Positions 1-64,000 of a stretch of DNA of 64,000 nucleotides are shown here, piece after piece (within the stretch, counting starts at the first letter, position 1; the number at the start of each line of letters is the position of its first letter). A program made the position numbers and the translations under genes. Below the pieces are notes generated by a model. That model was not told the origin of the DNA. It worked only from the letters and a program-made list of their open reading frames with translations, and ran no database searches. The DNA is taken from assembly GCA_965204375.1 (NCBI GenBank), contig OZ241986.1, forward strand, positions 4,384,001 through 4,448,000, written 5' to 3'. The stretch comes from Candidatus Latescibacterota bacterium. Lineage in GTDB: Bacteria > Latescibacterota > UBA2968.

Positions 1-2
1 AA

Positions 3-938
3 CGCTTACAAACAACACTCGTCCTGGTCTTCACTGCCTTTGCCCTATCGGCAACAGGCGCAGAGGCCGGGCTCAAAAAACTCGGCAATGCCGGATTCAC
101 CTTTCTCAAAGTCTCCCAAAGCGCGCGCGCAGTTGCCATGGGCGATGCGTACACCGCAGTGGGCACGGGTATCGATGCCATGTTCTGGAATCCAGCGGGC
201 ATCACGCAAATCGATCGCGCCGCTTTTAGCCTGGGATACAACAAGTGGATGGTCAATTCCAAATTTTATTCGGGGGCTTTTGCCTACAACCTGGGCACGC
301 AGACCATAGGCATCACGGTCTTGTCTTTCACACCCGATGAATTTGAAGAAACCACCATTTTCCAACCCAATGGCACGGGCAATATCATTAAAGACAGCGA
401 CTTTGCCATTGGCCTGACTTATGCCATCAAATTCACCGACCGATTGTCATTTGGCGCCCAGGGCCGGTATATTCAAGAGACGCTCTATACCGATGTCAAC
501 AGCGGTCTGGATATCTCCATAGGCACGCTCTTTTACACCGGATTCCGGTCTTTGCGTTTGGCCATGACGCTGAGGAATTTCGGACAGGATATCGTCATCA
601 TCGACGATACGGCCTTCCGCCCCCTCATCTACAGCATCGCGGCTTCAATGGAACTCTACGGCAATCTGGGCGACCCGGTTTCGCTTACCGTATCTGCGGA
701 AAATGCCTTCTTTGTCGATTTTGAAGGCCGTATTCACGCGGGCGCCGAACTCTGGTTGCACAATATTCTCGCACTGCGCGGTGGCTGGAAATTCAATAAC
801 GACACCGAGAGTTTTGCACTCGGTTTTGGCCTCAAATACTCGGTCAATGAGCGCCCCTTCACCCTGGACTTTGCGTATAGCGACATGGGCGAGTTATTGG
901 ATCCCACCTATCGGATAAATATCGGCGGTTCCTTCTGA
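3..938 (+). CDS. PorV/PorQ-family outer-membrane beta-barrel protein (5' end lies outside the window)
   Basis: Frame is open from the window start (RLQTTLVLVFTAFALSATGAEAG, signal-like). It carries the FLKV..SARAVAMGDA...FWNPAG motif and a C-terminal aromatic beta-strand (YRINIGGSF). Confidence 0.75.
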   Translation, partial: RLQTTLVLVFTAFALSATGAEAGLKKLGNAGFTFLKVSQSARAVAMGDAYTAVGTGIDAMFWNPAGITQIDRAAFSLGYNKWMVNSKFYSGAFAYNLGTQTIGITVLSFTPDEFEETTIFQPNGTGNIIKDSDFAIGLTYAIKFTDRLSFGAQGRYIQETLYTDVNSGLDISIGTLFYTGFRSLRLAMTLRNFGQDIVIIDDTAFRPLIYSIAASMELYGNLGDPVSLTVSAENAFFVDFEGRIHAGAELWLHNILALRGGWKFNNDTESFALGFGLKYSVNERPFTLDFAYSDMGELLDPTYRINIGGSF

Positions 939-946
939 GTTGCGAT

Positions 947-2317
947 ATGAAATATATCCTTTTGTCGCTGTGTCTCGCACAGGCTCTCCTCGCGCCAATT
1001 TCGGGAGAAGATATTCCCGTCATGGCGCGAGGCGCCATTCCATTTTGGATCGACAGAGCGGGTTTTGATACGCCAGACAGCCTGAACTACGGCGAACTGT
1101 ATCTCCAGTGCCCGTGCCGGCACCTCACCTTCAGTGAATTGAACGACCACCAGCGGGCTGCCTATCGCGTAGAAGCCACCTTTTTTTCCAGGCGCGATAG
1201 CATGCCTTTCAAATGGGAAAAACAGATCGTCACAGACGCGGGAACAGACCTGCGCGATCAAATGATTACAGAGGCATTGAGCTTCAGAATTTCGCCCGGC
1301 ACCTACAGCGTTCACATTCGCCTGAAAGATTTGCAGGCCAATGCCGAAGGCACCTGTGAACTCGCCTTCACAATGCCCGAATTTGACAACACCGCCCCGA
1401 CCATAAGCGACATCCAGTTTGCCCATCGGATTGACGCCGCAAACACACAGACCACCAGAAATCTGGTCAAGAACGGGTTCAAAATCGTTCCCAACGCGCG
1501 CAGGTCAATCGCAACGACCTTAAACATCTACTTTGAACTCTATGGCCTTGCCACAGGCGAGGGACGCGCTGCAACTTTCGACCTCGCCTATGCCCTCATA
1601 GATACCGCGGGACAGCGGATCAAAAACTTTCCCTCGGCGCGCTACCGCAAACCCGGCGCAACCACAATCAAAACCGAATCCCTCGACATTGAGGGCATAA
1701 TGCCAGGGCAGTATGTACTGAAAATCACTGCCCGCGATAACGGCACGGGCAAAATGACCACGCGCCAACGGGCTTTTTCTATACAAAAACCCGCACTGGC
1801 AACAGACCCCGCCTCCTTAAAGCGCTATTACAAACAAATCCGCTACATCGCCACAAAAACCGAACGCGAAACTTATGCCTCCTTAAGCGCCGCCGAGAAA
1901 GTAGAATTTATCCTCACCTTCTGGAAAAAACGCGATCCAACGCCTCTAACGCCTGAAAATGAATTTGCCACAGAACATTTCAAGCGCATTCGCTATGCAG
2001 ACGAACACTTCTCTGCGCGTCCCGGACAAAAAGGGTCGGATACCGATCAAGGGCGCATCCACATCAAATACGGCTTGCCGACAGACATCGAGCGCAACCC
2101 ATTCAGTGCCACGGGCAAAGCCTTTGAAATCTGGACCTACGAACATCTCAACTACTGCGAGTTTGTATTTCTGGATCGCCTTGGAGACGGTGTTTATGAA
2201 ATGATCCACGCCACCATGCCAGGAGAACGCTACAATCCCAACTGGCGAGATCAACAAGCTATCGGCGATCAGACCGATCCGACATCGCTGCCAGCTGAGG
2301 CATTTTCTCCGCCATAA
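947..2317 (+). CDS. GWxTD domain-containing secreted protein
   Basis: Signal peptide; FWKKRDPTP..PENEF..EHFKRIRYA..F...GSDTDQGRIHIKYGLP..I..EIWTY motif. Confidence 0.85.
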   Translation: MKYILLSLCLAQALLAPISGEDIPVMARGAIPFWIDRAGFDTPDSLNYGELYLQCPCRHLTFSELNDHQRAAYRVEATFFSRRDSMPFKWEKQIVTDAGTDLRDQMITEALSFRISPGTYSVHIRLKDLQANAEGTCELAFTMPEFDNTAPTISDIQFAHRIDAANTQTTRNLVKNGFKIVPNARRSIATTLNIYFELYGLATGEGRAATFDLAYALIDTAGQRIKNFPSARYRKPGATTIKTESLDIEGIMPGQYVLKITARDNGTGKMTTRQRAFSIQKPALATDPASLKRYYKQIRYIATKTERETYASLSAAEKVEFILTFWKKRDPTPLTPENEFATEHFKRIRYADEHFSARPGQKGSDTDQGRIHIKYGLPTDIERNPFSATGKAFEIWTYEHLNYCEFVFLDRLGDGVYEMIHATMPGERYNPNWRDQQAIGDQTDPTSLPAEAFSPP

Positions 2318-2338
2318 GCTGCGAGAAGCGACCAGACT

Positions 2339-4324
2339 ATGGCAAAAACGCCAGCCCCACAAAACAGGTCAGAATCCCTGTCCGAGTACCTGACAAGTGG
2401 CGTGAGTCTTCGCGCCGTTGTATTGGGTCTCGCGCTCGTTGTTCTGATCAACCTCTGGATACCCTATTCAGAATATATCGTGCGGGCTTCGCGCATGAAC
2501 CTCAGCCATTTTCCCGTTGCTGTATTCATCCTCTTTCTCCTCATCCGCTACCTGCTCAACCCCCTGCTGTCAACCCTGAACCCCGCCTTCTCTTTAACCC
2601 CCTCTGAACAACTGGTCATTATCGCAATGGGGCTTGCAGGCGGCGTGGTACCCGGCTCAGGCGTGCTCGGTTTTCTCCTGGGAACCATTGCCACACCCTA
2701 TTATTTTGCCACGCCAGAAAACCGCTGGGCCGAATTCTTCCACGCCCACCTTCCCACCTACCTGGTACCACCCAATACCGGCGGCGCAATGCGCGATTTT
2801 TACGAAGGCACACTGCCCGGCACGCCAATTCCATGGTCTATATGGGTTGCCCCCCTTTTCTGGTGGCTTGTGTTCATCGTTGCCATTGTCTTTGTCTCGG
2901 CCTGTATTGCAGTCATCTTGCGCCGCCAGTGGTCTGAAAATGAACGCCTGACATTTCCCCTATTGAGTCCGGCACTGCATATCGTTTCCGAAGAACCCGC
3001 ACGCGATAAAACCCTTCAATACAGGGGTCTGTACTGGGCGGGATTCGCGCTGTCATCCGGCATCCTCTCCTATAATATCCTCCATTTCTTCTTTCCTCTT
3101 GTACCCGATATTAAGCTGACACTTCCCTTTTTCTATTTTGCCAAAGGCTATCCTCCCATCTTTCCCCGATTCAATATCTATATCATGGGCTTTGCCTATT
3201 TTGCCAACCTCGATGTGCTATTCAGCATGTGGTTCTTCCATCTCCTTTTTTACCAAATTCCAGGTGGCCTCTTAAATCGCATCGGATTTGATATGCCCGG
3301 CCGCGGCGACCCCTATGGCGCGCTTCACTTTTCCGGCGCGGGCTGGTTGTGTTTTGGCGCGCTGTGTTTTTTCGTTTTTTGGGGATTGTACATCTCTCGC
3401 CACCACCTCAAAGCCGTCTTCCTCAAAGCCGTAAATCCGCAATACCCCATCGACGACAGCGGGGAACTCATGTCTTATCGCAACGCTATTTTGGGCCTGT
3501 TTTTCGGAACGCTTTTTATTATTATCTGGTTATACCAATCCGGCATGGCCTTTTCAGCGATCGCCTTTTACACTGCGGCTACCTTTGTCATTTACATAGG
3601 CGTAGCGCGTGTCGTTGCTCAAACCGGCATCCTCTTTGTTCAGGCCCCGATCAGCGCACAGATTTTCACCATTTACTCTCTGGGCGCACACGCCCTTTCA
3701 ACGCCCACAATGACATCGATCGCCCTCTCCTACGCGCTCACCAACTATATTCGCGGCCTGTTTATGCCCGCGCTGATCCACATTGCCAAATTGTCTGAAT
3801 GGATCAAAACCGACCATCGCAAACTCCTCAGCGCAGTCTTTTTGGGATTGCTCGTCGGCTGTCTAACATTTATTTTTTATGTGATTCCCCTGAGTTATGA
3901 AAGAGGGGCCTTCAATTTCAACGACATTCCCCTCAAATCGGGAACCAACCGAATCTATCCGGTCATCCTCAGCAAAATTGTCAATCCCTTTGGTCCCGAC
4001 TGGCAAAGAATGGGATTTTTTGGCGGCGGTGCAGCGCTGATGGGACTGCTCACATTCTTGCAATATCGCTTCTCATGGTGGCCTTTGCATCCCATTGGTC
4101 TGACGGTTTGCAGCACCAATGTCGCCCGCAGCAATCAGGTCTCAATTTTTATTATTTGGGCTTTCAAATTGTTCGTACTGCACTTCGGCGGTGTTTCTGC
4201 TTACCGCCGTTTTCAGCCCTTCTTCATCGGTTTGCTCACCGGCTATGGCCTGGGGGTCGCGCTGTCGTTCGCGGTTGATGCCCTGTGGTTTTCCGGGCAG
4301 GGACATTACGTACACAGGTGGTAA
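2339..4324 (+). CDS. DUF6785/DUF6784-type multi-pass membrane protein (putative transporter)
   Basis: Many TM segments; YFATPENRW, LRRQW..NERLTFP and WWPLHPIG motifs; paralog of 34590..36575. Confidence 0.7.
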   Translation: MAKTPAPQNRSESLSEYLTSGVSLRAVVLGLALVVLINLWIPYSEYIVRASRMNLSHFPVAVFILFLLIRYLLNPLLSTLNPAFSLTPSEQLVIIAMGLAGGVVPGSGVLGFLLGTIATPYYFATPENRWAEFFHAHLPTYLVPPNTGGAMRDFYEGTLPGTPIPWSIWVAPLFWWLVFIVAIVFVSACIAVILRRQWSENERLTFPLLSPALHIVSEEPARDKTLQYRGLYWAGFALSSGILSYNILHFFFPLVPDIKLTLPFFYFAKGYPPIFPRFNIYIMGFAYFANLDVLFSMWFFHLLFYQIPGGLLNRIGFDMPGRGDPYGALHFSGAGWLCFGALCFFVFWGLYISRHHLKAVFLKAVNPQYPIDDSGELMSYRNAILGLFFGTLFIIIWLYQSGMAFSAIAFYTAATFVIYIGVARVVAQTGILFVQAPISAQIFTIYSLGAHALSTPTMTSIALSYALTNYIRGLFMPALIHIAKLSEWIKTDHRKLLSAVFLGLLVGCLTFIFYVIPLSYERGAFNFNDIPLKSGTNRIYPVILSKIVNPFGPDWQRMGFFGGGAALMGLLTFLQYRFSWWPLHPIGLTVCSTNVARSNQVSIFIIWAFKLFVLHFGGVSAYRRFQPFFIGLLTGYGLGVALSFAVDALWFSGQGHYVHRW

Positions 4325-4325
4325 C

Positions 4326-5570
4326 ATGTCTATACAAGAACGCGCAAAATACGGTGCCGAAGTATTTGAAGGAATCGCGGGCAACCTGCCCCAACCCTTT
4401 CCGCGCACCATGGGTCCAAACTGCCTGACATACCTCCAGGAAGTCGTCTCATCGGGCCTGCAATGCGACATGATTCGGAGATTTGAAGCCGCTTTCGAAA
4501 GCGAAATGGGCATCAAACACTGCATCGGCACACCCGGATGCACCGCAGCCCTCAACATACTCGCAGCCGCGCTCAATCTCGAACCCGGCGATGAAATCAT
4601 CGTATCGCCCATCACCGACTACGGCACAGTCATGGGCCTGCTCAAAGAAAACTACATCCCGGTCTTCCCCGACACCGAACCCGGCACACCGCTCATCAGC
4701 GCCCAAACCATCGCACCCTGTATTACCAACCGCACGCGAGCCATTCTCGCCGTCCACATAACCGGCCTCATCTGCGACATGGACCCCATCCACGCTCTGG
4801 CAAAAAAACACGGCCTGACCGTCATTGAAGACGTATGCCAGGCCGTATTTGGCACGTACAAAGGCCGCCTTGCAGGCACCCTCGGCGACGTCGCTGCCTT
4901 CTCATTCGACTCCGAAAAAACACTCGGCTCCGACGTCGGCGGCTGTGTCATTACAAATGACGATAAACTCGCCGAACAAATTCGGTTCGTCGGTCAAAGC
5001 AGAGGCGGGCAAATGGTTGAAGGACTGGGGCGCGTACACGCCGTAAATGGATACGCGCTTCGCATGACCCAATCGACCGCCGCCATCACCCTTGCGCAAC
5101 TCGAAATCATCCGCCCGGCCGTTGCACATATCGACCGCATGATTCGCCTCATCACCGACAAACTCGCCGAAATACCCGGCATCATCCCACTATCCATACC
5201 GGATTACATGGAAACCTATTCCTGCTGGATGGCCGGATTCAGCATCGACCCCAATGCCTTTACATGCGACGCCGAATCCTTTGCACAGCAAGTCGCCGAA
5301 GCAGGACTCACCGGAGCCGGACTCGGCAAATACTATCTCATGCCCGCTGCACTGCCCTTTTTAACGGACAAAGCCAAAAAACACCTCTATCCCTTCTCCA
5401 AACCCCCGGCATCCCACACCTATACTTACGGCGCAAACACCTGTCCCAATGCCCGGGACTTTCTCGACAATTTCATCCGCTGGACCACCATCTGCGAAAA
5501 ATATCAACCCGAACACTGCGACCTCGTCGCCCAAATAGTCGCCACCGTCGCCGACCAGAATCGAGTCTGA
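4326..5570 (+). CDS. DegT/DnrJ/EryC1/StrS-family PLP aminotransferase
   Basis: PGDEIIV, VH..G..CDM, IEDVCQA and FSFDSEKTLG..GG (PLP Lys) motifs. ATG at 4326 follows the upstream stop, so the track start at 4119 is over-extended. Confidence 0.85.
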   Translation: MSIQERAKYGAEVFEGIAGNLPQPFPRTMGPNCLTYLQEVVSSGLQCDMIRRFEAAFESEMGIKHCIGTPGCTAALNILAAALNLEPGDEIIVSPITDYGTVMGLLKENYIPVFPDTEPGTPLISAQTIAPCITNRTRAILAVHITGLICDMDPIHALAKKHGLTVIEDVCQAVFGTYKGRLAGTLGDVAAFSFDSEKTLGSDVGGCVITNDDKLAEQIRFVGQSRGGQMVEGLGRVHAVNGYALRMTQSTAAITLAQLEIIRPAVAHIDRMIRLITDKLAEIPGIIPLSIPDYMETYSCWMAGFSIDPNAFTCDAESFAQQVAEAGLTGAGLGKYYLMPAALPFLTDKAKKHLYPFSKPPASHTYTYGANTCPNARDFLDNFIRWTTICEKYQPEHCDLVAQIVATVADQNRV

Positions 5571-5577
5571 GAAAAAC

Positions 5578-6579
5578 ATGGCCCTCACAATATGCCCGTG
5601 GAAATACAACAAAACCTGGGTCTATTCCATCACCTATGACGAAGCCCTCGTTGACCTGCACCAATTCGCAATCCCCATCCACGGAGAATACGGCATTCCG
5701 GGACATGTAGAAGTCGTCGTCGGACAACTGGGCGAAACGCGCAATATCGGCAACTCCAGCTACAATGGCTATCGCCACATGAACGCCGACGAACTCAAAG
5801 ACATGCTCGCCCGGGGCTGGGGAATTGGCAATCACTCCTATAGCCATGAACTCATACAACCCGACATGGTTGACCTGGAAATCGGCCGCGCCAAAGACGT
5901 ACTCGAAACCGCCATTGACGCACCCGTCGATCTCTACTGCGCGCCCGGCAACAATTCCAACATGTCGGACCACGTCCTCAAAGCCTGCCGCAAATACGGC
6001 TACCTCGGCGCAATGAGCCTGACCGATGCCCTCAACCGTCCAAACACCCCGCTCTTCTGGATCAACCGCACGGCATTGCATGAACAGTATTACGCCCCAT
6101 TCTTCAGCGAATACGACCCATTCCGCAACATCCGCCATGCACAAGCACAAAACGGCTGGATCATCGACTACTGCCATTGCCCATTGGAAAAACCCATCCA
6201 CCCCAACAAAGACTGCTCGCATCCACAACTCAGAAAAAGATTTGAAACCATCCTCGCAGAAGGCGGAGACAAAGTCTGGTGCGCCGTACCCGAAGAAGTA
6301 ATCTTCTACCACCAGACCAGACGCCACACACAAATCGAAACCATCTCCGACACAAAAACCCAAAAGCACTACCGCCTCCACCTCAACAACCTGAGCGACC
6401 GCGTCACCTGCCGCACGCTCACCCTCCACGCCGACGTACCCGCCCCCTATTGTCGCCATCCCAGCGTATGGATCGACGGACAACCCCACCTCGCACACCT
6501 GATAGAACCGAGAAAATTGCAAATCACGATCACCGTCACAGACGGCATGGAACTCGTCTTTCAAGACCCGGGCACCTGA
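5578..6579 (+). CDS. Polysaccharide deacetylase-family protein
   Basis: SITYDE and GWGIGNHSYSH NodB-like motifs. Confidence 0.7.
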   Translation: MALTICPWKYNKTWVYSITYDEALVDLHQFAIPIHGEYGIPGHVEVVVGQLGETRNIGNSSYNGYRHMNADELKDMLARGWGIGNHSYSHELIQPDMVDLEIGRAKDVLETAIDAPVDLYCAPGNNSNMSDHVLKACRKYGYLGAMSLTDALNRPNTPLFWINRTALHEQYYAPFFSEYDPFRNIRHAQAQNGWIIDYCHCPLEKPIHPNKDCSHPQLRKRFETILAEGGDKVWCAVPEEVIFYHQTRRHTQIETISDTKTQKHYRLHLNNLSDRVTCRTLTLHADVPAPYCRHPSVWIDGQPHLAHLIEPRKLQITITVTDGMELVFQDPGT

Positions 6580-6585
6580 GCGACC

Positions 6586-7446
6586 TCAGTTATTCAGCCT
6601 CACCCTGACCCCTCTCTCCTGAAGCACCGGAACATGCTTATTAATCGAAACATCGCTCAGGGGATTATCCCTCAAATCGATCAAACTGTTTTCGCCACGC
6701 AATTCCGCATTCGCCACCAGAGGCGATAAATCCGAAACATCGCAATCCCAACCATGCACCCTTCGCAGCCTGGGCAAACCCGACAGCGGCGAAAGATCCG
6801 AGACCGCATTGTTATTCAGAGCCAATCCCCCCAACGCAGTCAAAGTCGATAGTGGAGAAATATCCCAGATGAGATTATTACTCACATCCAGCCACCTCAA
6901 CTCGGTCATACCCGACAGCGGCGAAAGATCCGAAACATCGTTGGTATAGAGATGCAGCGTTCTCATCTCCGTCAAACCCGCCAGCGGAGAGAGATCCGAG
7001 ATATAAGAATTCCCACTAATATCCAGTACTCTCAGTTCTGTCAAATTCGACAGCGGCGATATATCCGCTATTGTATTGCGAAAAAGATTCAACTCTGTCA
7101 GCTTGATCAAACCCGACAGCGGCGAAAGATCCGAAATACTATTGCTATTGACGCGACCGCCATTCGTCAATACATAGCCGAGATTCAGCACCGTCAGTTC
7201 GGTCGCGTACTCAATCCCCGCCAAATCGCGAACCCTTGAATTCGGAGCTTCAAGACGCGTCAACGTCGCCATCTCAGCCGCAGTAATCGCCTCTCCCTTC
7301 GCCTTGTTCAAAGAATCCTCAATCACCGCGCGCAGGTGAACATCCGGAATATTTACACCCTCGCCCTTCTTATGAGCGTCTGCGTCGCATTCGCCATAAA
7401 AGGCGAGACAGACACCGAGAATGATCAAGAGGTATCGGTAGATCAT
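6586..7446 (-). CDS. Secreted internalin-like leucine-rich repeat protein
   Basis: Signal peptide, IPDVHLRAVI cap, 22-aa ISDLSPLSGLTxLxxLxLxxN repeats. Confidence 0.9.
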   Translation of the reverse strand: MIYRYLLIILGVCLAFYGECDADAHKKGEGVNIPDVHLRAVIEDSLNKAKGEAITAAEMATLTRLEAPNSRVRDLAGIEYATELTVLNLGYVLTNGGRVNSNSISDLSPLSGLIKLTELNLFRNTIADISPLSNLTELRVLDISGNSYISDLSPLAGLTEMRTLHLYTNDVSDLSPLSGMTELRWLDVSNNLIWDISPLSTLTALGGLALNNNAVSDLSPLSGLPRLRRVHGWDCDVSDLSPLVANAELRGENSLIDLRDNPLSDVSINKHVPVLQERGVRVRLNN

Positions 7447-7462
7447 AGGAACTGTCCTCCAA

Positions 7463-8323
7463 TCAGTTATCCAGCCTCACCCTGACCCCTCTCTCCCGAA
7501 GCGCAGGAATATGCGTATTAATTGAGACATCACTCAGAGGATTATCCCTCACATCGATATAATCCTTTTCCCCACGCAATCCCGCGTTCTCCACCAGAGG
7601 CGATAAATCCGTAATATCGCAATCCTGAATATTCAGCCTCTCCATATGGATCATACCCGACAGAAGAGAAATATCCGAGACAGCATTGACATTGAGAGCC
7701 AACCCCCTCAAATTGGTCAAACCCGACAGATGAGAAATATCCCAGATCAGATTATTACTCAAACTCAGCCATCTCAAATTGGTCAAACCCGACAGCGGCG
7801 AAAGATCCGAAATTTCATTGGTGTAAAGATTCAGCATCCTCAGCCTGGTCATACCCGACAACGGAGAAATGTCCGAAATACGAAAATTCGCACTAACATC
7901 CAGTGTTTCCAGCGCCGTTAAATTCGCCAGCGGCGAGATATCATATATCATATTGCGATGGAGGTACAACTCCGTCAGCTTAACTAAACCCGACAACGGA
8001 GAAAGATCCGTAATCTCATTGCTATTGATATGGTTGCCATTTATAAATACAGCGCCGAGATTCAGCACCGTCAGTTCGGTCGCGTACTCAATCCCCGTCA
8101 AATCGCGAACCCTTGAATTCGGTGCTTCAAGGCGCGTCAACGTCGCCATCTCAACCGCAGTAATCGCCTCACCCCTCGCCTTGTTCAAAGAATCCTCAAT
8201 CACCGCACGCAGGTGGACATCCGGAATCGTTATTTCCCCACCCTTCTCATGAGCACCCGCGTCGCATTCGCCATAAATGGCAAGACAAACACTGAGAATG
8301 ATCAAGAGATACCGGTAGATCAT
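7463..8323 (-). CDS. Secreted internalin-like leucine-rich repeat protein (tandem paralog)
   Basis: From ATG 8323 (MIYRYLL) it has the same architecture and the same 286-aa length as 6586..7446. Confidence 0.9.
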   Translation of the reverse strand: MIYRYLLIILSVCLAIYGECDAGAHEKGGEITIPDVHLRAVIEDSLNKARGEAITAVEMATLTRLEAPNSRVRDLTGIEYATELTVLNLGAVFINGNHINSNEITDLSPLSGLVKLTELYLHRNMIYDISPLANLTALETLDVSANFRISDISPLSGMTRLRMLNLYTNEISDLSPLSGLTNLRWLSLSNNLIWDISHLSGLTNLRGLALNVNAVSDISLLSGMIHMERLNIQDCDITDLSPLVENAGLRGEKDYIDVRDNPLSDVSINTHIPALRERGVRVRLDN

Positions 8324-8345
8324 GGAAACAGTTCTCCAATAAGCG

Positions 8346-10175
8346 TCATATAACCCCATACAACGGCCCACCCGACGCCCCGAGAGCCTCTACTTTTTTA
8401 GTAATATTGGGATCCTCAACAAGCGGGGGCGCGTGGTGGGGCTTGTGGCGCGCATCAATAATCAGCGACCCGTTGCAACCCCAGTGTTTGTATTCAATAA
8501 AACTATCAACACCATAAACATCATGCGAGGGATTGGAGCGCGTGAACGCGACCCAGAGAAAATTGTTGAGCGTACGCGAACAAAACGCGCTATCATCGAC
8601 AATCAGAATAAGCGGCAACCCATCGAGAGACTGTGACGCGAGCGCCTCGGCAAGACGAACTGCATCCTTACCCCCCTGATCTGCATCTCTAAAGTCGGGA
8701 CCCTCAATAGCCGCGACACCGGGCAGGGCAATCGCGGGATTCTTAAATCCATCAGACAAGATGAGATCGCCCGGAATCTCGCGCCACAGATCGCGTCTCT
8801 TCGCACCGGCTGCGGCAATCACAACCTTGGAACCCTCATTAAACCCCGTACCCGAATAATCCAGCGTATCCATCGTCGTACGCGTTTGAAAGTGGAGATC
8901 GCGTCGCCAATCCACCCGCTCGAGAACGTGGATAAAATAAGCGCCGATATCGTGCGTATTCAGATGGGGATTATCTTCCCCCGCAGAAATAAAAAGGTAT
9001 TTCGCCAAAGAGCATGCGCCAAAACCGAGCAATGCATTGGCCAGCGAGAGAATCTCCTGCGGTTGTCGCTCTCGGTAAGGCACATAGCGCTCCGAACCAA
9101 TGGCAATAAGCAAAGGATGAACGCCCGCTGCATCCACAGCGTTAATAGACTTGAGACCGGGAATCTCAACGGGAACCATCGGACCAGTAATCTCGTGAAT
9201 AAGCAAACCAAATGCCGTATCTTCCTGCGGGGGGCGACCCACAACAGTAAAGGGATAAATAGCGTCTCTCCTGTGCCAAACATCTTCGACGTGGAGAACG
9301 GGAAAATCATGCGCCAGGCTATAATACCCCAGATGATCGCCAAACGGACCCTCGGGTTTGGTTTCACCTGGATGCACGGTACCCGTAATAACAAAATCGG
9401 CCTCAGTAGAAATAACACAGGCATTCCTGCGTGCATAGCGAAACCGACGCCCGGCCAGACCCCCGGCAAAAATAATTTCGGACAACCCCTCGGGCAAAGG
9501 CATAACAGCAGAAAACGTATGCGCGGGCGGTCCCCCGATAAAAATACTCACGCGCAAAGGCTCTCCGCGCCTGAGCGCATTCGCATGGTGGATCCCAATA
9601 TCGCGGCGGATCTGGTAGTGCAGACCAACTTCTTCGTTCTGTATGTACTCATTACCTGAAAGCTGGATGCGATACATACCCAAATTGGCATTCATAATAC
9701 CCGGCCGGTCGGGATCCTCAGTATAAACCTGGGGCAAAAGAACAAAAGGACCGCCGTCGTCGGGCCAACATTGAATCTGAGGAAGCTGATCAATACGCGT
9801 ACTGTTTTTGAGCACCGCGCCAAAACGCACCCTTCTCGGCAACGTATTAAATGCAATCCTCGCAATCCCCATTGCGCGCCAGGGCGCGCGAAGAAACGCA
9901 ACCGGATCAGCCTTGGCCTCGACAAGGCGTTGTACCCATCCCAGAGTTGACCGAAAAAGAAAACGCGAGCGATCGAGCGTACCAAAAAGATTGGAAACCG
10001 CTGGAAACGGACTATCTTTCACATTCGCATAGAAAATCGCCGGACCATTGGCCTGAAAAACGCGGCGATGGATCTCCGCCATCTCCAGATAGGGATCCAC
10101 CTCCTGTTCAATACGGATGAGATGGCCGTTGCGCTCGAGATCGTCAACGCATTGTTTGAGGGACTTGTATCGCAT
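8346..10175 (-). CDS. UbiD-family (prFMN-dependent) decarboxylase, menaquinone-pathway type
   Basis: NLGMYR, PEGPFGDHLGYYS, VGRPPQED and DTLDYSG motifs. Confidence 0.9.
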   Translation of the reverse strand: MRYKSLKQCVDDLERNGHLIRIEQEVDPYLEMAEIHRRVFQANGPAIFYANVKDSPFPAVSNLFGTLDRSRFLFRSTLGWVQRLVEAKADPVAFLRAPWRAMGIARIAFNTLPRRVRFGAVLKNSTRIDQLPQIQCWPDDGGPFVLLPQVYTEDPDRPGIMNANLGMYRIQLSGNEYIQNEEVGLHYQIRRDIGIHHANALRRGEPLRVSIFIGGPPAHTFSAVMPLPEGLSEIIFAGGLAGRRFRYARRNACVISTEADFVITGTVHPGETKPEGPFGDHLGYYSLAHDFPVLHVEDVWHRRDAIYPFTVVGRPPQEDTAFGLLIHEITGPMVPVEIPGLKSINAVDAAGVHPLLIAIGSERYVPYRERQPQEILSLANALLGFGACSLAKYLFISAGEDNPHLNTHDIGAYFIHVLERVDWRRDLHFQTRTTMDTLDYSGTGFNEGSKVVIAAAGAKRRDLWREIPGDLILSDGFKNPAIALPGVAAIEGPDFRDADQGGKDAVRLAEALASQSLDGLPLILIVDDSAFCSRTLNNFLWVAFTRSNPSHDVYGVDSFIEYKHWGCNGSLIIDARHKPHHAPPLVEDPNITKKVEALGASGGPLYGVI

Positions 10176-10275
10176 TGCAGTATATTGTTAGAGGTTAGAG
10201 TTTTGATGTGTAATATAGTGTACTGAATACCACATTGAGAGACAATTTTTAAGTTATAGTAAGGAGGAAAGCACA

Positions 10276-11262
10276 ATGACATCATTTCGAGCGCTGGTCG
10301 TACGCGAATCAGAGAGCCAGTTTTTAAGATCCGTAGAAAACCGACAAATAGATGAACTCCCCGAAGGCGAAGTATTGATACGGGTGCGCTATTCCTCGCT
10401 AAATTACAAAGACGCCCTATCTGCAACCGGGCACCGCGGCGTAACGCAGGCGTACCCGCACACACCGGGAATAGATGCAGCAGGAGAAATCGTCGAAAGC
10501 TCTGTCGCCGACTTTGAACCTGGCGACAGCGTATTGGTCACGGGCTACGATTTGGGAATGAATACGCCGGGCGGATTCGGACAATACATCAGAATACCCG
10601 CCCATTGGCTGGTCAGACTCCCCGAAGAATTGACCACAAAAGAAAGCATGGGATATGGAACAGCGGGATTTACAGCAGCACTATCAGTCCATCACATCAT
10701 CGAAACAGGTATAAAGCCAGACCAGGGCGACATCGCAGTAACCGGCGCAACCGGCGGCGTGGGCAGTCTCGCAGTGGCAATACTGGCCAAAAACGGCTTT
10801 CGAGTCGTAGCAGCCACGGGAAAAGCGTCAGAAACGGACTTCCTGAAAGAACTCGGCGCTTATGAAGTCATAGACCGACGCACATTGGACGACGACACTG
10901 GACGGCCCATCCTATCGGGCCGTTGGGCAGCGGCAATAGATACCGTTGGCGGAAACATCCTGTCAACACTCATCAAAACAACGCAATACCACGGCGTAAT
11001 AACCTGTTGTGGCCTGGTATCCTCCCCCGAACTGCACACCACAGTATATCCATTTATCCTCCGCGGTGTCAAACTAATCGGCATCGACTCCGTCTTATGC
11101 CCCATGGACCTCAGACTAAAAATCTGGCAACATCTCGCTACAGACTGGAAAATCAACACCCTGAACAACATAATCGCAGAATGCGACCTGGAAGACCTGA
11201 ATGCCCAAATAGATCGCATCCTATCTGGACAAATGCGCGGACGGATCGTGGTCAAACTGTAA
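10276..11262 (+). CDS. YhdH/YhfP-family quinone oxidoreductase (AcuI-like)
   Basis: SSLNYKDAL, PGIDAAG, GTAGFTAAL, TGATGGVGS and PFILRGV motifs; RBS AGGAGG. Confidence 0.9.
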   Translation: MTSFRALVVRESESQFLRSVENRQIDELPEGEVLIRVRYSSLNYKDALSATGHRGVTQAYPHTPGIDAAGEIVESSVADFEPGDSVLVTGYDLGMNTPGGFGQYIRIPAHWLVRLPEELTTKESMGYGTAGFTAALSVHHIIETGIKPDQGDIAVTGATGGVGSLAVAILAKNGFRVVAATGKASETDFLKELGAYEVIDRRTLDDDTGRPILSGRWAAAIDTVGGNILSTLIKTTQYHGVITCCGLVSSPELHTTVYPFILRGVKLIGIDSVLCPMDLRLKIWQHLATDWKINTLNNIIAECDLEDLNAQIDRILSGQMRGRIVVKL

Positions 11263-11264
11263 AA

Positions 11265-11430
11265 GCAAGTAAGAAGTTAGAAGTTAGAAGGCCCGCCCCA
11301 ACCACCCAAAGGCTGGTACTTCTCCCTTCACCCTTCACCCTTCACCCTTCACCCTTCTCCCTTCACACTTCTCCCTTCACACTTCACACTTCTCCCTTCA
11401 CACTTCACACTTCTCCCTTCACACTTCTAA
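11265..11430. repeat. Degenerate heptamer tandem repeats (AGAAGTT-type run, then CCCTTCA/CACTTCA/CACTTCT run)
   Basis: Visible 7-bp periodicity between convergent genes; it runs into the 3' end of 11405..12163. Confidence 0.85.
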
Positions 11431-12163
11431 CAATCCTCCGACTCCTCTTCAGTGCATCGAGAGGATCTGGAATATCCGACTTCAGTTCCAGACTCATATT
11501 CCCGGCATATTTGACCGAAAGAAGCGCGGCAAATGTAGATCGCAGCACCTCCCGCGTAAGCACCCCATCGCACAGACCCAGGTGCAGATCCTCCTCCCCA
11601 TCATTATCATCGAGATGAACATAACCCAGCCGGTCTCCTGCCAGCGCGATCATATCCGCGGGATCTTCATTCGCCATCTGTGCGTGACCGATATCAAAAA
11701 GCAGATACAGATTGGGGTGACCAATCTCCTCGAGATAAGTGAGCGTAAACGGCACCGTCGGCAAAAACGTACCCGGAAAGTGTTCAACAGCGAGCTTGAC
11801 ACCCGCATCCTGCGCCTGATCAGCCAGCACACTCAAAGACTCGGCAAACAGATCGGCATCATCGCCCTGGGGCACCAGGTACGCCGTCGTTGCACCGAGC
11901 CGAGCACCGTGTTCAAACGCCCGATTTATATGATCGCGTGCGGATTGTGGATTATCTCCTGTCAGAGACATCCCCTCGGGCATATCGGCAGAAGCGGCAA
12001 TACACGAAACAGCGAGACCGAGATCCTTCGCCCGTTGTTGAAGATCGGCAGTCTGAAGCCAACCCGGACGAATATCAATATGGGTAAACCCCGCATCGGC
12101 AACCTGTTCTAAAGCGAGTTCCTCGGCACAGGTCAGTGCCCATATACATGCAGCGAGAGACAT
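11405..12163 (-). CDS. Sugar phosphate isomerase/epimerase (xylose-isomerase-like TIM barrel)
   Basis: LAVEH, FDIGH, VHLDDNDG..DLHL..G and SLEL metal-binding motifs. Confidence 0.85.
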   Translation of the reverse strand: MSLAACIWALTCAEELALEQVADAGFTHIDIRPGWLQTADLQQRAKDLGLAVSCIAASADMPEGMSLTGDNPQSARDHINRAFEHGARLGATTAYLVPQGDDADLFAESLSVLADQAQDAGVKLAVEHFPGTFLPTVPFTLTYLEEIGHPNLYLLFDIGHAQMANEDPADMIALAGDRLGYVHLDDNDGEEDLHLGLCDGVLTREVLRSTFAALLSVKYAGNMSLELKSDIPDPLDALKRSRRIVRSVKGEV

Positions 12164-12189
12164 GGTGGCTCCTTTGAAAAATAAAACCG

Positions 12190-12217
12190 AACCCCAGGCG
12201 ATTTTTCGTCTGGGGTT
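12190..12217 (-). terminator. Intrinsic terminator-like hairpin
   Basis: AACCCCAGGCGA-tttt-TCGTCTGGGGTT, with a T-rich tail on the minus strand. Confidence 0.6.
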
Positions 12218-12253
12218 TAGTGTGAAATAAATGGGAGAAGAGGATAGAGCCGG

Positions 12254-12634
12254 TTAGTTATCAGCGGGTTCGACCACAGAGGCACCCTTTGGTTTGCGGT
12301 GCATTCGTGCGTAGGTCTCCGCCAGAAGATCGCGCAATTCCTCGGCAATCTCTGGATGAGGATTACCGGCGAGAGCTTTGCAGGCCAGTTGCTCGGCTAA
12401 ACGGAACTGGTTGCTATTAAACGCCATCCACCCGGCACTGCGGTGCAGCACGGACCACGTTGGCTCGGCGTGGTCGCCGCGCTCATCCAATTCCCTAATG
12501 GCAGCAAGCTCCAATTCCAACGCTTCGGCATAAAGCTGGATAGCCTTTTCCTTGTGACCGCGTGTTCGTTCCAGAATAGCTGTTTCCACGAGGTCCATGG
12601 CCTGGTTGTGAGGGTTGGTCGTAGTGGCACTCAT
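12254..12634 (-). CDS. Hypothetical alpha-helical (TPR-like) protein
   Basis: 126-aa ORF starting 12 bp after the Rpn-like gene; EPTWSVLHRSA..A motif. Confidence 0.65.
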   Translation of the reverse strand: MSATTTNPHNQAMDLVETAILERTRGHKEKAIQLYAEALELELAAIRELDERGDHAEPTWSVLHRSAGWMAFNSNQFRLAEQLACKALAGNPHPEIAEELRDLLAETYARMHRKPKGASVVEPADN

Positions 12635-12646
12635 TGGAAAATCAGA

Positions 12647-13540
12647 TCACGCATCTAACACGCGCTCAAATGCCTCAAGGCTGGACGCTTGAATCGCCGC
12701 ACGGTGCAACTGCTTCAGACGTTGCAAATCTTCAATAGCGGCAATGCGCGTGGATAGAGGGTGCGCTTCGCTCAGGTCAAATCGAATCTCCAACACTTCG
12801 AGAATATCTTCGAGCGTGCTTTTTCTTTCGCCTTGCTCAATACCCTGCTCAATACCCAATTGCTTAATGTATTGTGCAAACGATGACTCGCGCATAATGG
12901 CGTCCATAAGACCCTCCTGTAATAGAATACGATTGATCAGGCTCGGATCATACTCTAACCCACTCAATATCATCAACCTGCCCAAAAAGTCAACCTTTAT
13001 TGATTCATCCACCCGCAGAGCATTCGTCGCGTCAACACAGTGATGTAACCACGCTTCTGAATCTATTCCAACAGGACGTTTCATCAACGATGCAAATGGA
13101 AACAAGCCCGAAGGTCCGTCATCAAGAATATCCTGTCCCTCTATCTCACTGAGCCGAATCACTGTGTATTTGATCACAACAAGATGGCCGGATATTTCCT
13201 GAACAAAGTGCCCCGGATCGCGCCGACCCGCACTGCGCCGCAAATAGATCACGCTGGAATAAATCGGCAGGCCATGCTGCTCAATCGCACGTATAATGTA
13301 GCCCGCCATGCGGATCGGCATAGATGGATCGTCAGTCGTTTGAAACTCGTGATGGATCAATGTCTCCTTGCCCGCAATGTGGACGCGGATGAGGCTGTCA
13401 GTGTGTCGTGTTTCAACTGTCTTTTGCTCTGTGTCGAGTATGTCGAGGACTTCTACATCGTCCTGTTCAAGTGTGAGTCGGATGAAGTCTTTGGGATAGG
13501 TCTGGATGAGATGTTTGGAGATGGTGTCATATTCGGCCAT
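12647..13540 (-). CDS. Rpn-family recombination-promoting nuclease / PD-(D/E)xK putative transposase
   Basis: YDTISKHL..P..F, DSL...H.EFQT...MPIRM..Y and C-terminal GIEQGIEQG motifs. Confidence 0.8.
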   Translation of the reverse strand: MAEYDTISKHLIQTYPKDFIRLTLEQDDVEVLDILDTEQKTVETRHTDSLIRVHIAGKETLIHHEFQTTDDPSMPIRMAGYIIRAIEQHGLPIYSSVIYLRRSAGRRDPGHFVQEISGHLVVIKYTVIRLSEIEGQDILDDGPSGLFPFASLMKRPVGIDSEAWLHHCVDATNALRVDESIKVDFLGRLMILSGLEYDPSLINRILLQEGLMDAIMRESSFAQYIKQLGIEQGIEQGERKSTLEDILEVLEIRFDLSEAHPLSTRIAAIEDLQRLKQLHRAAIQASSLEAFERVLDA

Positions 13541-13827
13541 GTGGAATGCCCTGAGTCTGATGGGTGAATTCTATTTTAAAACACACGCAACAGTCAGACC
13601 CGAAGCAAATATCAAGCCAACGTCACAGAGATTGAGCGATAAATTGTATAGACAGAAGCTCAAGTACCCTCATCATGCTTTTAATATGCTGTATTGCGCT
13701 CTTAACTTGAATATAAAGATCGCCTTGGGAAGCACATACAAACCGAACACGCCGGGATGTAAAAGTGTACGTTTTGAGCCATGAATGGGCGGTCATGTGA
13801 AAGATATGTACCGCTACCTCTCGCGCC

Positions 13828-14526
13828 TCACAACCCCTGATTCTTTTCTCTCAACGACCATGATCTATCCGGATTGTGATACAACCACTGCTCCATATTT
13901 TCTTTAATCCGGGACCATTCCGTATCCAGCATGGAAAACCACGTCGTATCCCGGTTGCGGTCCTTAACAATCAGATGCTGGCGAAAAAGCCCTTCATACG
14001 TGAACCCCAGGCGGAGCGCAGCAGACCGCGAGCGTTCATTGAGCGCATCGCATTTCCACTCCACACGGCGATAACGCATACAATCAAAAGCCTCGCAAAG
14101 CATGAGATACGCCGCCTCGGTATTCGCACACGTATTTTGTGCCTCGGGACCATACCAGATATTTCCAAGCTCCAACCGACGCGCATCGGGTGCAATATTC
14201 AAAAAACTCACCATACCAATAGGCCGACCAGATAATTTATCCCGAACACAAAAAAAGAGCGGATCCTCCGAACGCTCAATCCCCTCAAGCCACGCCTGCA
14301 TGTCCGACACATCTTCAAAAGGCCCATACGCCATATACGTCCACAACTGCTCCACGAGTTCCGTCCCATGCGAACATGCAAACAATCCGGGTGCATCCTT
14401 TTCCGGATCGAGCGGCGACAGCGCAATATACTCACCTTCATAATCCACTCGTCGCGGGACACGCACTTCAGACACAGACGGAACAAAATCGCCAACGGGA
14501 AGAGACAGCATCGAGTTTATCTCCAT
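13828..14526 (-). CDS. GNAT-family acetyltransferase (RimJ/RimL type)
   Basis: ELGNIWY and YRRVEWKCDALNERSRSAALRLGFTYEG.FRQH..VKDRNRDT.WFS motifs. Confidence 0.9.
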   Translation of the reverse strand: MEINSMLSLPVGDFVPSVSEVRVPRRVDYEGEYIALSPLDPEKDAPGLFACSHGTELVEQLWTYMAYGPFEDVSDMQAWLEGIERSEDPLFFCVRDKLSGRPIGMVSFLNIAPDARRLELGNIWYGPEAQNTCANTEAAYLMLCEAFDCMRYRRVEWKCDALNERSRSAALRLGFTYEGLFRQHLIVKDRNRDTTWFSMLDTEWSRIKENMEQWLYHNPDRSWSLREKNQGL

Positions 14527-14812
14527 AAGCTATAGTTAGTGTAATATTCTGAATATATTCGGCATATTCTTTGACAAAACCAAAAAAATTAAGGTTTCCC
14601 CAAAATGGGGATTATGTAGTTGAGTAGCATGATCGCTCCTCCTTTCAGTTTCAATTTAGAAAATATGAATATTCATTGACATTGTAAAAGGGATTCGATA
14701 GATTATCAGCATCTGTCAAATTACTGATATTTTTGTCTTACATTACGAATATACGTTTTAGCCCTGACGGACAAACTCACGGAAGCCCTGACGGCATCCA
14801 AAGGAGAGTTCC

Positions 14813-15268
14813 ATGGATATACAGAGACTCATTAAAGAAGAGTACAAGGAGCATGAACCTTTCTATTGCAAGGAACACGCTTTGGCAATATCGAAAAGGA
14901 ACGTACTCGAAAGAATTGTGCGCGAGCGTTCTGGAGAGCCTGAGGTAGTCCCCTCGATCTGGGATAACAAGCGGGCACCTACTCCGATTGTGGTGCCAGG
15001 GGGATCTGGTGGCGAAGCCATAGGTGTTGCTTTAGTCGCTTTGCTCATCGGCGGCGGCTATGCGCTATACAAATGGCTATCCAGTGACGATGCCCAAACG
15101 TCGTCCAATGACACTTCTGGCAACTCTGGTGCCCCTTCTGTGAATGAGCAACTCAACCGCATCGAGGAAAGGCTCGACGGACTCGACGCGAAACACGCCG
15201 ACATTGAAAGGGCGCAAGATAGAGCGAAAGCCATCCTGGACCGCCTTAAAGTTCCCGAAGCGGCTTAA
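14813..15268 (+). CDS. Hypothetical single-TM/coiled-coil passenger protein
   Basis: RBS AAGGAGA; hydrophobic AIGVALVALLIGGGYALY segment; C-terminal coiled-coil pattern. Confidence 0.65.
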   Translation: MDIQRLIKEEYKEHEPFYCKEHALAISKRNVLERIVRERSGEPEVVPSIWDNKRAPTPIVVPGGSGGEAIGVALVALLIGGGYALYKWLSSDDAQTSSNDTSGNSGAPSVNEQLNRIEERLDGLDAKHADIERAQDRAKAILDRLKVPEAA

Positions 15269-15509
15269 CCATATTACATGAAAAAAGCCCTGGCGGTATC
15301 GAGTCAAACTGCTGATAGCATTAGAGCATTCAAGTTTGTCCGTCAGGGCCATGAGAGCTAATTTCCTGTCATAATTTTATGCCAGAAAAAGGGAGATTTC
15401 GCAACTAAAATACTGCCCACTTGGGCAGTAAAAACACTTGCATTTCAGAGGTTACGATGTTATCTTTATATCAAATCGTAACCCCTTATTTTTTGGGTAG
15501 ATATAAAAA

Positions 15510-15543
15510 GGGCGAGACCTATGTTCGCGCATAGGTCTCGCCC
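15510..15543. terminator. 14-bp perfect hairpin upstream of the transposase (minus-strand terminator-like)
   Basis: GGGCGAGACCTATG-ttcgcg-CATAGGTCTCGCCC preceded by an A-run. Confidence 0.6.
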
Positions 15544-15641
15544 GACTGCCCTCCATCAAGCTAAACAAAGTGACATTGCCTTAGCTTGAACAAAAAATAA
15601 CGGGTAGCCACACAAATTGCAAGAGAAAAGTGAGGTGTGCT

Positions 15642-16607
15642 ATGGCTACCAATGCCCCTGGCATGCATTTCCGTGAGGGCATGTCTCTGATTCAGTTGTT
15701 CCAGATGTTTCCTGATGATGAGGCTGCCGAGAAGTGGTTTGTTCACACGCGCTGGCCGGATGGGATGGCCTGTCCGCACTGTGGGAGTACGAATGTCAAC
15801 GAAAAGGCCACACACCCTACGATGTCCTTCAGATGCCGAGAATGTGTCAAATACTTCTCGCCAAAGACGGGCACCATCATGGCACGATCTAAGCTCGGAT
15901 ACCAGATATGGCTTATTGCCATCTATCTCTACACCACACACCTTAAAGGCGTGTCCTCTATGAAGCTACACAGAGACCTCGACATCACACAGAGAACCGC
16001 CTGGTTCTTACTCCATCGCATCAGGCACGCCATGTCTGAGGAGGAACAGACCCTCTTTGAGGGCACAGTAGAAGTCGATGAGACGTATATCGGTGGGAAG
16101 GAAGGGAACAAACACGCCAAAGACAAACTGCGTACTGGCAGAGGCACAGCAGGCAAAGTCCCTGTGGCCGGTGTCAAGAACAGAGACACAAAGCAAGTGC
16201 AGGCAATCGTGATCGACGAGGCCGATGAGGACACGTTGAAAGTGTTTATTGAGGATACTGTGGCGCGTGGGGCCACTGTCTATACGGACGGCTCACACGT
16301 CTATAACAGTCTGGAGGGGTATGAACACGAAAAGGTGATTCACTCGCGGGGCGAATACGTCCGGGGGGATGTGTGGACAAACGGCATCGAATCATTCTGG
16401 TCAGGGATCAAACGCGGCATTATGGGCGTGTACCACAAGATCAGCCCAAAGCACCTGTGGCGATATGTCACAGAGTTTGTGGCACGCCAGAACATGCGGA
16501 TGCGAGACACCATCGACCAGATGACGCTCATTGTGCGGAGGTTCGAGGGAAAACGGCTAAGGTATGCAGACTTGACGGCACTGTATCCATCGCTGGAATT
16601 ACGTTGA
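15642..16607 (+). CDS. IS1595-family transposase
   Basis: Zn ribbon CPHCGS..CREC; VEVDETYIGG, VYTDG and TNGIESFWS.IKR motifs; RBS GAGGTG. Confidence 0.95.
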   Translation: MATNAPGMHFREGMSLIQLFQMFPDDEAAEKWFVHTRWPDGMACPHCGSTNVNEKATHPTMSFRCRECVKYFSPKTGTIMARSKLGYQIWLIAIYLYTTHLKGVSSMKLHRDLDITQRTAWFLLHRIRHAMSEEEQTLFEGTVEVDETYIGGKEGNKHAKDKLRTGRGTAGKVPVAGVKNRDTKQVQAIVIDEADEDTLKVFIEDTVARGATVYTDGSHVYNSLEGYEHEKVIHSRGEYVRGDVWTNGIESFWSGIKRGIMGVYHKISPKHLWRYVTEFVARQNMRMRDTIDQMTLIVRRFEGKRLRYADLTALYPSLELR

Positions 16608-16632
16608 CAGGCACGGCGATATGATGTATAAC
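16604..16632 (+). promoter_or_regulatory. Sigma-70-like promoter for the downstream passenger ORFs
   Basis: TTGACA-N17-TATAAC overlapping the transposase stop codon. Confidence 0.6.
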
Positions 16633-16773
16633 TAAACTGTGCAGAACGCACAAATGGAAATGACTCACCCCGTAGAAGGTGAGCCATTCCAAACACTAAA
16701 ATTCATCGCCGACAGATGATGCCTAAACTTACATCACTTGGGGGCATCTGTCAAGGCGGAAAGGAAGCATGCT

Positions 16774-16947
16774 ATGCCCTTCAATAAAGAAGAAGCCTTG
16801 CAGGAGATGGAGGCAGAGCGGGTAGCATTAGAGGTCTATCTGCGCCGGAACGGAGAGACGCCACAATCCATCCAACGGCGCATACCGAAGGCGCCACCAC
16901 CCATAGAATCAAAGCCGATCATGCCGACAGTGCCACCACCCATTTGA
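16774..16947 (+). CDS. Small Pro-rich hypothetical passenger protein
   Basis: AAAGGAAG upstream; 57 aa; followed directly by the RBS of the next ORF. Confidence 0.45.
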   Translation: MPFNKEEALQEMEAERVALEVYLRRNGETPQSIQRRIPKAPPPIESKPIMPTVPPPI

Positions 16948-16960
16948 ACGGAGGGTAGTC

Positions 16961-17170
16961 ATGAATCAGCCAGTACTTATTGAACCTGAGAGTGTAGTAG
17001 TGGACCGTAGCCCTATGCCAATTCCTCGTCCGGTGACACTTGCTATTCATTATCGCACCTCAGATGGTGCATTGTCTGTCATAGTGTTCGGATTGACCGT
17101 ACCACAGGCAGATAAATTGGAGTCGGATTTACGTCTAAAGAGGGGAGAAGCCTCAACATCAGGAATATGA
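16961..17170 (+). CDS. Small hypothetical passenger protein
   Basis: RBS GGAGGG; 69 aa. Confidence 0.5.
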   Translation: MNQPVLIEPESVVVDRSPMPIPRPVTLAIHYRTSDGALSVIVFGLTVPQADKLESDLRLKRGEASTSGI

Positions 17171-17277
17171 AGCATAAACATACATCCATCTGGTATCTCT
17201 AACGACGCCTGAAACTTCGCCATTTCTTCCCAGTTTATTTCGTAATCGCTGGCTTTTTGCTGTTCTGAAGTAGCCAT
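17050..17277 (-). CDS. Small hypothetical passenger protein (convergent overlap with the previous ORF)
   Basis: Strong RBS AGGAGGTG before ATG 17277. Confidence 0.35.
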   Translation of the reverse strand: MATSEQQKASDYEINWEEMAKFQASLEIPDGCMFMLHIPDVEASPLFRRKSDSNLSACGTVNPNTMTDNAPSEVR

Positions 17278-17323
17278 CTCTCTCACCTCCTTCTGAGATT
17301 AAAATATCAGGTTGGAAAATCAC

Positions 17324-17941
17324 ATGCAAATATACACCCCAGGTGGATTGACAATCAAGTTACATGCAGACCGGGTTGAGCGTGTATTAAAACCTGTCCG
17401 TCATCTCATAAACATCGAAGATGCTTTCGTTGATATTCAATTATGGGCAAACTTCCCCGGTAATATGTTGTCAATTTTAGCTATTATTACTGCTCTAACC
17501 ACACAGTCATGGACTTCGGTATTGATTGTGGGTGTTCTTGGCTTTGTTTTGGTCGATCTCTACCAACAATTTTTTTACTCACGTTTTCTCAAGGTGTTAT
17601 TTCCTTTTGTATTAGGGGCGTTCTACGTCACACTGCCAGCCTCATTGATCACCATTTATATTTTATATCAAGAAGGTGCTATTATAGCTGGAATCACTCA
17701 GTTTGTTATGGTTCTTATGGACATTACAGGCATTGCCGATTTGATTTTATTTTTTTCTACGCCTATTAGGTTTTCTGTCCGATGCCTCTTTGGCAAAAGA
17801 GCAAAGGAAGGTGCGATTGAAGAGGCCTTTATTAAAATCTTGAATCACAAAGCAAGACAAGTTGGCGTAATTCTCGATTGGCAAAGCTACAATCGCCGAG
17901 AAACTGATACCTCTTTCTTTTTTGGGGATCATGTGAGATAA
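17324..17941 (+). CDS. Hypothetical membrane passenger protein
   Basis: 205 aa with several hydrophobic segments; ends just inside the right TIR. Confidence 0.6.
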   Translation: MQIYTPGGLTIKLHADRVERVLKPVRHLINIEDAFVDIQLWANFPGNMLSILAIITALTTQSWTSVLIVGVLGFVLVDLYQQFFYSRFLKVLFPFVLGAFYVTLPASLITIYILYQEGAIIAGITQFVMVLMDITGIADLILFFSTPIRFSVRCLFGKRAKEGAIEEAFIKILNHKARQVGVILDWQSYNRRETDTSFFFGDHVR

Positions 17942-18046
17942 TGCTGCCAGCACACGCATCACTTGCCTCCTTTCGCTCTGCTACTCAGCTACATAATCCC
18001 CCCCAAAATACCCCATTCGCGAACCCAAAACATCGTCCTCTGGAAC

Positions 18047-18076
18047 AAAAAAGCCCGTCCTTTTGGACAGGCTTTT
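18047..18076 (-). terminator. Terminator downstream of purA
   Basis: AAAAAAGCCCGTCC-tttt-GGACAGGCTTTT hairpin. Confidence 0.7.
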
Positions 18077-18104
18077 CTCATCTCCACATTTTGATCCACA
18101 TCAT

Positions 18105-19382
18105 CTACATCTCAATAATATCCTCTCGCCTTGGTCCCACGGAAATCCACTTCACCGGAACCTCGAGCCACTCTTCGATATGCTCGACATAACGCTGTGC
18201 ATTAGCTGGTAAATCCGAAAACTCGCGCACCGAAGAAATATCTGTTCTCCACCCCGGCAACTTCTCCAGAACAGGTGTCGCCCGGTCGAGCAACGACGGA
18301 ACCGGAAAAATCTCCGTCTTCTCCCCATCGATCTCATAAGCTGTACAAACGGGAATCTCATCCAAATAACCCAACACATCGAGCAGCGACAACGCAACCG
18401 CCGTCGCCCCTTGCATGCGACACCCATAGCGCGTAGCAACCGCATCGAACCAGCCCATCCTGCGGGGCCGACCCGTCGTCGCACCGTACTCCCCTGCATC
18501 GCCGCCCCGCTCGCGAAGCTCCTCCGCCTCCTCGCCAAAAATCTCAGAAATAAAAGGACCTGCCCCCACGCAAGAAGAATACGCCTTCGCAACAGCGACA
18601 ACCTGCGTAATCGAATGAGGCGGAATACCCGCCCCAATCGACGCAAACCCCGCCAAAGTAGAAGAAGACGTCGGATAGGGATAAATACCGTGATCCGGAT
18701 CGCGCAAAGCACCCAACTGTCCCTCCACCAGAATCTTCTTATTCTCCTTCAACGCATTGTGAAGCAGCAACGACGTATCGCAAACATAAGGCTCAATCTG
18801 CTCTCCCGCCGCCATCAAATCGGGCACAACCTCCTCCAGAGACATCAGCGGCTTGTGATACAAATGCTCAAAAAGCACATTCTTCACCTCCAGCGCGCGC
18901 GCGACGCGATCCCGCAAGCGGCCCTCATCGTACAAATCGGCAACCTGAACCCCCACCTTCAAATACTTATCCGAATAAAACGGCGCAATACCAGACTTGG
19001 TCGAACCGTATTTTCGATCCCCCAACCGCTCCTCCTCGTACACATCCATAAGCAGATGATAGGGAAGCAACACCTGCGCGCGCTCAGAAATACACAGATT
19101 TGGCTTCGGCACGCCGCGGGCAATCAGCTCATCCACCTCCTCTATAAAAGCCGGAATATTCAACGCGATCCCCGTGCCGAGAATATTCGTCGTATGCGGA
19201 TAAAACACGCCCGAAGGCAAAAGGTGAAGGGCAAATTTCCCATACTCATTAATAATCGTATGCCCGGCATTATTGCCACCCTGAAACCGAATAACAAAAT
19301 CGGAATCCCGAGCCAGAACATCCGTCATCTTGCCCTTGCCTTCATCACCCCAATTTGCACCTACAATAGCTGAAACAGACAT
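18105..19382 (-). CDS. purA: Adenylosuccinate synthetase
   Basis: GANWGDEGKGK, RFQGGNNAGHT and EYGATTGRPRR motifs. Confidence 0.97.
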   Translation of the reverse strand: MSVSAIVGANWGDEGKGKMTDVLARDSDFVIRFQGGNNAGHTIINEYGKFALHLLPSGVFYPHTTNILGTGIALNIPAFIEEVDELIARGVPKPNLCISERAQVLLPYHLLMDVYEEERLGDRKYGSTKSGIAPFYSDKYLKVGVQVADLYDEGRLRDRVARALEVKNVLFEHLYHKPLMSLEEVVPDLMAAGEQIEPYVCDTSLLLHNALKENKKILVEGQLGALRDPDHGIYPYPTSSSTLAGFASIGAGIPPHSITQVVAVAKAYSSCVGAGPFISEIFGEEAEELRERGGDAGEYGATTGRPRRMGWFDAVATRYGCRMQGATAVALSLLDVLGYLDEIPVCTAYEIDGEKTEIFPVPSLLDRATPVLEKLPGWRTDISSVREFSDLPANAQRYVEHIEEWLEVPVKWISVGPRREDIIEM

Positions 19383-19421
19383 TTTGCTCCCTTTTTTATG
19401 TAAGCCATCAGCCGCGATGAC

Positions 19422-19445
19422 GGGCGAAAAATTTTTCGCCCCTAC
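19422..19445 (-). repeat. REP-like palindrome
   Basis: Minus strand reads GTAG-GGGCGAAAA-AT-TTTTCGCCC (GTAG tetranucleotide followed by a hairpin). Confidence 0.6.
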
Positions 19446-19475
19446 ACATCTGCGTTCATCTGCGGATCACACTTC

Positions 19476-21062
19476 TTATAGCTTCACCTGCTTAACCCAG
19501 TTCACAAACTCCTGAGACACGATATCGGCCAGCACCTCATCCTGCACCGGCGTATCGATATTAAAAACCATAATCGCCTCGCCGCCCTGGCTCCTGCGCC
19601 CCAGCGCCATATCGGAAATATTGATCCCATTTACCGCAAACAAATTGCCCATATGCCCCACCACACCGGGTACATCCCGATTGCCCAAAACAATCATATT
19701 CCCCTCGAGCTTTGCCTTCACCTCAATATCATCTATGCGCACCAACCGCAAATCCCGGCGCCCAAAAACCGTCGCCGAAATCGAAGTCGTCTCTTCTGAA
19801 GTCTCGACATCTATCGTAATCAAATTGCTATAATCCGCGTGACTGCTCTTAGACTCTTCAACCTGAATGCTGCGCGCCTTAGCCCATAAAGGCGCGTTGA
19901 CCAGCGTCACTGGCTCCTCAGCCTGATATTCAAAAATACCTTTCAAAACCGCAGCCGTAAGCGGCGCCGTAGCGTATTCCTGAATCACACCCTGATATCG
20001 ATTAATCACCCTGTGCAAATGCCCGCCCATAAGTTGCGCGTGCAGCGCCCCCACCTTTTCTGCCAGCGACAAATAAGGACTGATCGCATCGAGATATTCC
20101 GGATCAATCGGCGGCAAATTGATACCACTCTGAACGGGCTTACCCTGCAGTGCATCGCGCAAATCCATGGCAATCTGCCGTGCCACATTTTCCTGTGCCT
20201 CAAATGTCGAAGCCCCCAGATGCGGCGTAGAAACCACCTCTGGCCTTTTAATCAGCGGATGATCAACCGCAGGCGGCTCTTCTCCAAACACATCCAATGC
20301 AGCCCCTGCGACCTTACCCGCTTCAATCGCCTTATCAAGTGCCTCCTCATCCACAAGCTCACCACGGGCACAATTGATAATACGCACCCCATCTTTGCAC
20401 CTTGCAAGCGCAGATTCAGAAATGAGATGATGGGTCTGATCCGTAAACGCTGCGTGCAACGTAATATAATCCGACCTATCAAAAATCTCATCGTAAGAAG
20501 CCTGCTGTATATGCAACTGCCGCGCCAGATCATCCGACAAAAAAGGATCGGCACCCAACAACGTCATACCAAACGCATGCGCGCGTCGCGCCACCTGCTG
20601 ACCAACGCGCCCCACGCCAATAATACCCAAAGTTTTGCCGTATAATTCAACACCCGTGTATTTGCCGCGCTCCCATTCGCCAGCTTTAAGCGAAGCGGTC
20701 GCCTGGGGGATATTGCGCGACAGCGCCATCATCATCGCCATCGCGTATTCAGCGGCAGAAATCGTATTGCCGCCCGGTGCATTCATCACCACAATCCCCC
20801 GCTCAGTCGCGGCTTCCACATCGATATTATCCACACCAGCACCCGCCCGACCAATCGCGCGAAGATTCACACCCGCATCAATCACCCGTCGCGTAACCTC
20901 CGTTGCACTGCGCACAATCAGCCCGACATAATCGCCAATAATCTCACACAACGCATCTTCAGACAGACCCGTATTCACATCGACTTCTATATCTGAAGAA
21001 ACAAAAACATTCTGCCAGCCATCGGCCAGTGAATCGCCGATCAGAACCTTTTCCATTTTCAC
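19476..21062 (-). CDS. serA: D-3-phosphoglycerate dehydrogenase
   Basis: GRAGAGVDNID, NCARG and TPHLGASTFEAQ motifs; C-terminal ASB + ACT domains. Start is GTG 21062 or ATG 21056. Confidence 0.95.
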   Translation of the reverse strand: MKMEKVLIGDSLADGWQNVFVSSDIEVDVNTGLSEDALCEIIGDYVGLIVRSATEVTRRVIDAGVNLRAIGRAGAGVDNIDVEAATERGIVVMNAPGGNTISAAEYAMAMMMALSRNIPQATASLKAGEWERGKYTGVELYGKTLGIIGVGRVGQQVARRAHAFGMTLLGADPFLSDDLARQLHIQQASYDEIFDRSDYITLHAAFTDQTHHLISESALARCKDGVRIINCARGELVDEEALDKAIEAGKVAGAALDVFGEEPPAVDHPLIKRPEVVSTPHLGASTFEAQENVARQIAMDLRDALQGKPVQSGINLPPIDPEYLDAISPYLSLAEKVGALHAQLMGGHLHRVINRYQGVIQEYATAPLTAAVLKGIFEYQAEEPVTLVNAPLWAKARSIQVEESKSSHADYSNLITIDVETSEETTSISATVFGRRDLRLVRIDDIEVKAKLEGNMIVLGNRDVPGVVGHMGNLFAVNGINISDMALGRRSQGGEAIMVFNIDTPVQDEVLADIVSQEFVNWVKQVKL

Positions 21063-22163
21063 TCAATGCCCTCTCGCATCCACGGCCCATGTCTCTACAA
21101 ACATCCCGCCTTCATCAATCACACACACCTCATCCCACAAATTCACGGTCGTACACACATGGCGCGGCACCAGATAAAATTGATCGCCCACACGCGGTCG
21201 CGGTGTACCCTCCGGCAGTTGCAACAACTGGTGTTCCTCATTGCGCCGCACAAACGCAATCTCATCTGACAACCCCAACGCTCGAAAATGGGGCGCAGGC
21301 GTATCGGGCGCAACCGACTTGCTGCCTGCATCCAGTGTAACGAGATCTGCGCGGGTCGTACTGATCACACTGGACAAAATTAGTGCTGCCCATTCAAAGG
21401 GACTCTGCAACTTGTCACCATATCCGGTATCCCAAAAAATCCACGTACCGGGCGAAACCTCATCCACCCCATCCACCCGTTGCGTATGCTCAAAACCCGG
21501 CGACCCCGAAGCCACCAATTTCTCGACCTCAATGCCGGACCGTTCTATCAGGCACCGGGTCTCAACAGCCCGCTCAATCGACTCAACCGCCGTCTTTTGA
21601 CGCATATCCGCATCGAAATCACCCACATGTCCATCATACACATGCAAACCCGCAAAATGCAAACCCGACGCTTGTGCAATCTGCTGCGCCAGAGCAAGCG
21701 AAGGCGCACCGGGCAATGCCCCCGTGCGATCCATCCCCGTATTGACATCCACCATAACACCCAGACTCACACCCGCCGATGTGCAGGCATCGGACAACGC
21801 CTGAATCGCGTCCCCATCATCCGCAATAACTTTCAAATCGGTATCGGGATACAACCGCTTCAAATCCACCACGCGCCCAATATTTGCCCCCACGATATGA
21901 TAAGAAATCAACACATCGGTCGCGCCAATCGCAGCGAGCATCGCCGCCTCTTTGGGCGTCGCACACTTAAACTTATCAATCCCCTCATCCATCTCCATAC
22001 GCGCAATCTGCGACATCTTATGCGTCTTAATATGCGGACGCAGGCGCGCATACCCGCCCATCATATCCCCAATCGCGCGAATATTATGCGCCACCGCCTC
22101 CTTGTAAACCAACAGCGCAGGCGTGGGAATCTCCTCGGCATTCTTTACCCGATAGTCAAACAT
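21063..22163 (-). CDS. D-threonine aldolase/DSD1-like PLP-dependent enzyme (alanine racemase fold)
   Basis: LRPHIKTHK, HVYDGH, EEH and PRHVCTTVNL motifs. Confidence 0.85.
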   Translation of the reverse strand: MFDYRVKNAEEIPTPALLVYKEAVAHNIRAIGDMMGGYARLRPHIKTHKMSQIARMEMDEGIDKFKCATPKEAAMLAAIGATDVLISYHIVGANIGRVVDLKRLYPDTDLKVIADDGDAIQALSDACTSAGVSLGVMVDVNTGMDRTGALPGAPSLALAQQIAQASGLHFAGLHVYDGHVGDFDADMRQKTAVESIERAVETRCLIERSGIEVEKLVASGSPGFEHTQRVDGVDEVSPGTWIFWDTGYGDKLQSPFEWAALILSSVISTTRADLVTLDAGSKSVAPDTPAPHFRALGLSDEIAFVRRNEEHQLLQLPEGTPRPRVGDQFYLVPRHVCTTVNLWDEVCVIDEGGMFVETWAVDARGH

Positions 22164-22743
22164 TCAGCACCTCTCCAATCCACCGCCAAACCGCATCCTT
22201 GCCGCGCCCCGTCGTCGCGGAAAACGGCACAAGGTCAAAATCGCCGTGCAAAGCGAGCATCCGACGGGTTTGATCCAATCGATTTTTGAGTTTATGACCC
22301 GACAATTTATCAGCCTTGGTAGCAACCACCACAAACGGCTTGTTGCCGTGTACCAGCCAGTCAATCATCTGCAAATCATCTCGGCTTGGATCGTGCCTCG
22401 CATCGATCAACTGAACAAAACCCCTGATTGAAGGCCGATCCTGCACATACCCCTCAATCAGCTTTCCCCACGCCTGACGCTCTTCCCAACTGCGCTTTGC
22501 ATAGCCATAACCGGGCAAATCGACAAAATAATACGCGTGATTTACGCGGTAAAAATTCAGCGTCCGCGTCTTGCCGGGCGTACTGCTGGTCTTCGCCAAA
22601 TTTTTCCGATTGAACAGCCGATTGAGCAACGACGACTTGCCCACATTGGAACGCCCCGCAAATGCAATCTCGGCCATCCCATCGCGGGGCAACTGCCTCA
22701 AAAAGCCAACACTCGTAACAAATTCGGCAGAATGGAATTGCAT
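22156..22743 (-). CDS. engB: Ribosome biogenesis GTPase YihA/YsxC
   Basis: GRSNVGKSS, DLPGYGY and TKADK motifs; adjacent to clpX. Confidence 0.95.
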   Translation of the reverse strand: MQFHSAEFVTSVGFLRQLPRDGMAEIAFAGRSNVGKSSLLNRLFNRKNLAKTSSTPGKTRTLNFYRVNHAYYFVDLPGYGYAKRSWEERQAWGKLIEGYVQDRPSIRGFVQLIDARHDPSRDDLQMIDWLVHGNKPFVVVATKADKLSGHKLKNRLDQTRRMLALHGDFDLVPFSATTGRGKDAVWRWIGEVLNV

Positions 22744-22819
22744 GACCGCCCTTTCACACAAACGAAAACCGGGGTCCAATTCGGCCCCGGTTCCCCATCT
22801 GTGGGAAATATCTATCTCT

Positions 22820-24067
22820 TTAAGCGCGTTTTTGTGTGGATTCGAGAACTTCCATACGCGGCTTGTTGCGGTTTTGAACCATATCGCAGGTCACCGTGAC
22901 CTCGGTTATATCCTCACTGGAGGGAATATCGTACATCAAATCCGTCATAACAGCTTCGAGAACCGACCGCAACCCGCGCGCGCCTGTACCCTTTTCCTGT
23001 GTAATGCGAACAACCTCGCGCAACGCGTCATCTTCAAAAGTCAGCTCAACCCCATCGAGCTCGAACAACTTCTGATACTGCTTGGTAATTGCATTTTGCG
23101 GTTCCGTCAAAATCTGCAACAAAGCGGTCTCGTCCAGTTCGCCCAACGCACACATCACGGGCATCCGCCCAACCAGTTCTGGAATCAAACCGTATTTGAT
23201 CAAATCTTCTGGCTCGGCATGCTGGAAAATCTCACCGGTACTTTGCTCATCCAAATCGTTCGAATCAGCTCCAAAACCAATGGTCTTCTTGCCGATGCGG
23301 GTGCTAATAACGCTTTCCAAACCATCAAATGCACCGCCACAGATAAACAGAATATTTTTGGTATTGAGCTGAATCAGAGGTTGTTCGGGATGCTTGCGCC
23401 CCCCCTTGGGCGGAATACTCGCCACTGTACCTTCCAGAATTTTCAACAACGCCTGCTGAACACCTTCCCCAGACACATCGCGCGTAATAGATGGATTGGC
23501 CGACTTTCGAGAAATTTTATCGACCTCGTCCAAATACAAAATACCCATCTCTGCCTGCGCCACATCGTAATCCGCTGCCTGAAGTAGGCGCACCAGAATA
23601 TTCTCAACATCTTCGCCAACATATCCTGCTTCGGTCAAAATAGTGGCATCGGCAATCGAAAATGGAACCTGCAAAATGCGCGCCAGCGTCTGTGCCAAAA
23701 GCGTCTTGCCAGTACCCGTGGGTCCCATAAGCAAAATATTGCTCTTATCGAGTTCGACATCATCCGCAGACTGATTGGACCGAATGCGCTTGTAGTGATT
23801 ATACACCGCAACCGAAAGAACGCGCTTGGCGCGCTCCTGACCAATCACATAATCGTCGAGACGAGTCTTAATTTCCTGCGGCTTGGGCAACCCTTTGTGA
23901 AGTGTCACGGGCTTTTTGAGATCGTCCTCTCGCAAAACCTCATTGCACAGCTTGATACACTCACTGCAAATATTCACGCTCGGGCCAGTGACGATCTTAT
24001 CGACCTGATCGGCACTCTTGCCACAAAAAGAACAGCGAATTTCTGCTCTGGATGTCCGTCGCTTCAT
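22820..24067 (-). CDS. clpX: Clp protease ATP-binding subunit
   Basis: Zn finger CSFCGK..C.ECI; GPTGTGKT; [14 protein letters not shown]; IGF loop. Confidence 0.98.
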
Positions 24068-24081
24068 AACGCCCTACTTCC

Positions 24082-24696
24082 TCATGACAAAGCTTCGTCG
24101 ATATCGGGGGTGGAACTCTCGGGACTGAGCACTTCGTCAATCAGGCCATATTCCTTTGACTCATCAGCCGACATAAAGAAATCGCGGTCTGCATCCCTTT
24201 CTATGCGCTCAATAGGCTGACCCGTGCATTCGGATAAAATGGCGTTCAAGCGGTCGCGATATTGCAAAATCTCTTCGGCGTGTCGTTCGATATCCGAAGC
24301 CTGACCGCCTGCACCGCCAATGGGTTGATGCAGCAAAATGCGCGAATTTGGCAATGCGCGGCGCTGCCCCTTCGTGCCCCCTGCAAGAAGCACGGCACCC
24401 AGTGAAAAAGCCTGACCCACACAAAGCGTTTCAACATCATTGGGCACGTATTGCATCGTATCGTAAATAGCCAAACCCGCCGTAATACTGCCGCCGGGAG
24501 AATTGATATACAGCCGAATCGGCTTCTCGGGCGTTTCAGATGTGCAAAACAACATCTGGGCAATCACCAGATTGGCAATCGTATCATTGATCGGCGTACC
24601 AATAAAAATAATATTATCGCGCAACAGCCGCGAAAAAATGTCATAAGCGCGCTCGCCACGCCCTGTTTGTTCAAGAACTGTAGGAACCAGAGCCAT
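24082..24696 (-). CDS. clpP: Clp protease proteolytic subunit
   Basis: [20 protein letters not shown] and RDFFMSA motifs. Confidence 0.97.
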
Positions 24697-24737
24697 ATTA
24701 AACTCCGTTTTGTTGTTTAAATGAAAAAACCATTCAT

Positions 24738-26045
24738 CTATTCGTCTTCAACTTCCTCAACATCTTCGACATCTGCATTATCGATGAGAAAATCAAACGT
24801 CTTCTGCGTTTTAATCTCCGACTCAATCTGATCGAGCTGTTCGGTTCGGCTCAAAATCTGACGCAGACGCGGCCCTTCGATATTGTGCCGTTGCGACATC
24901 TCTTCGAGATGCTTGTCCAGATCGTCATCGGTCACCTCGATATTTTCCTGATCGGCAACAGCATCCAGCAACAAAAAGCGTTTGACACCGCGTTCGGCTT
25001 GATCGCGCCCTTCCTCGCGAAGCGCATCTTCGTCAATCCCTTGATCGTGACCCGCTTGCTCCCGCTTGTATGACTCAATCATACCATCGAGATAGTTTTC
25101 GACCATGCTAGCGGGAACCTCAAAAGGATTCTCCTCGATCAGCGCATCCATCAAATTTTCCTCAACGCGCTGGCGAATAGCCTGATCGTACTGCGCCTGC
25201 ATCTCATTGCGAATTTGCGTCTTGAGTTCATCCAGCGTCTCCACGCCGCCGACATCCTGAGCCAACTCGTCATCCAACTCGGGCAACTCGCGCTCGCGTA
25301 TTTCTTTCGCCATCACGCGAAACATCACAGTCTCTTCTTTCGGCCCTTCGTCTTGATCCTCCTGATCGTGCTCATCCTGAACGGGCCGCGTAATTGTAAC
25401 CTCACGGGCCTCACCGGCCGAAATACCCATCAATTGCTCTGCCAAATCAGTCGGCTTATCGTCTTCCGTCTTAAACAGCCGGATCGATTGATCTTCTGAC
25501 CTGTGATCGGCCACGGGGCTGCCGCCCTCATCGAGCTCTTCGACATCGGCAAAAACCACATCGTCGAGATCGGCAGCGCGCTCCACGACCTGCTCGGTCG
25601 CACTCTCCTCTTGAATATACCGCAGCCGACTGTCAACATGCTCGTCTTCAACCGCAAACACGGGCCGCGTCACCTTCAGCTCCTTATAGGTCTCCACGGT
25701 TATCTCTGGACGGACATCGACAGAAGCCTTGAACACCAGAGGTTGTCCCTCTTCAAAATTGATATCGTCAATACTCGCCTGAGAAACGGGTTGAATACCT
25801 TCGGCTTCACTCGCCTCCCGGTAAAACTCCTCCACCATCTCCTGTACAACCTCACCCTGGATGGCCGGCCCAAATTGCCGTTTGACAACACTCAGGGGAA
25901 TTTTACCCTTGCGAAACCCCGGCAAATTAAGGGTCTTGCTATATTTCCTGTAAGCGTCATTGAGACGCTTATCCACATCCTCAGCCGGGGCCTCAATCTC
26001 CAATGTTCGACGCCACGTCCCCGACTCGGTCACCTGCACATTCAT
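24738..26045 (-). CDS. tig: Trigger factor
   Basis: PGFRKGK signature; tig-clpP-clpX synteny. Confidence 0.95.
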
Positions 26046-26160
26046 CGCGTTGGATAATCCTTTCTTTGTAATACTTCACTCACTAACGGGACCAACGTGC
26101 AATAATAAACAAATGAAAACGCTTTGTCAATGGCGTTGGGGCTACTGTTTGCCCTTCACC

Positions 26161-26883
26161 TCACCCATACCCCAACACCTTCAAATACGCCTTCACCGTA
26201 TTCTCCAACCCCATAAAAACAGTATCTGCGATCAGCGCGTGGCCAATAGACACCTCGAGAATCCCGGGAATCGTCACAAATTCCCCCAGATTATCGAGAT
26301 TGAGATCGTGCCCCGCATTAACCCCCAGCCCGGCATCTTGTGCCGCGCGAGCCGAATCCGCGTACTGTCGAAAAACAGGCCCCACATCGCCTCCATCAAA
26401 CGCAGAAGCATAAGACTCCGTATAAAGCTCAACGCGATCTGCACCCAGAGCCTTTGCCAGAACCATATCCGCCGGCACCGGATCCATAAACAGAGAAACC
26501 CGAATCCCCAGACCTTTCAACTCCGCAATAATCGGCACAAGCCGCTCGCCATCCCGCCTCAAATCCCAACCGTGATCGGACGTACTCTGATCCGGTTCAT
26601 CGGGCACCAGCGTACACTGATCTGGCACCACATCCCGCACCATATCCATAAAATCGGGAAAGGGATTGCCCTCAATATTGTACTCCACCCCCGAAATCAC
26701 CTCTCTCAACTCATAAACATCCGTCCTGCGAATATGCCGCTCATCGGGCCGGGGATGCACCGTAATCCCATGCGCTCCCGCATCTATACACACCTGCGCC
26801 GCCCTTGTCACACTGGGAAAAGTAAGCGGCCTACTATTCCGCAACAGCGCCACCCGATTCAAATTCACACTGAGTTTGGTCAT
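26161..26883 (-). CDS. pdxJ: Pyridoxine 5'-phosphate synthase
   Basis: LSVNLN..A.LRN.R, GITVHPRPDERHI, NAGHDL and SIGHALI motifs. Confidence 0.95.
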   Translation of the reverse strand: MTKLSVNLNRVALLRNSRPLTFPSVTRAAQVCIDAGAHGITVHPRPDERHIRRTDVYELREVISGVEYNIEGNPFPDFMDMVRDVVPDQCTLVPDEPDQSTSDHGWDLRRDGERLVPIIAELKGLGIRVSLFMDPVPADMVLAKALGADRVELYTESYASAFDGGDVGPVFRQYADSARAAQDAGLGVNAGHDLNLDNLGEFVTIPGILEVSIGHALIADTVFMGLENTVKAYLKVLGYG

Positions 26884-26945
26884 TGAAATTCCTATTAAAA
26901 AAGGTGAGACGGGACACCCGCCTTAGGGTTGCGTTGGGGGCGGTC

Positions 26946-26978
26946 TTCTCACTTCACACTTCTCACTTCCTACTTCTT
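26946..26978. repeat. Short heptamer repeat run (CACTTCA/CACTTCT type)
   Basis: Same unit family as the 11316-11430 run. Confidence 0.6.
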
Positions 26979-27558
26979 AAGGTGCCAGCAAAGCGCGCTT
27001 CCACGCGCCATCACCTTGCCGAACATACAAAAACCGATCGTGCAACCGATCATCCCTATTTACCCAAAATTCAAACCGATCGGGAACCACCCGATAGCCC
27101 CCCCAAAAATCCGGCAACGGCACATCATCTTCCGGATATTTCCGATCCAACTCTGCCACGCGACCTTCCAAAAACGCCCGATCGGGAATCGCCTCGCTTT
27201 GAGGTGACGCCCAGGCACTCAAGCGACTACCCCGAGGACGCGAATCAAAATACGCCTTAGACACCTCATCCGAAACAGCCTCAACCCGTCCCTCAATACG
27301 CACCTGCCTGACCAGCGACTTCCAGTGAAATAGCAAAGCGGCTCTGGGATTCTCCGCCAACTCATCGGCCTTGCGACTCTCCAGATTCGTAAAAAACACA
27401 AACCCCTCTCGATCGCACTGCTTCGCCAGCACCATACGCACCGAAGGCTTTCCATCGCGCGTCGCCGTTGCCAGAGCCACGGCCTCGGGCAGCGTCGGCT
27501 CCGAAGCCCTCGCCTCCTCAAACCACATATCAAACTGAACAAAAGGATCTGGATTCAT
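26977..27558 (-). CDS. pdxH: Pyridoxamine 5'-phosphate oxidase
   Basis: PSVRMVL.K, FFTN.ESRK, RQVRIEG, WGGYR and EFW..R..RLHDR motifs. Confidence 0.95.
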   Translation of the reverse strand: MNPDPFVQFDMWFEEARASEPTLPEAVALATATRDGKPSVRMVLAKQCDREGFVFFTNLESRKADELAENPRAALLFHWKSLVRQVRIEGRVEAVSDEVSKAYFDSRPRGSRLSAWASPQSEAIPDRAFLEGRVAELDRKYPEDDVPLPDFWGGYRVVPDRFEFWVNRDDRLHDRFLYVRQGDGAWKRALLAP

Positions 27559-28063
27559 TTTTCTCCCTGAGTGACTTAATCAAATAAACGCGCGTCTCTC
27601 GCCAGTTACTCTGCCCGCCATTGGCATCAATATAAACACCCCGTGCCAAATACGGTTCCCATCCCGCATCTCTGTACCCGCGGCGTGCGTACAAATTCAG
27701 CGCAGGATGATTCTTCACGTAAACACACAGACCAATATTCTCATAGCCCCGCTGAAAAGTAATCCGCTCACACACATCTAACAACCGCGAAGCAATACCC
27801 CTCCGCCGATAATCTGGATGCACAAAAAGCGACGACACCTCGGGCCAGGGTCGCACCTGAGGCGGCACGCCAGCAGCATCGCCACCTTCCCAATTGAGCA
27901 ACACCTGAGCCACCGGCCAATTGCCCCGCCATGCCACGAAAAAAATGAGCCTGCCGGATTCCTGTAGCATAAACCGCCGCCGCTGCGTTTCTTTACGGGA
28001 AAACGGCAAATACTGAAGCCGAAACACCTCAGACGATTTAAGAGACCGAATATCAATTTTCAT
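27530..28063 (-). CDS. GNAT-family acetyltransferase
   Basis: VHPDYRRRGIA and N..A..LY.R.GY motifs. Confidence 0.85.
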   Translation of the reverse strand: MKIDIRSLKSSEVFRLQYLPFSRKETQRRRFMLQESGRLIFFVAWRGNWPVAQVLLNWEGGDAAGVPPQVRPWPEVSSLFVHPDYRRRGIASRLLDVCERITFQRGYENIGLCVYVKNHPALNLYARRGYRDAGWEPYLARGVYIDANGGQSNWRETRVYLIKSLREKNESRSFCSV

Positions 28064-28171
28064 AAAAGTAAATTATACCGAACACCGCCCCAATCCGCAA
28101 GACACCGCGACGTACTATTTTCATCTGCTCAGTCTAAGTCATATATGCCAACCCATAACCGGAGCATTGTC

Positions 28172-28735
28172 ATGAACCACCTCATCTTAATCAAACACGC
28201 TCTGCCTCAAATTGACGAAACAAAATCCGCCCCAGACTGGCACCTATCGGACAGCGGACGCGCAAGTTGCACCTCGCTCGCCGAGGCATTGCGCCCTTAC
28301 AAACCAGACCTCATCATCACAAGCGCAGAACCCAAAGCCCACGAAACGGGTCAACTCGTCGCCGACGCCCTTCAAATCCCCTACTCATCAGCACCCAACC
28401 TTCACGAACACGACCGCAAAGGCGTCCCCTTTATCCCCCAGGAAACCTGGCACACCACCGTAAAAACCTTCTTCGCACGCCCCAACGACCTGATCTTTGG
28501 CAATGAAACCGCTAATCAGGCCCGCCTGCGATTCACCCGAGCCATTGAAAAAGCAGTAAAAACACATCCTCACAAAACCATAGCCATCGCCACCCACGGC
28601 ACAGTCATCTCTTTATTCACCACACAAAAAACCCGGACAAATGGCTTCGACCTTTGGCAACAACTGAAACTGCCATCTTATGTGGTACTCGACCTGCCGG
28701 ATTATAAATTGAACACCATTGTAACGGAAATATGA
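28172..28735 (+). CDS. Histidine phosphatase (phosphoglycerate mutase-like) family protein
   Basis: LIKHA (variant of RHG), LHE and ATHG motifs. Confidence 0.8.
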   Translation: MNHLILIKHALPQIDETKSAPDWHLSDSGRASCTSLAEALRPYKPDLIITSAEPKAHETGQLVADALQIPYSSAPNLHEHDRKGVPFIPQETWHTTVKTFFARPNDLIFGNETANQARLRFTRAIEKAVKTHPHKTIAIATHGTVISLFTTQKTRTNGFDLWQQLKLPSYVVLDLPDYKLNTIVTEI

Positions 28736-28767
28736 GGGTCAAAATCTGACCGTCAGAGAGTCTCAAA

Positions 28768-28837
28768 AATTAAAGCCGCTTCTCAAACTGGGAAGCGGCT
28801 TTTTATTTAAAACTCATGCCGAATATGCAGGACATTG
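28768..28837 (+). repeat. Direct repeat copy 1 (contains a terminator hairpin)
   Basis: AATTAAAGCCGCTTC...GGAAGCGGCTTTT...AAAACTCATGC.GAATATGCAG.ACATTG; recurs at 29838-29910. Confidence 0.85.
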
Positions 28838-28985
28838 ACCTACTTTTTGTCTGCGACTATCAATAGTATCCGGGCTGCACTCGATGGACAGCGGCGGCCC
28901 TACTCCCTATACCGCGACGTACAATTTTCACTGGCGCAGTCTAACATGAATAATCTCGACAACAACCGTCCGGGAGATATCTGCA

Positions 28986-29819
28986 ATGAGGGAAGAAATC
29001 CGTTTCAGTCCAGAAGATCAACAATTCATTGATTGCGCCATAGATTTTTGCCAACACATGGGTGAACGTGCTGTCCTCATGTTGATTGGAAGTCGCGCCG
29101 CTAACTTTGCCGATGAATGGTCAGATCTCGACCTTTGTATTATCGGCGATAAGCGGCGCCTTGCCGCTGAAGACCGGAGGACTTATGAACAAAGCTGGCA
29201 ACTCTTCGTCGATCGAGGCGATTACGAAGCCCACTGGTCGTTTTACGATGAAGATGACTTGCGGGCGTGGTTGGAGACCTACCCGGACGAAATGATGTGG
29301 GTTATTGCCACTTCGCGGACGCTCTACGGTTCTTCACGTACCGCTAAAGAACTGAAGCACCGCTATTCCCTGTATCCGCCAGCAGTCGCGGAGAGCAAGT
29401 TGAAGTGGCTATTCGGCAAGTATCATTACTCGCAACGCGGACCACTGGCTATGGCAGCTCGAAATAAGGTGGAAACGGCGTTTGTTGCGGTTGGCAACGT
29501 CATAGAGTACCTCTGCAAAATGTGCTGCGTTGCTCACAGACAGCCGTTTCCCTACGATAAATGGCTGGTTGAAGCGGCCAAACAGACACAACTGGGCGCA
29601 ATGGTATATCCATCGATTCAACGGGCAGTAGGTGGCATTGGAGACTTTCTCAACCAGCCAGCCGACCGTCGCTGGCGTGACTGGGTGCCCGTGAAAGAAT
29701 TGCGGGCGACATTGCCGATTGTTCAAAGCGGACTAAAGGAACTGGGCTGGATTGGCGATTGGATTGACAATCCGGAGGCAACTTACTTTGAGGAGACAGT
29801 ACGACGACCTGCGCCCTGA
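28986..29819 (+). CDS. Nucleotidyltransferase-fold protein (DUF4037-like)
   Basis: GSRA...ADEWSDLDL Pol-beta-type motif; FPYDKWL in the helical C-terminal domain. Confidence 0.7.
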   Translation: MREEIRFSPEDQQFIDCAIDFCQHMGERAVLMLIGSRAANFADEWSDLDLCIIGDKRRLAAEDRRTYEQSWQLFVDRGDYEAHWSFYDEDDLRAWLETYPDEMMWVIATSRTLYGSSRTAKELKHRYSLYPPAVAESKLKWLFGKYHYSQRGPLAMAARNKVETAFVAVGNVIEYLCKMCCVAHRQPFPYDKWLVEAAKQTQLGAMVYPSIQRAVGGIGDFLNQPADRRWRDWVPVKELRATLPIVQSGLKELGWIGDWIDNPEATYFEETVRRPAP

Positions 29820-29837
29820 ACTAAAATGTAATAGATG

Positions 29838-29910
29838 AATTAAAGCCGCTTCTTCCAAACCGGGAAGCGGCTTTTTTAATTAAAACTCATGCTGAATATG
29901 CAGAACATTG
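29838..29910 (+). repeat. Direct repeat copy 2 (contains a terminator hairpin)
   Basis: Near-identical to 28768-28837. Confidence 0.85.
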
Positions 29911-29977
29911 TACCCTATCTTGGAAAACAATGAACAGGTCAATTGGGGATCAACTCAATATGGTCAGTTGCTCGTGG

Positions 29978-30259
29978 TTATGTACTCTTTTTTTCGGGCT
30001 GAGAGGCCAAAAAACCTAACGGATGAACAGCCATATCCAGTTTACTGTCGGCTGTCCTGAGTAAACGATAAATTTGGAGATACGTGGTTGTAAGATTTGT
30101 ATTATCTGATTGCACAATATCGTTGTAACACGCCTCAAATTCTTTACCAATATCAATGAGTTTCGCACGCAGGCTAACTATTTCGTGCAACGTCTTTTCA
30201 AATGTTGCTTTCGCTTCGGAAGTAATCAGGCTACTCTCCTTTGAAAGGATAAAGGGCAC
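29978..30259 (-). CDS. Hypothetical helical protein
   Basis: 93-aa ORF with a GTG start; no motif recognised. Confidence 0.4.
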   Translation of the reverse strand: MPFILSKESSLITSEAKATFEKTLHEIVSLRAKLIDIGKEFEACYNDIVQSDNTNLTTTYLQIYRLLRTADSKLDMAVHPLGFLASQPEKKST

Positions 30260-30405
30260 GAGTAATCTCTAAACGTATAAAAGCATAATAAACGATTTTA
30301 CTCTGTTCAAGCAAAAAACGATTTGTTTGCCAGTCATTGTTGTCTTATTTTACCGTTCAGGTACGTCATTAGACTATATAAGATTATTTCAAGGAGAACA
30401 ACCAA

Positions 30406-31095
30406 ATGGCAGCCACATTGTCGCCAACACACCGAGCAATCTCACCTTTTGACAATTATTTTTCTGAGAGTTATAAGAGATTAAAGGATAGTAAAAACGT
30501 CAGGTCTGACCTCACACCTGCTGAGACGTTCATACCGACACTGGAAGTGCCTCAGTTCAAAGAACACAAGACGACCCAAGTTGCTGCGATACTCGCAACT
30601 TATTGTGGCGGTAAAATTGATGTACATAAACTGGTCAAGTTAATTTATCTCATTGATAGAGAGTCTTTGAAACGCCGGGGAAGCCCAATAACTTATGACC
30701 GTCCATATAACATGCCGTTAGGTCCAACACCAGGTAACACATATCGTCTCATTAACAATCCGTGGACAGGGGAATATTGGTCTCAATTTTTTTCTCCTCC
30801 TGAATCCCCACATGTCATTAAGTTACTTAGAGATGATACAGGTGAAGGCAAACTATCTCGATTTGAAGTTGATTTGATACGCGAAGTATTTGAAAAATTT
30901 GGAAAAAAATCATTTGATGAATTACAGAGATTTATGCATTCTTTACCAGAATTTGATGACCCTGGCAGATCGTCTTCTCCAATAGATTGGGATACCTTAC
31001 TCAAAGCTGTGGGATGGTGTGGTGATAATTTAATAGCGATTAAACAAAAACTCAGTGGGAGGGCAATGTTTGAACGCAGGATTGCACATAGCTGA
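30406..31095 (+). CDS. Panacea/SocA-like (DUF4065) antitoxin-domain protein
   Basis: KLVKLIYLIDR...G.PIT.D....MPLGP, LS..E..I and L...H..PE motifs; RBS AAGGAG. Confidence 0.75.
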   Translation: MAATLSPTHRAISPFDNYFSESYKRLKDSKNVRSDLTPAETFIPTLEVPQFKEHKTTQVAAILATYCGGKIDVHKLVKLIYLIDRESLKRRGSPITYDRPYNMPLGPTPGNTYRLINNPWTGEYWSQFFSPPESPHVIKLLRDDTGEGKLSRFEVDLIREVFEKFGKKSFDELQRFMHSLPEFDDPGRSSSPIDWDTLLKAVGWCGDNLIAIKQKLSGRAMFERRIAHS

Positions 31096-31330
31096 GATTA
31101 TTTTTTTAAAAATGCCCAGGAATCTGTCAGGTATTGAGATTCGGGCTATTGTATATAGTCTCGCAAAAAGGGGATGCAAACAATCTTGCATCCCTTTTCT
31201 TTTTTGGAGTTACCCCGTTTTATGTGAGCCTTAAAGATGCGATTTCAAGACCGTGCAAGACCTTGATAAAACAAATCCTGCCATCTATCTCACACATCAA
31301 GGCCATATTGGACTTGATTATGCACACCCC

Positions 31331-32101
31331 TCATTTAAATTGTTCAAAATAGTGGTCCATTTCAGATCTCAATTCTATACCCGCTATCTCAAAGGCATCC
31401 AATAATGCATCATAGCTGCCTTCCCCACCGATAAAATCCCAGAGTTCTTCTGCAATCAAAATTTCATCTTGTAGATCAAGCATTCCTCTTATCGTCCATC
31501 GATTATAAGGCTCTGGTTCGTATGGATTATACGGAATTCCTACCATTGTGTTTACAACAGCATCTGGATTTCGTGCGAGTTCGGCAGCCACCCACTCTAA
31601 AAGTGTTCGTTTATATTCCTTAAAAGAACCAATGTTGGGCTTTACTGTCTTCATATCGATGAGAAATAATTCACCATCATAATTTTCGAGCCAAATATCT
31701 ACCTTAGTCAATTTTACTTCGTTTATGCTGCCCACTCGGCAGACTTTTCTAATTTTTTCGATTTCAACAGATTTATTGGGATCTTCGTTCGCTGTAGTGA
31801 GATCAGTCATGATGGTTTGAATTTGCCTCTGGGCTTCACTACTGATTCTATCAAATGTCCTGACTTGTGTTTTTGCTACCTTAAATTTTTCTTTTGCCAA
31901 GGCAATGGCGACGGGTTCATAAATTGATGTACCAAAAGTTGTATTCAAAGATTGAATAAAAGAAAATAAAGCCATCCTATCTCTGCCGAGCAAGCGATAG
32001 TGAAACGGCATATAGCTCGTTTCGGGATTATAGCTCTGGAATTTATCTCTGATACACTTCTTGAGCATTTCTGCAATCATCACCTTTTGATACGTGTGCA
32101 T
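31331..32101 (-). CDS. Type II restriction endonuclease, TdeIII/MjaII family
   Basis: SF..SL.T.FGTSIYE, VD...IDMKTVKPN, PYNPY and WDFIGG..Y motifs; coupled to an MTase. Confidence 0.8.
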   Translation of the reverse strand: MHTYQKVMIAEMLKKCIRDKFQSYNPETSYMPFHYRLLGRDRMALFSFIQSLNTTFGTSIYEPVAIALAKEKFKVAKTQVRTFDRISSEAQRQIQTIMTDLTTANEDPNKSVEIEKIRKVCRVGSINEVKLTKVDIWLENYDGELFLIDMKTVKPNIGSFKEYKRTLLEWVAAELARNPDAVVNTMVGIPYNPYEPEPYNRWTIRGMLDLQDEILIAEELWDFIGGEGSYDALLDAFEIAGIELRSEMDHYFEQFK

Positions 32102-32105
32102 GTTT

Positions 32106-33686
32106 TTAATCCTCTTTTTCTTTTAGATGAAATATGGTCTCCGAATACGCCGAAGCCCTGTTTTTTTCCGTACGATTCAAGACGGGACGTTTATACTGTT
32201 CGACAATATGCATCCCAACCTTATCTGCGATAGTGGGATACATATTAAATTGGTCATTTGCCACGAGAAACACATCGTAGTCCTTCGCTAAAAACCGCTT
32301 GCAATTGTTTAACACATCCGACACGCCTTGAATATACGATTCTCGCGCCGCTCTTCCTTTCCCCTTAAATAGAGGGCCGATCTCCGCCTCATCGCGTCTT
32401 TGAAACCCGAATAGATCATAGGCATAGGCGTGCTGTTCGTGATAGTTGATCAAACCGACATACGGCGGACTTGAGAAAATCCCCTTTATTCGTTGCGTCT
32501 TCGTGAGTTTTGCGAAATGCGGATTTGCCTGCCTGACCGCAGCGAAAATGTCGATGGTGCGAGAATCCCCTGCCACGCAGTGTTGAAATGTATCTGTTTT
32601 TAATGATCGAAACGCCTCCCATCGCTGTATGCTATCCTCGCAGTATCGCTTCCACCAACCTGAAATGGAAAATAGCGGCTTGCAGATTTTGCCGTGCTTT
32701 CGGCAATAGTACGCGGTGGTCACCGGGGTTTTTAAGGTGCCCAAATCCGCATGGGTTGTTGCCCTGCACGACCGGATAGTTCGACTCAAAATCAGCATCA
32801 GAGCATTTTGAATTGCTTTGTCTTTGACGTCTTGAATCAGACTGTGAACAAGATCGATTTCTGCCCGAATACTCGGCAAATACCATCGTGTTAGGAAGCG
32901 ATCAGTATCGGCTGGTATATGTAAATCAATTTGATAGTCTGCAACAAGTTGGCGATACGCGGGCAAAAAATCGGCTTCGCGCTCGCGGCCATACTGTTTT
33001 TGATCGATTTGACCGGCTCTAGCTGCGTGTTTAAAAGCCAAAGAGAAATGCTTGGCATTGAAGGTAGTGAGTTGTTCCGCGAGTTCCGTTTCAAATGCCG
33101 AGATGTTGGAGCGAGACACAAAATGACTGAGCGCAGTCGCAATTTTTCGGCTTTCATCATATAAGGTGATCAAATGATAATCCGCGACTTTGGCGTTGCT
33201 GATCAAAGCGTTAAAAGTCGAAACATCGGTGCCAATGGCGTGTATGCCAAGTTCGTTGGCTTGAACCAATGTTGTCCCACTCCCACAAAAAGGATCGAGG
33301 ACAATATCACCCGGTTGAAAGTAGATATCTCGCTTAAAGTTGTCCGTATGATTACCTAAGAAATATTCAACCAACTGGGGAATGAATTTTCCTTTATAGG
33401 GATGCAATCGATGCACATGCTTTGTGGTTTCCGCTTCTTTAACGTCTTCAAAGGAAAGGTGCCAATTTAGATCGCTTCCAAGTTTTTCTTTCCAGTGGCT
33501 CTCTCGACGTTTTTGGTGCGAGGCGTAGTACTCAATCAAGCTTTCCTGGGGAATTAACTTGGCACCGTTTTTCATAACGCATTTAACTTGAGCGTACTGT
33601 ATTAAATATGAGATATTAGAAGGTGTAACGTTTTTATTTATGTGCTTCGATGCCCATTCGCTTGCTTGTTTAAGAGTTAAGAGCAT
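32106..33686 (-). CDS. Amino (N4-C/N6-A) DNA methyltransferase with an N-terminal HTH-like region
   Basis: HPYKGKFIPQL, DPFCGSGTT (motif I) and SPPY (motif IV); RBS AAAGGAG before ATG 33686. Confidence 0.9.
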   Translation of the reverse strand: MLLTLKQASEWASKHINKNVTPSNISYLIQYAQVKCVMKNGAKLIPQESLIEYYASHQKRRESHWKEKLGSDLNWHLSFEDVKEAETTKHVHRLHPYKGKFIPQLVEYFLGNHTDNFKRDIYFQPGDIVLDPFCGSGTTLVQANELGIHAIGTDVSTFNALISNAKVADYHLITLYDESRKIATALSHFVSRSNISAFETELAEQLTTFNAKHFSLAFKHAARAGQIDQKQYGREREADFLPAYRQLVADYQIDLHIPADTDRFLTRWYLPSIRAEIDLVHSLIQDVKDKAIQNALMLILSRTIRSCRATTHADLGTLKTPVTTAYYCRKHGKICKPLFSISGWWKRYCEDSIQRWEAFRSLKTDTFQHCVAGDSRTIDIFAAVRQANPHFAKLTKTQRIKGIFSSPPYVGLINYHEQHAYAYDLFGFQRRDEAEIGPLFKGKGRAARESYIQGVSDVLNNCKRFLAKDYDVFLVANDQFNMYPTIADKVGMHIVEQYKRPVLNRTEKNRASAYSETIFHLKEKED

Positions 33687-34162
33687 TTTTCTCCTTTCTA
33701 ATGAATCAATAGTATAAACTGTTTTAGGCGGCAAGAATACCATTACGAGCTATTTCACACATCAAGCCGTATGGACCTGATTTATACACACCCCTCAAAT
33801 ATATAAAAAACCTCCCTTTATCCTTGATAGTAGCAAAGCTACTTATACACGAGTTACTCATGAATAATCACAAGATAGAGGGAGAGGAACAATAGCGTGG
33901 TCAAAATTGCAGTTGCCGAAGTGAAGAACGGCATAGAGTCCTTTTAATTTTACCTCCTCTGCAGGGGTAAATATCTTCTTTCTTCTTTATTGAAAAAGAT
34001 AAAGCAATAATGTTCTAAATTCAAACATTTTTCTTGACGACTCTTGTTTGTCTCTGTCAGGTGTTTGAGATTCGGGCTATTGTATATATCCTCGCAAAAA
34101 AGGGATGCAAACAATCTTGCATCCCCTTATTATTAATGATAAAAAAATTACAACATCAGGAC

Positions 34163-34363
34163 TTAAAATAGATACTGATAAAACCACCGAGAATAGCGAG
34201 CAATAGAGCAAATTGCCAATAAAATAGTCATGCGACTTGCGAGATTACGCATATCCTGTCGATACTCTCTCTGATTCTCGATCATCATCTCTAACATACC
34301 TTCAAGTCGAGATTGACGCCTATCAACATCGTGAACTTGCCCTTCAACTTCCGTCGTAGCCAT
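34163..34363 (-). CDS. Small coiled-coil + hydrophobic-tail hypothetical protein
   Basis: RBS AGGAGA; RQSRLEGMLE coiled coil followed by ILLAICSIA. Confidence 0.45.
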   Translation of the reverse strand: MATTEVEGQVHDVDRRQSRLEGMLEMMIENQREYRQDMRNLASRMTILLAICSIARYSRWFYQYLF

Positions 34364-34589
34364 TTGGTTATCTCCTATTAAAAACACCCATCCGCCTCAC
34401 CCCGCTCTAAACGGAGCCAAATATGTTGTGACAAACAAATATAGCCAAAGGAACACTTGACGACAATCCAAATTTTTATGATGCTTTTTTGTTGTTTTGC
34501 CTGATAGACTGGATTGCGGCTAAAACCCTGCCGCAATGACAATCAAACCTCTGGTTAATAAACAAACTTTTTTTCTAATCATACATCTC

Positions 34590-36575
34590 ATGGCACTCGC
34601 GCAACCCGTAAACAACACCGAACCCTTGCCCAATCGCGACCGCGTAACCGCGCGTTGCGTCCTGCTGGGATTGGGACTCGTCATAAGCGTGAACACCTGG
34701 CCCATCTACGGGCTATATGTCATCCACATCAACCAGATGGTCTTCAGCTACATGGCGATGGCACTCATGATCCCATTTGTAGTGCTATCGCTGGGGCTGA
34801 ACGTACTCTTGCGAAAATTCTGGCCCCGCGCCGCATTTTCTCCCCTCGAAATGGCCGTCGTATTCTCCATGGGATTGGTAGGCGCATTATTCCCCCTCAT
34901 GAATTTCACCGGCCTGATCATGGGGCACCTCGCAACCCCCTATTATTTTGCCTCGGCACAAAATCGGTGGTCCGAATTTCTCCATCCCCACTTGCCGCGC
35001 TGGTTATTCCCCACAGATGACAACGGCGCCATGCGCCTCTTCTTCGAAGGTTTGCCGCCCGGCCATGCAATACCGTGGGAAGTCTGGATCGTCCCCCTAT
35101 TCTGGTGGTTTGCATTTGCAGGCGCAATCATCTGGACCTGCCTGTGTATCGCCGTAATTTTGCGACGACAGTGGGCCGAACACGAAAAACTACCCTTTCC
35201 CGCGGCACAGGTCGCGCTGGAACTCGTACGAGAAGAAAACAAAAAAATATGGCCCCCGCTGGTGGGACGCCCGGCATTCTGGATCGGCATGGCAATTCCA
35301 CTCACCGTAATATGCTGGAATATCTTATCGTATTTCATGCCCGACTTCCCAAAAATACCCATCACGCGAGCGGGCGACGGCGTCACATTCTTGCATATCA
35401 GCCGATACATCCCAGATCGGTACTTTTATATCGGAATACAATTCTTCATCGCGGGATTTGCCTACTGGACCAGCCTGGACGTACTATTCTCAATCTGGTT
35501 TTTTTACTTACTCGTCGTAGCCGAAGTCTATACCTTTAACCGCATCGGATACACCATTGGAACACCCGGCTTGTGGTCCTCAACACACGCGGCCAATGCG
35601 TGGCAGGCATTTGGCGCACTCGCCTGTATGCTGTGCCTGGGATTGTGGATGGGACGCGAACACCTCAAAGGCGTATGGCACGCCATCAGAGGGCGAAAAA
35701 AATTAGACGACGCCGAAGAACTCATGTCCTACCGCACCGCGGGCATAGGTGGCCTGGTCGGATTGTTATTCATCATCGGATGGCTACACACCGCGGACAT
35801 GGCCTGGTATGTGATTATCCCCTTCTTAATCGGTATGGGCATATTGTATGTCGGCATAGCCCGGGTCATAGCCGAAAGCGGACTCGTGTATTTGCGCGGA
35901 TCCATGATGCCCCCAACCTTCGCCCTCTACACCCTCGGCTCGGCGAATATCCCGGCGGCGAGCATGGCAAACTTCGCGTTCTCCTTCGCGTATTTTACAG
36001 ATGCCAAAAGCCTCGCCATGGCCAGCATGGCGCATTGCTCGTGGATCACAGCAGCCATAAAAGGACGCAAACGCATGGTCGCAATTGCCCTCGTATTAGC
36101 CGGCATTGCAGCCGCCATCTCATCAGTCGCATTCACACTGTATCTGGGCTATGAAACAGGCGCGTATAACTTCCGAGCATTTGAATTTCGCACACACCCG
36201 CGGATCTTCGATTACTGGATCCGACAGATGCAAACCTTTAACCCGCCCGACTGGAAGAGAATTGGCTTCTTCGGCTTTGGCGCGGCCGGAATGGCGCTAT
36301 TGACATTCCTGCGGTATCGCGTATCCTGGTGGCCCTTGCACCCGGTCGGATTCGCCATCATGGAAACCCAAGCCGTGCGGGGAACGATCTTCACGATCTT
36401 TCTCGTATGGCTGTGCAAATTGCTCATCCTGCAAATTGGCGGCATCGCCCTATACCGCAAAGGCCAGCCCTTATTTCTCGGTATCCTCGTCGGATTCATC
36501 CTCGGCGTGGCAATCTCGGCAACAGTAGATACCATCTGGTTCCCCGGCAGCGGGCACTCGGTTCACCATTGGTAA
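34590..36575 (+). CDS. DUF6785/DUF6784-type multi-pass membrane protein
   Basis: Paralog of 2339..4324 (YFASAQNRW, LRRQWAEHEKLPFP, WWPLHPVG). Confidence 0.7.
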   Translation: MALAQPVNNTEPLPNRDRVTARCVLLGLGLVISVNTWPIYGLYVIHINQMVFSYMAMALMIPFVVLSLGLNVLLRKFWPRAAFSPLEMAVVFSMGLVGALFPLMNFTGLIMGHLATPYYFASAQNRWSEFLHPHLPRWLFPTDDNGAMRLFFEGLPPGHAIPWEVWIVPLFWWFAFAGAIIWTCLCIAVILRRQWAEHEKLPFPAAQVALELVREENKKIWPPLVGRPAFWIGMAIPLTVICWNILSYFMPDFPKIPITRAGDGVTFLHISRYIPDRYFYIGIQFFIAGFAYWTSLDVLFSIWFFYLLVVAEVYTFNRIGYTIGTPGLWSSTHAANAWQAFGALACMLCLGLWMGREHLKGVWHAIRGRKKLDDAEELMSYRTAGIGGLVGLLFIIGWLHTADMAWYVIIPFLIGMGILYVGIARVIAESGLVYLRGSMMPPTFALYTLGSANIPAASMANFAFSFAYFTDAKSLAMASMAHCSWITAAIKGRKRMVAIALVLAGIAAAISSVAFTLYLGYETGAYNFRAFEFRTHPRIFDYWIRQMQTFNPPDWKRIGFFGFGAAGMALLTFLRYRVSWWPLHPVGFAIMETQAVRGTIFTIFLVWLCKLLILQIGGIALYRKGQPLFLGILVGFILGVAISATVDTIWFPGSGHSVHHW

Positions 36576-36581
36576 AATAAA

Positions 36582-36836
36582 ATGAAAAACCCCAACACTC
36601 ACAAACCCTCATCCCTCGCCCAGGCCTATCGCAGCGTCGGACCTTATTTAACCTTGGGCATTCAATTTATCGTGACAATATTGCTATGTGTATTTGCGGG
36701 ACACTGGGCAGATGGCAAATTTGACACCTCGCCTCTGTTGACTTTAATCGGAGGTCTAATAGGCATTGCCGCGGGATTTTACCACTTCTTTAAAGCCGTC
36801 TTAAAAATGGACCGCAAATCGGAGGAAGACACGTGA
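36582..36836 (+). CDS. AtpZ/AtpI-family protein
   Basis: Two TM segments; G.WAD..F.T.P motif; first gene of the atp operon. Confidence 0.8.
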   Translation: MKNPNTHKPSSLAQAYRSVGPYLTLGIQFIVTILLCVFAGHWADGKFDTSPLLTLIGGLIGIAAGFYHFFKAVLKMDRKSEEDT

Positions 36837-37222
36837 GGTCTTTTGTCAAACAAATTACTGTAGTCTTATTGGCCGCGTGGGTCCTCGGAGGGTACCCGCT
36901 CTACCTGTGGCAAGGAACAAATGTACTCATCGCCGCAGGGGTTGGTTGTGCGATTTGCACCTTGAATGCACTCGCCGGTGCCTATCTCGCACTGTGGGGC
37001 ATGCGCCGGGATAACCGCACATTTATGACCGTCGTATTCGGCGGAATGGGGATTCGCCTAATTATTGTACTCATTTTCTTTTTTGTCGCCTTAAAATTAG
37101 TCAAACTTCACGTTTTTAGCTTGACTCTTTCACTATTTTTATTTTATGTAGTATTTCAGATTTTAGAGATTCGGTTCTTCGTCGGGCGCCCGCCCGACAA
37201 AGCCAATAATTCAGGAGTCTGA
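36833..37222 (+). CDS. ATP synthase protein I-like membrane protein
   Basis: Four TM segments; position immediately before atpB. Confidence 0.7.
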   Translation: MRSFVKQITVVLLAAWVLGGYPLYLWQGTNVLIAAGVGCAICTLNALAGAYLALWGMRRDNRTFMTVVFGGMGIRLIIVLIFFFVALKLVKLHVFSLTLSLFLFYVVFQILEIRFFVGRPPDKANNSGV

Positions 37223-37225
37223 CGG

Positions 37226-38023
37226 ATGGCAGCACAGGCAGAGGAGCAAAGCAGCGGCAGTTTTATCCTCGAGCATATCACAGACCATCACGAGCTTCAC
37301 CTCGGTCCACTCCATATCCCCCTTCCCCATATTGAGCTTTTTGGCGTTGATATGTCCATCACCGGCCACCTGGTCATGATGTGGGTCGCCTCTCTATTAC
37401 TCATTCTCACCCTCATCATTTCCACAAAACGACGCGGACTCATACCCTCGGGCTTTGCCAATGCGATTGAAGCCATCGCCATATTTATCCGCGATGACGT
37501 CGCCGTGCCCAACCTGGGAGAGCGGGACGGGCCGAAATACATGCCGTTTTTAATGACGGTCTTCTTCTTTATCCTCTTCTGCAATCTATTGGGATTAATA
37601 CCCTTTGGACAAACCGCAACCGGCAATATCAATGTCACGGCCACGCTGGCGGGCATCTCGTTTGCAATGATGCTCGGTGCGGGAATCAAACACAACGGCC
37701 TGTTCGGCTTTTTCAAAGGCTTGATCCCCCCCAATTTGCCAATTGCATTGCTGCCGCTCATGATCCCGCTGGAATTTCTGGGCCTCTTGACCAAACCATT
37801 TGCACTGTGCATTCGTCTCTTTGCCAATATGCTGGCCGGTCACGTCGTAATATTGTCTTTGATCGGCATCATTTTTATTCTCGGTTATTTTGTCGCCCCT
37901 ATCTCCATTGCCTTTGCACTGGCAATGTACATGTTGGAAATTTTCATAGGTTTTCTTCAAGCTTATGTATTCACGCTCCTGACCGCCCTGTTTGTGGGCC
38001 TGTGTATTCATCAGGAGCATTGA
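37226..38023 (+). CDS. atpB: F0F1 ATP synthase subunit a
   Basis: NLLGLIP, IRLFANMLAGH and LQAYVF motifs. Confidence 0.97.
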   Translation: MAAQAEEQSSGSFILEHITDHHELHLGPLHIPLPHIELFGVDMSITGHLVMMWVASLLLILTLIISTKRRGLIPSGFANAIEAIAIFIRDDVAVPNLGERDGPKYMPFLMTVFFFILFCNLLGLIPFGQTATGNINVTATLAGISFAMMLGAGIKHNGLFGFFKGLIPPNLPIALLPLMIPLEFLGLLTKPFALCIRLFANMLAGHVVILSLIGIIFILGYFVAPISIAFALAMYMLEIFIGFLQAYVFTLLTALFVGLCIHQEH

Positions 38024-38287
<264 letters not shown>

Positions 38288-38325
38288 ACCGCGCGAACCA
38301 AACGCGGTGAAAGAGAGACATAACA

Positions 38326-38820
38326 ATGGATTTGTTGAGTCCAAACCCCGGCTTGATCATCTGGACGCTCGTCACATTTGTGCTCGTGTTGCTCGTCTTG
38401 AAGAAATTTGTTTGGGGACCGTTATTATCGGCACTCGACCAGCGAGAAACGCGCATCCGCGAAGCACTCGAGCAAGCCGATAAAGCGCGTGCCGAAGCTG
38501 AAAGGTCCGCCGAAGAGAACAAGCAGGCACTCGCACAGGCGCAGGCAGAAGCTCAGGCTGCAATTAACAAAGCGCGCGAAGACGCCGAGCAAATTGCCCG
38601 AGACGTGCAAGCACGCGCCGAAGCCGACGCCCAACAGCTTCTCGAACAGGCGCGTCGCACCATACAACAAGAGCGCAATCAGGCTCTCCAGACATTGCGT
38701 CAGCAAACAGCCGAACTGGCGATTCTCGCTGCCGGACAATTGCTGGAGGAAAATTTGGACGACGAGCACAACAAAAAAATCGTAGATGATTTCATCAACC
38801 GCATGCCAGAACATTCCTGA
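38326..38820 (+). CDS. atpF: F0F1 ATP synthase subunit b
   Basis: N-terminal TM segment, KF.WGP....LD.R motif, coiled coil. Confidence 0.95.
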
Positions 38821-38935
38821 GTTCGGAAGGGGCAGGTTTCGAGCGGGGTACAACTGCGATAGCAGTTCAACCTGCCCGTACAAAACAAGCGTTCAGCTAA
38901 TAGCTAATTGCTGGTAGCTAACAAAGGATTTCCCA

Positions 38936-39475
38936 GTGAGCCAATCCGCCGTTTCCATCCGATATACCAGCGCACTGATCGACGCCGCGCAAGACAGCGG
39001 AGTACTGGATCGGGTTGAAGCCGATGTACAGGCATTATTGGACCTATTGCACGCCTCGGAAGACCTGCGGGGATTTGTCGCAGACCCGATGATGCGATCT
39101 GAACAAAAACGCGCGGTATTGAACAATTTGCTCGCCGGAAAAATCGAGGACGTGACCCTCAGATTTTTGCTCTTACTGTGCGATAATCGCCGCGAACGCG
39201 TATTGCCCGAATTGTTATCGGACTTCCTATCCGTATTGGAAGACCGCCGCGGTCAGGCCACGGCGCAGGTGACGGTTGCTGCCCCCCTGTCCTCTGAACA
39301 GGAAACGCAATTGATCGCAAAACTCTCGACCTATTCTGGCAAGCAGGTGAGATTGGAAACCACAATAGACGAACAATTAAAAGCCGGGTTTGTGGTGCGG
39401 CTCGGTGACCGTGTATTTGATGGCACACTGGCGACGCAACTCAATCGGTTGCGACAGCGCCTCGTGTCTGATTAA
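38936..39475 (+). CDS. atpH: F0F1 ATP synthase subunit delta
   Basis: RY..AL, NRR and GF.V..GD.V.DGT motifs. Confidence 0.95.
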
Positions 39476-39492
39476 AAGAAGGCAGGCAAAAC

Positions 39493-41010
39493 ATGGCGAC
39501 GAATTTGCAGATTCGCCCCGATGAAATTTCGGCACTGCTCAAACAGCAGATCCTGGACTCCAGGATTGACATAGACGTCTATGAAAGCGGCACCGTACAG
39601 CAGGTGGGCGATGGCGTGGCCCGCGTGCAGGGGCTGGGCAATGTGCAGACCAGTGAACTGGTCGAATTTCCCAACGGCATTATGGGGATGGCACTCAACC
39701 TCGAAGAAGACAACGTGGGCTGTGTGCTATTTGGCGATGACACACTAATCCGCGAAGGTGACGAGGCCAAACGCACCGGACGCATTGCCGAAGTGCCCGT
39801 GGGCGAAGCCCTCCTCGGTCGCGTGGTAAACCCACTCGGCATGCCAATAGACGGCAAAGGCCCAATCAACCCCGAAGCGACACTCCCCATTGAACGCAAG
39901 GCACCCGGCGTCATCGAGCGACAGCCCGTAACCGAAGCCCTGATGACCGGATTAAAAGTAATCGACTCAACCGTGCCAATCGGACGGGGACAGCGCGAAC
40001 TGATCATCGGCGACCGGCAAACGGGCAAGACGGCGATTGGCGTCGATACCATCATCAACCAGAAAAACAGCGATGTAAAGTGCATCTATGTCGCCATCGG
40101 GCAGAAAGCCTCTACAGTGGCCAAAGTCGTGGCCGAACTGGAGGCCAATGGCGCAATGGAATACACCATTGTCGTATCGGCCACAGCCAGTGAACCCGCC
40201 CCGCTTCAATTCCTATCGCCTTATTCGGGCTGCTCAATGGGCGAGTATTTCCGCGACAAGGGCGAACACGCGCTGATTATTTACGACGACTTGTCCAAAC
40301 AGGCGTGGGCTTACCGCGAAATGTCCCTGGTATTGCGCCGCCCGCCGGGGCGCGAAGCCTATCCCGGCGACGTATTTTATTTGCACTCGCGCCTGCTCGA
40401 ACGCGCCGCCAAAATGAGTGACGAACAGGGCGCGGGTTCTCTCACCGCATTGCCCGTCATTGAAATTCTGGAAGGCGATGTCTCCACCTTTGTGCCCACC
40501 AATGTGATATCGATCACCGATGGGCAGATCTTGCTCAAACCCGAATTGTTCTACGCGGGTATCCGCCCTGCCATGGACGTGGGCGCGTCCGTATCGCGCG
40601 TGGGCAGTTCAGCACAGACAAGCGCGATGAAAGCCGTTGCCAGAACCATCAAAGCCGACATCTCGCGCTACAACGAAGTCAAAGCTTTTGCGATGTTCGG
40701 CACAGAAGGCCTGGATGCCTCAACTCAAAATTTGCTGAACCACGGCGAAAAACTAATCGAAATCCTCAAGCAAGATCAGTATTCTCCGATGTCGCTGGAA
40801 GAACTCACCGTGGCACTCTTTGCCGCCAATCTGGCCGACGATCTGCCCACTCAAGACGTGCGGCGCTTCGAGCGAGAATTGCTGGCGCACATAGGCCACA
40901 GTGAGTTGATGGAAGAAATCCGCGAAAGCGAAGACTTGAGCGACGAAAATGCCGAAAAGCTCACAGAAATAATTGAAAACTTCAAACGCGGCTTCCGCGT
41001 TTCGGTATAA
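39493..41010 (+). CDS. atpA: F0F1 ATP synthase subunit alpha
   Basis: GDRQTGKT and [22 protein letters not shown] motifs. Confidence 0.98.
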
Positions 41011-41028
41011 GAGAACAAAGGACCAGAT

Positions 41029-43265
<2,237 letters not shown>

Positions 43266-43270
43266 CAAAA

Positions 43271-43675
43271 ATGGCCACTTTTCAATTAGACATCGTAACA
43301 CCCGAAAAAACCGTGTACTCTGGCGAAATTGAGCATTTTCAAGCGCCGGGCGTTGACGGCAGCTTTGGCGTATTAGCACGCCACCAGCCCCTGCTGGCCG
43401 CACTCGGCATTGGTCGGGTCGGCTTCCGAGAAGCAGACGGCACCGAGCGCACCCTCGCCATCAGCGGTGGCTTCGCCAATGTATCGGGTGACGGTGCAAC
43501 AATCCTCGCAGAAGCCGCCGAATTTGGCGACGAGATCGACATAGAACGCGCCCGCGCCGCACGAGACCGCGCACAAGAGCGATTGGACAACCGCACGCCA
43601 GACGTAGATGTAGAACGCGCACAAGCTGCACTGGGACGGGCATTTATGCGCCTGCGCGTGTCAGGTGTGGAATAG
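43271..43675 (+). CDS. atpC: F0F1 ATP synthase subunit epsilon
   Basis: IVTPE, G.FGVL..H.P and ID.ERA motifs. Confidence 0.95.
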   Translation: MATFQLDIVTPEKTVYSGEIEHFQAPGVDGSFGVLARHQPLLAALGIGRVGFREADGTERTLAISGGFANVSGDGATILAEAAEFGDEIDIERARAARDRAQERLDNRTPDVDVERAQAALGRAFMRLRVSGVE

Positions 43676-43691
43676 CGGTTTTAAAAATAGG

Positions 43692-43729
43692 AATGAGAAA
43701 GCACGCTCTGTTTAGAGCGTGCTTTTTTT
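43692..43729 (+). terminator. atp operon intrinsic terminator (repeated at 46169-46206)
   Basis: AAAGCACGCTCT-gttt-AGAGCGTGCTTTTTTT. Confidence 0.85.
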
Positions 43730-43770
43730 ATCTGAACAAGAGACGATCAAATTCCGATCACAGCAGATAA

Positions 43771-44019
43771 ATCTCCATAAAACCCGATCTCTATAACTTC
43801 AAAGATCGGATTGGTAAGCAGTATCACGGTCAAACAGCTACAGTCACAGCGCAGTGGAAGTATGACATCGTGGGGCATGCCACGCGGTTGAGTAGTCCTT
43901 ATAAAAATCGCTCACCAGGCTCACTTACCCTGCAAATGTCACATGTAGGAGACAGTTGGTTGGTGAGCGACTTTCGCGGTTTGGTCAATGGGTTGAAAAC
44001 CGATGTGACAAGCCGCTAA
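43771..44019 (+). pseudogene. Probable 5'-truncated gene remnant
   Basis: 82 open codons with no start near the 5' end (…TATVTAQWKYD…LTLQMSHVGDSWLVSDF…); stops just before the RBS of the next gene. Confidence 0.4.
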
Positions 44020-44034
44020 ATAGCGGAGGTTGCC

Positions 44035-44613
44035 ATGAAGTGCTTTCGGTGCATTCTGCTTGCGTTTTGCATCCTGAGTTGCGGCGATAAGAGCACAGGG
44101 CCAGAACCAGAACCTCAGTATAAAGAACTGAGTTATGAGAACCTCGCTGGTTTTTGGACAGGATATTCAAACCTGTCATATTTCCTGGGCACCCGTGCAG
44201 ATAGTTCTTTCCGTTATATCGAGTCGAATTATGTATTCTTTAGATTTTATGAGCAATTCCGTGGAAAATATTTCCTCAATGATCCGTACATTGGTATAAG
44301 AGGCACATTCAGTATCGGACGTCTGAGAGAGAATCCCGAGGATCGGTATTATTTGTACCTGGCGAGACTCACTGATAGTATTCACGTAAGAGGTGCTGTG
44401 CCTCATCCTGTCGATGTCCTCACACTTCGCAGTGTGCCCGAGGCCTCTCTTCGGGAGATACTGAATTTACCCGATACGACAGGTGTCACACCTGTTGTAA
44501 TGGCAATGAGTGCAGAGGAATTCGCATCTTTTTTGGATTCTCTCAAAACCAATACCAGAGGAAAAATCATCCAAGCAGATAACCCTTTTCAGCTCGTAAA
44601 ATACAGGCAATAG
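44035..44613 (+). CDS. Putative lipoprotein
   Basis: RBS GGAGG; signal peptide with lipobox ILSC followed by GDKSTGPE. Confidence 0.7.
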   Translation: MKCFRCILLAFCILSCGDKSTGPEPEPQYKELSYENLAGFWTGYSNLSYFLGTRADSSFRYIESNYVFFRFYEQFRGKYFLNDPYIGIRGTFSIGRLRENPEDRYYLYLARLTDSIHVRGAVPHPVDVLTLRSVPEASLREILNLPDTTGVTPVVMAMSAEEFASFLDSLKTNTRGKIIQADNPFQLVKYRQ

Positions 44614-44882
44614 CATAGATTCTGCTCTTTTTTTATCTGTATAATACCTGAAAGGAAAAATATGAAAATCACTTCTGAATTAAAAATCAAGGTTCGAACT
44701 CAGATTTTGAGTATGGCAAAGCTGGTTTTTTGTGTTGGGCTTCTGTGTCGCAAGTCATCAGATCGATACTTCACGCTGGCGCGAGGTGTAATTTAAGATG
44801 GTTCGTTGACACTTTTTGGGCTTTAGGCTATATTGCACAAAAGATCTCTTTCGACCTTATGCACATCCAAGAGGGGACGGCA

Positions 44883-45107
44883 ATGGCTACTCTAACAGAT
44901 CGTATCACGGTCAATCCCAATCAGTGCGGGGGACGGCCCTGTATTCGAGATATGCGGATTCGCGTAACTGATGTGCTGGATCTGCTCGCTCACGACTTGA
45001 CGCGTGAACAAATTCTATCAGAGCATCCAGACCTTGAACCTGAGGACATCCGTGCCTGTCTGCGATTTGCCAGTGATCGGCTTAACCATCCGGTTCTCGC
45101 TGCATGA
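44883..45107 (+). CDS. DUF433-family protein (VapB45-like antitoxin)
   Basis: RIT.NP..CGG.PCIR.MRI.V..VL.LL..........HPDL..EDI.ACL.FA pattern. Confidence 0.88.
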   Translation: MATLTDRITVNPNQCGGRPCIRDMRIRVTDVLDLLAHDLTREQILSEHPDLEPEDIRACLRFASDRLNHPVLAA

Positions 45108-45128
45108 TCCTAAGGATAAGAATTAAAC

Positions 45129-46154
45129 ATGACTGATGTTGCGCGACGCGTACTCGTAACAGGTGCTGCGGGATTTATTGGCTTTCATCTCTCCAAACGA
45201 CTGCTCGAAATGGGGCATTCGGTGGTCGGATTGGACAATGTAAACGATTATTACAGTACCCAACTCAAAGAAGACCGCCTATCTATTCTCAAGCGAGAAA
45301 ACGGATTCAAATTTGTTCGCATGCATCTCGAGGACGAAGCGGGAATAGCAGACCTATTTCGCGCAGAGAACTTCTCTCATGTCATCAACCTCGCGGCCCA
45401 GGCGGGCATGCCTTATAGCCTGAAAAATCCCCAGGCCTTCGTCAAAAGCAATGTCATGGGATTTCTCAACATCCTGGAAGGATGTCGCCACTGCGGCATC
45501 GAACACCTGGTCTATGCATCTTCCAGTTCTGTTTATGGCTTGAACACCACCACACCCGCTAACATCCACCAAAATGTCGATCATCCGATCAGCCTGTACG
45601 CAGCGACAAAAAAATCAGATGAATTGATGGCACATGCGTATAGCGATCTATACGACATTCCGACAACCGGATTGCGCTTTTTCTCCGTCTATGGACCCTG
45701 GGGACGTCCGGATGGGGTTGCCTATCTGTGGACCAGAGCCATCCTGAAAAATCGACCGGTCAAAGTCTATAATCACGGGAAAATGCGTCGCAGTTTTACG
45801 TATGTCGGCGACATTGTCGAAGGGGTAGCTCGCGTATTGTCAAATCCCGCAAAGCCAGATCCCGAATGGACAGGGCAATGTCCCGATCCGGGATCGAGTT
45901 CCAGCCCCTATCGGATCTACAATATCGGCAATCCCAATGTTATAGAACTGGAGTATTTCCTCTCGCTATTGGAAGACTTGCTGGGAAAAAAGGCTATCCG
46001 AAAAGATATGCCCATACCGCCTGGAGATTTCACGGATAATGCCGCAGATGTATCGGACCTGATGCGAGATGTCGGCTACAATCCCACAACGCCCATAGAA
46101 ACAGGACTCGCAAATTTTGTCGCCTGGTACAGGGACTATCACAACGTGAAGTAA
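45129..46154 (+). CDS. NAD-dependent epimerase (UDP-glucuronate 4-epimerase-like)
   Basis: GAAGFIG, NLAAQAG, YASSSSVYG, YAATKK and RFF.VYGPWGRPD motifs. Confidence 0.92.
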   Translation: MTDVARRVLVTGAAGFIGFHLSKRLLEMGHSVVGLDNVNDYYSTQLKEDRLSILKRENGFKFVRMHLEDEAGIADLFRAENFSHVINLAAQAGMPYSLKNPQAFVKSNVMGFLNILEGCRHCGIEHLVYASSSSVYGLNTTTPANIHQNVDHPISLYAATKKSDELMAHAYSDLYDIPTTGLRFFSVYGPWGRPDGVAYLWTRAILKNRPVKVYNHGKMRRSFTYVGDIVEGVARVLSNPAKPDPEWTGQCPDPGSSSSPYRIYNIGNPNVIELEYFLSLLEDLLGKKAIRKDMPIPPGDFTDNAADVSDLMRDVGYNPTTPIETGLANFVAWYRDYHNVK

Positions 46155-46168
46155 ATCGGATAACGAAA

Positions 46169-46206
46169 AATGAAAAAGCACGCTCTGTTCAGGGCGTGCT
46201 TTTTTT
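46169..46206. terminator. Bidirectional terminator, near-copy of the atp terminator
   Basis: AAAAAGCACGCTCT-gttc-AGGGCGTGCTTTTTTT between convergent genes. Confidence 0.8.
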
Positions 46207-46236
46207 GTTGTCCTTTGTGATTGAATATATCACTTT

Positions 46237-47283
46237 TTAGTTTCTAAACTTTCTGACTATTGATTTGACTCTACCTGGAAAAAGGGCAGCATAAGAAGAA
46301 TCTGTCAAATCCAATGCTTGATCTAAATCTTTTATCTTTGGTTCGATTTTTGCCAACATATATCGTTCGTATATTTTCATCGCCGGATACCTTTGAAAAC
46401 CCTCTAATAACTCATCTTCCATCTCTGGTAATTCGGTCTGAACAAAGTGAAACAGGCCATTGTAACAGGGTATATGACCGAGTTCCGCAGTTCTGAATTG
46501 CTGCCCCAGAATGAAATCAATAATTTTACTGAATTTATTCCACGATGGATGATTGCGGAATAATTGATAGACCAGTACAGCCACCAGCGAGTTATTCATA
46601 ACGCCCCAGATAAATCTCGAAAAGTCAATATCGTAAGACAAACGTAGCCCAACTGAGGCAGAGCCGCGTACCCGCCATTCCATCTGATTGATATTTACGC
46701 CATGCATATTTGCGCCATGCATGTTGGCCATGATATATCCCGTCATCATTTCGCCGCCGCTCATTCGCAACCCAGTCATATCCCAAAAATGTGCTTGAAA
46801 ATTTTTAAAATTAGCTCCTGTTGCAACTGCTCCAGTAAAATTTGTGCCTGTTCCAGTTACACTATTAAAATTTGCATCCTTCAACCTTGCGGCGGTAAAA
46901 TCTGAGTAGTCGAGTGTTGCCCCTTCAAAATTGGCTCCGGTAAGATCTGCTTGAGCAAAGTTGAAGTGTGTTAAATCCTCACCTGAGAAATCCATCCCTC
47001 TCAAATCTGCTCCAACATAATACTTATTAGATTCATTGAGCAGATAGTCAGCAGACACTTCGCCGTCTGTTTCCTTTTCAATATAGTCGGCTAAATTCAT
47101 TGCCGTTCTGTCATAAAGCTTGTTCGCCTTTCCGTTGAGAATCCTGCTCAATGTTTGGCGACTGACGTCTGTTTCAGCCTCAATAACCTCTAATTTCAGC
47201 CAGCCATTTTTCCCATTTTTACTATTGCTATAAAGTTGTTTCAGATGTTTAGATATCCTATTAGCCACAACCTCATTAACCAT
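46237..47283 (-). CDS. XRE-like HTH + pentapeptide-repeat protein
   Basis: VSRQTLSRILNG HTH; A(D/N)L/F pentapeptide repeats (GADLRGMDFSGEDLTHFNFAQADLTGANFEGA); C-terminus unassigned. Confidence 0.75.
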   Translation of the reverse strand: MVNEVVANRISKHLKQLYSNSKNGKNGWLKLEVIEAETDVSRQTLSRILNGKANKLYDRTAMNLADYIEKETDGEVSADYLLNESNKYYVGADLRGMDFSGEDLTHFNFAQADLTGANFEGATLDYSDFTAARLKDANFNSVTGTGTNFTGAVATGANFKNFQAHFWDMTGLRMSGGEMMTGYIMANMHGANMHGVNINQMEWRVRGSASVGLRLSYDIDFSRFIWGVMNNSLVAVLVYQLFRNHPSWNKFSKIIDFILGQQFRTAELGHIPCYNGLFHFVQTELPEMEDELLEGFQRYPAMKIYERYMLAKIEPKIKDLDQALDLTDSSYAALFPGRVKSIVRKFRN

Positions 47284-47592
47284 CGCGTCCCTCAACTGTG
47301 TGAATCGTGTGAAAAGAAATACTCGACAATGAGTATCAAAAAATTAAAATTATTCTTTAAGCCAACTTTTTTACGAGTTGGTGATACGGTCGGAGGCATA
47401 CTTTGCTTTGGACGGTGAAGTATGCCTCTACTTTCATTTCGCAAAATAAGCGACTATAAAATGTAATATAATGCTCCACAATTCAAGACAAAAATGTACC
47501 TATCCTATTTAGATCAAAACCCCGAGATGGTATGATGAGCACGCACGACGAACCACAGAGTAACAGGCATGTCCCTGCAAGTGTAAGCAGGG

Positions 47593-47847
47593 ATGGACAC
47601 AGAGACTAATGAAGATTGGGTGGTAATCCGGGTAAGAGATACAGGCACAGGCATTGAGGAAGAACATCTCACCCAGCTATTTGATCCTTTTTTTACAACC
47701 AAAGAAGTGGGTAAAGGAACGGGACTGGGGCTTTCGGTCAGTTATGGTTTGATCCAAGAGCACGGAGGCCAGATTGAGGTGAGCAGTCAACCGGGCAAAG
47801 GTACTGAGTTCCAGATTTATCTTCCCTTTAGACGAATAGACGAATAG
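47593..47847 (+). pseudogene. Truncated sensor histidine kinase (only the C-terminal HATPase_c part)
   Basis: DTGTGI (G1), FDPFFTTK (F) and GTGLGLS (G2) boxes are present; H and N boxes are missing; in-frame TAA at 47584. Confidence 0.8.
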
Positions 47848-48030
47848 ACGAATAGACGAATAGACGAATCAACGAATCAACGAATCAACGAATCAACGAA
47901 TCAACGAATCAACGAATCAACGAATCAACGAATCAACGAATCAACGAATCAACGAATCAACGAATCAACGAATCAACGAATCAACGAATCAACGAATCAA
48001 CGAATCAACGAATCAACGAATCAACGAATC
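47829..48030 (+). repeat. 8-bp tandem array: (TAGACGAA)x5 + (TCAACGAA)x20
   Basis: Copies counted directly from the sequence. Confidence 0.97.
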
Positions 48031-48147
48031 CCGCCACCCAAAATGTATCCGCAGATGGACGCAGATGGGGAAGGCGCAGCTATGAACTGGCGTGGGACGC
48101 AGCGTAGCTATACACCGTTTTGTACAGATGCACAGCGGAGAAAAAAG

Positions 48148-49536
48148 ATGGACAAAGAGAAAATCCTCATCATAGATGACGAGCCGGATATGTTGAGTGG
48201 TTGCCAAAAGTTTCTGGAGGAAGCGGAATACGCTGCTGTCGTGGCAGAATCAGGTGAGGATGGGATCGCGTTGTTCGAGACAGAAAACCCCGATCTGGTC
48301 ATTGTGGATTTGAAGATGCCCGGGATGGACGGGATGGCTGTGCTTCAAAGCATTATGGCACGCGATAGGGAGGCCGTTGTAATTGTCTTTACAGGATATG
48401 GAACCGTTGAGAGTGCAGTGAAAGCGATCAGAGCAGGCGCGTTCGACTTTGTTCAGAAACCATTTGATGTAGATGCATTTCTAATCGTGATAGAGCGGGC
48501 ACTGAAGTTGCGGCAGGTGAGGATGGAGAACAGTGCTTTGAAACAACTGTTGGAGACGCGGTTTCGGTTCGAGAACATCATCGGGCATAGTAAAGCGATC
48601 ACACAGGTATTTGATCTAATGCGAAAAATCAGCGACATAGATGCCAATGTCCTGATCACAGGAGAGAGCGGAACGGGAAAAGAATTGGTGGCGCAGTGTA
48701 TTCACGCCAATAGCAAGCGCAGCCATAAGCCGTTTGTGCCGCTCAACTGCGGGGGCCTGCCAGAGCCTCTCATTGAAAGTGAGATATTTGGTCATACAAA
48801 GGGGGCATTCACAGATGCGAAACAGAACCGCGTCGGGTTAATAGAACACGCTAAGGGTGGGACATTTTTTCTCGATGAAATCGGGGAATTGCCCATGCAC
48901 CTTCAGGTGAAATTCTTGCGCGTTTTGGAAGACCACAAAATTCGCAGGTTGGGAAGCAATGAGGAGATAGAAATCGACATCCGTCTCATCTCGGCGACCA
49001 ATCAGAATATTGAAGCGTTAATAAAAAAGGGCAGATTTCGAGAAGATTTATTTTATCGACTTAACACCTTTGAGATTCACTTACCGCCTCTCAGAGAACG
49101 GCAGGGAGATATTCAACTTCTTGCCATGCACTTTGTGAATCACTTTGCCGAGACCTCTGAAAAGGCGATTCAAGGTATTTCCACCGAGGCAATGGATGTG
49201 TTGTGCGACTATACCTGGCCTGGCAATGTGCGAGAATTGATGCATGTGATGGAGCGAGCTATTGCCCTATCAGATGCGGATGCGATCCAGATCGAGGATT
49301 TACCTGAAAATTTAATCGCTCAGACCGGAGATACCATTGTTTCTCCACAGACCGATTTGCCTTTCCAAGAAGCCAAAGACGCGGTGGTTGAGAAATTTGA
49401 GCGGACCTTTATTGACCGCCTCCTCAAAGCGCACAACGGCAATGTGTCCCGTGCAGCCAGACAGAATGGAATGAATCGGCACAGGCTGCAACGGTTAATC
49501 TCCAAATATGCAATAGATATATCTACTTACAGATAG
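48148..49536 (+). CDS. Sigma-54-dependent response regulator (NtrC/AtoC family)
   Basis: Receiver domain (IIDDE…DLKMPGMDG), GESGTGKE, GAFTDA, LDEIG, WPGNVREL and a Fis-type HTH. Confidence 0.95.
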   Translation: MDKEKILIIDDEPDMLSGCQKFLEEAEYAAVVAESGEDGIALFETENPDLVIVDLKMPGMDGMAVLQSIMARDREAVVIVFTGYGTVESAVKAIRAGAFDFVQKPFDVDAFLIVIERALKLRQVRMENSALKQLLETRFRFENIIGHSKAITQVFDLMRKISDIDANVLITGESGTGKELVAQCIHANSKRSHKPFVPLNCGGLPEPLIESEIFGHTKGAFTDAKQNRVGLIEHAKGGTFFLDEIGELPMHLQVKFLRVLEDHKIRRLGSNEEIEIDIRLISATNQNIEALIKKGRFREDLFYRLNTFEIHLPPLRERQGDIQLLAMHFVNHFAETSEKAIQGISTEAMDVLCDYTWPGNVRELMHVMERAIALSDADAIQIEDLPENLIAQTGDTIVSPQTDLPFQEAKDAVVEKFERTFIDRLLKAHNGNVSRAARQNGMNRHRLQRLISKYAIDISTYR

Positions 49537-49663
49537 TGGTCAGCCCCTACCCATTCAGCCTTCAATCTTCAGTAGTCATTCCCTAATTTCACATATCCAT
49601 TCCCAATCTCCCGTATCCAGCCTCTCGCTTTTTAGCGGTCATGGTTGGTCAACGGACAGCCAC

Positions 49664-49709
49664 AAGTGCCACATTTATGTTCCAAAAGTGGAACATAAAT
49701 GTGGCACTT
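49664..49709. promoter_or_regulatory. Perfect 21-bp inverted repeat, putative upstream activator (enhancer) site
   Basis: AAGTGCCACATTTATGTTCCA-aaag-TGGAACATAAATGTGGCACTT, ~105-150 bp upstream of the -24 box. Confidence 0.7.
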
Positions 49710-49762
49710 AATCCCTTTTACTCTTACAGCACTTTAAAATATAAAAGTTTTATCTACTTGTC

Positions 49763-49775
49763 TATCAAGCACTTG
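49763..49775 (+). promoter_or_regulatory. IHF-binding consensus site
   Basis: TATCAAgcacTTG matches WATCAANNNNTTR; AT-rich tract upstream; lies between the enhancer and the promoter. Confidence 0.6.
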
Positions 49776-49813
49776 AGTGTCTTCAAGTACTTTTTTTATT
49801 CTGAACGAATTTA

Positions 49814-49829
49814 TGGCACGCATCTTGCT
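49814..49829 (+). promoter_or_regulatory. Sigma-54 (-24/-12) promoter
   Basis: TGGCACG-catc-TTGCT, an exact match to TGGCACG-N4-TTGCW. Confidence 0.85.
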
Positions 49830-49882
49830 CTATAGCAATGTGCGAGACAATAACAACAATCAGATTTTTGATGAGGTGACTT

Positions 49883-50071
49883 ATGACTGCTCAAATAAAA
49901 ATAAAAAGACGCGATCATTTGGCTCATCTCTCCTTGCTCTATGCCATCTGGGGCGATGAAGCCCGATCTGAAGCCTTGCACACGATGATACGTAGAATGA
50001 GCCAGCAAAATAGAGAGATAGACCAGCAATCGTTATTGGCTGGTGAAGTGTGTTTCTATCCGGCAAAATAA
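49883..50071 (+). CDS. Small hypothetical protein, first ORF of the sigma-54 transcript
   Basis: RBS GAGGTGA; 62 aa; lies between the promoter and the rSAM gene. Confidence 0.5.
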   Translation: MTAQIKIKRRDHLAHLSLLYAIWGDEARSEALHTMIRRMSQQNREIDQQSLLAGEVCFYPAK

Positions 50072-50126
50072 GCATATATGGACAACAATAAAAATGTAAT
50101 ATCTACGCAATCCAGGGAGGTTTCTC

Positions 50127-51887
50127 ATGGCAAATTCAGAATTATATCGCGTATCGTCCTATACGATTTGTGTCAAGCTGCCTGAAGATCCAAATTACAC
50201 TTTGCTCGTTCACGGCTATACGGGCGCAATAGATAGAGTGAATAAAGAAGTCGCTCAGATGATCAAAAGCAAGGTTGTTCTCTCGGAAGATATGTTTGAT
50301 CAACTGCCTTGTTCAAAAGGGACGATTCATACTTTAATGAAGCGTGGCTATCTGACCAGTCGTTCTCCTGTGGAAGAACGAGAATACGTGCATAGCATGG
50401 CGAATTTTCTCCACCATACCTCAAGTCGAGGTGCCGCATCTTTCCTTTTCTTAGTGGCCTACGATTGCAACTTCCGCTGTCCCTATTGTTATGAAAATGA
50501 CATTTCATCTCATGGAAAGGGGTGGTCAAAACAGGTCTTTACAAAGGAATTGGTTGACCGCGCATATCAGGCTATGCTTGAAATCCAACCGAACAGAGCC
50601 ATACATAGCAAAAATATCACTTTGTATGGTGGAGAGCCTTTGTTAAAAAAAAATAAAGAGATTGTGCAGTATATCGTAGATGAAGGTTTGAAACACGGTT
50701 ACACTTTTTCTGCGATTACAAATGGATATGATCTTCACCATTTTACGGATTTATTAGGTCCCCAAAAAATCAGACGTCTCCAGATTACCTTAGATGGCGA
50801 AGAAGAAAATCACAATCTCAAGCGTCCACATTATCGTGCAGGAGATAGTTTTGATGCGATCATGAAAAATGTGGCACTTGCTCTGTCGCTTGATGTGCAA
50901 GTTTCAATGCGAATCAATACAGATTACGACAATGTGGATATTTTACCTGCATTATTTGATTTGTTCAAAGATAGAGGATTTACAGAGTATCCGAAATTTT
51001 CGGCCTATTCTGCATTGGTGCATCAGGTTGAAGAGAGCCTGTCCTGTAGTTCTACCATGTCAGGAAAAAAGACGCCAGGCAATTATGGCCAGACGACACC
51101 TCTGCTTTCTATTGAATCACCAGCATCAGATTTTGAACCCTCTGAGTCTGTTGCCTCTGTCATATCCTTTAAGGAGAGTAAGACTCAGAAACAAAAAACT
51201 TTTGATCATGAAGAATTTGAACTCCAAGCACAGTTGCACACTGCTTCTGAAATGCTCATAGATGAAGAACAATATATCAATGTGGAACAAGAAGAAAAAA
51301 TTTTCTCGAACTACCAAAACGGCACACGCCCAGTTGGTCTTCATGAACTCTCTCAAGAGATGGAGTCAAACCATCTCGAGAATCGAAAAATTCCTGTTAT
51401 GCCGAGAAGAGAGTTTACACGCAAATATTATCAATTTGCTAAAGAAAATCCTGACTTGATGCATCAAATTTCTTGCCAAGACTATGGCATTAGACAGAGT
51501 TTCAAACAGGCCCTTGATGGTAAAGGTCTGTTGAGTTTTAAACCCATCTTCTGCGGGGCGCAGAACCGTATGTTGATCCTCGATCCTTATGGAGATCTCT
51601 ATACATGTTGGGAAATGGTGGGTTTAGATCGGTATAAAGTTGGTAGCTATATCAATCAAGTTGAATTCAATGATGAACGTTTATCAGAATGGTATGATCG
51701 GAATATTTCCAATGTACCGTCTTGCAGTAAATGCAAATATGCATTCTTTTGTGGTGGAGGGTGTGCTGCACATGCATTTATAAAAAATAATGGAAATGTC
51801 AACACATCCTATTGTGATGAGTATCCCAGGATTTTCCATACAGTTGTGCCTGAGATATTTGAGGAGCAAAAACAAAAAACCTTATAG
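50127..51887 (+). CDS. Radical SAM/SPASM-domain peptide maturase
   Basis: CNFRCPYC, YGGEP and TNG motifs; SPASM C..G.LYTC…CSKCKYAFFCGGGC…C; N-terminal RRE-like region; RBS GGGAGG. Confidence 0.92.
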   Translation: MANSELYRVSSYTICVKLPEDPNYTLLVHGYTGAIDRVNKEVAQMIKSKVVLSEDMFDQLPCSKGTIHTLMKRGYLTSRSPVEEREYVHSMANFLHHTSSRGAASFLFLVAYDCNFRCPYCYENDISSHGKGWSKQVFTKELVDRAYQAMLEIQPNRAIHSKNITLYGGEPLLKKNKEIVQYIVDEGLKHGYTFSAITNGYDLHHFTDLLGPQKIRRLQITLDGEEENHNLKRPHYRAGDSFDAIMKNVALALSLDVQVSMRINTDYDNVDILPALFDLFKDRGFTEYPKFSAYSALVHQVEESLSCSSTMSGKKTPGNYGQTTPLLSIESPASDFEPSESVASVISFKESKTQKQKTFDHEEFELQAQLHTASEMLIDEEQYINVEQEEKIFSNYQNGTRPVGLHELSQEMESNHLENRKIPVMPRREFTRKYYQFAKENPDLMHQISCQDYGIRQSFKQALDGKGLLSFKPIFCGAQNRMLILDPYGDLYTCWEMVGLDRYKVGSYINQVEFNDERLSEWYDRNISNVPSCSKCKYAFFCGGGCAAHAFIKNNGNVNTSYCDEYPRIFHTVVPEIFEEQKQKTL

Positions 51888-51986
51888 TGTATATAAACTC
51901 TTAAGAGAAAGGAGACATTATATTTTGATGCTGATATAAACGAAGATGTCATCTCTGTTTAATTTTCAATCAAGGAGGGTAGTATC

Positions 51987-52235
51987 ATGTCTTCCCCAGT
52001 GTCTTCAGAAGCCGATCTCAAAGCGCACATAGCGTCATACCCTGAACTTTACGAGGATCTGGCTGTTGATGTTCTTGAAGAACGTTTGGAAATGTGGTGT
52101 GTTTGCGATAGTTTGGAGTGCATTTGTGATGAGTTTGAGTGCATTTGTGATGAGTTTGAGTGTATTTGTGATGATCTTTGTATTGATTGTTGGACTGATT
52201 TTTGTGTGATTGATCTGTGTGATATTGATTCTTAG
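51987..52235 (+). CDS. Cys/Asp/Glu-rich RiPP precursor peptide (putative)
   Basis: RBS AAGGAGGG; 36-aa leader ending LEERLEM; 46-aa core with 12 Cys and 15 D/E; directly after the rSAM gene. Confidence 0.85.
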   Translation: MSSPVSSEADLKAHIASYPELYEDLAVDVLEERLEMWCVCDSLECICDEFECICDEFECICDDLCIDCWTDFCVIDLCDIDS

Positions 52236-52634
52236 AAGATCTTTAGAACCCCAACTGTCTTTACACAATGAATCTTCGTGGTCAAGGCCACTCATATTGT
52301 TTTGCAAAAATATAGGTGGTCTCGATCATTCTTAATACTTTTTTGTCGCGCTTGGGGATTCACCAAAGAATTTTTAGAATTGCGATAAAACGAATAACTT
52401 ATACTAATCGTATGAATTAACTTTGCATGACATTTTAGGGTATTTTCGAGAACGATGGCTTGACTGTATTTTGATACGCAGAATAGAATAGGCATGCAAA
52501 TCTGATTACAAATGCAAGATTTCTATTTCTGATTAGTATTACTTATTTAATGATTATATTGCTCGCCAAAGCGTGCTACAACTCGTCTGGCTTCTCTAAT
52601 CATTGATCGCGTAAAATATTCAGGAGGCATACTG

Positions 52635-53528
52635 ATGGTCATTCGCATTTCAAACTTGGCAAAAACATATCGACGCGGTGATACGCCAGTACTAGACGAT
52701 GTCACTTTGAGCATCCCACACGGCACATTTGGTCTGTTGGGACCCAATGGCGCGGGAAAAACTACGCTAATCAAAATCCTGTCGACCCAAATGGACGCAT
52801 CGAGCGGCAACGTTACCATGGATGATTTCGATTTGGTCCAAAACCGCGCAGAAATTCGGCATCGCATTGGATATTTGCCTCAGCATTTTGGCACCTATCC
52901 CCAACTCACCGCTTGGGAATTTCTCGATTATATGGGCATTTTGGGCGGTATCCACAACAGGACAGAGCGTCTAAATCGCGTAGAGCAAGCTCTAAACGAA
53001 GTCGGGTTATACGATGCACGCAAGTGGCACACGGGCACGTTTTCCGGTGGCATGGTGCGGCGTCTTGGCATTGCACAGGCCATTTTGACCGATCCAGAGT
53101 TTCTCATTGTCGATGAACCCACCGTGGGGCTTGATCCGGAAGAACGCATCCGGTTTCGAAGTATTTTGGGACGCTTGAGCAGCGATCGCGCCATTTTGAT
53201 CTCCACGCATATTGTAGGTGATATTTCGAGCACTTGCAAGGATATCGCAATTTTGAATCGTGGACAACTGGTCTTTCGCGGCTCCCCATCAGACCTGATT
53301 TCAAAGGCGGATGGCAAGACGTGGCAAATACAGGTTGATGAGCCCCACTTTGAAAAGCTGTCGCGTGTGTTTCATGTAGTGACGGTCAATGTTGAAGGGG
53401 ATCGCATGAGTGTGCGAATGGTGGGCGATGGCGATCCTCTCGCTGATGCCGAAGCAGTCTCGCCCAATCTGGAAGATGCGTATCTCTATTTTATGAGTGG
53501 CGACATTACTGATGAAATCGCATCGTGA
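52635..53528 (+). CDS. ABC transporter ATP-binding protein
   Basis: GPNGAGKTT, FSGGM, VDEPT.GLDP and STH motifs. Confidence 0.95.
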   Translation: MVIRISNLAKTYRRGDTPVLDDVTLSIPHGTFGLLGPNGAGKTTLIKILSTQMDASSGNVTMDDFDLVQNRAEIRHRIGYLPQHFGTYPQLTAWEFLDYMGILGGIHNRTERLNRVEQALNEVGLYDARKWHTGTFSGGMVRRLGIAQAILTDPEFLIVDEPTVGLDPEERIRFRSILGRLSSDRAILISTHIVGDISSTCKDIAILNRGQLVFRGSPSDLISKADGKTWQIQVDEPHFEKLSRVFHVVTVNVEGDRMSVRMVGDGDPLADAEAVSPNLEDAYLYFMSGDITDEIAS

Positions 53529-53620
53529 AGATAAAAAAGAAGAAACTTTCTTATTGATCACCAGCCTTGGGCGGTGTAGGTGGTCCTTTTAAGTCTTGTC
53601 CTTGGAAAAGGAGTAATACC

Positions 53621-56600
53621 ATGTTATCTGCTCTTCATAACATACTCGGTGTTGCACGTTACGAGTGCAAAATGCTTTTGAGAACCACAAAATTTCGCAT
53701 TTTGGGTGGATTGACAGTGTGTATTTACGTTTGCTTGGGCATTAATTTTGCCTTGGGATTTTGGAATAAAGCACACAAAGGACTTGAAGGATACGAGTCT
53801 TATGTTCTGTTTCTCGTATACACTACCTTTCAGGCCCTTGTCATTCCATTTCTTGCAGGATCTTTTAGAACTGCTGACGAAAATGCCCATATTTATGAAG
53901 TGGTTGCTGGGCGTCCTATTTCGACAGCAGCACTCGTTGTAGGTAAGTATTTGGGCACTGTCAGTGCGTTTTTCTTTTTTAGTCTTAGTGTTCTGATTTT
54001 GGCCTTGAGCATCCAAGCAGCAGAGATCAGCATGGCGGATAATCCATTTACTATAGAACCTTATCTGTTATACCTTTTGCTCTTGAACTTTCCCACTCTG
54101 ATTTTTTTATCTTCTCTTACATTTTTTCTGGGGGTCTTGCTACGTCGGCCAATAGCTGCTGCCTTGATTGTAACTACATATTCGTTCGCTGCCATATTAT
54201 TCTTCTCAGGTAGTCAATATTTCAACGTGGGATTTGACTTTCTTGGTTTAGATGACTACATGGGTTATTCGGATCTGATGGGTATAGGGAATATTACACA
54301 AGTGGGTTTGCAACGCCTGTTTTACGTTTTGCTCGGCATTGGCTTTTTGGGATTGGCGATTGATCGATATCCCCGTCTTGCACACTCCATGAACGCGCAA
54401 TGGTTTGGTCGCGGATGCGCTCTAACCGGTTTTGGATTGACCACAGGTCTTTACTTTTTTTTTCATGCGGATGTGCAAAACCGGCAGACATATCGCCAGT
54501 CATTGCTCGCGCAACAGGAAGCCGTTGCACATATTCCCGTAACAGAAATCACTCATTATGACTTGGCAGTGACACTTCTGGGCAAAGATCTGCTCTCAGC
54601 CTCTGGCAAGATCATCTTAAAAAATAATCTTGAAGTACCTCTTGATACACTGATTCTTTCACTCAATCCCGGACTGAAAATTCAAAGCCTGATGCAGGAC
54701 AATGGTAGCAACATTGAATGGGATCGGACGGGAAGTGTGATCCGCGTCATGCCAGATGCTCCTTTGCTATCGGATCAAGAACTCGGTCTAAAACTAAATT
54801 ATGCAGGGGATATTGACACAGATGGTTTTGATCTCAAACGAGAAAAAGGCAAATCTAGGTTTTTGCCAGGGCGGATGGGCATGGGATTTTTAACGGCGTG
54901 GATTCGCGATAATTCCATCTTTTTGCCTCCACGCAGCCGATGGTATCCGGTAACGGGCGTTGATTATGGCTACAAGCATGCACGTCCGGCCTCTTTTTCA
55001 ACAGCAAACTTGCACATCACCTTCCCGCAAGGTCTCGAAATCATTACCCAAGGGCAGATAGGCAAGACCGATACCCTCGGCACACAAGTGATCCGCCAAT
55101 GGGTTGTTGAAAATCCCGTACCCGTCCTGTCTCTGAACGCGGGTGTGTATTGCGTGTATCGTGCCACCATTCACGACATCGAATGTGCCCTTTACGTGCA
55201 TCCATCACATTTGCGCTTGATCCGCTTTTTTGAAGATGCTGAAGAAGAGGTTGTGCGTGCGCTTGGGCAAATCGTGGATATGATGGAACAGGAATCAGGT
55301 ATGAAATATCCCTACCCCAATCTCTCTTTAGTGGAAATTCCGTTCCATATTCAGTGGTATTACGAAGGCTGGGAAGAAAAGGGGGGCCTGACGCTACCGG
55401 GCGTGTTGATGATTGAAGAAAAGGTACTTGCAAGGCAGAGTTTTACCCACATTTATAAGCCTTATCAACAGCAATTGAGTGTCAACCGAGAACCTAAAAA
55501 TCTAAAAAAAGACCTTCTGGTACGCGCTGTTTTAGAAACCTTTTTTGCAGAAGAAAGTGCGAATAGTGGGCTTTTTCGTAGCCCTGTTTTTCAACTCTGG
55601 GCTTATGACAAGAATTTTGTGGGCGATCATTATGCTCTGCTCAAAAAGGGCATGCCCCTATACCTTCAGAGTAATTTGAGAAACGATATGGCATCTGCTT
55701 TTTTTTCACGCCGCCGACAGCGTAGTGGGGTTAGCAGAGGGTCAAGCAAGGATTGGAATAGATTGACCGCCAAGATGCAACGGAAGTCGTTTGCCGATTT
55801 AGACCCCGAACAAGAGGCTAAACTCTATCGCCAAGTGCTTGACGTAAAGGGGCCGGGACTCTTTGAGATGATGGCGTCCTTTTTAGGTGAAGAAACCTTC
55901 CGCACCCTCATATCTGACATCAACCAGAATTATAAATATAAGGACATTGATTTTTCGACCTTTGAACGTGCCGCTGTGGGCTATACAGAAGATGAAGATC
56001 GCTTGAGACTACAGCGCTTGGTCAAAGATTGGATATTTAGCACAGAAATCCCAGGCTATACCCTGACAAGTGTAAAAGCCTTAAAGATAGACGATGGCTC
56101 TGGGATATTGGCCTATCAATTGATTGTGCGGATCAAGAACAGCGAACCCGGTAGGGGCTATGTGCAAATTACTGCCTTAAGCGAAAATGATGAGGCGATA
56201 AAAGGCGTCGAGATTGAAAGTGGACAGGAAATTGAAGTTTCGATGGTGCTGTGGGAGCAGCCCTTGCGGGTGATCATTGAACCCTTTTTTGCACGCAACC
56301 GCCAACCGCTCATATCCCCTGTGCGTGTTCCTGAACAGGTTACAAAGGGAGCTCCCATTGCCTATCTTAAAGATGTGACAGGAGAGGAGGATATGACTCA
56401 TGCGGATACGGATCCTATTGAAATTATTGTAGATAATGATGATAAAGGATTTTCAATGCCCATTCACCGCGTGACACGCTTCTCGCGTCCCGGCCTCAAA
56501 GGGGGTAACTGGCGCGAGCGTAGCCTGCCAGTAGCTTATGGACGATATGCAAAAAACTATCGGCAGAAGAAACCGGGCGATGGCGCACAACCTGCTGTGT

Positions 56601-56935
56601 GGACCGCACAAATTCCCAGAGATGGTGAGTTTGATGTGAGCTTCTATTTTCCCGACCAGGCAACAGCTAAGCGCGAGGGTATTGCACCAGCCTTTACCCT
56701 TACTGTTTTTCACGCGGGTAAGGTCGATACCCTTAAAATGGAGCGCGACCTTATGAAAGCGGGCTGGAATCACCTAGGGCGATACAAATTTGTCAATAGG
56801 GAAGAGGCTGTGGTCGAATTGTCTGACCGCGCAGAGGGGGTCCTATATGCTGATGCTGTGCGCTGGCGTTTTGTGGATAAACTCATTCCTCAACAGGCTT
56901 TCTTCGATCCACAAAACCCCGGTGCCCATAGGTAA
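53621..56935 (+). CDS. ABC-2 permease fused to an M1-aminopeptidase-like domain and a C-terminal golvesin-like beta domain
   Basis: N-terminal TM segments (GKYLG); HYDL, WYP, YPY..L..VE and V.KG..LF.M M1-like segments; IIVDNDD…GW..LG.Y.F…ADAVRW tail. Confidence 0.75.
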   Translation: MLSALHNILGVARYECKMLLRTTKFRILGGLTVCIYVCLGINFALGFWNKAHKGLEGYESYVLFLVYTTFQALVIPFLAGSFRTADENAHIYEVVAGRPISTAALVVGKYLGTVSAFFFFSLSVLILALSIQAAEISMADNPFTIEPYLLYLLLLNFPTLIFLSSLTFFLGVLLRRPIAAALIVTTYSFAAILFFSGSQYFNVGFDFLGLDDYMGYSDLMGIGNITQVGLQRLFYVLLGIGFLGLAIDRYPRLAHSMNAQWFGRGCALTGFGLTTGLYFFFHADVQNRQTYRQSLLAQQEAVAHIPVTEITHYDLAVTLLGKDLLSASGKIILKNNLEVPLDTLILSLNPGLKIQSLMQDNGSNIEWDRTGSVIRVMPDAPLLSDQELGLKLNYAGDIDTDGFDLKREKGKSRFLPGRMGMGFLTAWIRDNSIFLPPRSRWYPVTGVDYGYKHARPASFSTANLHITFPQGLEIITQGQIGKTDTLGTQVIRQWVVENPVPVLSLNAGVYCVYRATIHDIECALYVHPSHLRLIRFFEDAEEEVVRALGQIVDMMEQESGMKYPYPNLSLVEIPFHIQWYYEGWEEKGGLTLPGVLMIEEKVLARQSFTHIYKPYQQQLSVNREPKNLKKDLLVRAVLETFFAEESANSGLFRSPVFQLWAYDKNFVGDHYALLKKGMPLYLQSNLRNDMASAFFSRRRQRSGVSRGSSKDWNRLTAKMQRKSFADLDPEQEAKLYRQVLDVKGPGLFEMMASFLGEETFRTLISDINQNYKYKDIDFSTFERAAVGYTEDEDRLRLQRLVKDWIFSTEIPGYTLTSVKALKIDDGSGILAYQLIVRIKNSEPGRGYVQITALSENDEAIKGVEIESGQEIEVSMVLWEQPLRVIIEPFFARNRQPLISPVRVPEQVTKGAPIAYLKDVTGEEDMTHADTDPIEIIVDNDDKGFSMPIHRVTRFSRPGLKGGNWRERSLPVAYGRYAKNYRQKKPGDGAQPAVWTAQIPRDGEFDVSFYFPDQATAKREGIAPAFTLTVFHAGKVDTLKMERDLMKAGWNHLGRYKFVNREEAVVELSDRAEGVLYADAVRWRFVDKLIPQQAFFDPQNPGAHR

Positions 56936-57030
56936 TGAACTAGCCGCGTTTATGTTTGACCGAGGCAGACATGTCCCCAAAGAAACCTCATTTACCTTTT
57001 ATTTTTAAATTCATTGTGAAAGGTATAGTT

Positions 57031-59550
57031 ATGAAAGTCCTACATGTTTTGAATTATTCACTATGGTCTCGACAGGCAGGCTATACCATAAGAAGTAAAT
57101 ATATCTTCGATACCCAAAGCAAAATAGGGCTTGAACCCATCGTAGCAACCCGCTTCAAAGACACTCATCTTATAGACAGTAAATTTCTTGTTGAAGAGGA
57201 GTATCTGGATGGGGTATTGTACTTAAACGACATGACCCAAGCATCGCTTGATCAACATTTCCATGACCTTAGTTTTTGTCAGCCCCGACATTCTACTGCA
57301 TTACATCGTGAAGGATTGCAGCGGCAGTTCAAGAATCATATTTCTCGTGTTGTCGAAGTTCACAGACCGGAAGTGATCCATGTGGCCTCTCCTGCCCAAA
57401 ATGCATTAATATCGGCTGAAGTTGGACACAAATACAACCTGCCTGTGATCTATGAAGTGCGCGGATTATGGCACGAAACGGACGTGGTCGCTGGAACACT
57501 TGATACTTCTTCAAAAGCATATCAGCACCGACACTTTTTGTTTGTAGAGGCTATGAAACGAGCTGATCTGGTCGTCACATTAGCTGAAACAATGAAAGAG
57601 GAATTTATCCGAGAAGGGATTCCTGAAGATAAAATTTTCATTGTTCCCAATGGCGTAGATACATCAAAATTTACACCGAGGCCATACCCAACCCATTTGG
57701 CGAGAAGATTAGGGCTTGGTTCAGGTCATATAACCATCGGACATATTGGTTCAGTCAGAAAACTCGAAGGCCTCCGTTGGCTATTCAAAGCGGCGAAAAT
57801 GCTCCTATCCCATCATCCTCGTGTTAAAATTCTCATTGTTGGTGATGGAGATGAGTTGGAACCACTCCAAAGGCTTGCAAAAGAGCTAAGTTTAGAATCG
57901 GTTGTACACTTTACAGGACAGGTACCACACGAAGATATTCTCGACTATTATGCCTTAATTGATATTTTCGCGATACCCAGAGTTCGAAGTCGCGTGACGG
58001 AATTGGTGACTCCTATTAAGCCGTATGAAGCCATGGCAATGGGAAAAGCCGTCATTGTCAGCGATGTGGCTGCGCTTCGTGAAATTATAGATGACGGCAC
58101 GACAGGGCGTATATGCAATGCGGATGATCCAGAGGATCTCGCAGAGAAATGCTCGGCTTTAATCCAGGATACACAACTTAGAGCGGAACTTGGGCATCAG
58201 GCAAGACATTGGATTGCAGAACACAGAGATTGGCAGCAAGTAGTGGCAAATTATGAACCCATATATAAGCATGCGATCCAGGAAAAACACCATCGGGCAT
58301 CCAAGCCACTATCAAAATCCCGCCGGAAGCGTATCATCCTTTATAGCCAGCATCTCGTTGGCATGGGCCATCACTTTCGCAACCTTCAGATTGCTCGCGC
58401 ATTAGCAAGAAATCACGATGTTTACTTTGTGAATGGGGGACGCCCAATTCCCGATTTCAGAATGCCAGAATCCATTCGTTTAATTCAATTAATGCCTATT
58501 TCACTGACCCCAGAGGGTTTAGCGTCCGAAGATGGAGATCAAGGTATCCAGGAAACTTTCGAGAAACGGCTGATTGAATTGACCAAGGCAGTTACAGATA
58601 TCCAGCCAGACATGATTATGATTGAACATTTTCCCTTTGGTCGATGGAAGCTACGCCCGGAATTACAATGCCTGTTGGGAATGGTCAAATCGAAGTTTCC
58701 GGATATTCATATCATCTGTTCTTTGCGCGACATCCCGCTACGGGCAAAAACGGCTGATATTTTTAAGCCTCATTCGGGTATCAATGTAGAAAGACCAGAC
58801 CCCCTGATCCCTCAAGACCAGGACCTATATAAAGCCAAGAGGTATTATGAGGAAGTTTGTCCGACATTAAATGCTTACTTTGATGCGTTGCTTATTCATG
58901 GAGATCCGAGCGTGACCCAACTAAAAGAATATTTCCCCTGGGTAGAAGATATTGTCATACCGATTGTATATACTGGATATGTATCTGAAAAGCCGAATGG
59001 CGTGATAGATGGAAAACCCGATGAGAGCATAGACAATTTTGTACTGGTTAGCGCAGGTGGTGGTGTTGATGCCTACGAGCTTGTTGTGCCTTGTATCAAA
59101 GCTTGGGAATTGCTGCATAAACAGAGAAAGGTTGATGGTTGGAAAATGGTCATATTTCCGGGCCCGTTTATCAATGATGATCAATACGAGGCATTGGAAA
59201 GGATGTGTGAAATGGGGCCGTTCTATATGAGGTGCTATACACCTGATTTTCTTCAATGGATGCAGGCGGCTAATTTTGTAATTAGCCGGGCAGGTTACAA
59301 TACTTGTGTCAACATTTTGGAAACCGGTACGACTGCACTACTTGTACCGAGTTTACTATCTGAAGATCAAAATATCAGAGCAAGTAGGCTGGCTGATCTG
59401 GGACTGATAAAGAAAATTGATCCGGTTGATCTGACGCCTGATAGCGTCGCAGACAGTATTATGCAGAATTTATCTCGTCAAAAATCTCTTACCCACGAGA
59501 TTAAATTAAATGGTACAGAACAGACGCTTTCATTTATTGATAGTCTTTAG
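57031..59550 (+). CDS. Two-domain glycosyltransferase (GT4 + GT28-like C-terminal)
   Basis: GY.IRS, YEVRG.W, PNGVD and P.KPYEAMA.G (GT4); YSQH..G.GH…VSAGGG…SRAGYNT (second GT-B domain). Confidence 0.85.
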   Translation: MKVLHVLNYSLWSRQAGYTIRSKYIFDTQSKIGLEPIVATRFKDTHLIDSKFLVEEEYLDGVLYLNDMTQASLDQHFHDLSFCQPRHSTALHREGLQRQFKNHISRVVEVHRPEVIHVASPAQNALISAEVGHKYNLPVIYEVRGLWHETDVVAGTLDTSSKAYQHRHFLFVEAMKRADLVVTLAETMKEEFIREGIPEDKIFIVPNGVDTSKFTPRPYPTHLARRLGLGSGHITIGHIGSVRKLEGLRWLFKAAKMLLSHHPRVKILIVGDGDELEPLQRLAKELSLESVVHFTGQVPHEDILDYYALIDIFAIPRVRSRVTELVTPIKPYEAMAMGKAVIVSDVAALREIIDDGTTGRICNADDPEDLAEKCSALIQDTQLRAELGHQARHWIAEHRDWQQVVANYEPIYKHAIQEKHHRASKPLSKSRRKRIILYSQHLVGMGHHFRNLQIARALARNHDVYFVNGGRPIPDFRMPESIRLIQLMPISLTPEGLASEDGDQGIQETFEKRLIELTKAVTDIQPDMIMIEHFPFGRWKLRPELQCLLGMVKSKFPDIHIICSLRDIPLRAKTADIFKPHSGINVERPDPLIPQDQDLYKAKRYYEEVCPTLNAYFDALLIHGDPSVTQLKEYFPWVEDIVIPIVYTGYVSEKPNGVIDGKPDESIDNFVLVSAGGGVDAYELVVPCIKAWELLHKQRKVDGWKMVIFPGPFINDDQYEALERMCEMGPFYMRCYTPDFLQWMQAANFVISRAGYNTCVNILETGTTALLVPSLLSEDQNIRASRLADLGLIKKIDPVDLTPDSVADSIMQNLSRQKSLTHEIKLNGTEQTLSFIDSL

Positions 59551-59687
59551 TTCTGTAATCTTTTGGGGAATACTACGCTCCTCAAGGAAACATGCCGGAG
59601 TAACTATAGGGCCTATGAATGCTGGTCCAATGTCCCCGCAGTGGTTTACGAATTAATCCACAAACCGTTTTCAATAAGGATATTAAC

Positions 59688-60695
59688 ATGAATAAACATT
59701 TACCATCAGATCCCTTTGAATCTCTTGAGGATGAAATTTCTTCACTGAACTTTGGTCTTCAGGATGATCTTTCAATCAAAAAATCCGAAGTCGAATTTTA
59801 TCAATTCATGTCGCAGATTTGTGAAGAATATAATCTGGAGGCAGCGTTACAACAGTATCCCGTATTTTTAGCCACTGATTTACATACTTCCTTTACATCG
59901 CAGTTCTCGGAGGTATTTGTCTTAGACGAAGATACGCATCAGAAATTGTATTTTGTCAATCGAGCACTGTATATCTATACGTCGTATATGGATAGTGTTT
60001 TGGATGATCGAAAGACTCTTAAAGCAGATGCCTATTTTTTAGCTTCTCTTTTGAGAGATCATGCATTTGGTCTTCTCAATGACTTATTTCCCCCATGTTC
60101 GGATTTTTGGGCCTTTGCCAAAAAGTATCAGCGTTGCGCCATTGCTGCAACACTACAAGAAAGAATAAAATGGAATAATCCCACATCTTATTCATTGGAT
60201 GAGGCATTTAACATTGCCTCTGGCAAAGCCGCCACAGCTCAGATGGTGACAACGGCTTTAGCCTGTTTGTCCAATTCTTCCGAGTTGATCCCTCCCTTTG
60301 AAAAATCTTTAGATGCCTTTTTTATGGGCTTACAATTTCATAATGATCTTAAAAATTGGCGATCAGACTTTATCGCTGGAAGATATTCGTATCTTTTGAA
60401 TCAAATTATTGAAAGAAAGGAACTTCACGAAAAATTAGAATCCGTTACCATGGAAGAACTGGCGCGTATGATTTACTTTACAGGGTTGGTAGAAGAAATT
60501 CTCGATCATTCAATAGATTGCTACAGGCAAGCCTTGTCGTATGTTCATCAATTACCCTGCACGGACTGGAAGATTGCGATTGACCGTAGCATATCTGAAA
60601 CGTCTGTTTTGCTCCGCAACTTGCAAAAACATAAGGAGCAAGAAATTGATCGGGTAAGTAAACTTGTAATGGAAAAGAAAAACAAAAGCCCTTAG
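59688..60695 (+). CDS. Class I isoprenoid-synthase-fold protein (ComQ-like putative peptide prenyltransferase)
   Basis: DSVLDD (first Asp-rich-like motif), GKAA and G.Q..NDL.NW..D (pseudo second Asp-rich motif); predicted all-helical. Confidence 0.6.
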   Translation: MNKHLPSDPFESLEDEISSLNFGLQDDLSIKKSEVEFYQFMSQICEEYNLEAALQQYPVFLATDLHTSFTSQFSEVFVLDEDTHQKLYFVNRALYIYTSYMDSVLDDRKTLKADAYFLASLLRDHAFGLLNDLFPPCSDFWAFAKKYQRCAIAATLQERIKWNNPTSYSLDEAFNIASGKAATAQMVTTALACLSNSSELIPPFEKSLDAFFMGLQFHNDLKNWRSDFIAGRYSYLLNQIIERKELHEKLESVTMEELARMIYFTGLVEEILDHSIDCYRQALSYVHQLPCTDWKIAIDRSISETSVLLRNLQKHKEQEIDRVSKLVMEKKNKSP

Positions 60696-60715
60696 AGGCG
60701 AGATAGGAATACACC

Positions 60716-62023
60716 ATGCAAGAATCCTTACCAGACCCGATTAAGTTGGTTCCCGAAATTTCTATGTATAAATTCGATACCTCTTTGGTAGAGAAGAGTT
60801 ATGTTTTATGCATCGGTACGAAACGGTTTGAAATAAGCGAAGGTATCTATCAACTCATAGAGTTGATAGATGGAAAAAGAACACTGTCTGAAATTGCAAG
60901 CGAATACTCTGCTATCAGGAATAAGACATACTCTGCCAAAGACATTGAGGCAATTATTCATTCATTTCTCGTGCCTTATGGAATCATCGCAAACACCACC
61001 TCAGATGACGATACTCAAACAAGTAATTCGTATTTTTATTTTCAATACCCTTTTATTCGAGTGAATGCGGTTCATGCCGTCAGTAATTTTCTCAAGATTC
61101 TCTATCATCCAAAAATTCTGATTTTCTTTATTCTATTCTCTTTTGTCTTTTTGTTGTATTTCTGTTTTTTTGTGTTCTCAGTCATAGATTTTACTATTTA
61201 TGATATTTCGTTTCGAGATGCGATTCTAATACTGATGATTTTTGGAATTTTAGGAATTTTTCACGAGTTAGGTCATTCTTCAGCTTGTGCTCATTATGGC
61301 GCGTCACCTGGCGAGATTGGGGTAGGCTTGTATCTGCGCTTTCCCGTTCTTTACTCTGATGTAACAGATGCTTGGAAGCTACCGAGAACGCAACGCGCGA
61401 TGGTGGATTTCGGCGGCATATATTTTCAGCTTATTTTTGTTCCTATACTCTTCATCTTGTATCTAACGACATCAAGTAGCGTATTTTTGTATGTCATTCT
61501 TTTTAACTACGGATCAGCACTGTTTAATTTGAATCCGATTTTCCGATTTGATGGGTATTGGCTTTTTTCAGATATAGCAGGTGTGCCAAATCTCAGGAAA
61601 AGATCTTTAGAAATTCTAAAATACTTTGCCAAGCGTTTCATTTTAAGGCAGAAAGAGATTGTCGAACCTGTCTTTCTGCGCATCAGTGGGAAAATAAAAT
61701 CGTTTCTTTGTGTGTATGGAATTGTCAGTACGAGCTTCTTCATTTTGTTCTTTTACAAGATTTTTTTTCTTTTTCCCGATTTGGTTTTAAATTATCCCGG
61801 TCTCGTATATAAGACTTTTAGCGAGATAATAAGCGGCTTTGCCGTTGGAGATTGGCAAACTGTTGGGCGTGCCCTTTCCAGCTTCTTTTTTCCTTCCCTG
61901 ATCATTTTGATGTTAAGTTTTGCTACATATCGAATGATGAAAAGGATAATGAGATTGACAAAGACCGTAGTGCGATGGGGAATACAAGTGACACGACACT
62001 TAAAAACACCAGGAATACACTGA
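60716..62023 (+). CDS. PqqD/RRE-like domain fused to an M50-family membrane zinc peptidase
   Basis: Y..I.LIDG.RTL.EI (winged HTH); HELGH; NLNPIFRFDGY (NxxPxxxxDG); several TM segments. Confidence 0.82.
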   Translation: MQESLPDPIKLVPEISMYKFDTSLVEKSYVLCIGTKRFEISEGIYQLIELIDGKRTLSEIASEYSAIRNKTYSAKDIEAIIHSFLVPYGIIANTTSDDDTQTSNSYFYFQYPFIRVNAVHAVSNFLKILYHPKILIFFILFSFVFLLYFCFFVFSVIDFTIYDISFRDAILILMIFGILGIFHELGHSSACAHYGASPGEIGVGLYLRFPVLYSDVTDAWKLPRTQRAMVDFGGIYFQLIFVPILFILYLTTSSSVFLYVILFNYGSALFNLNPIFRFDGYWLFSDIAGVPNLRKRSLEILKYFAKRFILRQKEIVEPVFLRISGKIKSFLCVYGIVSTSFFILFFYKIFFLFPDLVLNYPGLVYKTFSEIISGFAVGDWQTVGRALSSFFFPSLIILMLSFATYRMMKRIMRLTKTVVRWGIQVTRHLKTPGIH

Positions 62024-62033
62024 GGAGGTAAGT

Positions 62034-63224
62034 ATGAATATCTGCTTGATTACCTACCAGTATCCACCATACCCAGGAGGAGTTGGAAGTGCAATGTATC
62101 GAATTGCCAAAAATTTGGCAAAACAGGGTGTCAATATCCACATTATCGCGCCAGGTCCTCATCAATTAAGGGATAAAATCTCACCTGTCATAGAAGACGG
62201 TGTGACAGTACATCGAACATTTTCAATATTATCAGATTACCATGCTGATCCGCATAGTTTACAAGTACTTGGCGAATATATTGTAAAACTCCATCAAAAA
62301 CAGAGTTTTGACTTGATCCATGCAGCTTTTCTTATGCCACCTGGGTTCTTAGGTGCAATCGTGGCTACAGAGATTGAGTGTCCCCTTATCGTCAGTATTA
62401 GGGGCAATGATTGGGAGGTTTTGCGATATAGCATCCAACACTTGGCGAATCTAAGGTGGGTATTAGAAAGAGCCGATTATGTAACATCAGTATCTCATGA
62501 ACTCATGGAAAAGATGCGCCGAATGGTAAGAATCAAAGCAGGAAAAGTCCTTTCCAATGTGTTTGATGCGTCAATATTTGATGCACGTTTACTTTCAGAA
62601 ATAACAGAAGAGCATAATAATAGACTGCAGGTACTTACGGAAACCTTTTTTCGGATGAAATCAGAAGGTAGATCAGTCATCGGAACTGCTGGATTTCTGC
62701 GGCCTAAAAAGGGGTTTCACATTCTTTTACGAGCATTTGGAGGGATTGTTAAAGCTTATCCCAATACTTGTTTGCTCGTTGTAGGACAGTTTGCACAAGA
62801 ATCCTACAAAAGAGATATGTTGCAGCAGATCAGTGACCTGGGTATCAAAAGGCAAGTTTTATTTACAGGTTATATTCCACACCGAGAAGTATTAGCGTGG
62901 ATGAGAGAGATGGATATTTTTGCATTCCCTTCGCTTCATGAAGGTTCACCAAATGCACTGTTGGAGGCGATGGGTTTTGGACTTCCTATCGTGGCTTCCC
63001 AAATCGGTGGTATTATCGATATAGTTGAAGATAATAGGGATTGCCTTATTGTTCCCGGCGGTGACGCCGGTAGGTTATCCCAAAAATTGCAACTATTACT
63101 TGAAGATACAGAACTCAGAAAAAGACTTGGTAAGGCCGCAAAACATAAAGTGGAAAACCAATTTTCTCCAACTCAAGAAACAGAACAGTGGCTTGACATC
63201 TATCACCGTATATTGAATAACTGA
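62034..63224 (+). CDS. Glycosyltransferase family 4
   Basis: YPP..GG, KKG and PS..EG.P..LLEAM..G.P motifs. Confidence 0.9.
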   Translation: MNICLITYQYPPYPGGVGSAMYRIAKNLAKQGVNIHIIAPGPHQLRDKISPVIEDGVTVHRTFSILSDYHADPHSLQVLGEYIVKLHQKQSFDLIHAAFLMPPGFLGAIVATEIECPLIVSIRGNDWEVLRYSIQHLANLRWVLERADYVTSVSHELMEKMRRMVRIKAGKVLSNVFDASIFDARLLSEITEEHNNRLQVLTETFFRMKSEGRSVIGTAGFLRPKKGFHILLRAFGGIVKAYPNTCLLVVGQFAQESYKRDMLQQISDLGIKRQVLFTGYIPHREVLAWMREMDIFAFPSLHEGSPNALLEAMGFGLPIVASQIGGIIDIVEDNRDCLIVPGGDAGRLSQKLQLLLEDTELRKRLGKAAKHKVENQFSPTQETEQWLDIYHRILNN

Positions 63225-63300
63225 TGTTACGCAGCTTTAAGCATTTGTAGTTCATCGAAAGCATATTGAAATAGCTCTGAGTGGACTTGACCCGTTTTAG

Positions 63301-63428
63301 ATGCTGTTGCCGAATTCCGAATTCTGTCCCGATGCAACTGAGCATAGGTCTTACAGAGCCTGAATTGCGACCCCAAACAGCCGTTTTTCCTACCGCAGGC
63401 TCCCTCTCGATCAATTCGGCAACAGCAT
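63301..63428. mobile_element. 128-bp MITE inserted in the IS3 left end
   Basis: Perfect 16-bp TIRs ATGCTGTTGCCGAATT (63301-63316 / 63413-63428); 8-bp TSD CGTTTTAG at 63293-63300 and 63429-63436. Confidence 0.88.
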
Positions 63429-63472
63429 CGTTTTAGTGGACAACTTATCTCTTTCAGAGAAAGGAGTCCAAA

Positions 63473-63784
63473 ATGGGCAAAAAAAGATCATATCCAGCAG
63501 CATTTCGCCAGCAAATGGTCGCGCTGGTCAGATCGGGTCGTAGTGCCAACGATTTGGCCAAAGAGTTTGAACCCACCGCCCAGACGATCAGTGCCTGGGT
63601 GCGTCAAGCAGATCGCGATGAAGGCCGTCGAGACGATGGGTTGACCAGTCGTGAGCGAGTAGAACTTCAAAGGCTTCGTAGAGAGAATAAACGCTTACGA
63701 CAAGAGCGCGAAATCCTTGCAGAAGCCGCGGCCTGGTTCGCAGCGGAGACCGATGCGATACCCAAAAAATCTTCAGATATATAA
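63473..63784 (+). CDS. IS3-family transposase OrfA
   Basis: Y..AF…V.L…GRS…LA.EF…W..Q…EL.RLRREN.RL..EREIL..A pattern; A6 run near the end (possible -1 frameshift site). Confidence 0.9.
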   Translation: MGKKRSYPAAFRQQMVALVRSGRSANDLAKEFEPTAQTISAWVRQADRDEGRRDDGLTSRERVELQRLRRENKRLRQEREILAEAAAWFAAETDAIPKKSSDI

Positions 63785-64000
63785 AGGCGCATCAGGCCAT
63801 CTATCCGATCACCATGCTATGCCAAGTGCTGGGCGTCTCCACCAGCGGGTATTATGCCTGGTGTCATCGACCTGTATCTAAACGGGCAAAGGACGATGAA
63901 AAGTTGACAGAACAAATAAGCACCTTTCACCAGCGTTCCAATGGGACCTATGGCGCACCTCGTATCTTATCTTTCAGGATCTGCGAGAAGTAGGTGTTCA

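Follow-up and report, generated by a model that had tools for sequence, protein, structure and literature searches.

The locus lies in a 64,000-nucleotide stretch of Candidatus Latescibacterota contig OZ241986.1, hereafter the window, and all features described below are on its + strand. Nine co-oriented genes span positions 49883-63224, namely a small ORF, a radical SAM (rSAM)/SPASM maturase, a precursor peptide, an ABC ATPase, a permease fusion, a double glycosyltransferase (GT), a prenyl-synthase-like protein, an HExxH protease and a GT4 enzyme. All nine ORFs were found where the first-pass annotation had placed them, in DNA that is indeed AT-richer (42.4% GC versus 50.8% for the genome), and its domain calls were mostly upheld, except for an M1-like peptidase stretch. 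An NtrC-type sigma-54 enhancer-binding response regulator (48043..49536; Response_reg, Sigma54_activat and HTH_8) is encoded upstream of the cluster, as in the related loci L008 and L009, and is likely to be the regulator of the operon. The sigma-54 promoter TGGCAC-N5-TTGC (49814..49828) matches the consensus exactly and is the sole exact match within the 64 kb window; L009 and L010 carry the motif too, ahead of their rSAM genes. The start coordinate originally given for the cluster, 49814, is the first base of this match. A perfect palindrome with 20-bp arms (49664..49709) has its centre some 130 bp before the -24/-12 promoter; it represents either the regulator's enhancer site or the terminator of the regulator gene. 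The small ORF (49883..50071, 62 aa) had no family match in Pfam/NCBIfam-type profile searches. It is 76% identical in L009, a second copy preceded by the TGGCAC-N5-TTGC motif follows a second regulator in L013, a weak copy is found at that position in G000, and tblastn found none near the rSAM gene in cluster 2 (a paralogous locus of the same genome), L008 or L010. It is probably part of a duplicated regulatory/promoter module and not of the peptide pathway.

The cluster had been described as bounded by a kinase remnant and an IS3 element. The remnant (47593..47847; 84 aa, HATPase_c only, Pfam E 9e-23) is present and shares 83% identity with the C-terminal end of an intact kinase that belongs to a downstream paralogous pair, but the remnant does not adjoin the cluster, since the intact response regulator gene intervenes. 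The IS3-family element (orfA at 63473..63784, HTH_Tnp_1 E 5e-10; orfB from about 63814) is an insertion rather than a boundary. Beyond it, and outside the window, the locus goes on with genes for a UDP-GlcNAc 2-epimerase and a UDP-sugar dehydrogenase, which stand directly 3' of the GT4 gene in G080 and 3.5 kb further on in G000; the element thus splits a conserved locus from its sugar-nucleotide genes. The AT-richer stretch also includes, at 45129..46154, the gene of an NAD-dependent sugar epimerase (Epimerase E 3e-54). Homologues adjoin L009 and cluster 2, and the enzyme may be a further sugar supplier.

The precursor gene (51987..52235) follows the ribosome-binding site AAGGAGGG and encodes 82 residues (12 Cys, 13 Asp and 11 Glu), divided into a 36-aa conserved leader ending in RLEM and a 46-aa core with all 12 Cys, seven C-x-x-D/N units and a C-terminal CDIDS. 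The ECICDEF units of this core arise from a 21-bp tandem repeat of 3.5 copies (52102..52174). The precursor family comprises 26 unique cores. Among 25 precursors (P0179 left out), leaders are 84% identical, with the pattern ...SYPELYEDLxVDxLExRLEM, and cores 29%; this contrast bears out the earlier assignment, and the locus is almost certainly a RiPP cluster. In 111 of 191 cases the residue at Cys+3 is Asp or Asn, against 39±5 and a maximum of 55 in 2000 shuffles (14 standard deviations above), and in 140 of 191 it is D, N, E, Q or H. Asn, Gln or His often takes the place of a carboxylate at this putative acceptor position. The commonest Cys-Cys spacing is five (55/170), the last residue is Ser or Thr in 25 of the 26 precursors, and 21 of 26 end in C-x-x-[DNH]-[ST]. 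Some cores are poor in Cys, with three in cluster 2 and two in P0192, and Asp runs dominate both.

The maturase (50127..51887, 586 aa) was confirmed as a radical SAM/SPASM protein by matches to Radical_SAM and TIGR04085 (60 bits, cut-off 27), a Cx3Cx2C motif at residue 114 and seven C-terminal Cys at 476-563. Its nearest curated families are CefB (129 bits, cut-off 600), PapB (119, cut-off 340), the geopeptide maturase, TIGR04463 and the SCIFF maturase, all below cut-off, with another curated family at 93.5 against 425; four of the top seven (CefB, PapB, TIGR04463 and SCIFF) handle Cys-rich or Cys-patterned peptides. The best PDB match is 5wgg (E 2e-18), which we take to be the thioether-forming CteB. 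These affinities agree with the thioether-type chemistry first proposed, and the maturase probably forms Cys-to-D/N thioethers; as its scores are far under every curated cut-off, this chemistry is an extrapolation from sequence. PapB itself is described as acting on CX3D motifs, where it joins Cys to the beta-carbon of Asp, as accepting spacings of 0-6 and as requiring a thiol and a carboxylate (PMC9413430). The ranthipeptide systems (freyrasin PapA/PapB and SCIFF CteA/CteB) resemble the present one in their rSAM/SPASM enzyme, in a leader-dependent, Cys-rich acidic precursor and in Cys and Asp recurring at fixed spacing, but the window's family has C-x2-D/N in place of C-x3-D, frequent Asn, Gln and His at the acceptor position, an insert of about 170 aa in the maturase, and a prenyl-synthase-like enzyme, GT4s and an RRE-S2P protease in addition. 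The Cys-every-fifth system CefA/CefB (NF038108/NF038107) provides the best-scoring maturase family and shares the spacing of five; four of 25 precursors match CefA weakly (best E 0.0016), whereas the other 21 do not and the leader is unrelated as far as tested. A literature search found no paper on CefA/CefB.

An rSAM enzyme could also epimerise residues or make C-C or C-O cross-links, with the Cys and Asp serving as metal ligands or disulfides of a metal-binding peptide. The sub-cut-off scores leave room for such chemistry, as do the Cys-poor, Asp-run cores and the insert itself, which has no Pfam match and separates the rSAM and SPASM halves so that NCBIfam maturase models match them as two separate stretches. 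The overall make-up of the cluster, with an rSAM, an HExxH protease in the membrane and an ABC transporter, further recalls the epipeptide system YydFGHIJ, whose rSAM is an epimerase; the YydH/LiaK model is matched with 48 bits (E 1e-12, cut-off 225). Yyd, which also has a precursor and an rSAM/SPASM enzyme, nevertheless lacks the extra tailoring genes of the window, no YydG-type model is among the best 25 family matches of the maturase, while PapB and the SCIFF thioether maturase are among the top seven, and the fixed distance from Cys to D/N is the trace in the sequence expected of a donor/acceptor pair. We consider a chemistry other than thioether formation improbable.

The protease gene (60716..62023) encodes an intramembrane HExxH metalloprotease of the site-2-protease type with an N-terminal soluble domain. 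Its residues 35-357 match positions 26-346 of the 379 of NCBIfam daptide_HExxH (E 2e-36; 126 bits, below the cut-off of 300), it carries HELGH at 183 and NLNPIFRFDG at 271, corresponding to the HExxH and NxxPxxxxDG motifs, and its sole PDB match is the PqqD domain 5sxy (residues 19-87, E 0.17). The daptide peptidase is described as an RRE fused to a site-2 protease (bioRxiv 10.1101/2023.03.08.531785), and near-full-length homology to it over some 320 positions sustains the annotation as an RRE-peptidase. By this homology the protein is likely to be an RRE-guided leader peptidase, and there are good grounds to expect that it removes the leader. Likeness to daptides (DapP/MpaP) extends to the leader end, where LExRLEM is close to ELExMEAP, and to a conserved C-terminal hydroxy amino acid, as daptides are described in that preprint. 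In contrast, the window's precursors are Cys/Asp-rich and not aliphatic, and profile searches found no daptide oxidative decarboxylase, aminotransferase or DUF-RRE partner within the window.

The prenyl-synthase-like gene (59619/59688..60695) encodes 358 aa, or 335 aa if translation begins where it does in the homologues. The protein alone gave no Pfam or NCBIfam match. A profile of its family matched trans-prenyl synthases in the PDB (3oyr, E 7e-9), the AlphaFold2 model reached a pLDDT of 89, and the top Foldseek matches listed were to trans-prenyl synthases or to bifunctional terpene synthases by their prenyltransferase domains (TM 0.50-0.66), so that the isoprenoid-synthase fold announced earlier is supported by prediction. 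Its motifs are D102-x3-D106 and Q216...N219-D-L-K-N223, and D102, D106, D220 and D227 are invariant across the family. Many relatives of about 680 aa have a C-terminal squalene-hopene-cyclase-like domain, and in one MAG the gene and a precursor bear consecutive locus tags. Complex prediction with the precursor scored 0.55, against 0.11 for the best of three controls, with at least 52% of contacts agreeing between runs and a partner pLDDT of at least 51; of 157 solved complexes, 116 reach the mark for this score, as do 2 of 215 mismatched pairs, whereas at 0.60 or less just 18 of the 157 solved complexes do so, along with both mismatches. The prediction lends weak support to binding of the precursor.

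ComQ, PalQ and the P domain of ChrPC, compared by description, share the fold and the RiPP setting; the first Asp-rich motif aligns with the FARM and the Gln plus second motif with the SARM. The fusion of relatives to a cyclase-like domain recalls the peptide prenyltransferase/cyclase ChrPC, to which a 2026 review (PMC13290415) assigns this arrangement. By the account of the same review, the characterised trans-IDS-like peptide prenyltransferases all act on Trp, the only known acceptor of the group, which is missing from four of the nine cores linked to a prenyl-like gene; therefore ComX-type Trp prenylation cannot be the general rule here. The window copy further departs from these enzymes in having no Pfam or NCBIfam match, D-x3-D in place of DDxxD as FARM, and N-D-x-x-N as second motif, where at least 90% of 52 aligned family members have D-D-x-x-D. 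Asn thus replaces a nearly invariant Asp at 219 and 223, and N/S-D-x-x-N is common to the window copy and four close relatives (P0002, P0003, P0005 and P0006). Such changes could mean that the protein is weakened or repurposed, as a binding or scaffold partner or for a different donor, and is no prenyltransferase. The remaining N-D-L-x-N-x3-D, which we take to be a metal-binding triad resembling the NSE/DTE motif of class I terpene synthases, speaks against this, as do the four invariant Asp and the 87-89% identity kept in sister genomes, and we regard such weakening or repurposing as rather unlikely. The protein is retained as a candidate peptide prenyltransferase, and the chances that the peptide is prenylated appear even.

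The remaining genes encode a DrrA/GldA-type ABC ATPase (52635..53528; ABC_tran E 7e-31; 188 bits against TIGR01188, sub-cut-off), an ABC-2 permease fusion (53567..56935, likely start 53621), the double GT (56956..59550, likely start 57031) and the 396-aa GT4 (62034..63224; Glycos_transf_1, E 3e-34, and Glyco_trans_4 families). The permease fusion has about six N-terminal hydrophobic segments, a sub-cut-off ABC2_membrane_3 match and a large extracytoplasmic part ending in Golvesin_C (E 4e-15). Its reading as M1-like did not hold: the Peptidase_M1 match is sub-threshold (E 0.0011, 19 bits, cut-off 27.7), PDB M1 matches have E 0.03-0.3, and searches of the fusion found neither HExxH nor GxMEN. 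Both GTs were confirmed, the double one as Glycos_transf_1 and Glyco_transf_4 followed by Glyco_tran_28_C at residues 760-850 (GT4 plus GT28/GT1-like). In cluster 2, L008 and L013 the GT4 keeps about 80-85% identity and always stands either beside the protease or one gene away.

These genes raise the question of whether two halves without functional relation meet in the locus, a minimal RiPP unit made up of rSAM, precursor and protease lying among cell-envelope genes whose GT4s, ABC-2 exporter and prenyl-synthase-like protein build and export a lipid-linked glycan, the peptide being undecorated. The best GT family matches are indeed exopolysaccharide or thiol-biosynthesis GT4s: the GT4 N-domain of the double GT is closest to the PEP-CTERM/XrtA exopolysaccharide GT (TIGR04063, 325 bits, cut-off 442) and the last GT4 to BshA and TuaC. 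ABC-2 permease/ATPase pairs are typical glycan exporters, and the window's pair has a paralogue elsewhere in the genome, outside any RiPP context and near RND-efflux genes (81% identity for the ATPase). All loci are flanked by sugar-nucleotide genes and outer-membrane proteins, with a DUF5686 outer-membrane protein, an S41 peptidase and a 250-aa secreted protein as recurring envelope neighbours, and the ABC/permease/double-GT block accompanies the maturase in only two of five intact loci. Against separate halves, the prenyl-like gene, protease and GT4 form one block with gaps of 10-20 nt, which travels with rSAM and precursor through loci that are otherwise different. Cluster 2 has a maturase 84% identical to that of the window and three more loci were found in sister genomes; because the gene set recurs in the paralogous locus and three other genomes, the arrangement is not due to chance. 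The block accompanies the maturase in four of five intact loci (window, cluster 2, L008 and L009+L013). Among 168 genomes of the phylum, close prenyl-like copies are confined to G000, G080 and G087, all with rSAM; a distant one occurs in G021, which has no rSAM match at E<=1e-20. Of 20 sister genomes in the genus, two have the prenyl-like gene, always with rSAM, and 16 have neither. The fold also differs from that of the cis-prenyltransferases that normally make glycan lipid carriers. Co-occurrence thus holds for the prenyl-like gene, protease and GT4, but not for the ABC/permease/double-GT block, which is an exchangeable accessory, nor in the sister genome G091 (98% complete, single contig), which has an rSAM and two precursors and in which the queries used found no prenyl-like gene or HExxH protease. 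We judge two unrelated halves unlikely, although somewhat less so than the two other alternatives. Glycosylation of the peptide stays tentative, slightly short of an even chance, and export by the ABC-2 system is evenly balanced.

From the gene identities, folds, motifs, co-occurrence and precursor patterns we infer each chemical step of a sigma-54-controlled RiPP operon, ranthipeptide-like with prenyl and sugar tailoring, a reading that we favour by a little. The conserved leader would mediate recognition of the 82-aa precursor, and the rSAM/SPASM enzyme would link the sulfur of Cys to a carbon in the side chain of the residue at +3, Asp/Asn or else Glu/Gln/His, by chemistry of the PapB/CteB type, giving small C-x-x-D/N rings, up to seven in the window's peptide. 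An isoprenoid would then be added by the trans-IDS-like protein and a sugar, probably uronic or N-acetylated and made by the neighbouring genes, by the GT4 enzymes. The RRE-fused protease would cut off the leader at the membrane and the ABC-2 system would export the product. As first supposed, a literature search found no described equivalent of the cluster, ChrPC being judged by its review description only; to speak of a new RiPP class is premature. To date, members of the cluster family come only from a single Latescibacterota genus and a small number of metagenome contigs. It is a promising lead, most likely to a cross-linked, possibly lipid- and sugar-decorated natural product made from a small Cys/Asp-rich peptide.

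The nine genes of the cluster were confirmed by ORF calling as one run on the + strand, 49883-63224 of the window, and the AT-richer composition noticed at first reading also held, with a GC content of 42.4% against 50.8% for the genome, which is a single contig of 6.34 Mb. The AT-richer stretch starts near 43.7 kb, directly past the F1Fo ATP synthase operon (36833-43675). Annotation with Pfam and NCBIfam described the genes, in order, as a 62-aa ORF without family, a radical SAM/SPASM enzyme of 586 aa (the maturase), a Cys/Asp/Glu-rich ORF of 82 aa (the precursor), an ABC ATPase, an ABC-2 permease of 1122 aa carrying a large extra part with a terminal Golvesin_C domain, a GT4 and GT28_C fusion of 864 aa (the double GT), a 358-aa ORF without family, an HExxH membrane protease of 435 aa and a GT4 of 396 aa. 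Strong ribosome-binding sites precede the maturase, precursor, ABC and GT4 genes. Since the homologues of the 358-aa ORF begin at its residue 24, its product was taken as a protein of 335 aa (59688-60695), hereafter the prenyl-like protein. Elsewhere in the window, a TdeIII-type restriction endonuclease (E 2e-86) and a DNA methylase adjoin a protein with a SocA/Panacea antitoxin domain (30406-33743), and a 679-aa protein combining DUF6785 and DUF6784 (34536-36575) lies just upstream of the ATP synthase operon.

The 82-aa precursor belongs to a family of 26 distinct sequences with a common near-invariant leader, ...SYPELYEDLxVDxLExRLEM. Mean pairwise identity was 84% over the last 30 leader residues versus 29% for the cores, as calculated from 25 sequences (P0179 was left out for its atypical end). 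The cores contain 18% Cys and 16.5% Asp, and in 111 of 191 cases the residue at Cys+3 was Asp or Asn, compared to 39±5 in shuffled cores with a maximum of 55 over 2000 shuffles; with Glu, Gln and His included, the count reached 140/191. Within the cores no other offset was enriched, and an N-x-x-C orientation of the motif was rejected, Asp or Asn occurring at Cys-3 in only 41 of 171 cases without enrichment. Five is the most frequent Cys-Cys spacing (55/170). The C-terminal residue is Ser or Thr in all precursors except one (25/26), and 21 of the 26 end in C-x-x-[D/N/H]-[S/T]. The core encoded in the window contains 12 Cys and comprises seven C-x-x-D/N units; a 21-bp tandem repeat in its gene gives rise to three ECICDEF units.

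The assignment of the 586-aa enzyme to the radical SAM/SPASM proteins was upheld by a Cx3Cx2C motif at residue 114, by a TIGR04085 score of 60 bits for a cut-off of 27 and by a SPASM end with seven Cys (476, 494, 533, 536, 542, 546 and 563). Its best families were CefB (129 bits), PapB (118.7), the geopeptide maturase (118), TIGR04463 (113) and SCIFF (93.5), all five scores being far under the cut-offs, which are 340 for PapB, 425 for SCIFF and 600 for CefB. The best solved relative was 5wgg, which we take to be CteB. As to the Cef (Cys-every-fifth) system, four of 25 precursors gave weak matches to the CefA model, at best with E 0.0016, neither the CefB nor the CefA cut-off was reached, and our literature search retrieved no paper on CefA/CefB, the term 'Cys-every-fifth' being absent from the papers listed. 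PapB is described as linking the Cys sulfur to the Asp beta-carbon in six CX3D motifs and as tolerating spacings of 0-6 (PMC9413430). The ranthipeptide pair PapA/PapB and the cluster have a paired Cys donor and acceptor in common, but the spacing is CX3D in PapA and C-x-x-D/N in our cores, where the acceptor place is often not a carboxylate. By analogy, the fixed Cys/acceptor spacing is what PapB-like thioether chemistry would leave in the cores. A rival explanation, in which the radical SAM enzyme does other chemistry and the Cys- and Asp-rich peptide binds metal, can point to the low family scores and has to be set against the fixed spacing between Cys and D/N. The radical SAM part of the maturase is separated from its SPASM part by an insert of about 170 aa (50994-51536, residues about 290-470), acidic, of low complexity and without family match, which is also present in a 585-aa paralogue (84% identical over the full length); the models of related maturases are only about 330-480 positions long. 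Pfam searches with the maturase N-terminus, this insert and the protease N-terminus returned nothing usable.

The protease aligns to the NCBIfam model of the daptide intramembrane metalloprotease, covering positions 26-346 of the 379 in the profile (E 2e-36, below cut-off). It has HELGH at residue 183 and NLNPIFRFDG at 271, corresponding to the HExxH and NxxPxxxxDG motifs, and its hydrophobic segments span 125-405. The daptide_HExxH profile alignment begins at residue 35, and the sole PDB match of the N-terminus, for which Pfam gave none, is PqqD (5sxy, residues 19-87) with a weak E value of 0.17. The daptide peptidase is described as a site-2 protease that carries an RRE at its N-terminus (bioRxiv 10.1101/2023.03.08.531785), and the N-terminal domain of our protease is likewise likely to be an RRE. 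Daptide clusters differ by a DUF-RRE partner, an oxidative decarboxylase, an aminotransferase and a methyltransferase acting on the C-terminal Thr, none of which is among the nine genes; among the related loci, a methyltransferase is present only in cluster 2, a paralogous cluster of the same genome.

The prenyl-like protein by itself matched no Pfam or NCBIfam family. A profile of its close homologues collected 807 relatives at E<=0.001, and an alignment of 52 sequences matched PDB trans-prenyl diphosphate synthases (3oyr, E 7e-9). The isoprenoid-synthase fold proposed in the first-pass annotation was recovered by an AlphaFold2 model of pLDDT 89 built on this alignment (a model from 14 close homologues reached only pLDDT 52.9 and was not used), with 4jyx, 4lob, 3oyr and FPPS as top Foldseek matches (TM 0.6-0.66); all the top matches listed are trans-prenyl synthases or prenyltransferase domains of bifunctional terpene synthases. 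An atlas search gave unnamed clusters and one 'class 1 isoprenoid biosynthesis enzyme' cluster with polyprenyl_synt in 21% of its members. In the family consensus, D-x3-D-(D/E) aligns on the FARM and Q-x2-D-D-L-x-D on the SARM. The copy in the window has Q216 and N219-D-L-K-N223 at this second motif, and N/S-D-x-x-N is shared by this copy with four of its close relatives. In many relatives, about 680 aa long, a squalene-hopene-cyclase-like domain follows at the C-terminus, a layout that a 2026 review gives for ChrPC (PMC13290415). The same review places ComQ, PalQ and the ChrPC P domain among the trans-IDS-like peptide prenyltransferases, all characterised ones acting on Trp (PMC13290415).

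A ComX/ComQ-type prenylation of Trp does not hold as a general rule and was discarded as such, because four of the nine cores linked to a prenyl-like gene lack Trp (those of cluster 2 and of L008, P0193 and P0181), five of the nine links being based on equal contig sizes only; the core of the window has two Trp. Both the cores without Trp and the N/S-D-x-x-N second motif weaken a simple analogy with ComQ. Complex prediction of the prenyl-like protein with the precursor scored 0.55 versus 0.11 for the best of three controls, with contacts agreeing at least 52% between runs and a partner pLDDT of at least 51. Among solved complexes, 116 of 157 attain the mark for this score, compared with 2 of 215 among mismatched pairs, and scores that attain it at or under 0.60 come from only 18 of the 157 solved complexes and from both mismatches. 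This modelling lends weak support to a complex of the prenyl-like protein with the precursor. That the protein has instead been repurposed is a rival reading, for which its altered second motif may speak. Residues 1-30 (59688-59780) are near-invariant in 14 homologues (DPFESLEDEISSLNFGLQDD) yet predicted to be disordered (pLDDT <50), and they may serve to dock a partner enzyme.

Known glycocins use GT2-family S/O-glycosyltransferases on the peptide. The enzymes of the cluster are instead of the GT4 and GT28_C types in Pfam. The 'M1-like' label given to the permease fusion goes back to a sub-threshold Pfam match and could not be maintained. A motif scan found neither an HExxH-x18-E zinc site nor GxMEN in its 1122 aa, and its PDB M1 matches had E values of 0.03-0.3 only. 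An active M1 peptidase was ruled out by the absence of these motifs.

Cluster 2 (L006) lies at about 3590300-3599561 on the - strand of the same contig, with a GC content of 40.0%. Its maturase, prenyl-like protein, protease and GT4 are 84%, 75%, 80% and 80% identical to those of the window, respectively. Its precursor has the same leader and a quite different core, an Asp-run with only three Cys. The ABC/permease/double-GT block is missing and cluster 2 contains instead a DUF5686 outer-membrane protein, a SAM methyltransferase placed between protease and GT4, a 250-aa secreted protein, an S41 peptidase and an epimerase. The genome collection yielded three further intact loci and one remnant. 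The first (L009 and L013, in G080) has full synteny with the window; L008 (G087) comprises maturase, precursor, 250-aa protein, S41 peptidase, a GT1-like enzyme, prenyl-like gene, protease and GT4; and L010 (G091) comprises DUF5686, permease, maturase, two precursors, Sel1 proteins, GT4, 250-aa protein and S41 peptidase. In the remnant (L012, G090, 10001-10711), what is left of the maturase (residues 159-255, 52% identical) passes directly into a piece of the ABC ATPase (residues 129-297, 85%). Neither the prenyl-like profile nor the protease had a match in G091, which is 98% complete in one contig. Beside the maturase in L008 (twice), L010 and L006 recurs a pair formed by the 250-aa family-less protein, with a signal-peptide-like start, and, after it, the S41 peptidase. 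In G091, without an HExxH protease, this pair supplies the sole protease candidate.

The expected co-occurrence with the maturase and precursor was thus observed for the prenyl-like gene, protease and GT4 in four of the five intact loci, but for the ABC/permease/double-GT block in only two. A RiPP core that merely sits among unrelated envelope-glycan genes is a rival account, for which the variable block may speak and against which the recurrence of the other three genes has to be counted. Among 20 sister genomes of the genus, drawn from 168 genomes of the phylum that were searched, close maturase homologues were present in 4, the prenyl-like gene in 2 and neither in 16. A large protein database contributed 22 close homologues of the prenyl-like protein and 22 relatives of the precursor; in one MAG the two genes bear consecutive locus tags, and four further pairs (five with that MAG) are on contigs of equal size between the two lists, which suggests linkage. 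JGI metagenome contigs gave no relative with the close prenyl-like alignment or the precursor alignment. Another family of the phylum has a distant homologue of the prenyl-like protein (E 5e-21; L014, G021:C153, 7576-11403) beside genes for a cNMP-binding protein and a radical SAM protein, and a nearby 74-aa ORF weakly matches a Frankia RiPP peptide family (E 2e-5, below cut-off); because of this neighbourhood, the wider prenyl-like family may also be RiPP-linked.

Upstream, the kinase remnant first taken as the boundary is indeed present, but an intact NtrC-type sigma-54 activator (48043-49536) sits between it and the cluster. TGGCACGCATCTTGC, which begins at position 49814, is the sole exact TGGCAC-N5-TTGC within the window, and L009 and L010 also have this motif upstream of their maturase genes. 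About 130 bp upstream of the 49814 promoter lies a perfect palindrome with 20-bp arms, which may be either an enhancer or the terminator of the regulator gene. The 62-aa ORF and the promoter region are duplicated downstream of the cluster with a second kinase/regulator pair, in both the genome of the window and G080; because it was duplicated together with this pair, the small ORF was attributed to a regulatory module and ruled out as a pathway gene. Three more stretches of the contig (4462095-4462259, 5164056-5164165 and 3608448-3608532) resemble the cluster's promoter region at 76-85% identity, the first with its own TGGCAC-N5-TTGC at 4462186; these sequences suggest that the genome holds a family of sigma-54 promoter cassettes. 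Downstream, the IS3 element had to be abandoned as a boundary, as synteny with G080 identifies it as an insertion into a longer locus. There the GT4 is directly followed by a UDP-GlcNAc 2-epimerase and a UDP-sugar dehydrogenase, and the same two genes (91-92% identical) are found in our genome about 3.5 kb past the GT4, outside the window. Between IS3 and these sugar-nucleotide genes, past the window end, a 271-aa ORF (4448843-4449658 of the contig) is absent from the syntenic G080 stretch and may have arrived with the IS3 insertion.

Taken together, the best-supported model for the cluster is a sigma-54-controlled RiPP pathway. Sigma-54 would control the pathway as a whole, the maturase would form ranthipeptide-type C-x-x-D/N rings, the trans-IDS-like enzyme would tailor the peptide, as would the GT4s, supplied by the adjacent sugar-nucleotide genes, the putative RRE-S2P protease would remove the leader, and exchangeable envelope modules would export the product. 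In a more speculative reading, the prenyl group would go to a target other than Trp, such as a Cys thiol, a Tyr or the C-x-x-D/N-S/T end conserved at the C-terminus. As a prenyl enzyme, an intramembrane HExxH protease and, in cluster 2, a methyltransferase are neighbours, this reading would make the system a possible bacterial equivalent of the eukaryotic CaaX-type C-terminal processing, on a secreted natural product. We consider it unlikely that all of this applies, namely a first radical SAM-cross-linked peptide that is also isoprenylated and glycosylated, with non-Trp prenylation and possibly CaaX-like bacterial processing. In the literature searched, neither the gene combination nor the precursor family was found, in agreement with the initial impression of novelty; the primary ChrPC paper and its supplements, which were beyond our reach, may bear on this claim. 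We rate the RiPP with a radical SAM/SPASM maturase as known, and the precursor signature and the set of tailoring enzymes as new.

Latescibacterota are uncultivated and, to our knowledge, almost nothing is known of their chemistry. The cluster offers a RiPP pathway that is defined, compact and regulated and whose precursors bear a clear signature, made up of the leader motif, the C-x-x-D/N units and the C-terminal Ser/Thr; it is directly testable by heterologous expression. Thioether-forming radical SAM enzymes already serve as peptide-stapling tools, and the maturase may add a new ring size and a wider acceptor range. The prenyl-like protein is a stand-alone member of a little-explored trans-IDS-like prenyltransferase group, and its natural substrates often lack tryptophan, the sole acceptor known for this group. 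Over the five loci, a single maturase is naturally combined with different tailoring and export modules, which helps in understanding how RiPP clusters diversify. If the proposed chemistry is true, a lipo-glycopeptide type would be added to the RiPPs; if not, the cluster would still represent a new precursor/maturase family.

Follow-up and report, generated by a model that had tools for sequence, protein, structure and literature searches.

The gene at 59688..60695 (+) of the window, that is, of the whole 64,000 nucleotide stretch analysed here, raises the question of whether a ribosomal peptide is prenylated in this Candidatus Latescibacterota genome, by what kind of enzyme, and on which residue. 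The original prediction was of a ComQ-like enzyme with an isoprenoid synthase fold, prenylating a Trp of the precursor peptide encoded nearby.

The gene and the predicted fold of its product

The coding sequence is genuine and carries both of the motifs first pointed out in it, DSVLDD and QFHNDLKNWRSD. It lies within an ORF at 59619..60695 (+), where the ATG at 59688 gives a stand-alone protein of 335 aa, a candidate peptide prenyltransferase; this ATG has AAGGA upstream with a spacer of 7 nt and is where 17 of the 20 close homologues in the alignment also start. A second copy is present in the same genome, in the cluster at locus L006, as a paralogue with 76% identity to the target and with DDxxD in place of its NDxxN. 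Among the Pfam and NCBIfam models there are no matches to the target protein.

A profile search of the PDB with the shallow alignment of close homologues returned nothing at E≤10, and with these 20 sequences alone the AF2 model had a pLDDT of 52.2. With distant relatives in the alignment the model is usable (pLDDT 91.7, pTM 0.88), and all 40 of the matches listed for it by Foldseek are trans-IPPS chains, with E-values from 5.9e-6. In VIA-align the best match is to the GGPPS 3n3d (Z 22.6, rmsd 2.8, 277 aligned), compared with Z 18.8 for Ord1 and 18.4 for MoeN5, both prenyltransferases of the IPPS fold that do not elongate chains, and about 13 for class I terpene synthases. A profile of the stand-alone members also matches the solved chains 3oyr (9e-9) and 4lob (4.8e-6), with FARM and SARM aligned. 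As modelled, the target has the trans-isoprenyl diphosphate synthase fold, which is what had been predicted, and the structure search that had been proposed as a check places IPPS ahead of the terpene synthases. Kinship with squalene/phytoene synthases (DxxxD motifs, 'GR.Y' after motif 2) was considered and rejected, as the CrtM-like chain aligns with Z 12.7 only, against 22.6 for IPPS, and the HMM matches are all to polyprenyl synthases.

Chain elongators carry basic motifs that bind IPP, namely GKRxR, RRG after the FARM, and a GK loop after the SARM. There are no columns with K/R at 60% or more before residue 180 of the family alignment, and therefore no equivalent of GKRxR or RRG, while HMM alignments to IPPS leave the GGKRvRP segment unmatched or deleted and show a deletion at the post-SARM GK loop. 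Judged by its sequence, the target appears not to be a chain elongator. The canonical trans-IPPS (PF00348) provide its best structural matches (Z 18–22.6), and their FARM, SARM, and K180 equivalent align with it, but it has no conserved basic IPP-binding motif, no GK loop, and no match to their Pfam model. When the genome was searched in six frames with PF00348 at E≤0.01, two canonical synthases were found elsewhere, and the target and its paralogue were both unmatched.

Motif conservation and family relationships

The equivalent of the FARM is DSVLDD (59991..60008, +), with D102 and D106 and with Ser at Asp2. The second motif, QFHNDLKNWRSD (60333..60368, +), contains Gln216 and the SARM equivalent N219-D220-L-K-N223-W-R-S-D227; both were located from the sequence and from HMM and family alignments. 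In HMM alignments to solved trans-IPPS chains, D102..D106 fall on the FARM (hDDviD), residues 219–223 on the SARM (FQxxDDxxD), and K180 on the 'KT' lysine of IPPS. The "degenerate first motif" of the original prediction is therefore a FARM that has lost Asp2 and kept Asp1 and Asp5, and what it called an "ND-type second motif" corresponds to a SARM altered to N-D-x-x-N.

The family consensus at the second motif is Q-L-x-D-D-L-x-D-W-K/R-x-D. Across the 150-sequence family alignment Asp is conserved at D102 (141/150), D106 (143/150), D220 (146/150), and D227 (149/150), position 224 is W in 145 sequences, and position 216 is Q in 128, a level of motif conservation that exceeds chance. The Gln upstream of the SARM is not discriminating, since canonical IPPS also have FQxxDD. 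Position 219 is D in 147/150 and position 223 is D in 146/150, with N at each in the target alone. This replacement of two near-invariant acidic residues could mark lost metal binding, and it counts, like the missing FARM Asp2, against reading the target as a peptide prenyltransferase. An apparent E157Q change in the same alignment is probably a slip of one column, given the near invariance of E158 among close relatives, and was left unused.

The profile search gives the target family 836 matches at E≤1e-3, and a family profile is now at hand for proteins that have no Pfam or NCBIfam coverage. Members of this family are fused to class II cyclase domains. Lengths of at least 560 aa are seen in 85 of the 150 aligned members, many being of about 680 aa, and SQHop_cyclase_C is present in 8 of the 11 scanned relatives longer than 400 aa; indeed, the closest relatives of the family are the N-terminal domains of prenyltransferase-cyclase fusions. 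Terpene_syn_C_2 matches are present in two relatives, weakly and below the cut-off (3.7e-3 and 7.2e-4). Using a fused relative as the query, tblastn against plasmids matched cyclase domains only, and the homologue search gave one name, that of the 'prenyltransferase/squalene oxidase repeat-containing protein' of a Melioribacteraceae MAG. Membership of the ComQ family (InterPro IPR033965), which is covered by PF00348 in Pfam, is not upheld, in that the target has no match to PF00348 at E≤1 and its nearest kin are these fusions.

The genome scan found two loci and the metagenome scan three, and in the phylum-wide search close homologues were present in 3 of 168 genomes, plus one distant member. 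Six of the 20 close homologues make up an NDxxN clade, monophyletic within DDxxD relatives, with 79–89% identity and with SDxxN in one of the six. The N-terminal 35 residues are specific to this clade, highly conserved, and of low model confidence. As NDxxN is nested within DDxxD relatives, the ND state is derived and is convergent with that of ComQ.

The cluster, the precursor, and the proposed acceptor residue

All of the genes described here are on the + strand. The response regulator, taken in the original prediction as a hint of a possible signalling peptide, is present upstream of the cluster (48043..49536), where it is of the sigma-54-dependent type and has beside it an 84 aa kinase fragment alone. 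The cluster includes a radical SAM/SPASM peptide maturase of 586 aa (50127..51887), which is CefB/PapB-like and below the curated cut-offs, an ABC transporter ATPase (52635..53528), a 1122 aa fusion (53567..56935) that combines an ABC-2 permease-like region, a weak M1-peptidase-like one, and Golvesin_C, and an 864 aa double glycosyltransferase composed of GT4 and a GT28-C-like part (56956..59550). These transport and glycosyltransferase genes occupy the 7.4 kb between the precursor gene and the target gene. The stop codon of the target is followed, after 20 nt, by the start of the gene for a membrane HExxH metalloprotease (60716..62023) whose N-terminus is PqqD-like (daptide-type, E 2.4e-36, below the cut-off), and then by a GT4 glycosyltransferase (62034..63224) which, on locus comparison, is syntenic in all four Latescibacterota clusters.

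The proposed association with a ribosomal peptide holds. Of the 8 loci compared, 6 (those of the window, L006, L007, L008, L009, and L010) have a radical SAM/SPASM gene and a precursor gene upstream of the family member, and a seventh, L021, has a PapB-like radical SAM gene two genes off. In the two distant loci L009 and L010, with 38% and 26% identity to the target, the family gene overlaps the precursor gene or starts 66 nt past its stop; there are no glycosyltransferases in either, and the radical SAM and precursor genes still directly adjoin. No radical SAM gene was seen on the 5.9 kb contig of L011. No account of such a cluster was found in the literature on radical SAM enzymes or ranthipeptides with prenylation, where one may still be in print.

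The precursor (51987..52235) is of 82 aa, with a conserved leader that ends ...LEERLEM and a core, WCVCDSLECICDEFECICDEFECICDDLCIDCWTDFCVIDLCDIDS, that contains 12 Cys along with W37 and W69, both at the positions originally given (ORF list). Cys is present in all six of the cognate cores, and near the start of each there is an aromatic residue beside Cys and Ile/Val (WCV, WCI, ACYI, AYICI, SCYI, CGFYIW). The precursors of the window, L007, and L010 (one Trp) bear Trp; those of L006, L008, and L009 are free of Trp, although all of the motif residues are retained in the enzymes of these loci, and Trp would thus be ruled out as an ancestral or general acceptor. As a rule for the whole family the claim of a Trp acceptor therefore fails, and it is plausible for the NDxxN clade only, where the two known precursors (window and L007) both have cores that open with W-C. 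As these two clusters are orthologous, the association of NDxxN with Trp represents a single evolutionary event. In ChrPC-type and PalQ-type Trp prenylation the first SARM Asp is used (PMC13290415, section 2.4), so that DDxxD is compatible with Trp and ND is not needed outside ComQ.

The predicted complex of target and precursor has a median score of 0.56, with 0.00 for the best of 3 controls, and is classed as 'weak support'. In the benchmark this mark was reached by 116 of the 157 solved complexes but also by 2 of the 215 mismatches; both of these mismatches, and only 18 of the solved complexes that passed, had scores of 0.60 or lower. Between runs at least 50% of the contacts recur, with a partner pLDDT of at least 51 and no contacts given; the complex is not counted as evidence.

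The prenyl enzyme-like fold, together with the place of the gene in a cluster for a modified Cys-rich peptide, makes it most likely that a lipid tail is put on the peptide. It is probable that the target prenylates the precursor at some residue, whichever that may be, while prenylation specifically on Trp is close to evenly balanced and leans slightly to the negative. The best explanation, which is put forward tentatively, is that the target is a stand-alone trans-IDS-like prenyltransferase tailoring a ribosomal peptide, for which Trp is a plausible acceptor.

In the following scheme we infer that a prenyl group is transferred, from which donor and to which acceptor, and in what order the steps occur. 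D102 and D106, aided by K180 and R225, would form the binding site for Mg2+ and for the diphosphate group of the allylic donor, be it GPP, FPP, or GGPP. Ionization of this donor would give an allylic cation in a pocket lined by three invariant residues, W141, W224, and W294, where the cation would be attacked by a side chain of the precursor. In the NDxxN clade this side chain would most likely be the indole of W37 or W69, given the ComQ-type pseudo-SARM and a core that opens with Trp. Thioether cross-links in the Cys/Asp-rich core would come from the radical SAM/SPASM enzyme, and loss of the leader from cleavage by the RRE-HExxH protease, with the ABC system as the route of export.

The peptide might instead be prenylated on a residue other than Trp, for instance on a Cys thiol or on the aromatic residue beside the first Cys, which is Tyr in the DDxxD clusters. 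The three Trp-free precursors would fit with this, as would the Cys residues and the aromatic and Ile/Val residues near the start of all six cores, and catalytic motif residues that are conserved with or without Trp in the precursor. It is nonetheless unlikely, given that the clade of the target has gained a Trp as the first core residue as well as the ComQ-type ND motif, that the radical SAM thioether chemistry would be expected to use the Cys residues, and that all of the characterized trans-IDS-like peptide prenyltransferases covered in section 2.4 of PMC13290415 act on Trp. It is very improbable that D219N and D223N ended second-site metal binding and left an impaired paralogue, now a peptide-binding scaffold or chaperone for the radical SAM enzyme or the protease. 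The N at 219 and 223 in the target alone among 150, the DDxxD paralogue in the same genome, and the conserved clade-specific N-terminus would be in keeping with such a role, but D102, D106, K180, Q216, D220, W224, R225, and D227 are all retained, the altered SARM has been kept over the six sequences of the clade, and ComQ and StheQ are active with the same kind of ND-type pseudo-SARM and a single FARM-bound Mg2+ (PMC5331326; 10.64898/2026.08.29.745113).

There is likewise little likelihood that the target is a small-molecule isoprenoid enzyme by which the peptide is untouched, whether a class I terpene synthase or a prenyl diphosphate synthase/transferase acting, for example, on a lipid/glycosyl-carrier substrate for the adjoining glycosyltransferases. 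The i, i+4, i+8 spacing of N219, N223, and D227 resembles that of the NSE/DTE triad, which class I terpene synthases have along with DDxxD and their alpha fold, and the weak Terpene_syn_C_2 matches, the glycosyltransferase genes beside the family gene in four clusters, and the contig of L011 also point this way. Set against these are the lower Z of the terpene synthases, the absence of basic IPP-binding motifs, the direct adjacency of radical SAM and precursor genes in L009 and L010 where glycosyltransferases are lacking, and the two canonical polyprenyl synthases that the genome already has.

A rather doubtful extension of the peptide prenyltransferase reading is that these clusters make an undescribed RiPP subclass, cross-linked by radical SAM enzymes (ranthipeptide-like) and prenylated by a stand-alone trans-IDS-like transferase. 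The DDxxD enzymes with Trp-free cores would modify a residue new to the enzyme class (the Tyr beside the first Cys, or Cys), and one Latescibacterota clade would have switched to Trp, convergently gaining the ComQ-type ND pseudo-SARM. If this is so, the acceptor scope of trans-IDS-like biocatalysts would be widened, and a class of lipidated, thioether-bridged peptides would be added from the uncultured phylum Latescibacterota. A natural experiment on how the second aspartate-rich motif governs the choice of acceptor would then be provided by this genome, in which a DDxxD and an NDxxN paralogue have separate precursors.

Comparison with known peptide prenyltransferases

Peptide lipidation by trans-IDS-like enzymes is known from few systems, those of ComQ, PalQ, ChrPC-P, and StheQ, and in all of them it is on Trp. 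In ComQ, according to PMC5331326, Asp1 and Asp5 of the FARM are indispensable, the second motif has to be NDxxx or GDxxx, and a change of N to D is deleterious, in agreement with the original use of the ND pseudo-SARM as a ComQ hallmark. All 4 of the positions essential in ComQ (FARM Asp1, FARM Asp5, and the N then D of the pseudo-SARM) are present in the target. According to PMC5331326 and 10.64898/2026.08.29.745113, ComQ and StheQ are like the target in the IPPS fold, in these FARM and pseudo-SARM residues, and in a ribosomal peptide that bears Trp. They are unlike it in that the target is without FARM Asp2 and has acquired its ND state within a family that otherwise has DDxxD. The target cluster, with its radical SAM maturase, HExxH protease, ABC genes, and glycosyltransferases, is not a comQXPA-like cassette, and its regulator is of the sigma-54 type with an 84 aa kinase fragment.

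ChrPC was reportedly described by Hubrich et al. in Chem in 2024 as a bifunctional RiPP prenyltransferase-terpene cyclase. In section 2.4 of the 2026 review PMC13290415 it is a ribosomal peptide Trp prenyltransferase-cyclase, with the prenyltransferase domain followed by the cyclase domain, and a Gln just upstream of the SARM is conserved in the trans-IDS-like peptide prenyltransferases. The ChrPC P domain and the target have in common this Gln, a trans-IDS-like fold, and a ribosomal peptide pathway. Among the matches to the profile of the target family there are also hundreds of proteins, about 680 aa in length, with the prenyltransferase domain N-terminal and SQHop_cyclase_C C-terminal, which are likened to ChrPC by their matching architecture alone. 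In contrast to ChrPC, the target is a stand-alone protein of 335 aa with no cyclase domain and an NDxxN SARM, and its partners are a radical SAM/SPASM maturase and a Cys-rich precursor.

PalQ of Paenibacillus alvei is a C-terminal and N-terminal Trp prenyltransferase, by which terminal Trp is accepted (PMC10853753). Its precursor PalX is of the NHLP type, without radical SAM chemistry, unlike that of the target. By its description, PalQ is like the target in being a stand-alone member of the isoprenoid synthase superfamily that is remote from the named subfamilies and is encoded beside a leader-bearing precursor, and W37 in the target cluster would similarly be the N-terminal residue of the core if the leader is cut after LEM.

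Fold and signature of the candidate prenyltransferase

The open reading frame expected from the original prediction is present at 59619..60695 (plus strand) and carries both motifs on the same strand, DSVLDD at 59991–60008 and the ND-type QFHNDLKNWRSD at 60333–60368, the equivalents of the two aspartate-rich motifs, the first (FARM) and the second (SARM), of trans-isoprenyl diphosphate synthases (trans-IPPS). The start codon is likely to be the ATG at 59688, as it is preceded by AAGGA with a 7 nt spacer and as, of 20 close homologues in the alignment, 17 begin there as well. The stop codon is 20 nt from the start of the next gene.

The protein has no match in Pfam or NCBIfam at E≤1. A word-indexed search returned 22 proteins of 65–100% identity, none with a functional name, and an exhaustive profile search returned 836 relatives at E≤1e-3, 301 of them at E≤1e-10. 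An AlphaFold model made from close homologues only is poor (pLDDT 52.2); that made from 150 diverse relatives has a pLDDT of 91.7 and a pTM of 0.88. All 40 of the Foldseek matches listed for the target model are trans-IPPS (E from 5.9e-6, query-normalised TM 0.52–0.68). In an independent all-against-representatives structure alignment, the top chains are GGPP, solanesyl, octaprenyl and heptaprenyl synthases (Z 22.6–21.3, rmsd 2.8–3.3, 269–279 residues aligned), followed by the non-elongating IPPS-fold prenyltransferases Ord1 (Z 18.8) and MoeN5 (Z 18.4), with class I terpene synthases (Z about 13) and a CrtM-like chain (Z 12.7) far lower. By sequence, a profile of 48 stand-alone members matches the solved structures 3oyr at 9e-9 and then 4lob, 5h9d and 4jxy at about 5e-6 to 7e-6, with family 'lltDkliDe' aligned on FARM 'hDDviDk' and 'lqlyDDlkDW' on SARM 'FQxxDDxxD'. 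These alignments make the two motifs of the target homologues of FARM and SARM. The predicted isoprenoid-synthase fold is therefore borne out.

The family signature, counted over 150 aligned sequences, consists of Asp at positions 102 (141/150), 106 (143/150), 219 (147/150), 220 (146/150), 223 (146/150) and 227 (149/150), Trp at 141 (146/150), 224 (145/150) and 294 (136/150), Lys or Arg at 180 (139/150) and 225 (132/150), and Gln at 216 (128/150). No column before residue 180 in this alignment has at least 60% Lys or Arg. In HMM alignments to IPPS, the family has nothing basic opposite 'GGKRvRP' and lacks the GK loop that follows the SARM; both are IPP-binding elements of chain-elongating enzymes. 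A PF00348 search of the genome found two canonical genes elsewhere and picked up neither the target nor its paralogue, which makes an ordinary prenyl-diphosphate synthase role unlikely. Both fold and family speak for prenyl-diphosphate chemistry in which no chain is elongated.

A length of at least 560 aa is seen in 85 of the 150 aligned relatives. SQHop_cyclase_C/Prenyltrans toroid matches, usually C-terminal to the IPPS-like domain, are present in 8 of the 11 scanned relatives over 400 aa, and two of these eight additionally have a GldB-like part. Against monodomain class II cyclases, the C-terminal half of the family profile scores about 1e-57 for 8pak and 8paj and 1e-36 for MstE. 8pak and 8paj are 'squalene-hopene cyclase' chains of 361–365 aa, and nothing else matches the cyclase portion of the fused relatives nearly as well; a literature search for these PDB entries found no paper, and they may be peptide-terpene cyclases.

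The cluster and its relatives

Upstream of the target, all on the plus strand, are a sigma-54 response regulator, a radical SAM/SPASM enzyme (586 aa, 50127–51887), the 82 aa precursor (51987–52235), an ABC ATPase, a permease / M1-like / Golvesin_C fusion (1122 aa, 53567–56935) and a double glycosyltransferase (864 aa). Downstream is a PqqD-like/HExxH membrane protease, matching a daptide-type model at 2.4e-36, below cut-off, and then a GT4 glycosyltransferase. The radical SAM enzyme is CefB-like (1.9e-37) and PapB-like (3.2e-34), with neither score coming near its curated cut-off. Its NCBIfam matches fall in two stretches (about 10–290 and 425–577), which implies that the radical-SAM core and SPASM domain are separated by some 130 inserted residues; the 463 aa homologue at the distant locus L009 is matched in a single stretch. 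In the fusion protein, the N-terminus is ABC-2 permease-like, the M1-peptidase match is weak and there is a Golvesin_C domain; export and peptidase activity may be combined in this one protein.

Just upstream of the response regulator, an 84 aa ORF (47593–47847) matches HATPase_c positions 34–110 only and looks like a truncated histidine-kinase remnant; a similar fragment is near the clusters of L007 and L008. Directly past the last glycosyltransferase, at 63473–63993, are an IS3-type transposase OrfA (HTH_Tnp_1) and the beginning of another ORF, and the cluster may border on a mobile or variable region. The F-type ATP synthase operon upstream (37226–43675; a, c, b, delta, alpha, gamma, beta, epsilon-like, from ORF translations) is unrelated to the target.

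Among 168 genomes of the phylum Latescibacterota, just 3 have close homologues of the target. The genome that carries the target has a paralogous cluster on the minus strand, L006 (G000:C1:3586000-3604000), with an AraC-type response regulator, rSAM/SPASM (83% identity), precursor, SusC/TonB-like protein, paralogue (76%), HExxH protease, methyltransferase and GT4. A 95% identical NAD-dependent epimerase-like gene adjoins both clusters (window 45129–46154, L006 1449–2471), which suggests that the duplicated block is larger than the peptide genes. Syntenic clusters are found on two other Latescibacterota chromosomes (L007, L008). Distant stand-alone members tell most about the context. In the case of L009 (38% identity), an rSAM/SPASM gene is followed by a 75 aa precursor, the IPPS-like gene 66 nt on, a TonB-like protein and a daptide-type HExxH protease, and in L010 (26%) by an 83 aa precursor whose stop is overlapped by the IPPS-like gene. 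L021 has the IPPS-like gene, a 'bacteriocin-type transport-associated' cNMP-domain protein and a PapB-like small rSAM; there is no rSAM on the 5.9 kb contig of L011. Overall, rSAM/SPASM and precursor are directly upstream in six of the eight loci, and a peptide-type rSAM is present in seven.

A leader-motif scan identified one precursor per locus. The leaders have ...PELY.DL...LEERLEM in common, and cleavage would be expected after LEM, as conservation ends there. The cores that follow are WCVCDSLECICDEFECICDEFECICDDLCIDCWTDFCVIDLCDIDS (window) and WCITHDCTTDDDDGFCLWHDCGKDIGGGSCGEHDCTIDS (L007) beside NDxxN enzymes, and SPFTACYINIGCDDADNGCGIENNNNDDDGSDDGSDDGSDDDGS (L006), SDLAAYICIGYVECVCDDCCAYTPCVVDVCGCDSFVDCEDCPSNS (L008), SCYINFGCGCEGQCVGYVCVYEGCIADCIADSGGLTS (L009) and AAKLAQLDAPGLGKPKKCGFYIWGPPKHSVTIEVPRKREGDDE (L010) beside DDxxD enzymes. 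In the window core, an ECICDEF-like unit occurs three times in tandem (SLECICDEF, ECICDEF and ECICDDL). The L006 precursor is Trp-free with an acidic GSDD-repeat tail, and L006 and the window together give one cell both a DDxxD and an NDxxN version, a natural pair.

The ND motif and the prenyl acceptor

In a tree of 20 close homologues, rooted with the homologue P0024, the six ND/SD..N sequences (P0001–P0005 and P0007) are one clade nested within the DDxxD sequences, so the NDxxN change happened once, has since been kept and has left all other signature residues intact. In the ComQ study (PMC5331326), the FARM is kept, with Asp1 and Asp5 essential, and in the SARM the second Asp alone is preserved; the first SARM residue must be Asn or Gly, N-to-D drastically cutting activity, and the last three are replaceable. 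The StheQ preprint (10.64898/2026.08.29.745113) describes one Mg2+ at the FARM and none at the pseudo-SARM, with N215 positioning Trp. The target has precisely the minimal set of ComQ (D102, D106, N219, D220), gained independently by its lineage. The core begins with Trp in the same lineage as the NDxxN enzymes, and this coincidence with the ComQ-type set is the best argument for Trp37 as the acceptor. The link goes back to one evolutionary event only, shared by two orthologous clusters, and calls for caution.

That the target is a RiPP prenyltransferase is the most economical explanation, given its fold and family, the relatives fused to cyclases acting on prenyl chains, and the stand-alone form, which accompanies a precursor and an rSAM maturase across 26–100% identity. 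It probably prenylates a peptide; that Trp is the acceptor in the window cluster is more tentative, its chances falling a little short of even. Trp is absent from the whole precursor in three of the six, Cys is present in all six and Ser is at the C-terminus of five. Prenylation of a residue other than Trp is considered unlikely for the window enzyme. It is less probable still that catalysis has been lost via D219N and D223N, leaving a scaffold, in a clade where all other signature residues are intact. A small-molecule isoprenoid enzyme is equally improbable. In open-access papers and preprints, no description was found of a trans-IDS-like transferase together with rSAM/SPASM cross-linking and a daptide-type protease.

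Comparison with ComQ, PalQ and ChrPC

A 2026 review (PMC13290415, section 2.4) names ComQ, PalQ and ChrPC's P domain as the trans-IDS-like peptide prenyltransferases. The ChrPC P domain prenylates an internal Trp with C10–C20 donors, after which cyclisation of the prenyl group falls to the C domain (Hubrich et al., Chem 2024, via PMC13290415). ChrPC-type and PalQ-type enzymes recognise the indole by the first SARM Asp and an upstream Gln (PMC13290415), and an ND motif is therefore unnecessary for Trp outside ComQ. The fused relatives resemble ChrPC in architecture, the sole basis of that match, whereas the target is without the cyclase domain that defines the ChrPC type. The original prediction of a ComQ-like enzyme holds for the trans-IPPS fold, the FARM/SARM homology and the ND pseudo-SARM; membership of the ComQ family itself is not supported. 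PF00348 gives no match, the FARM has lost its second Asp, and the ND motif arose convergently. The target is proposed to act in the manner of ComQ, PalQ or ChrPC's P domain.
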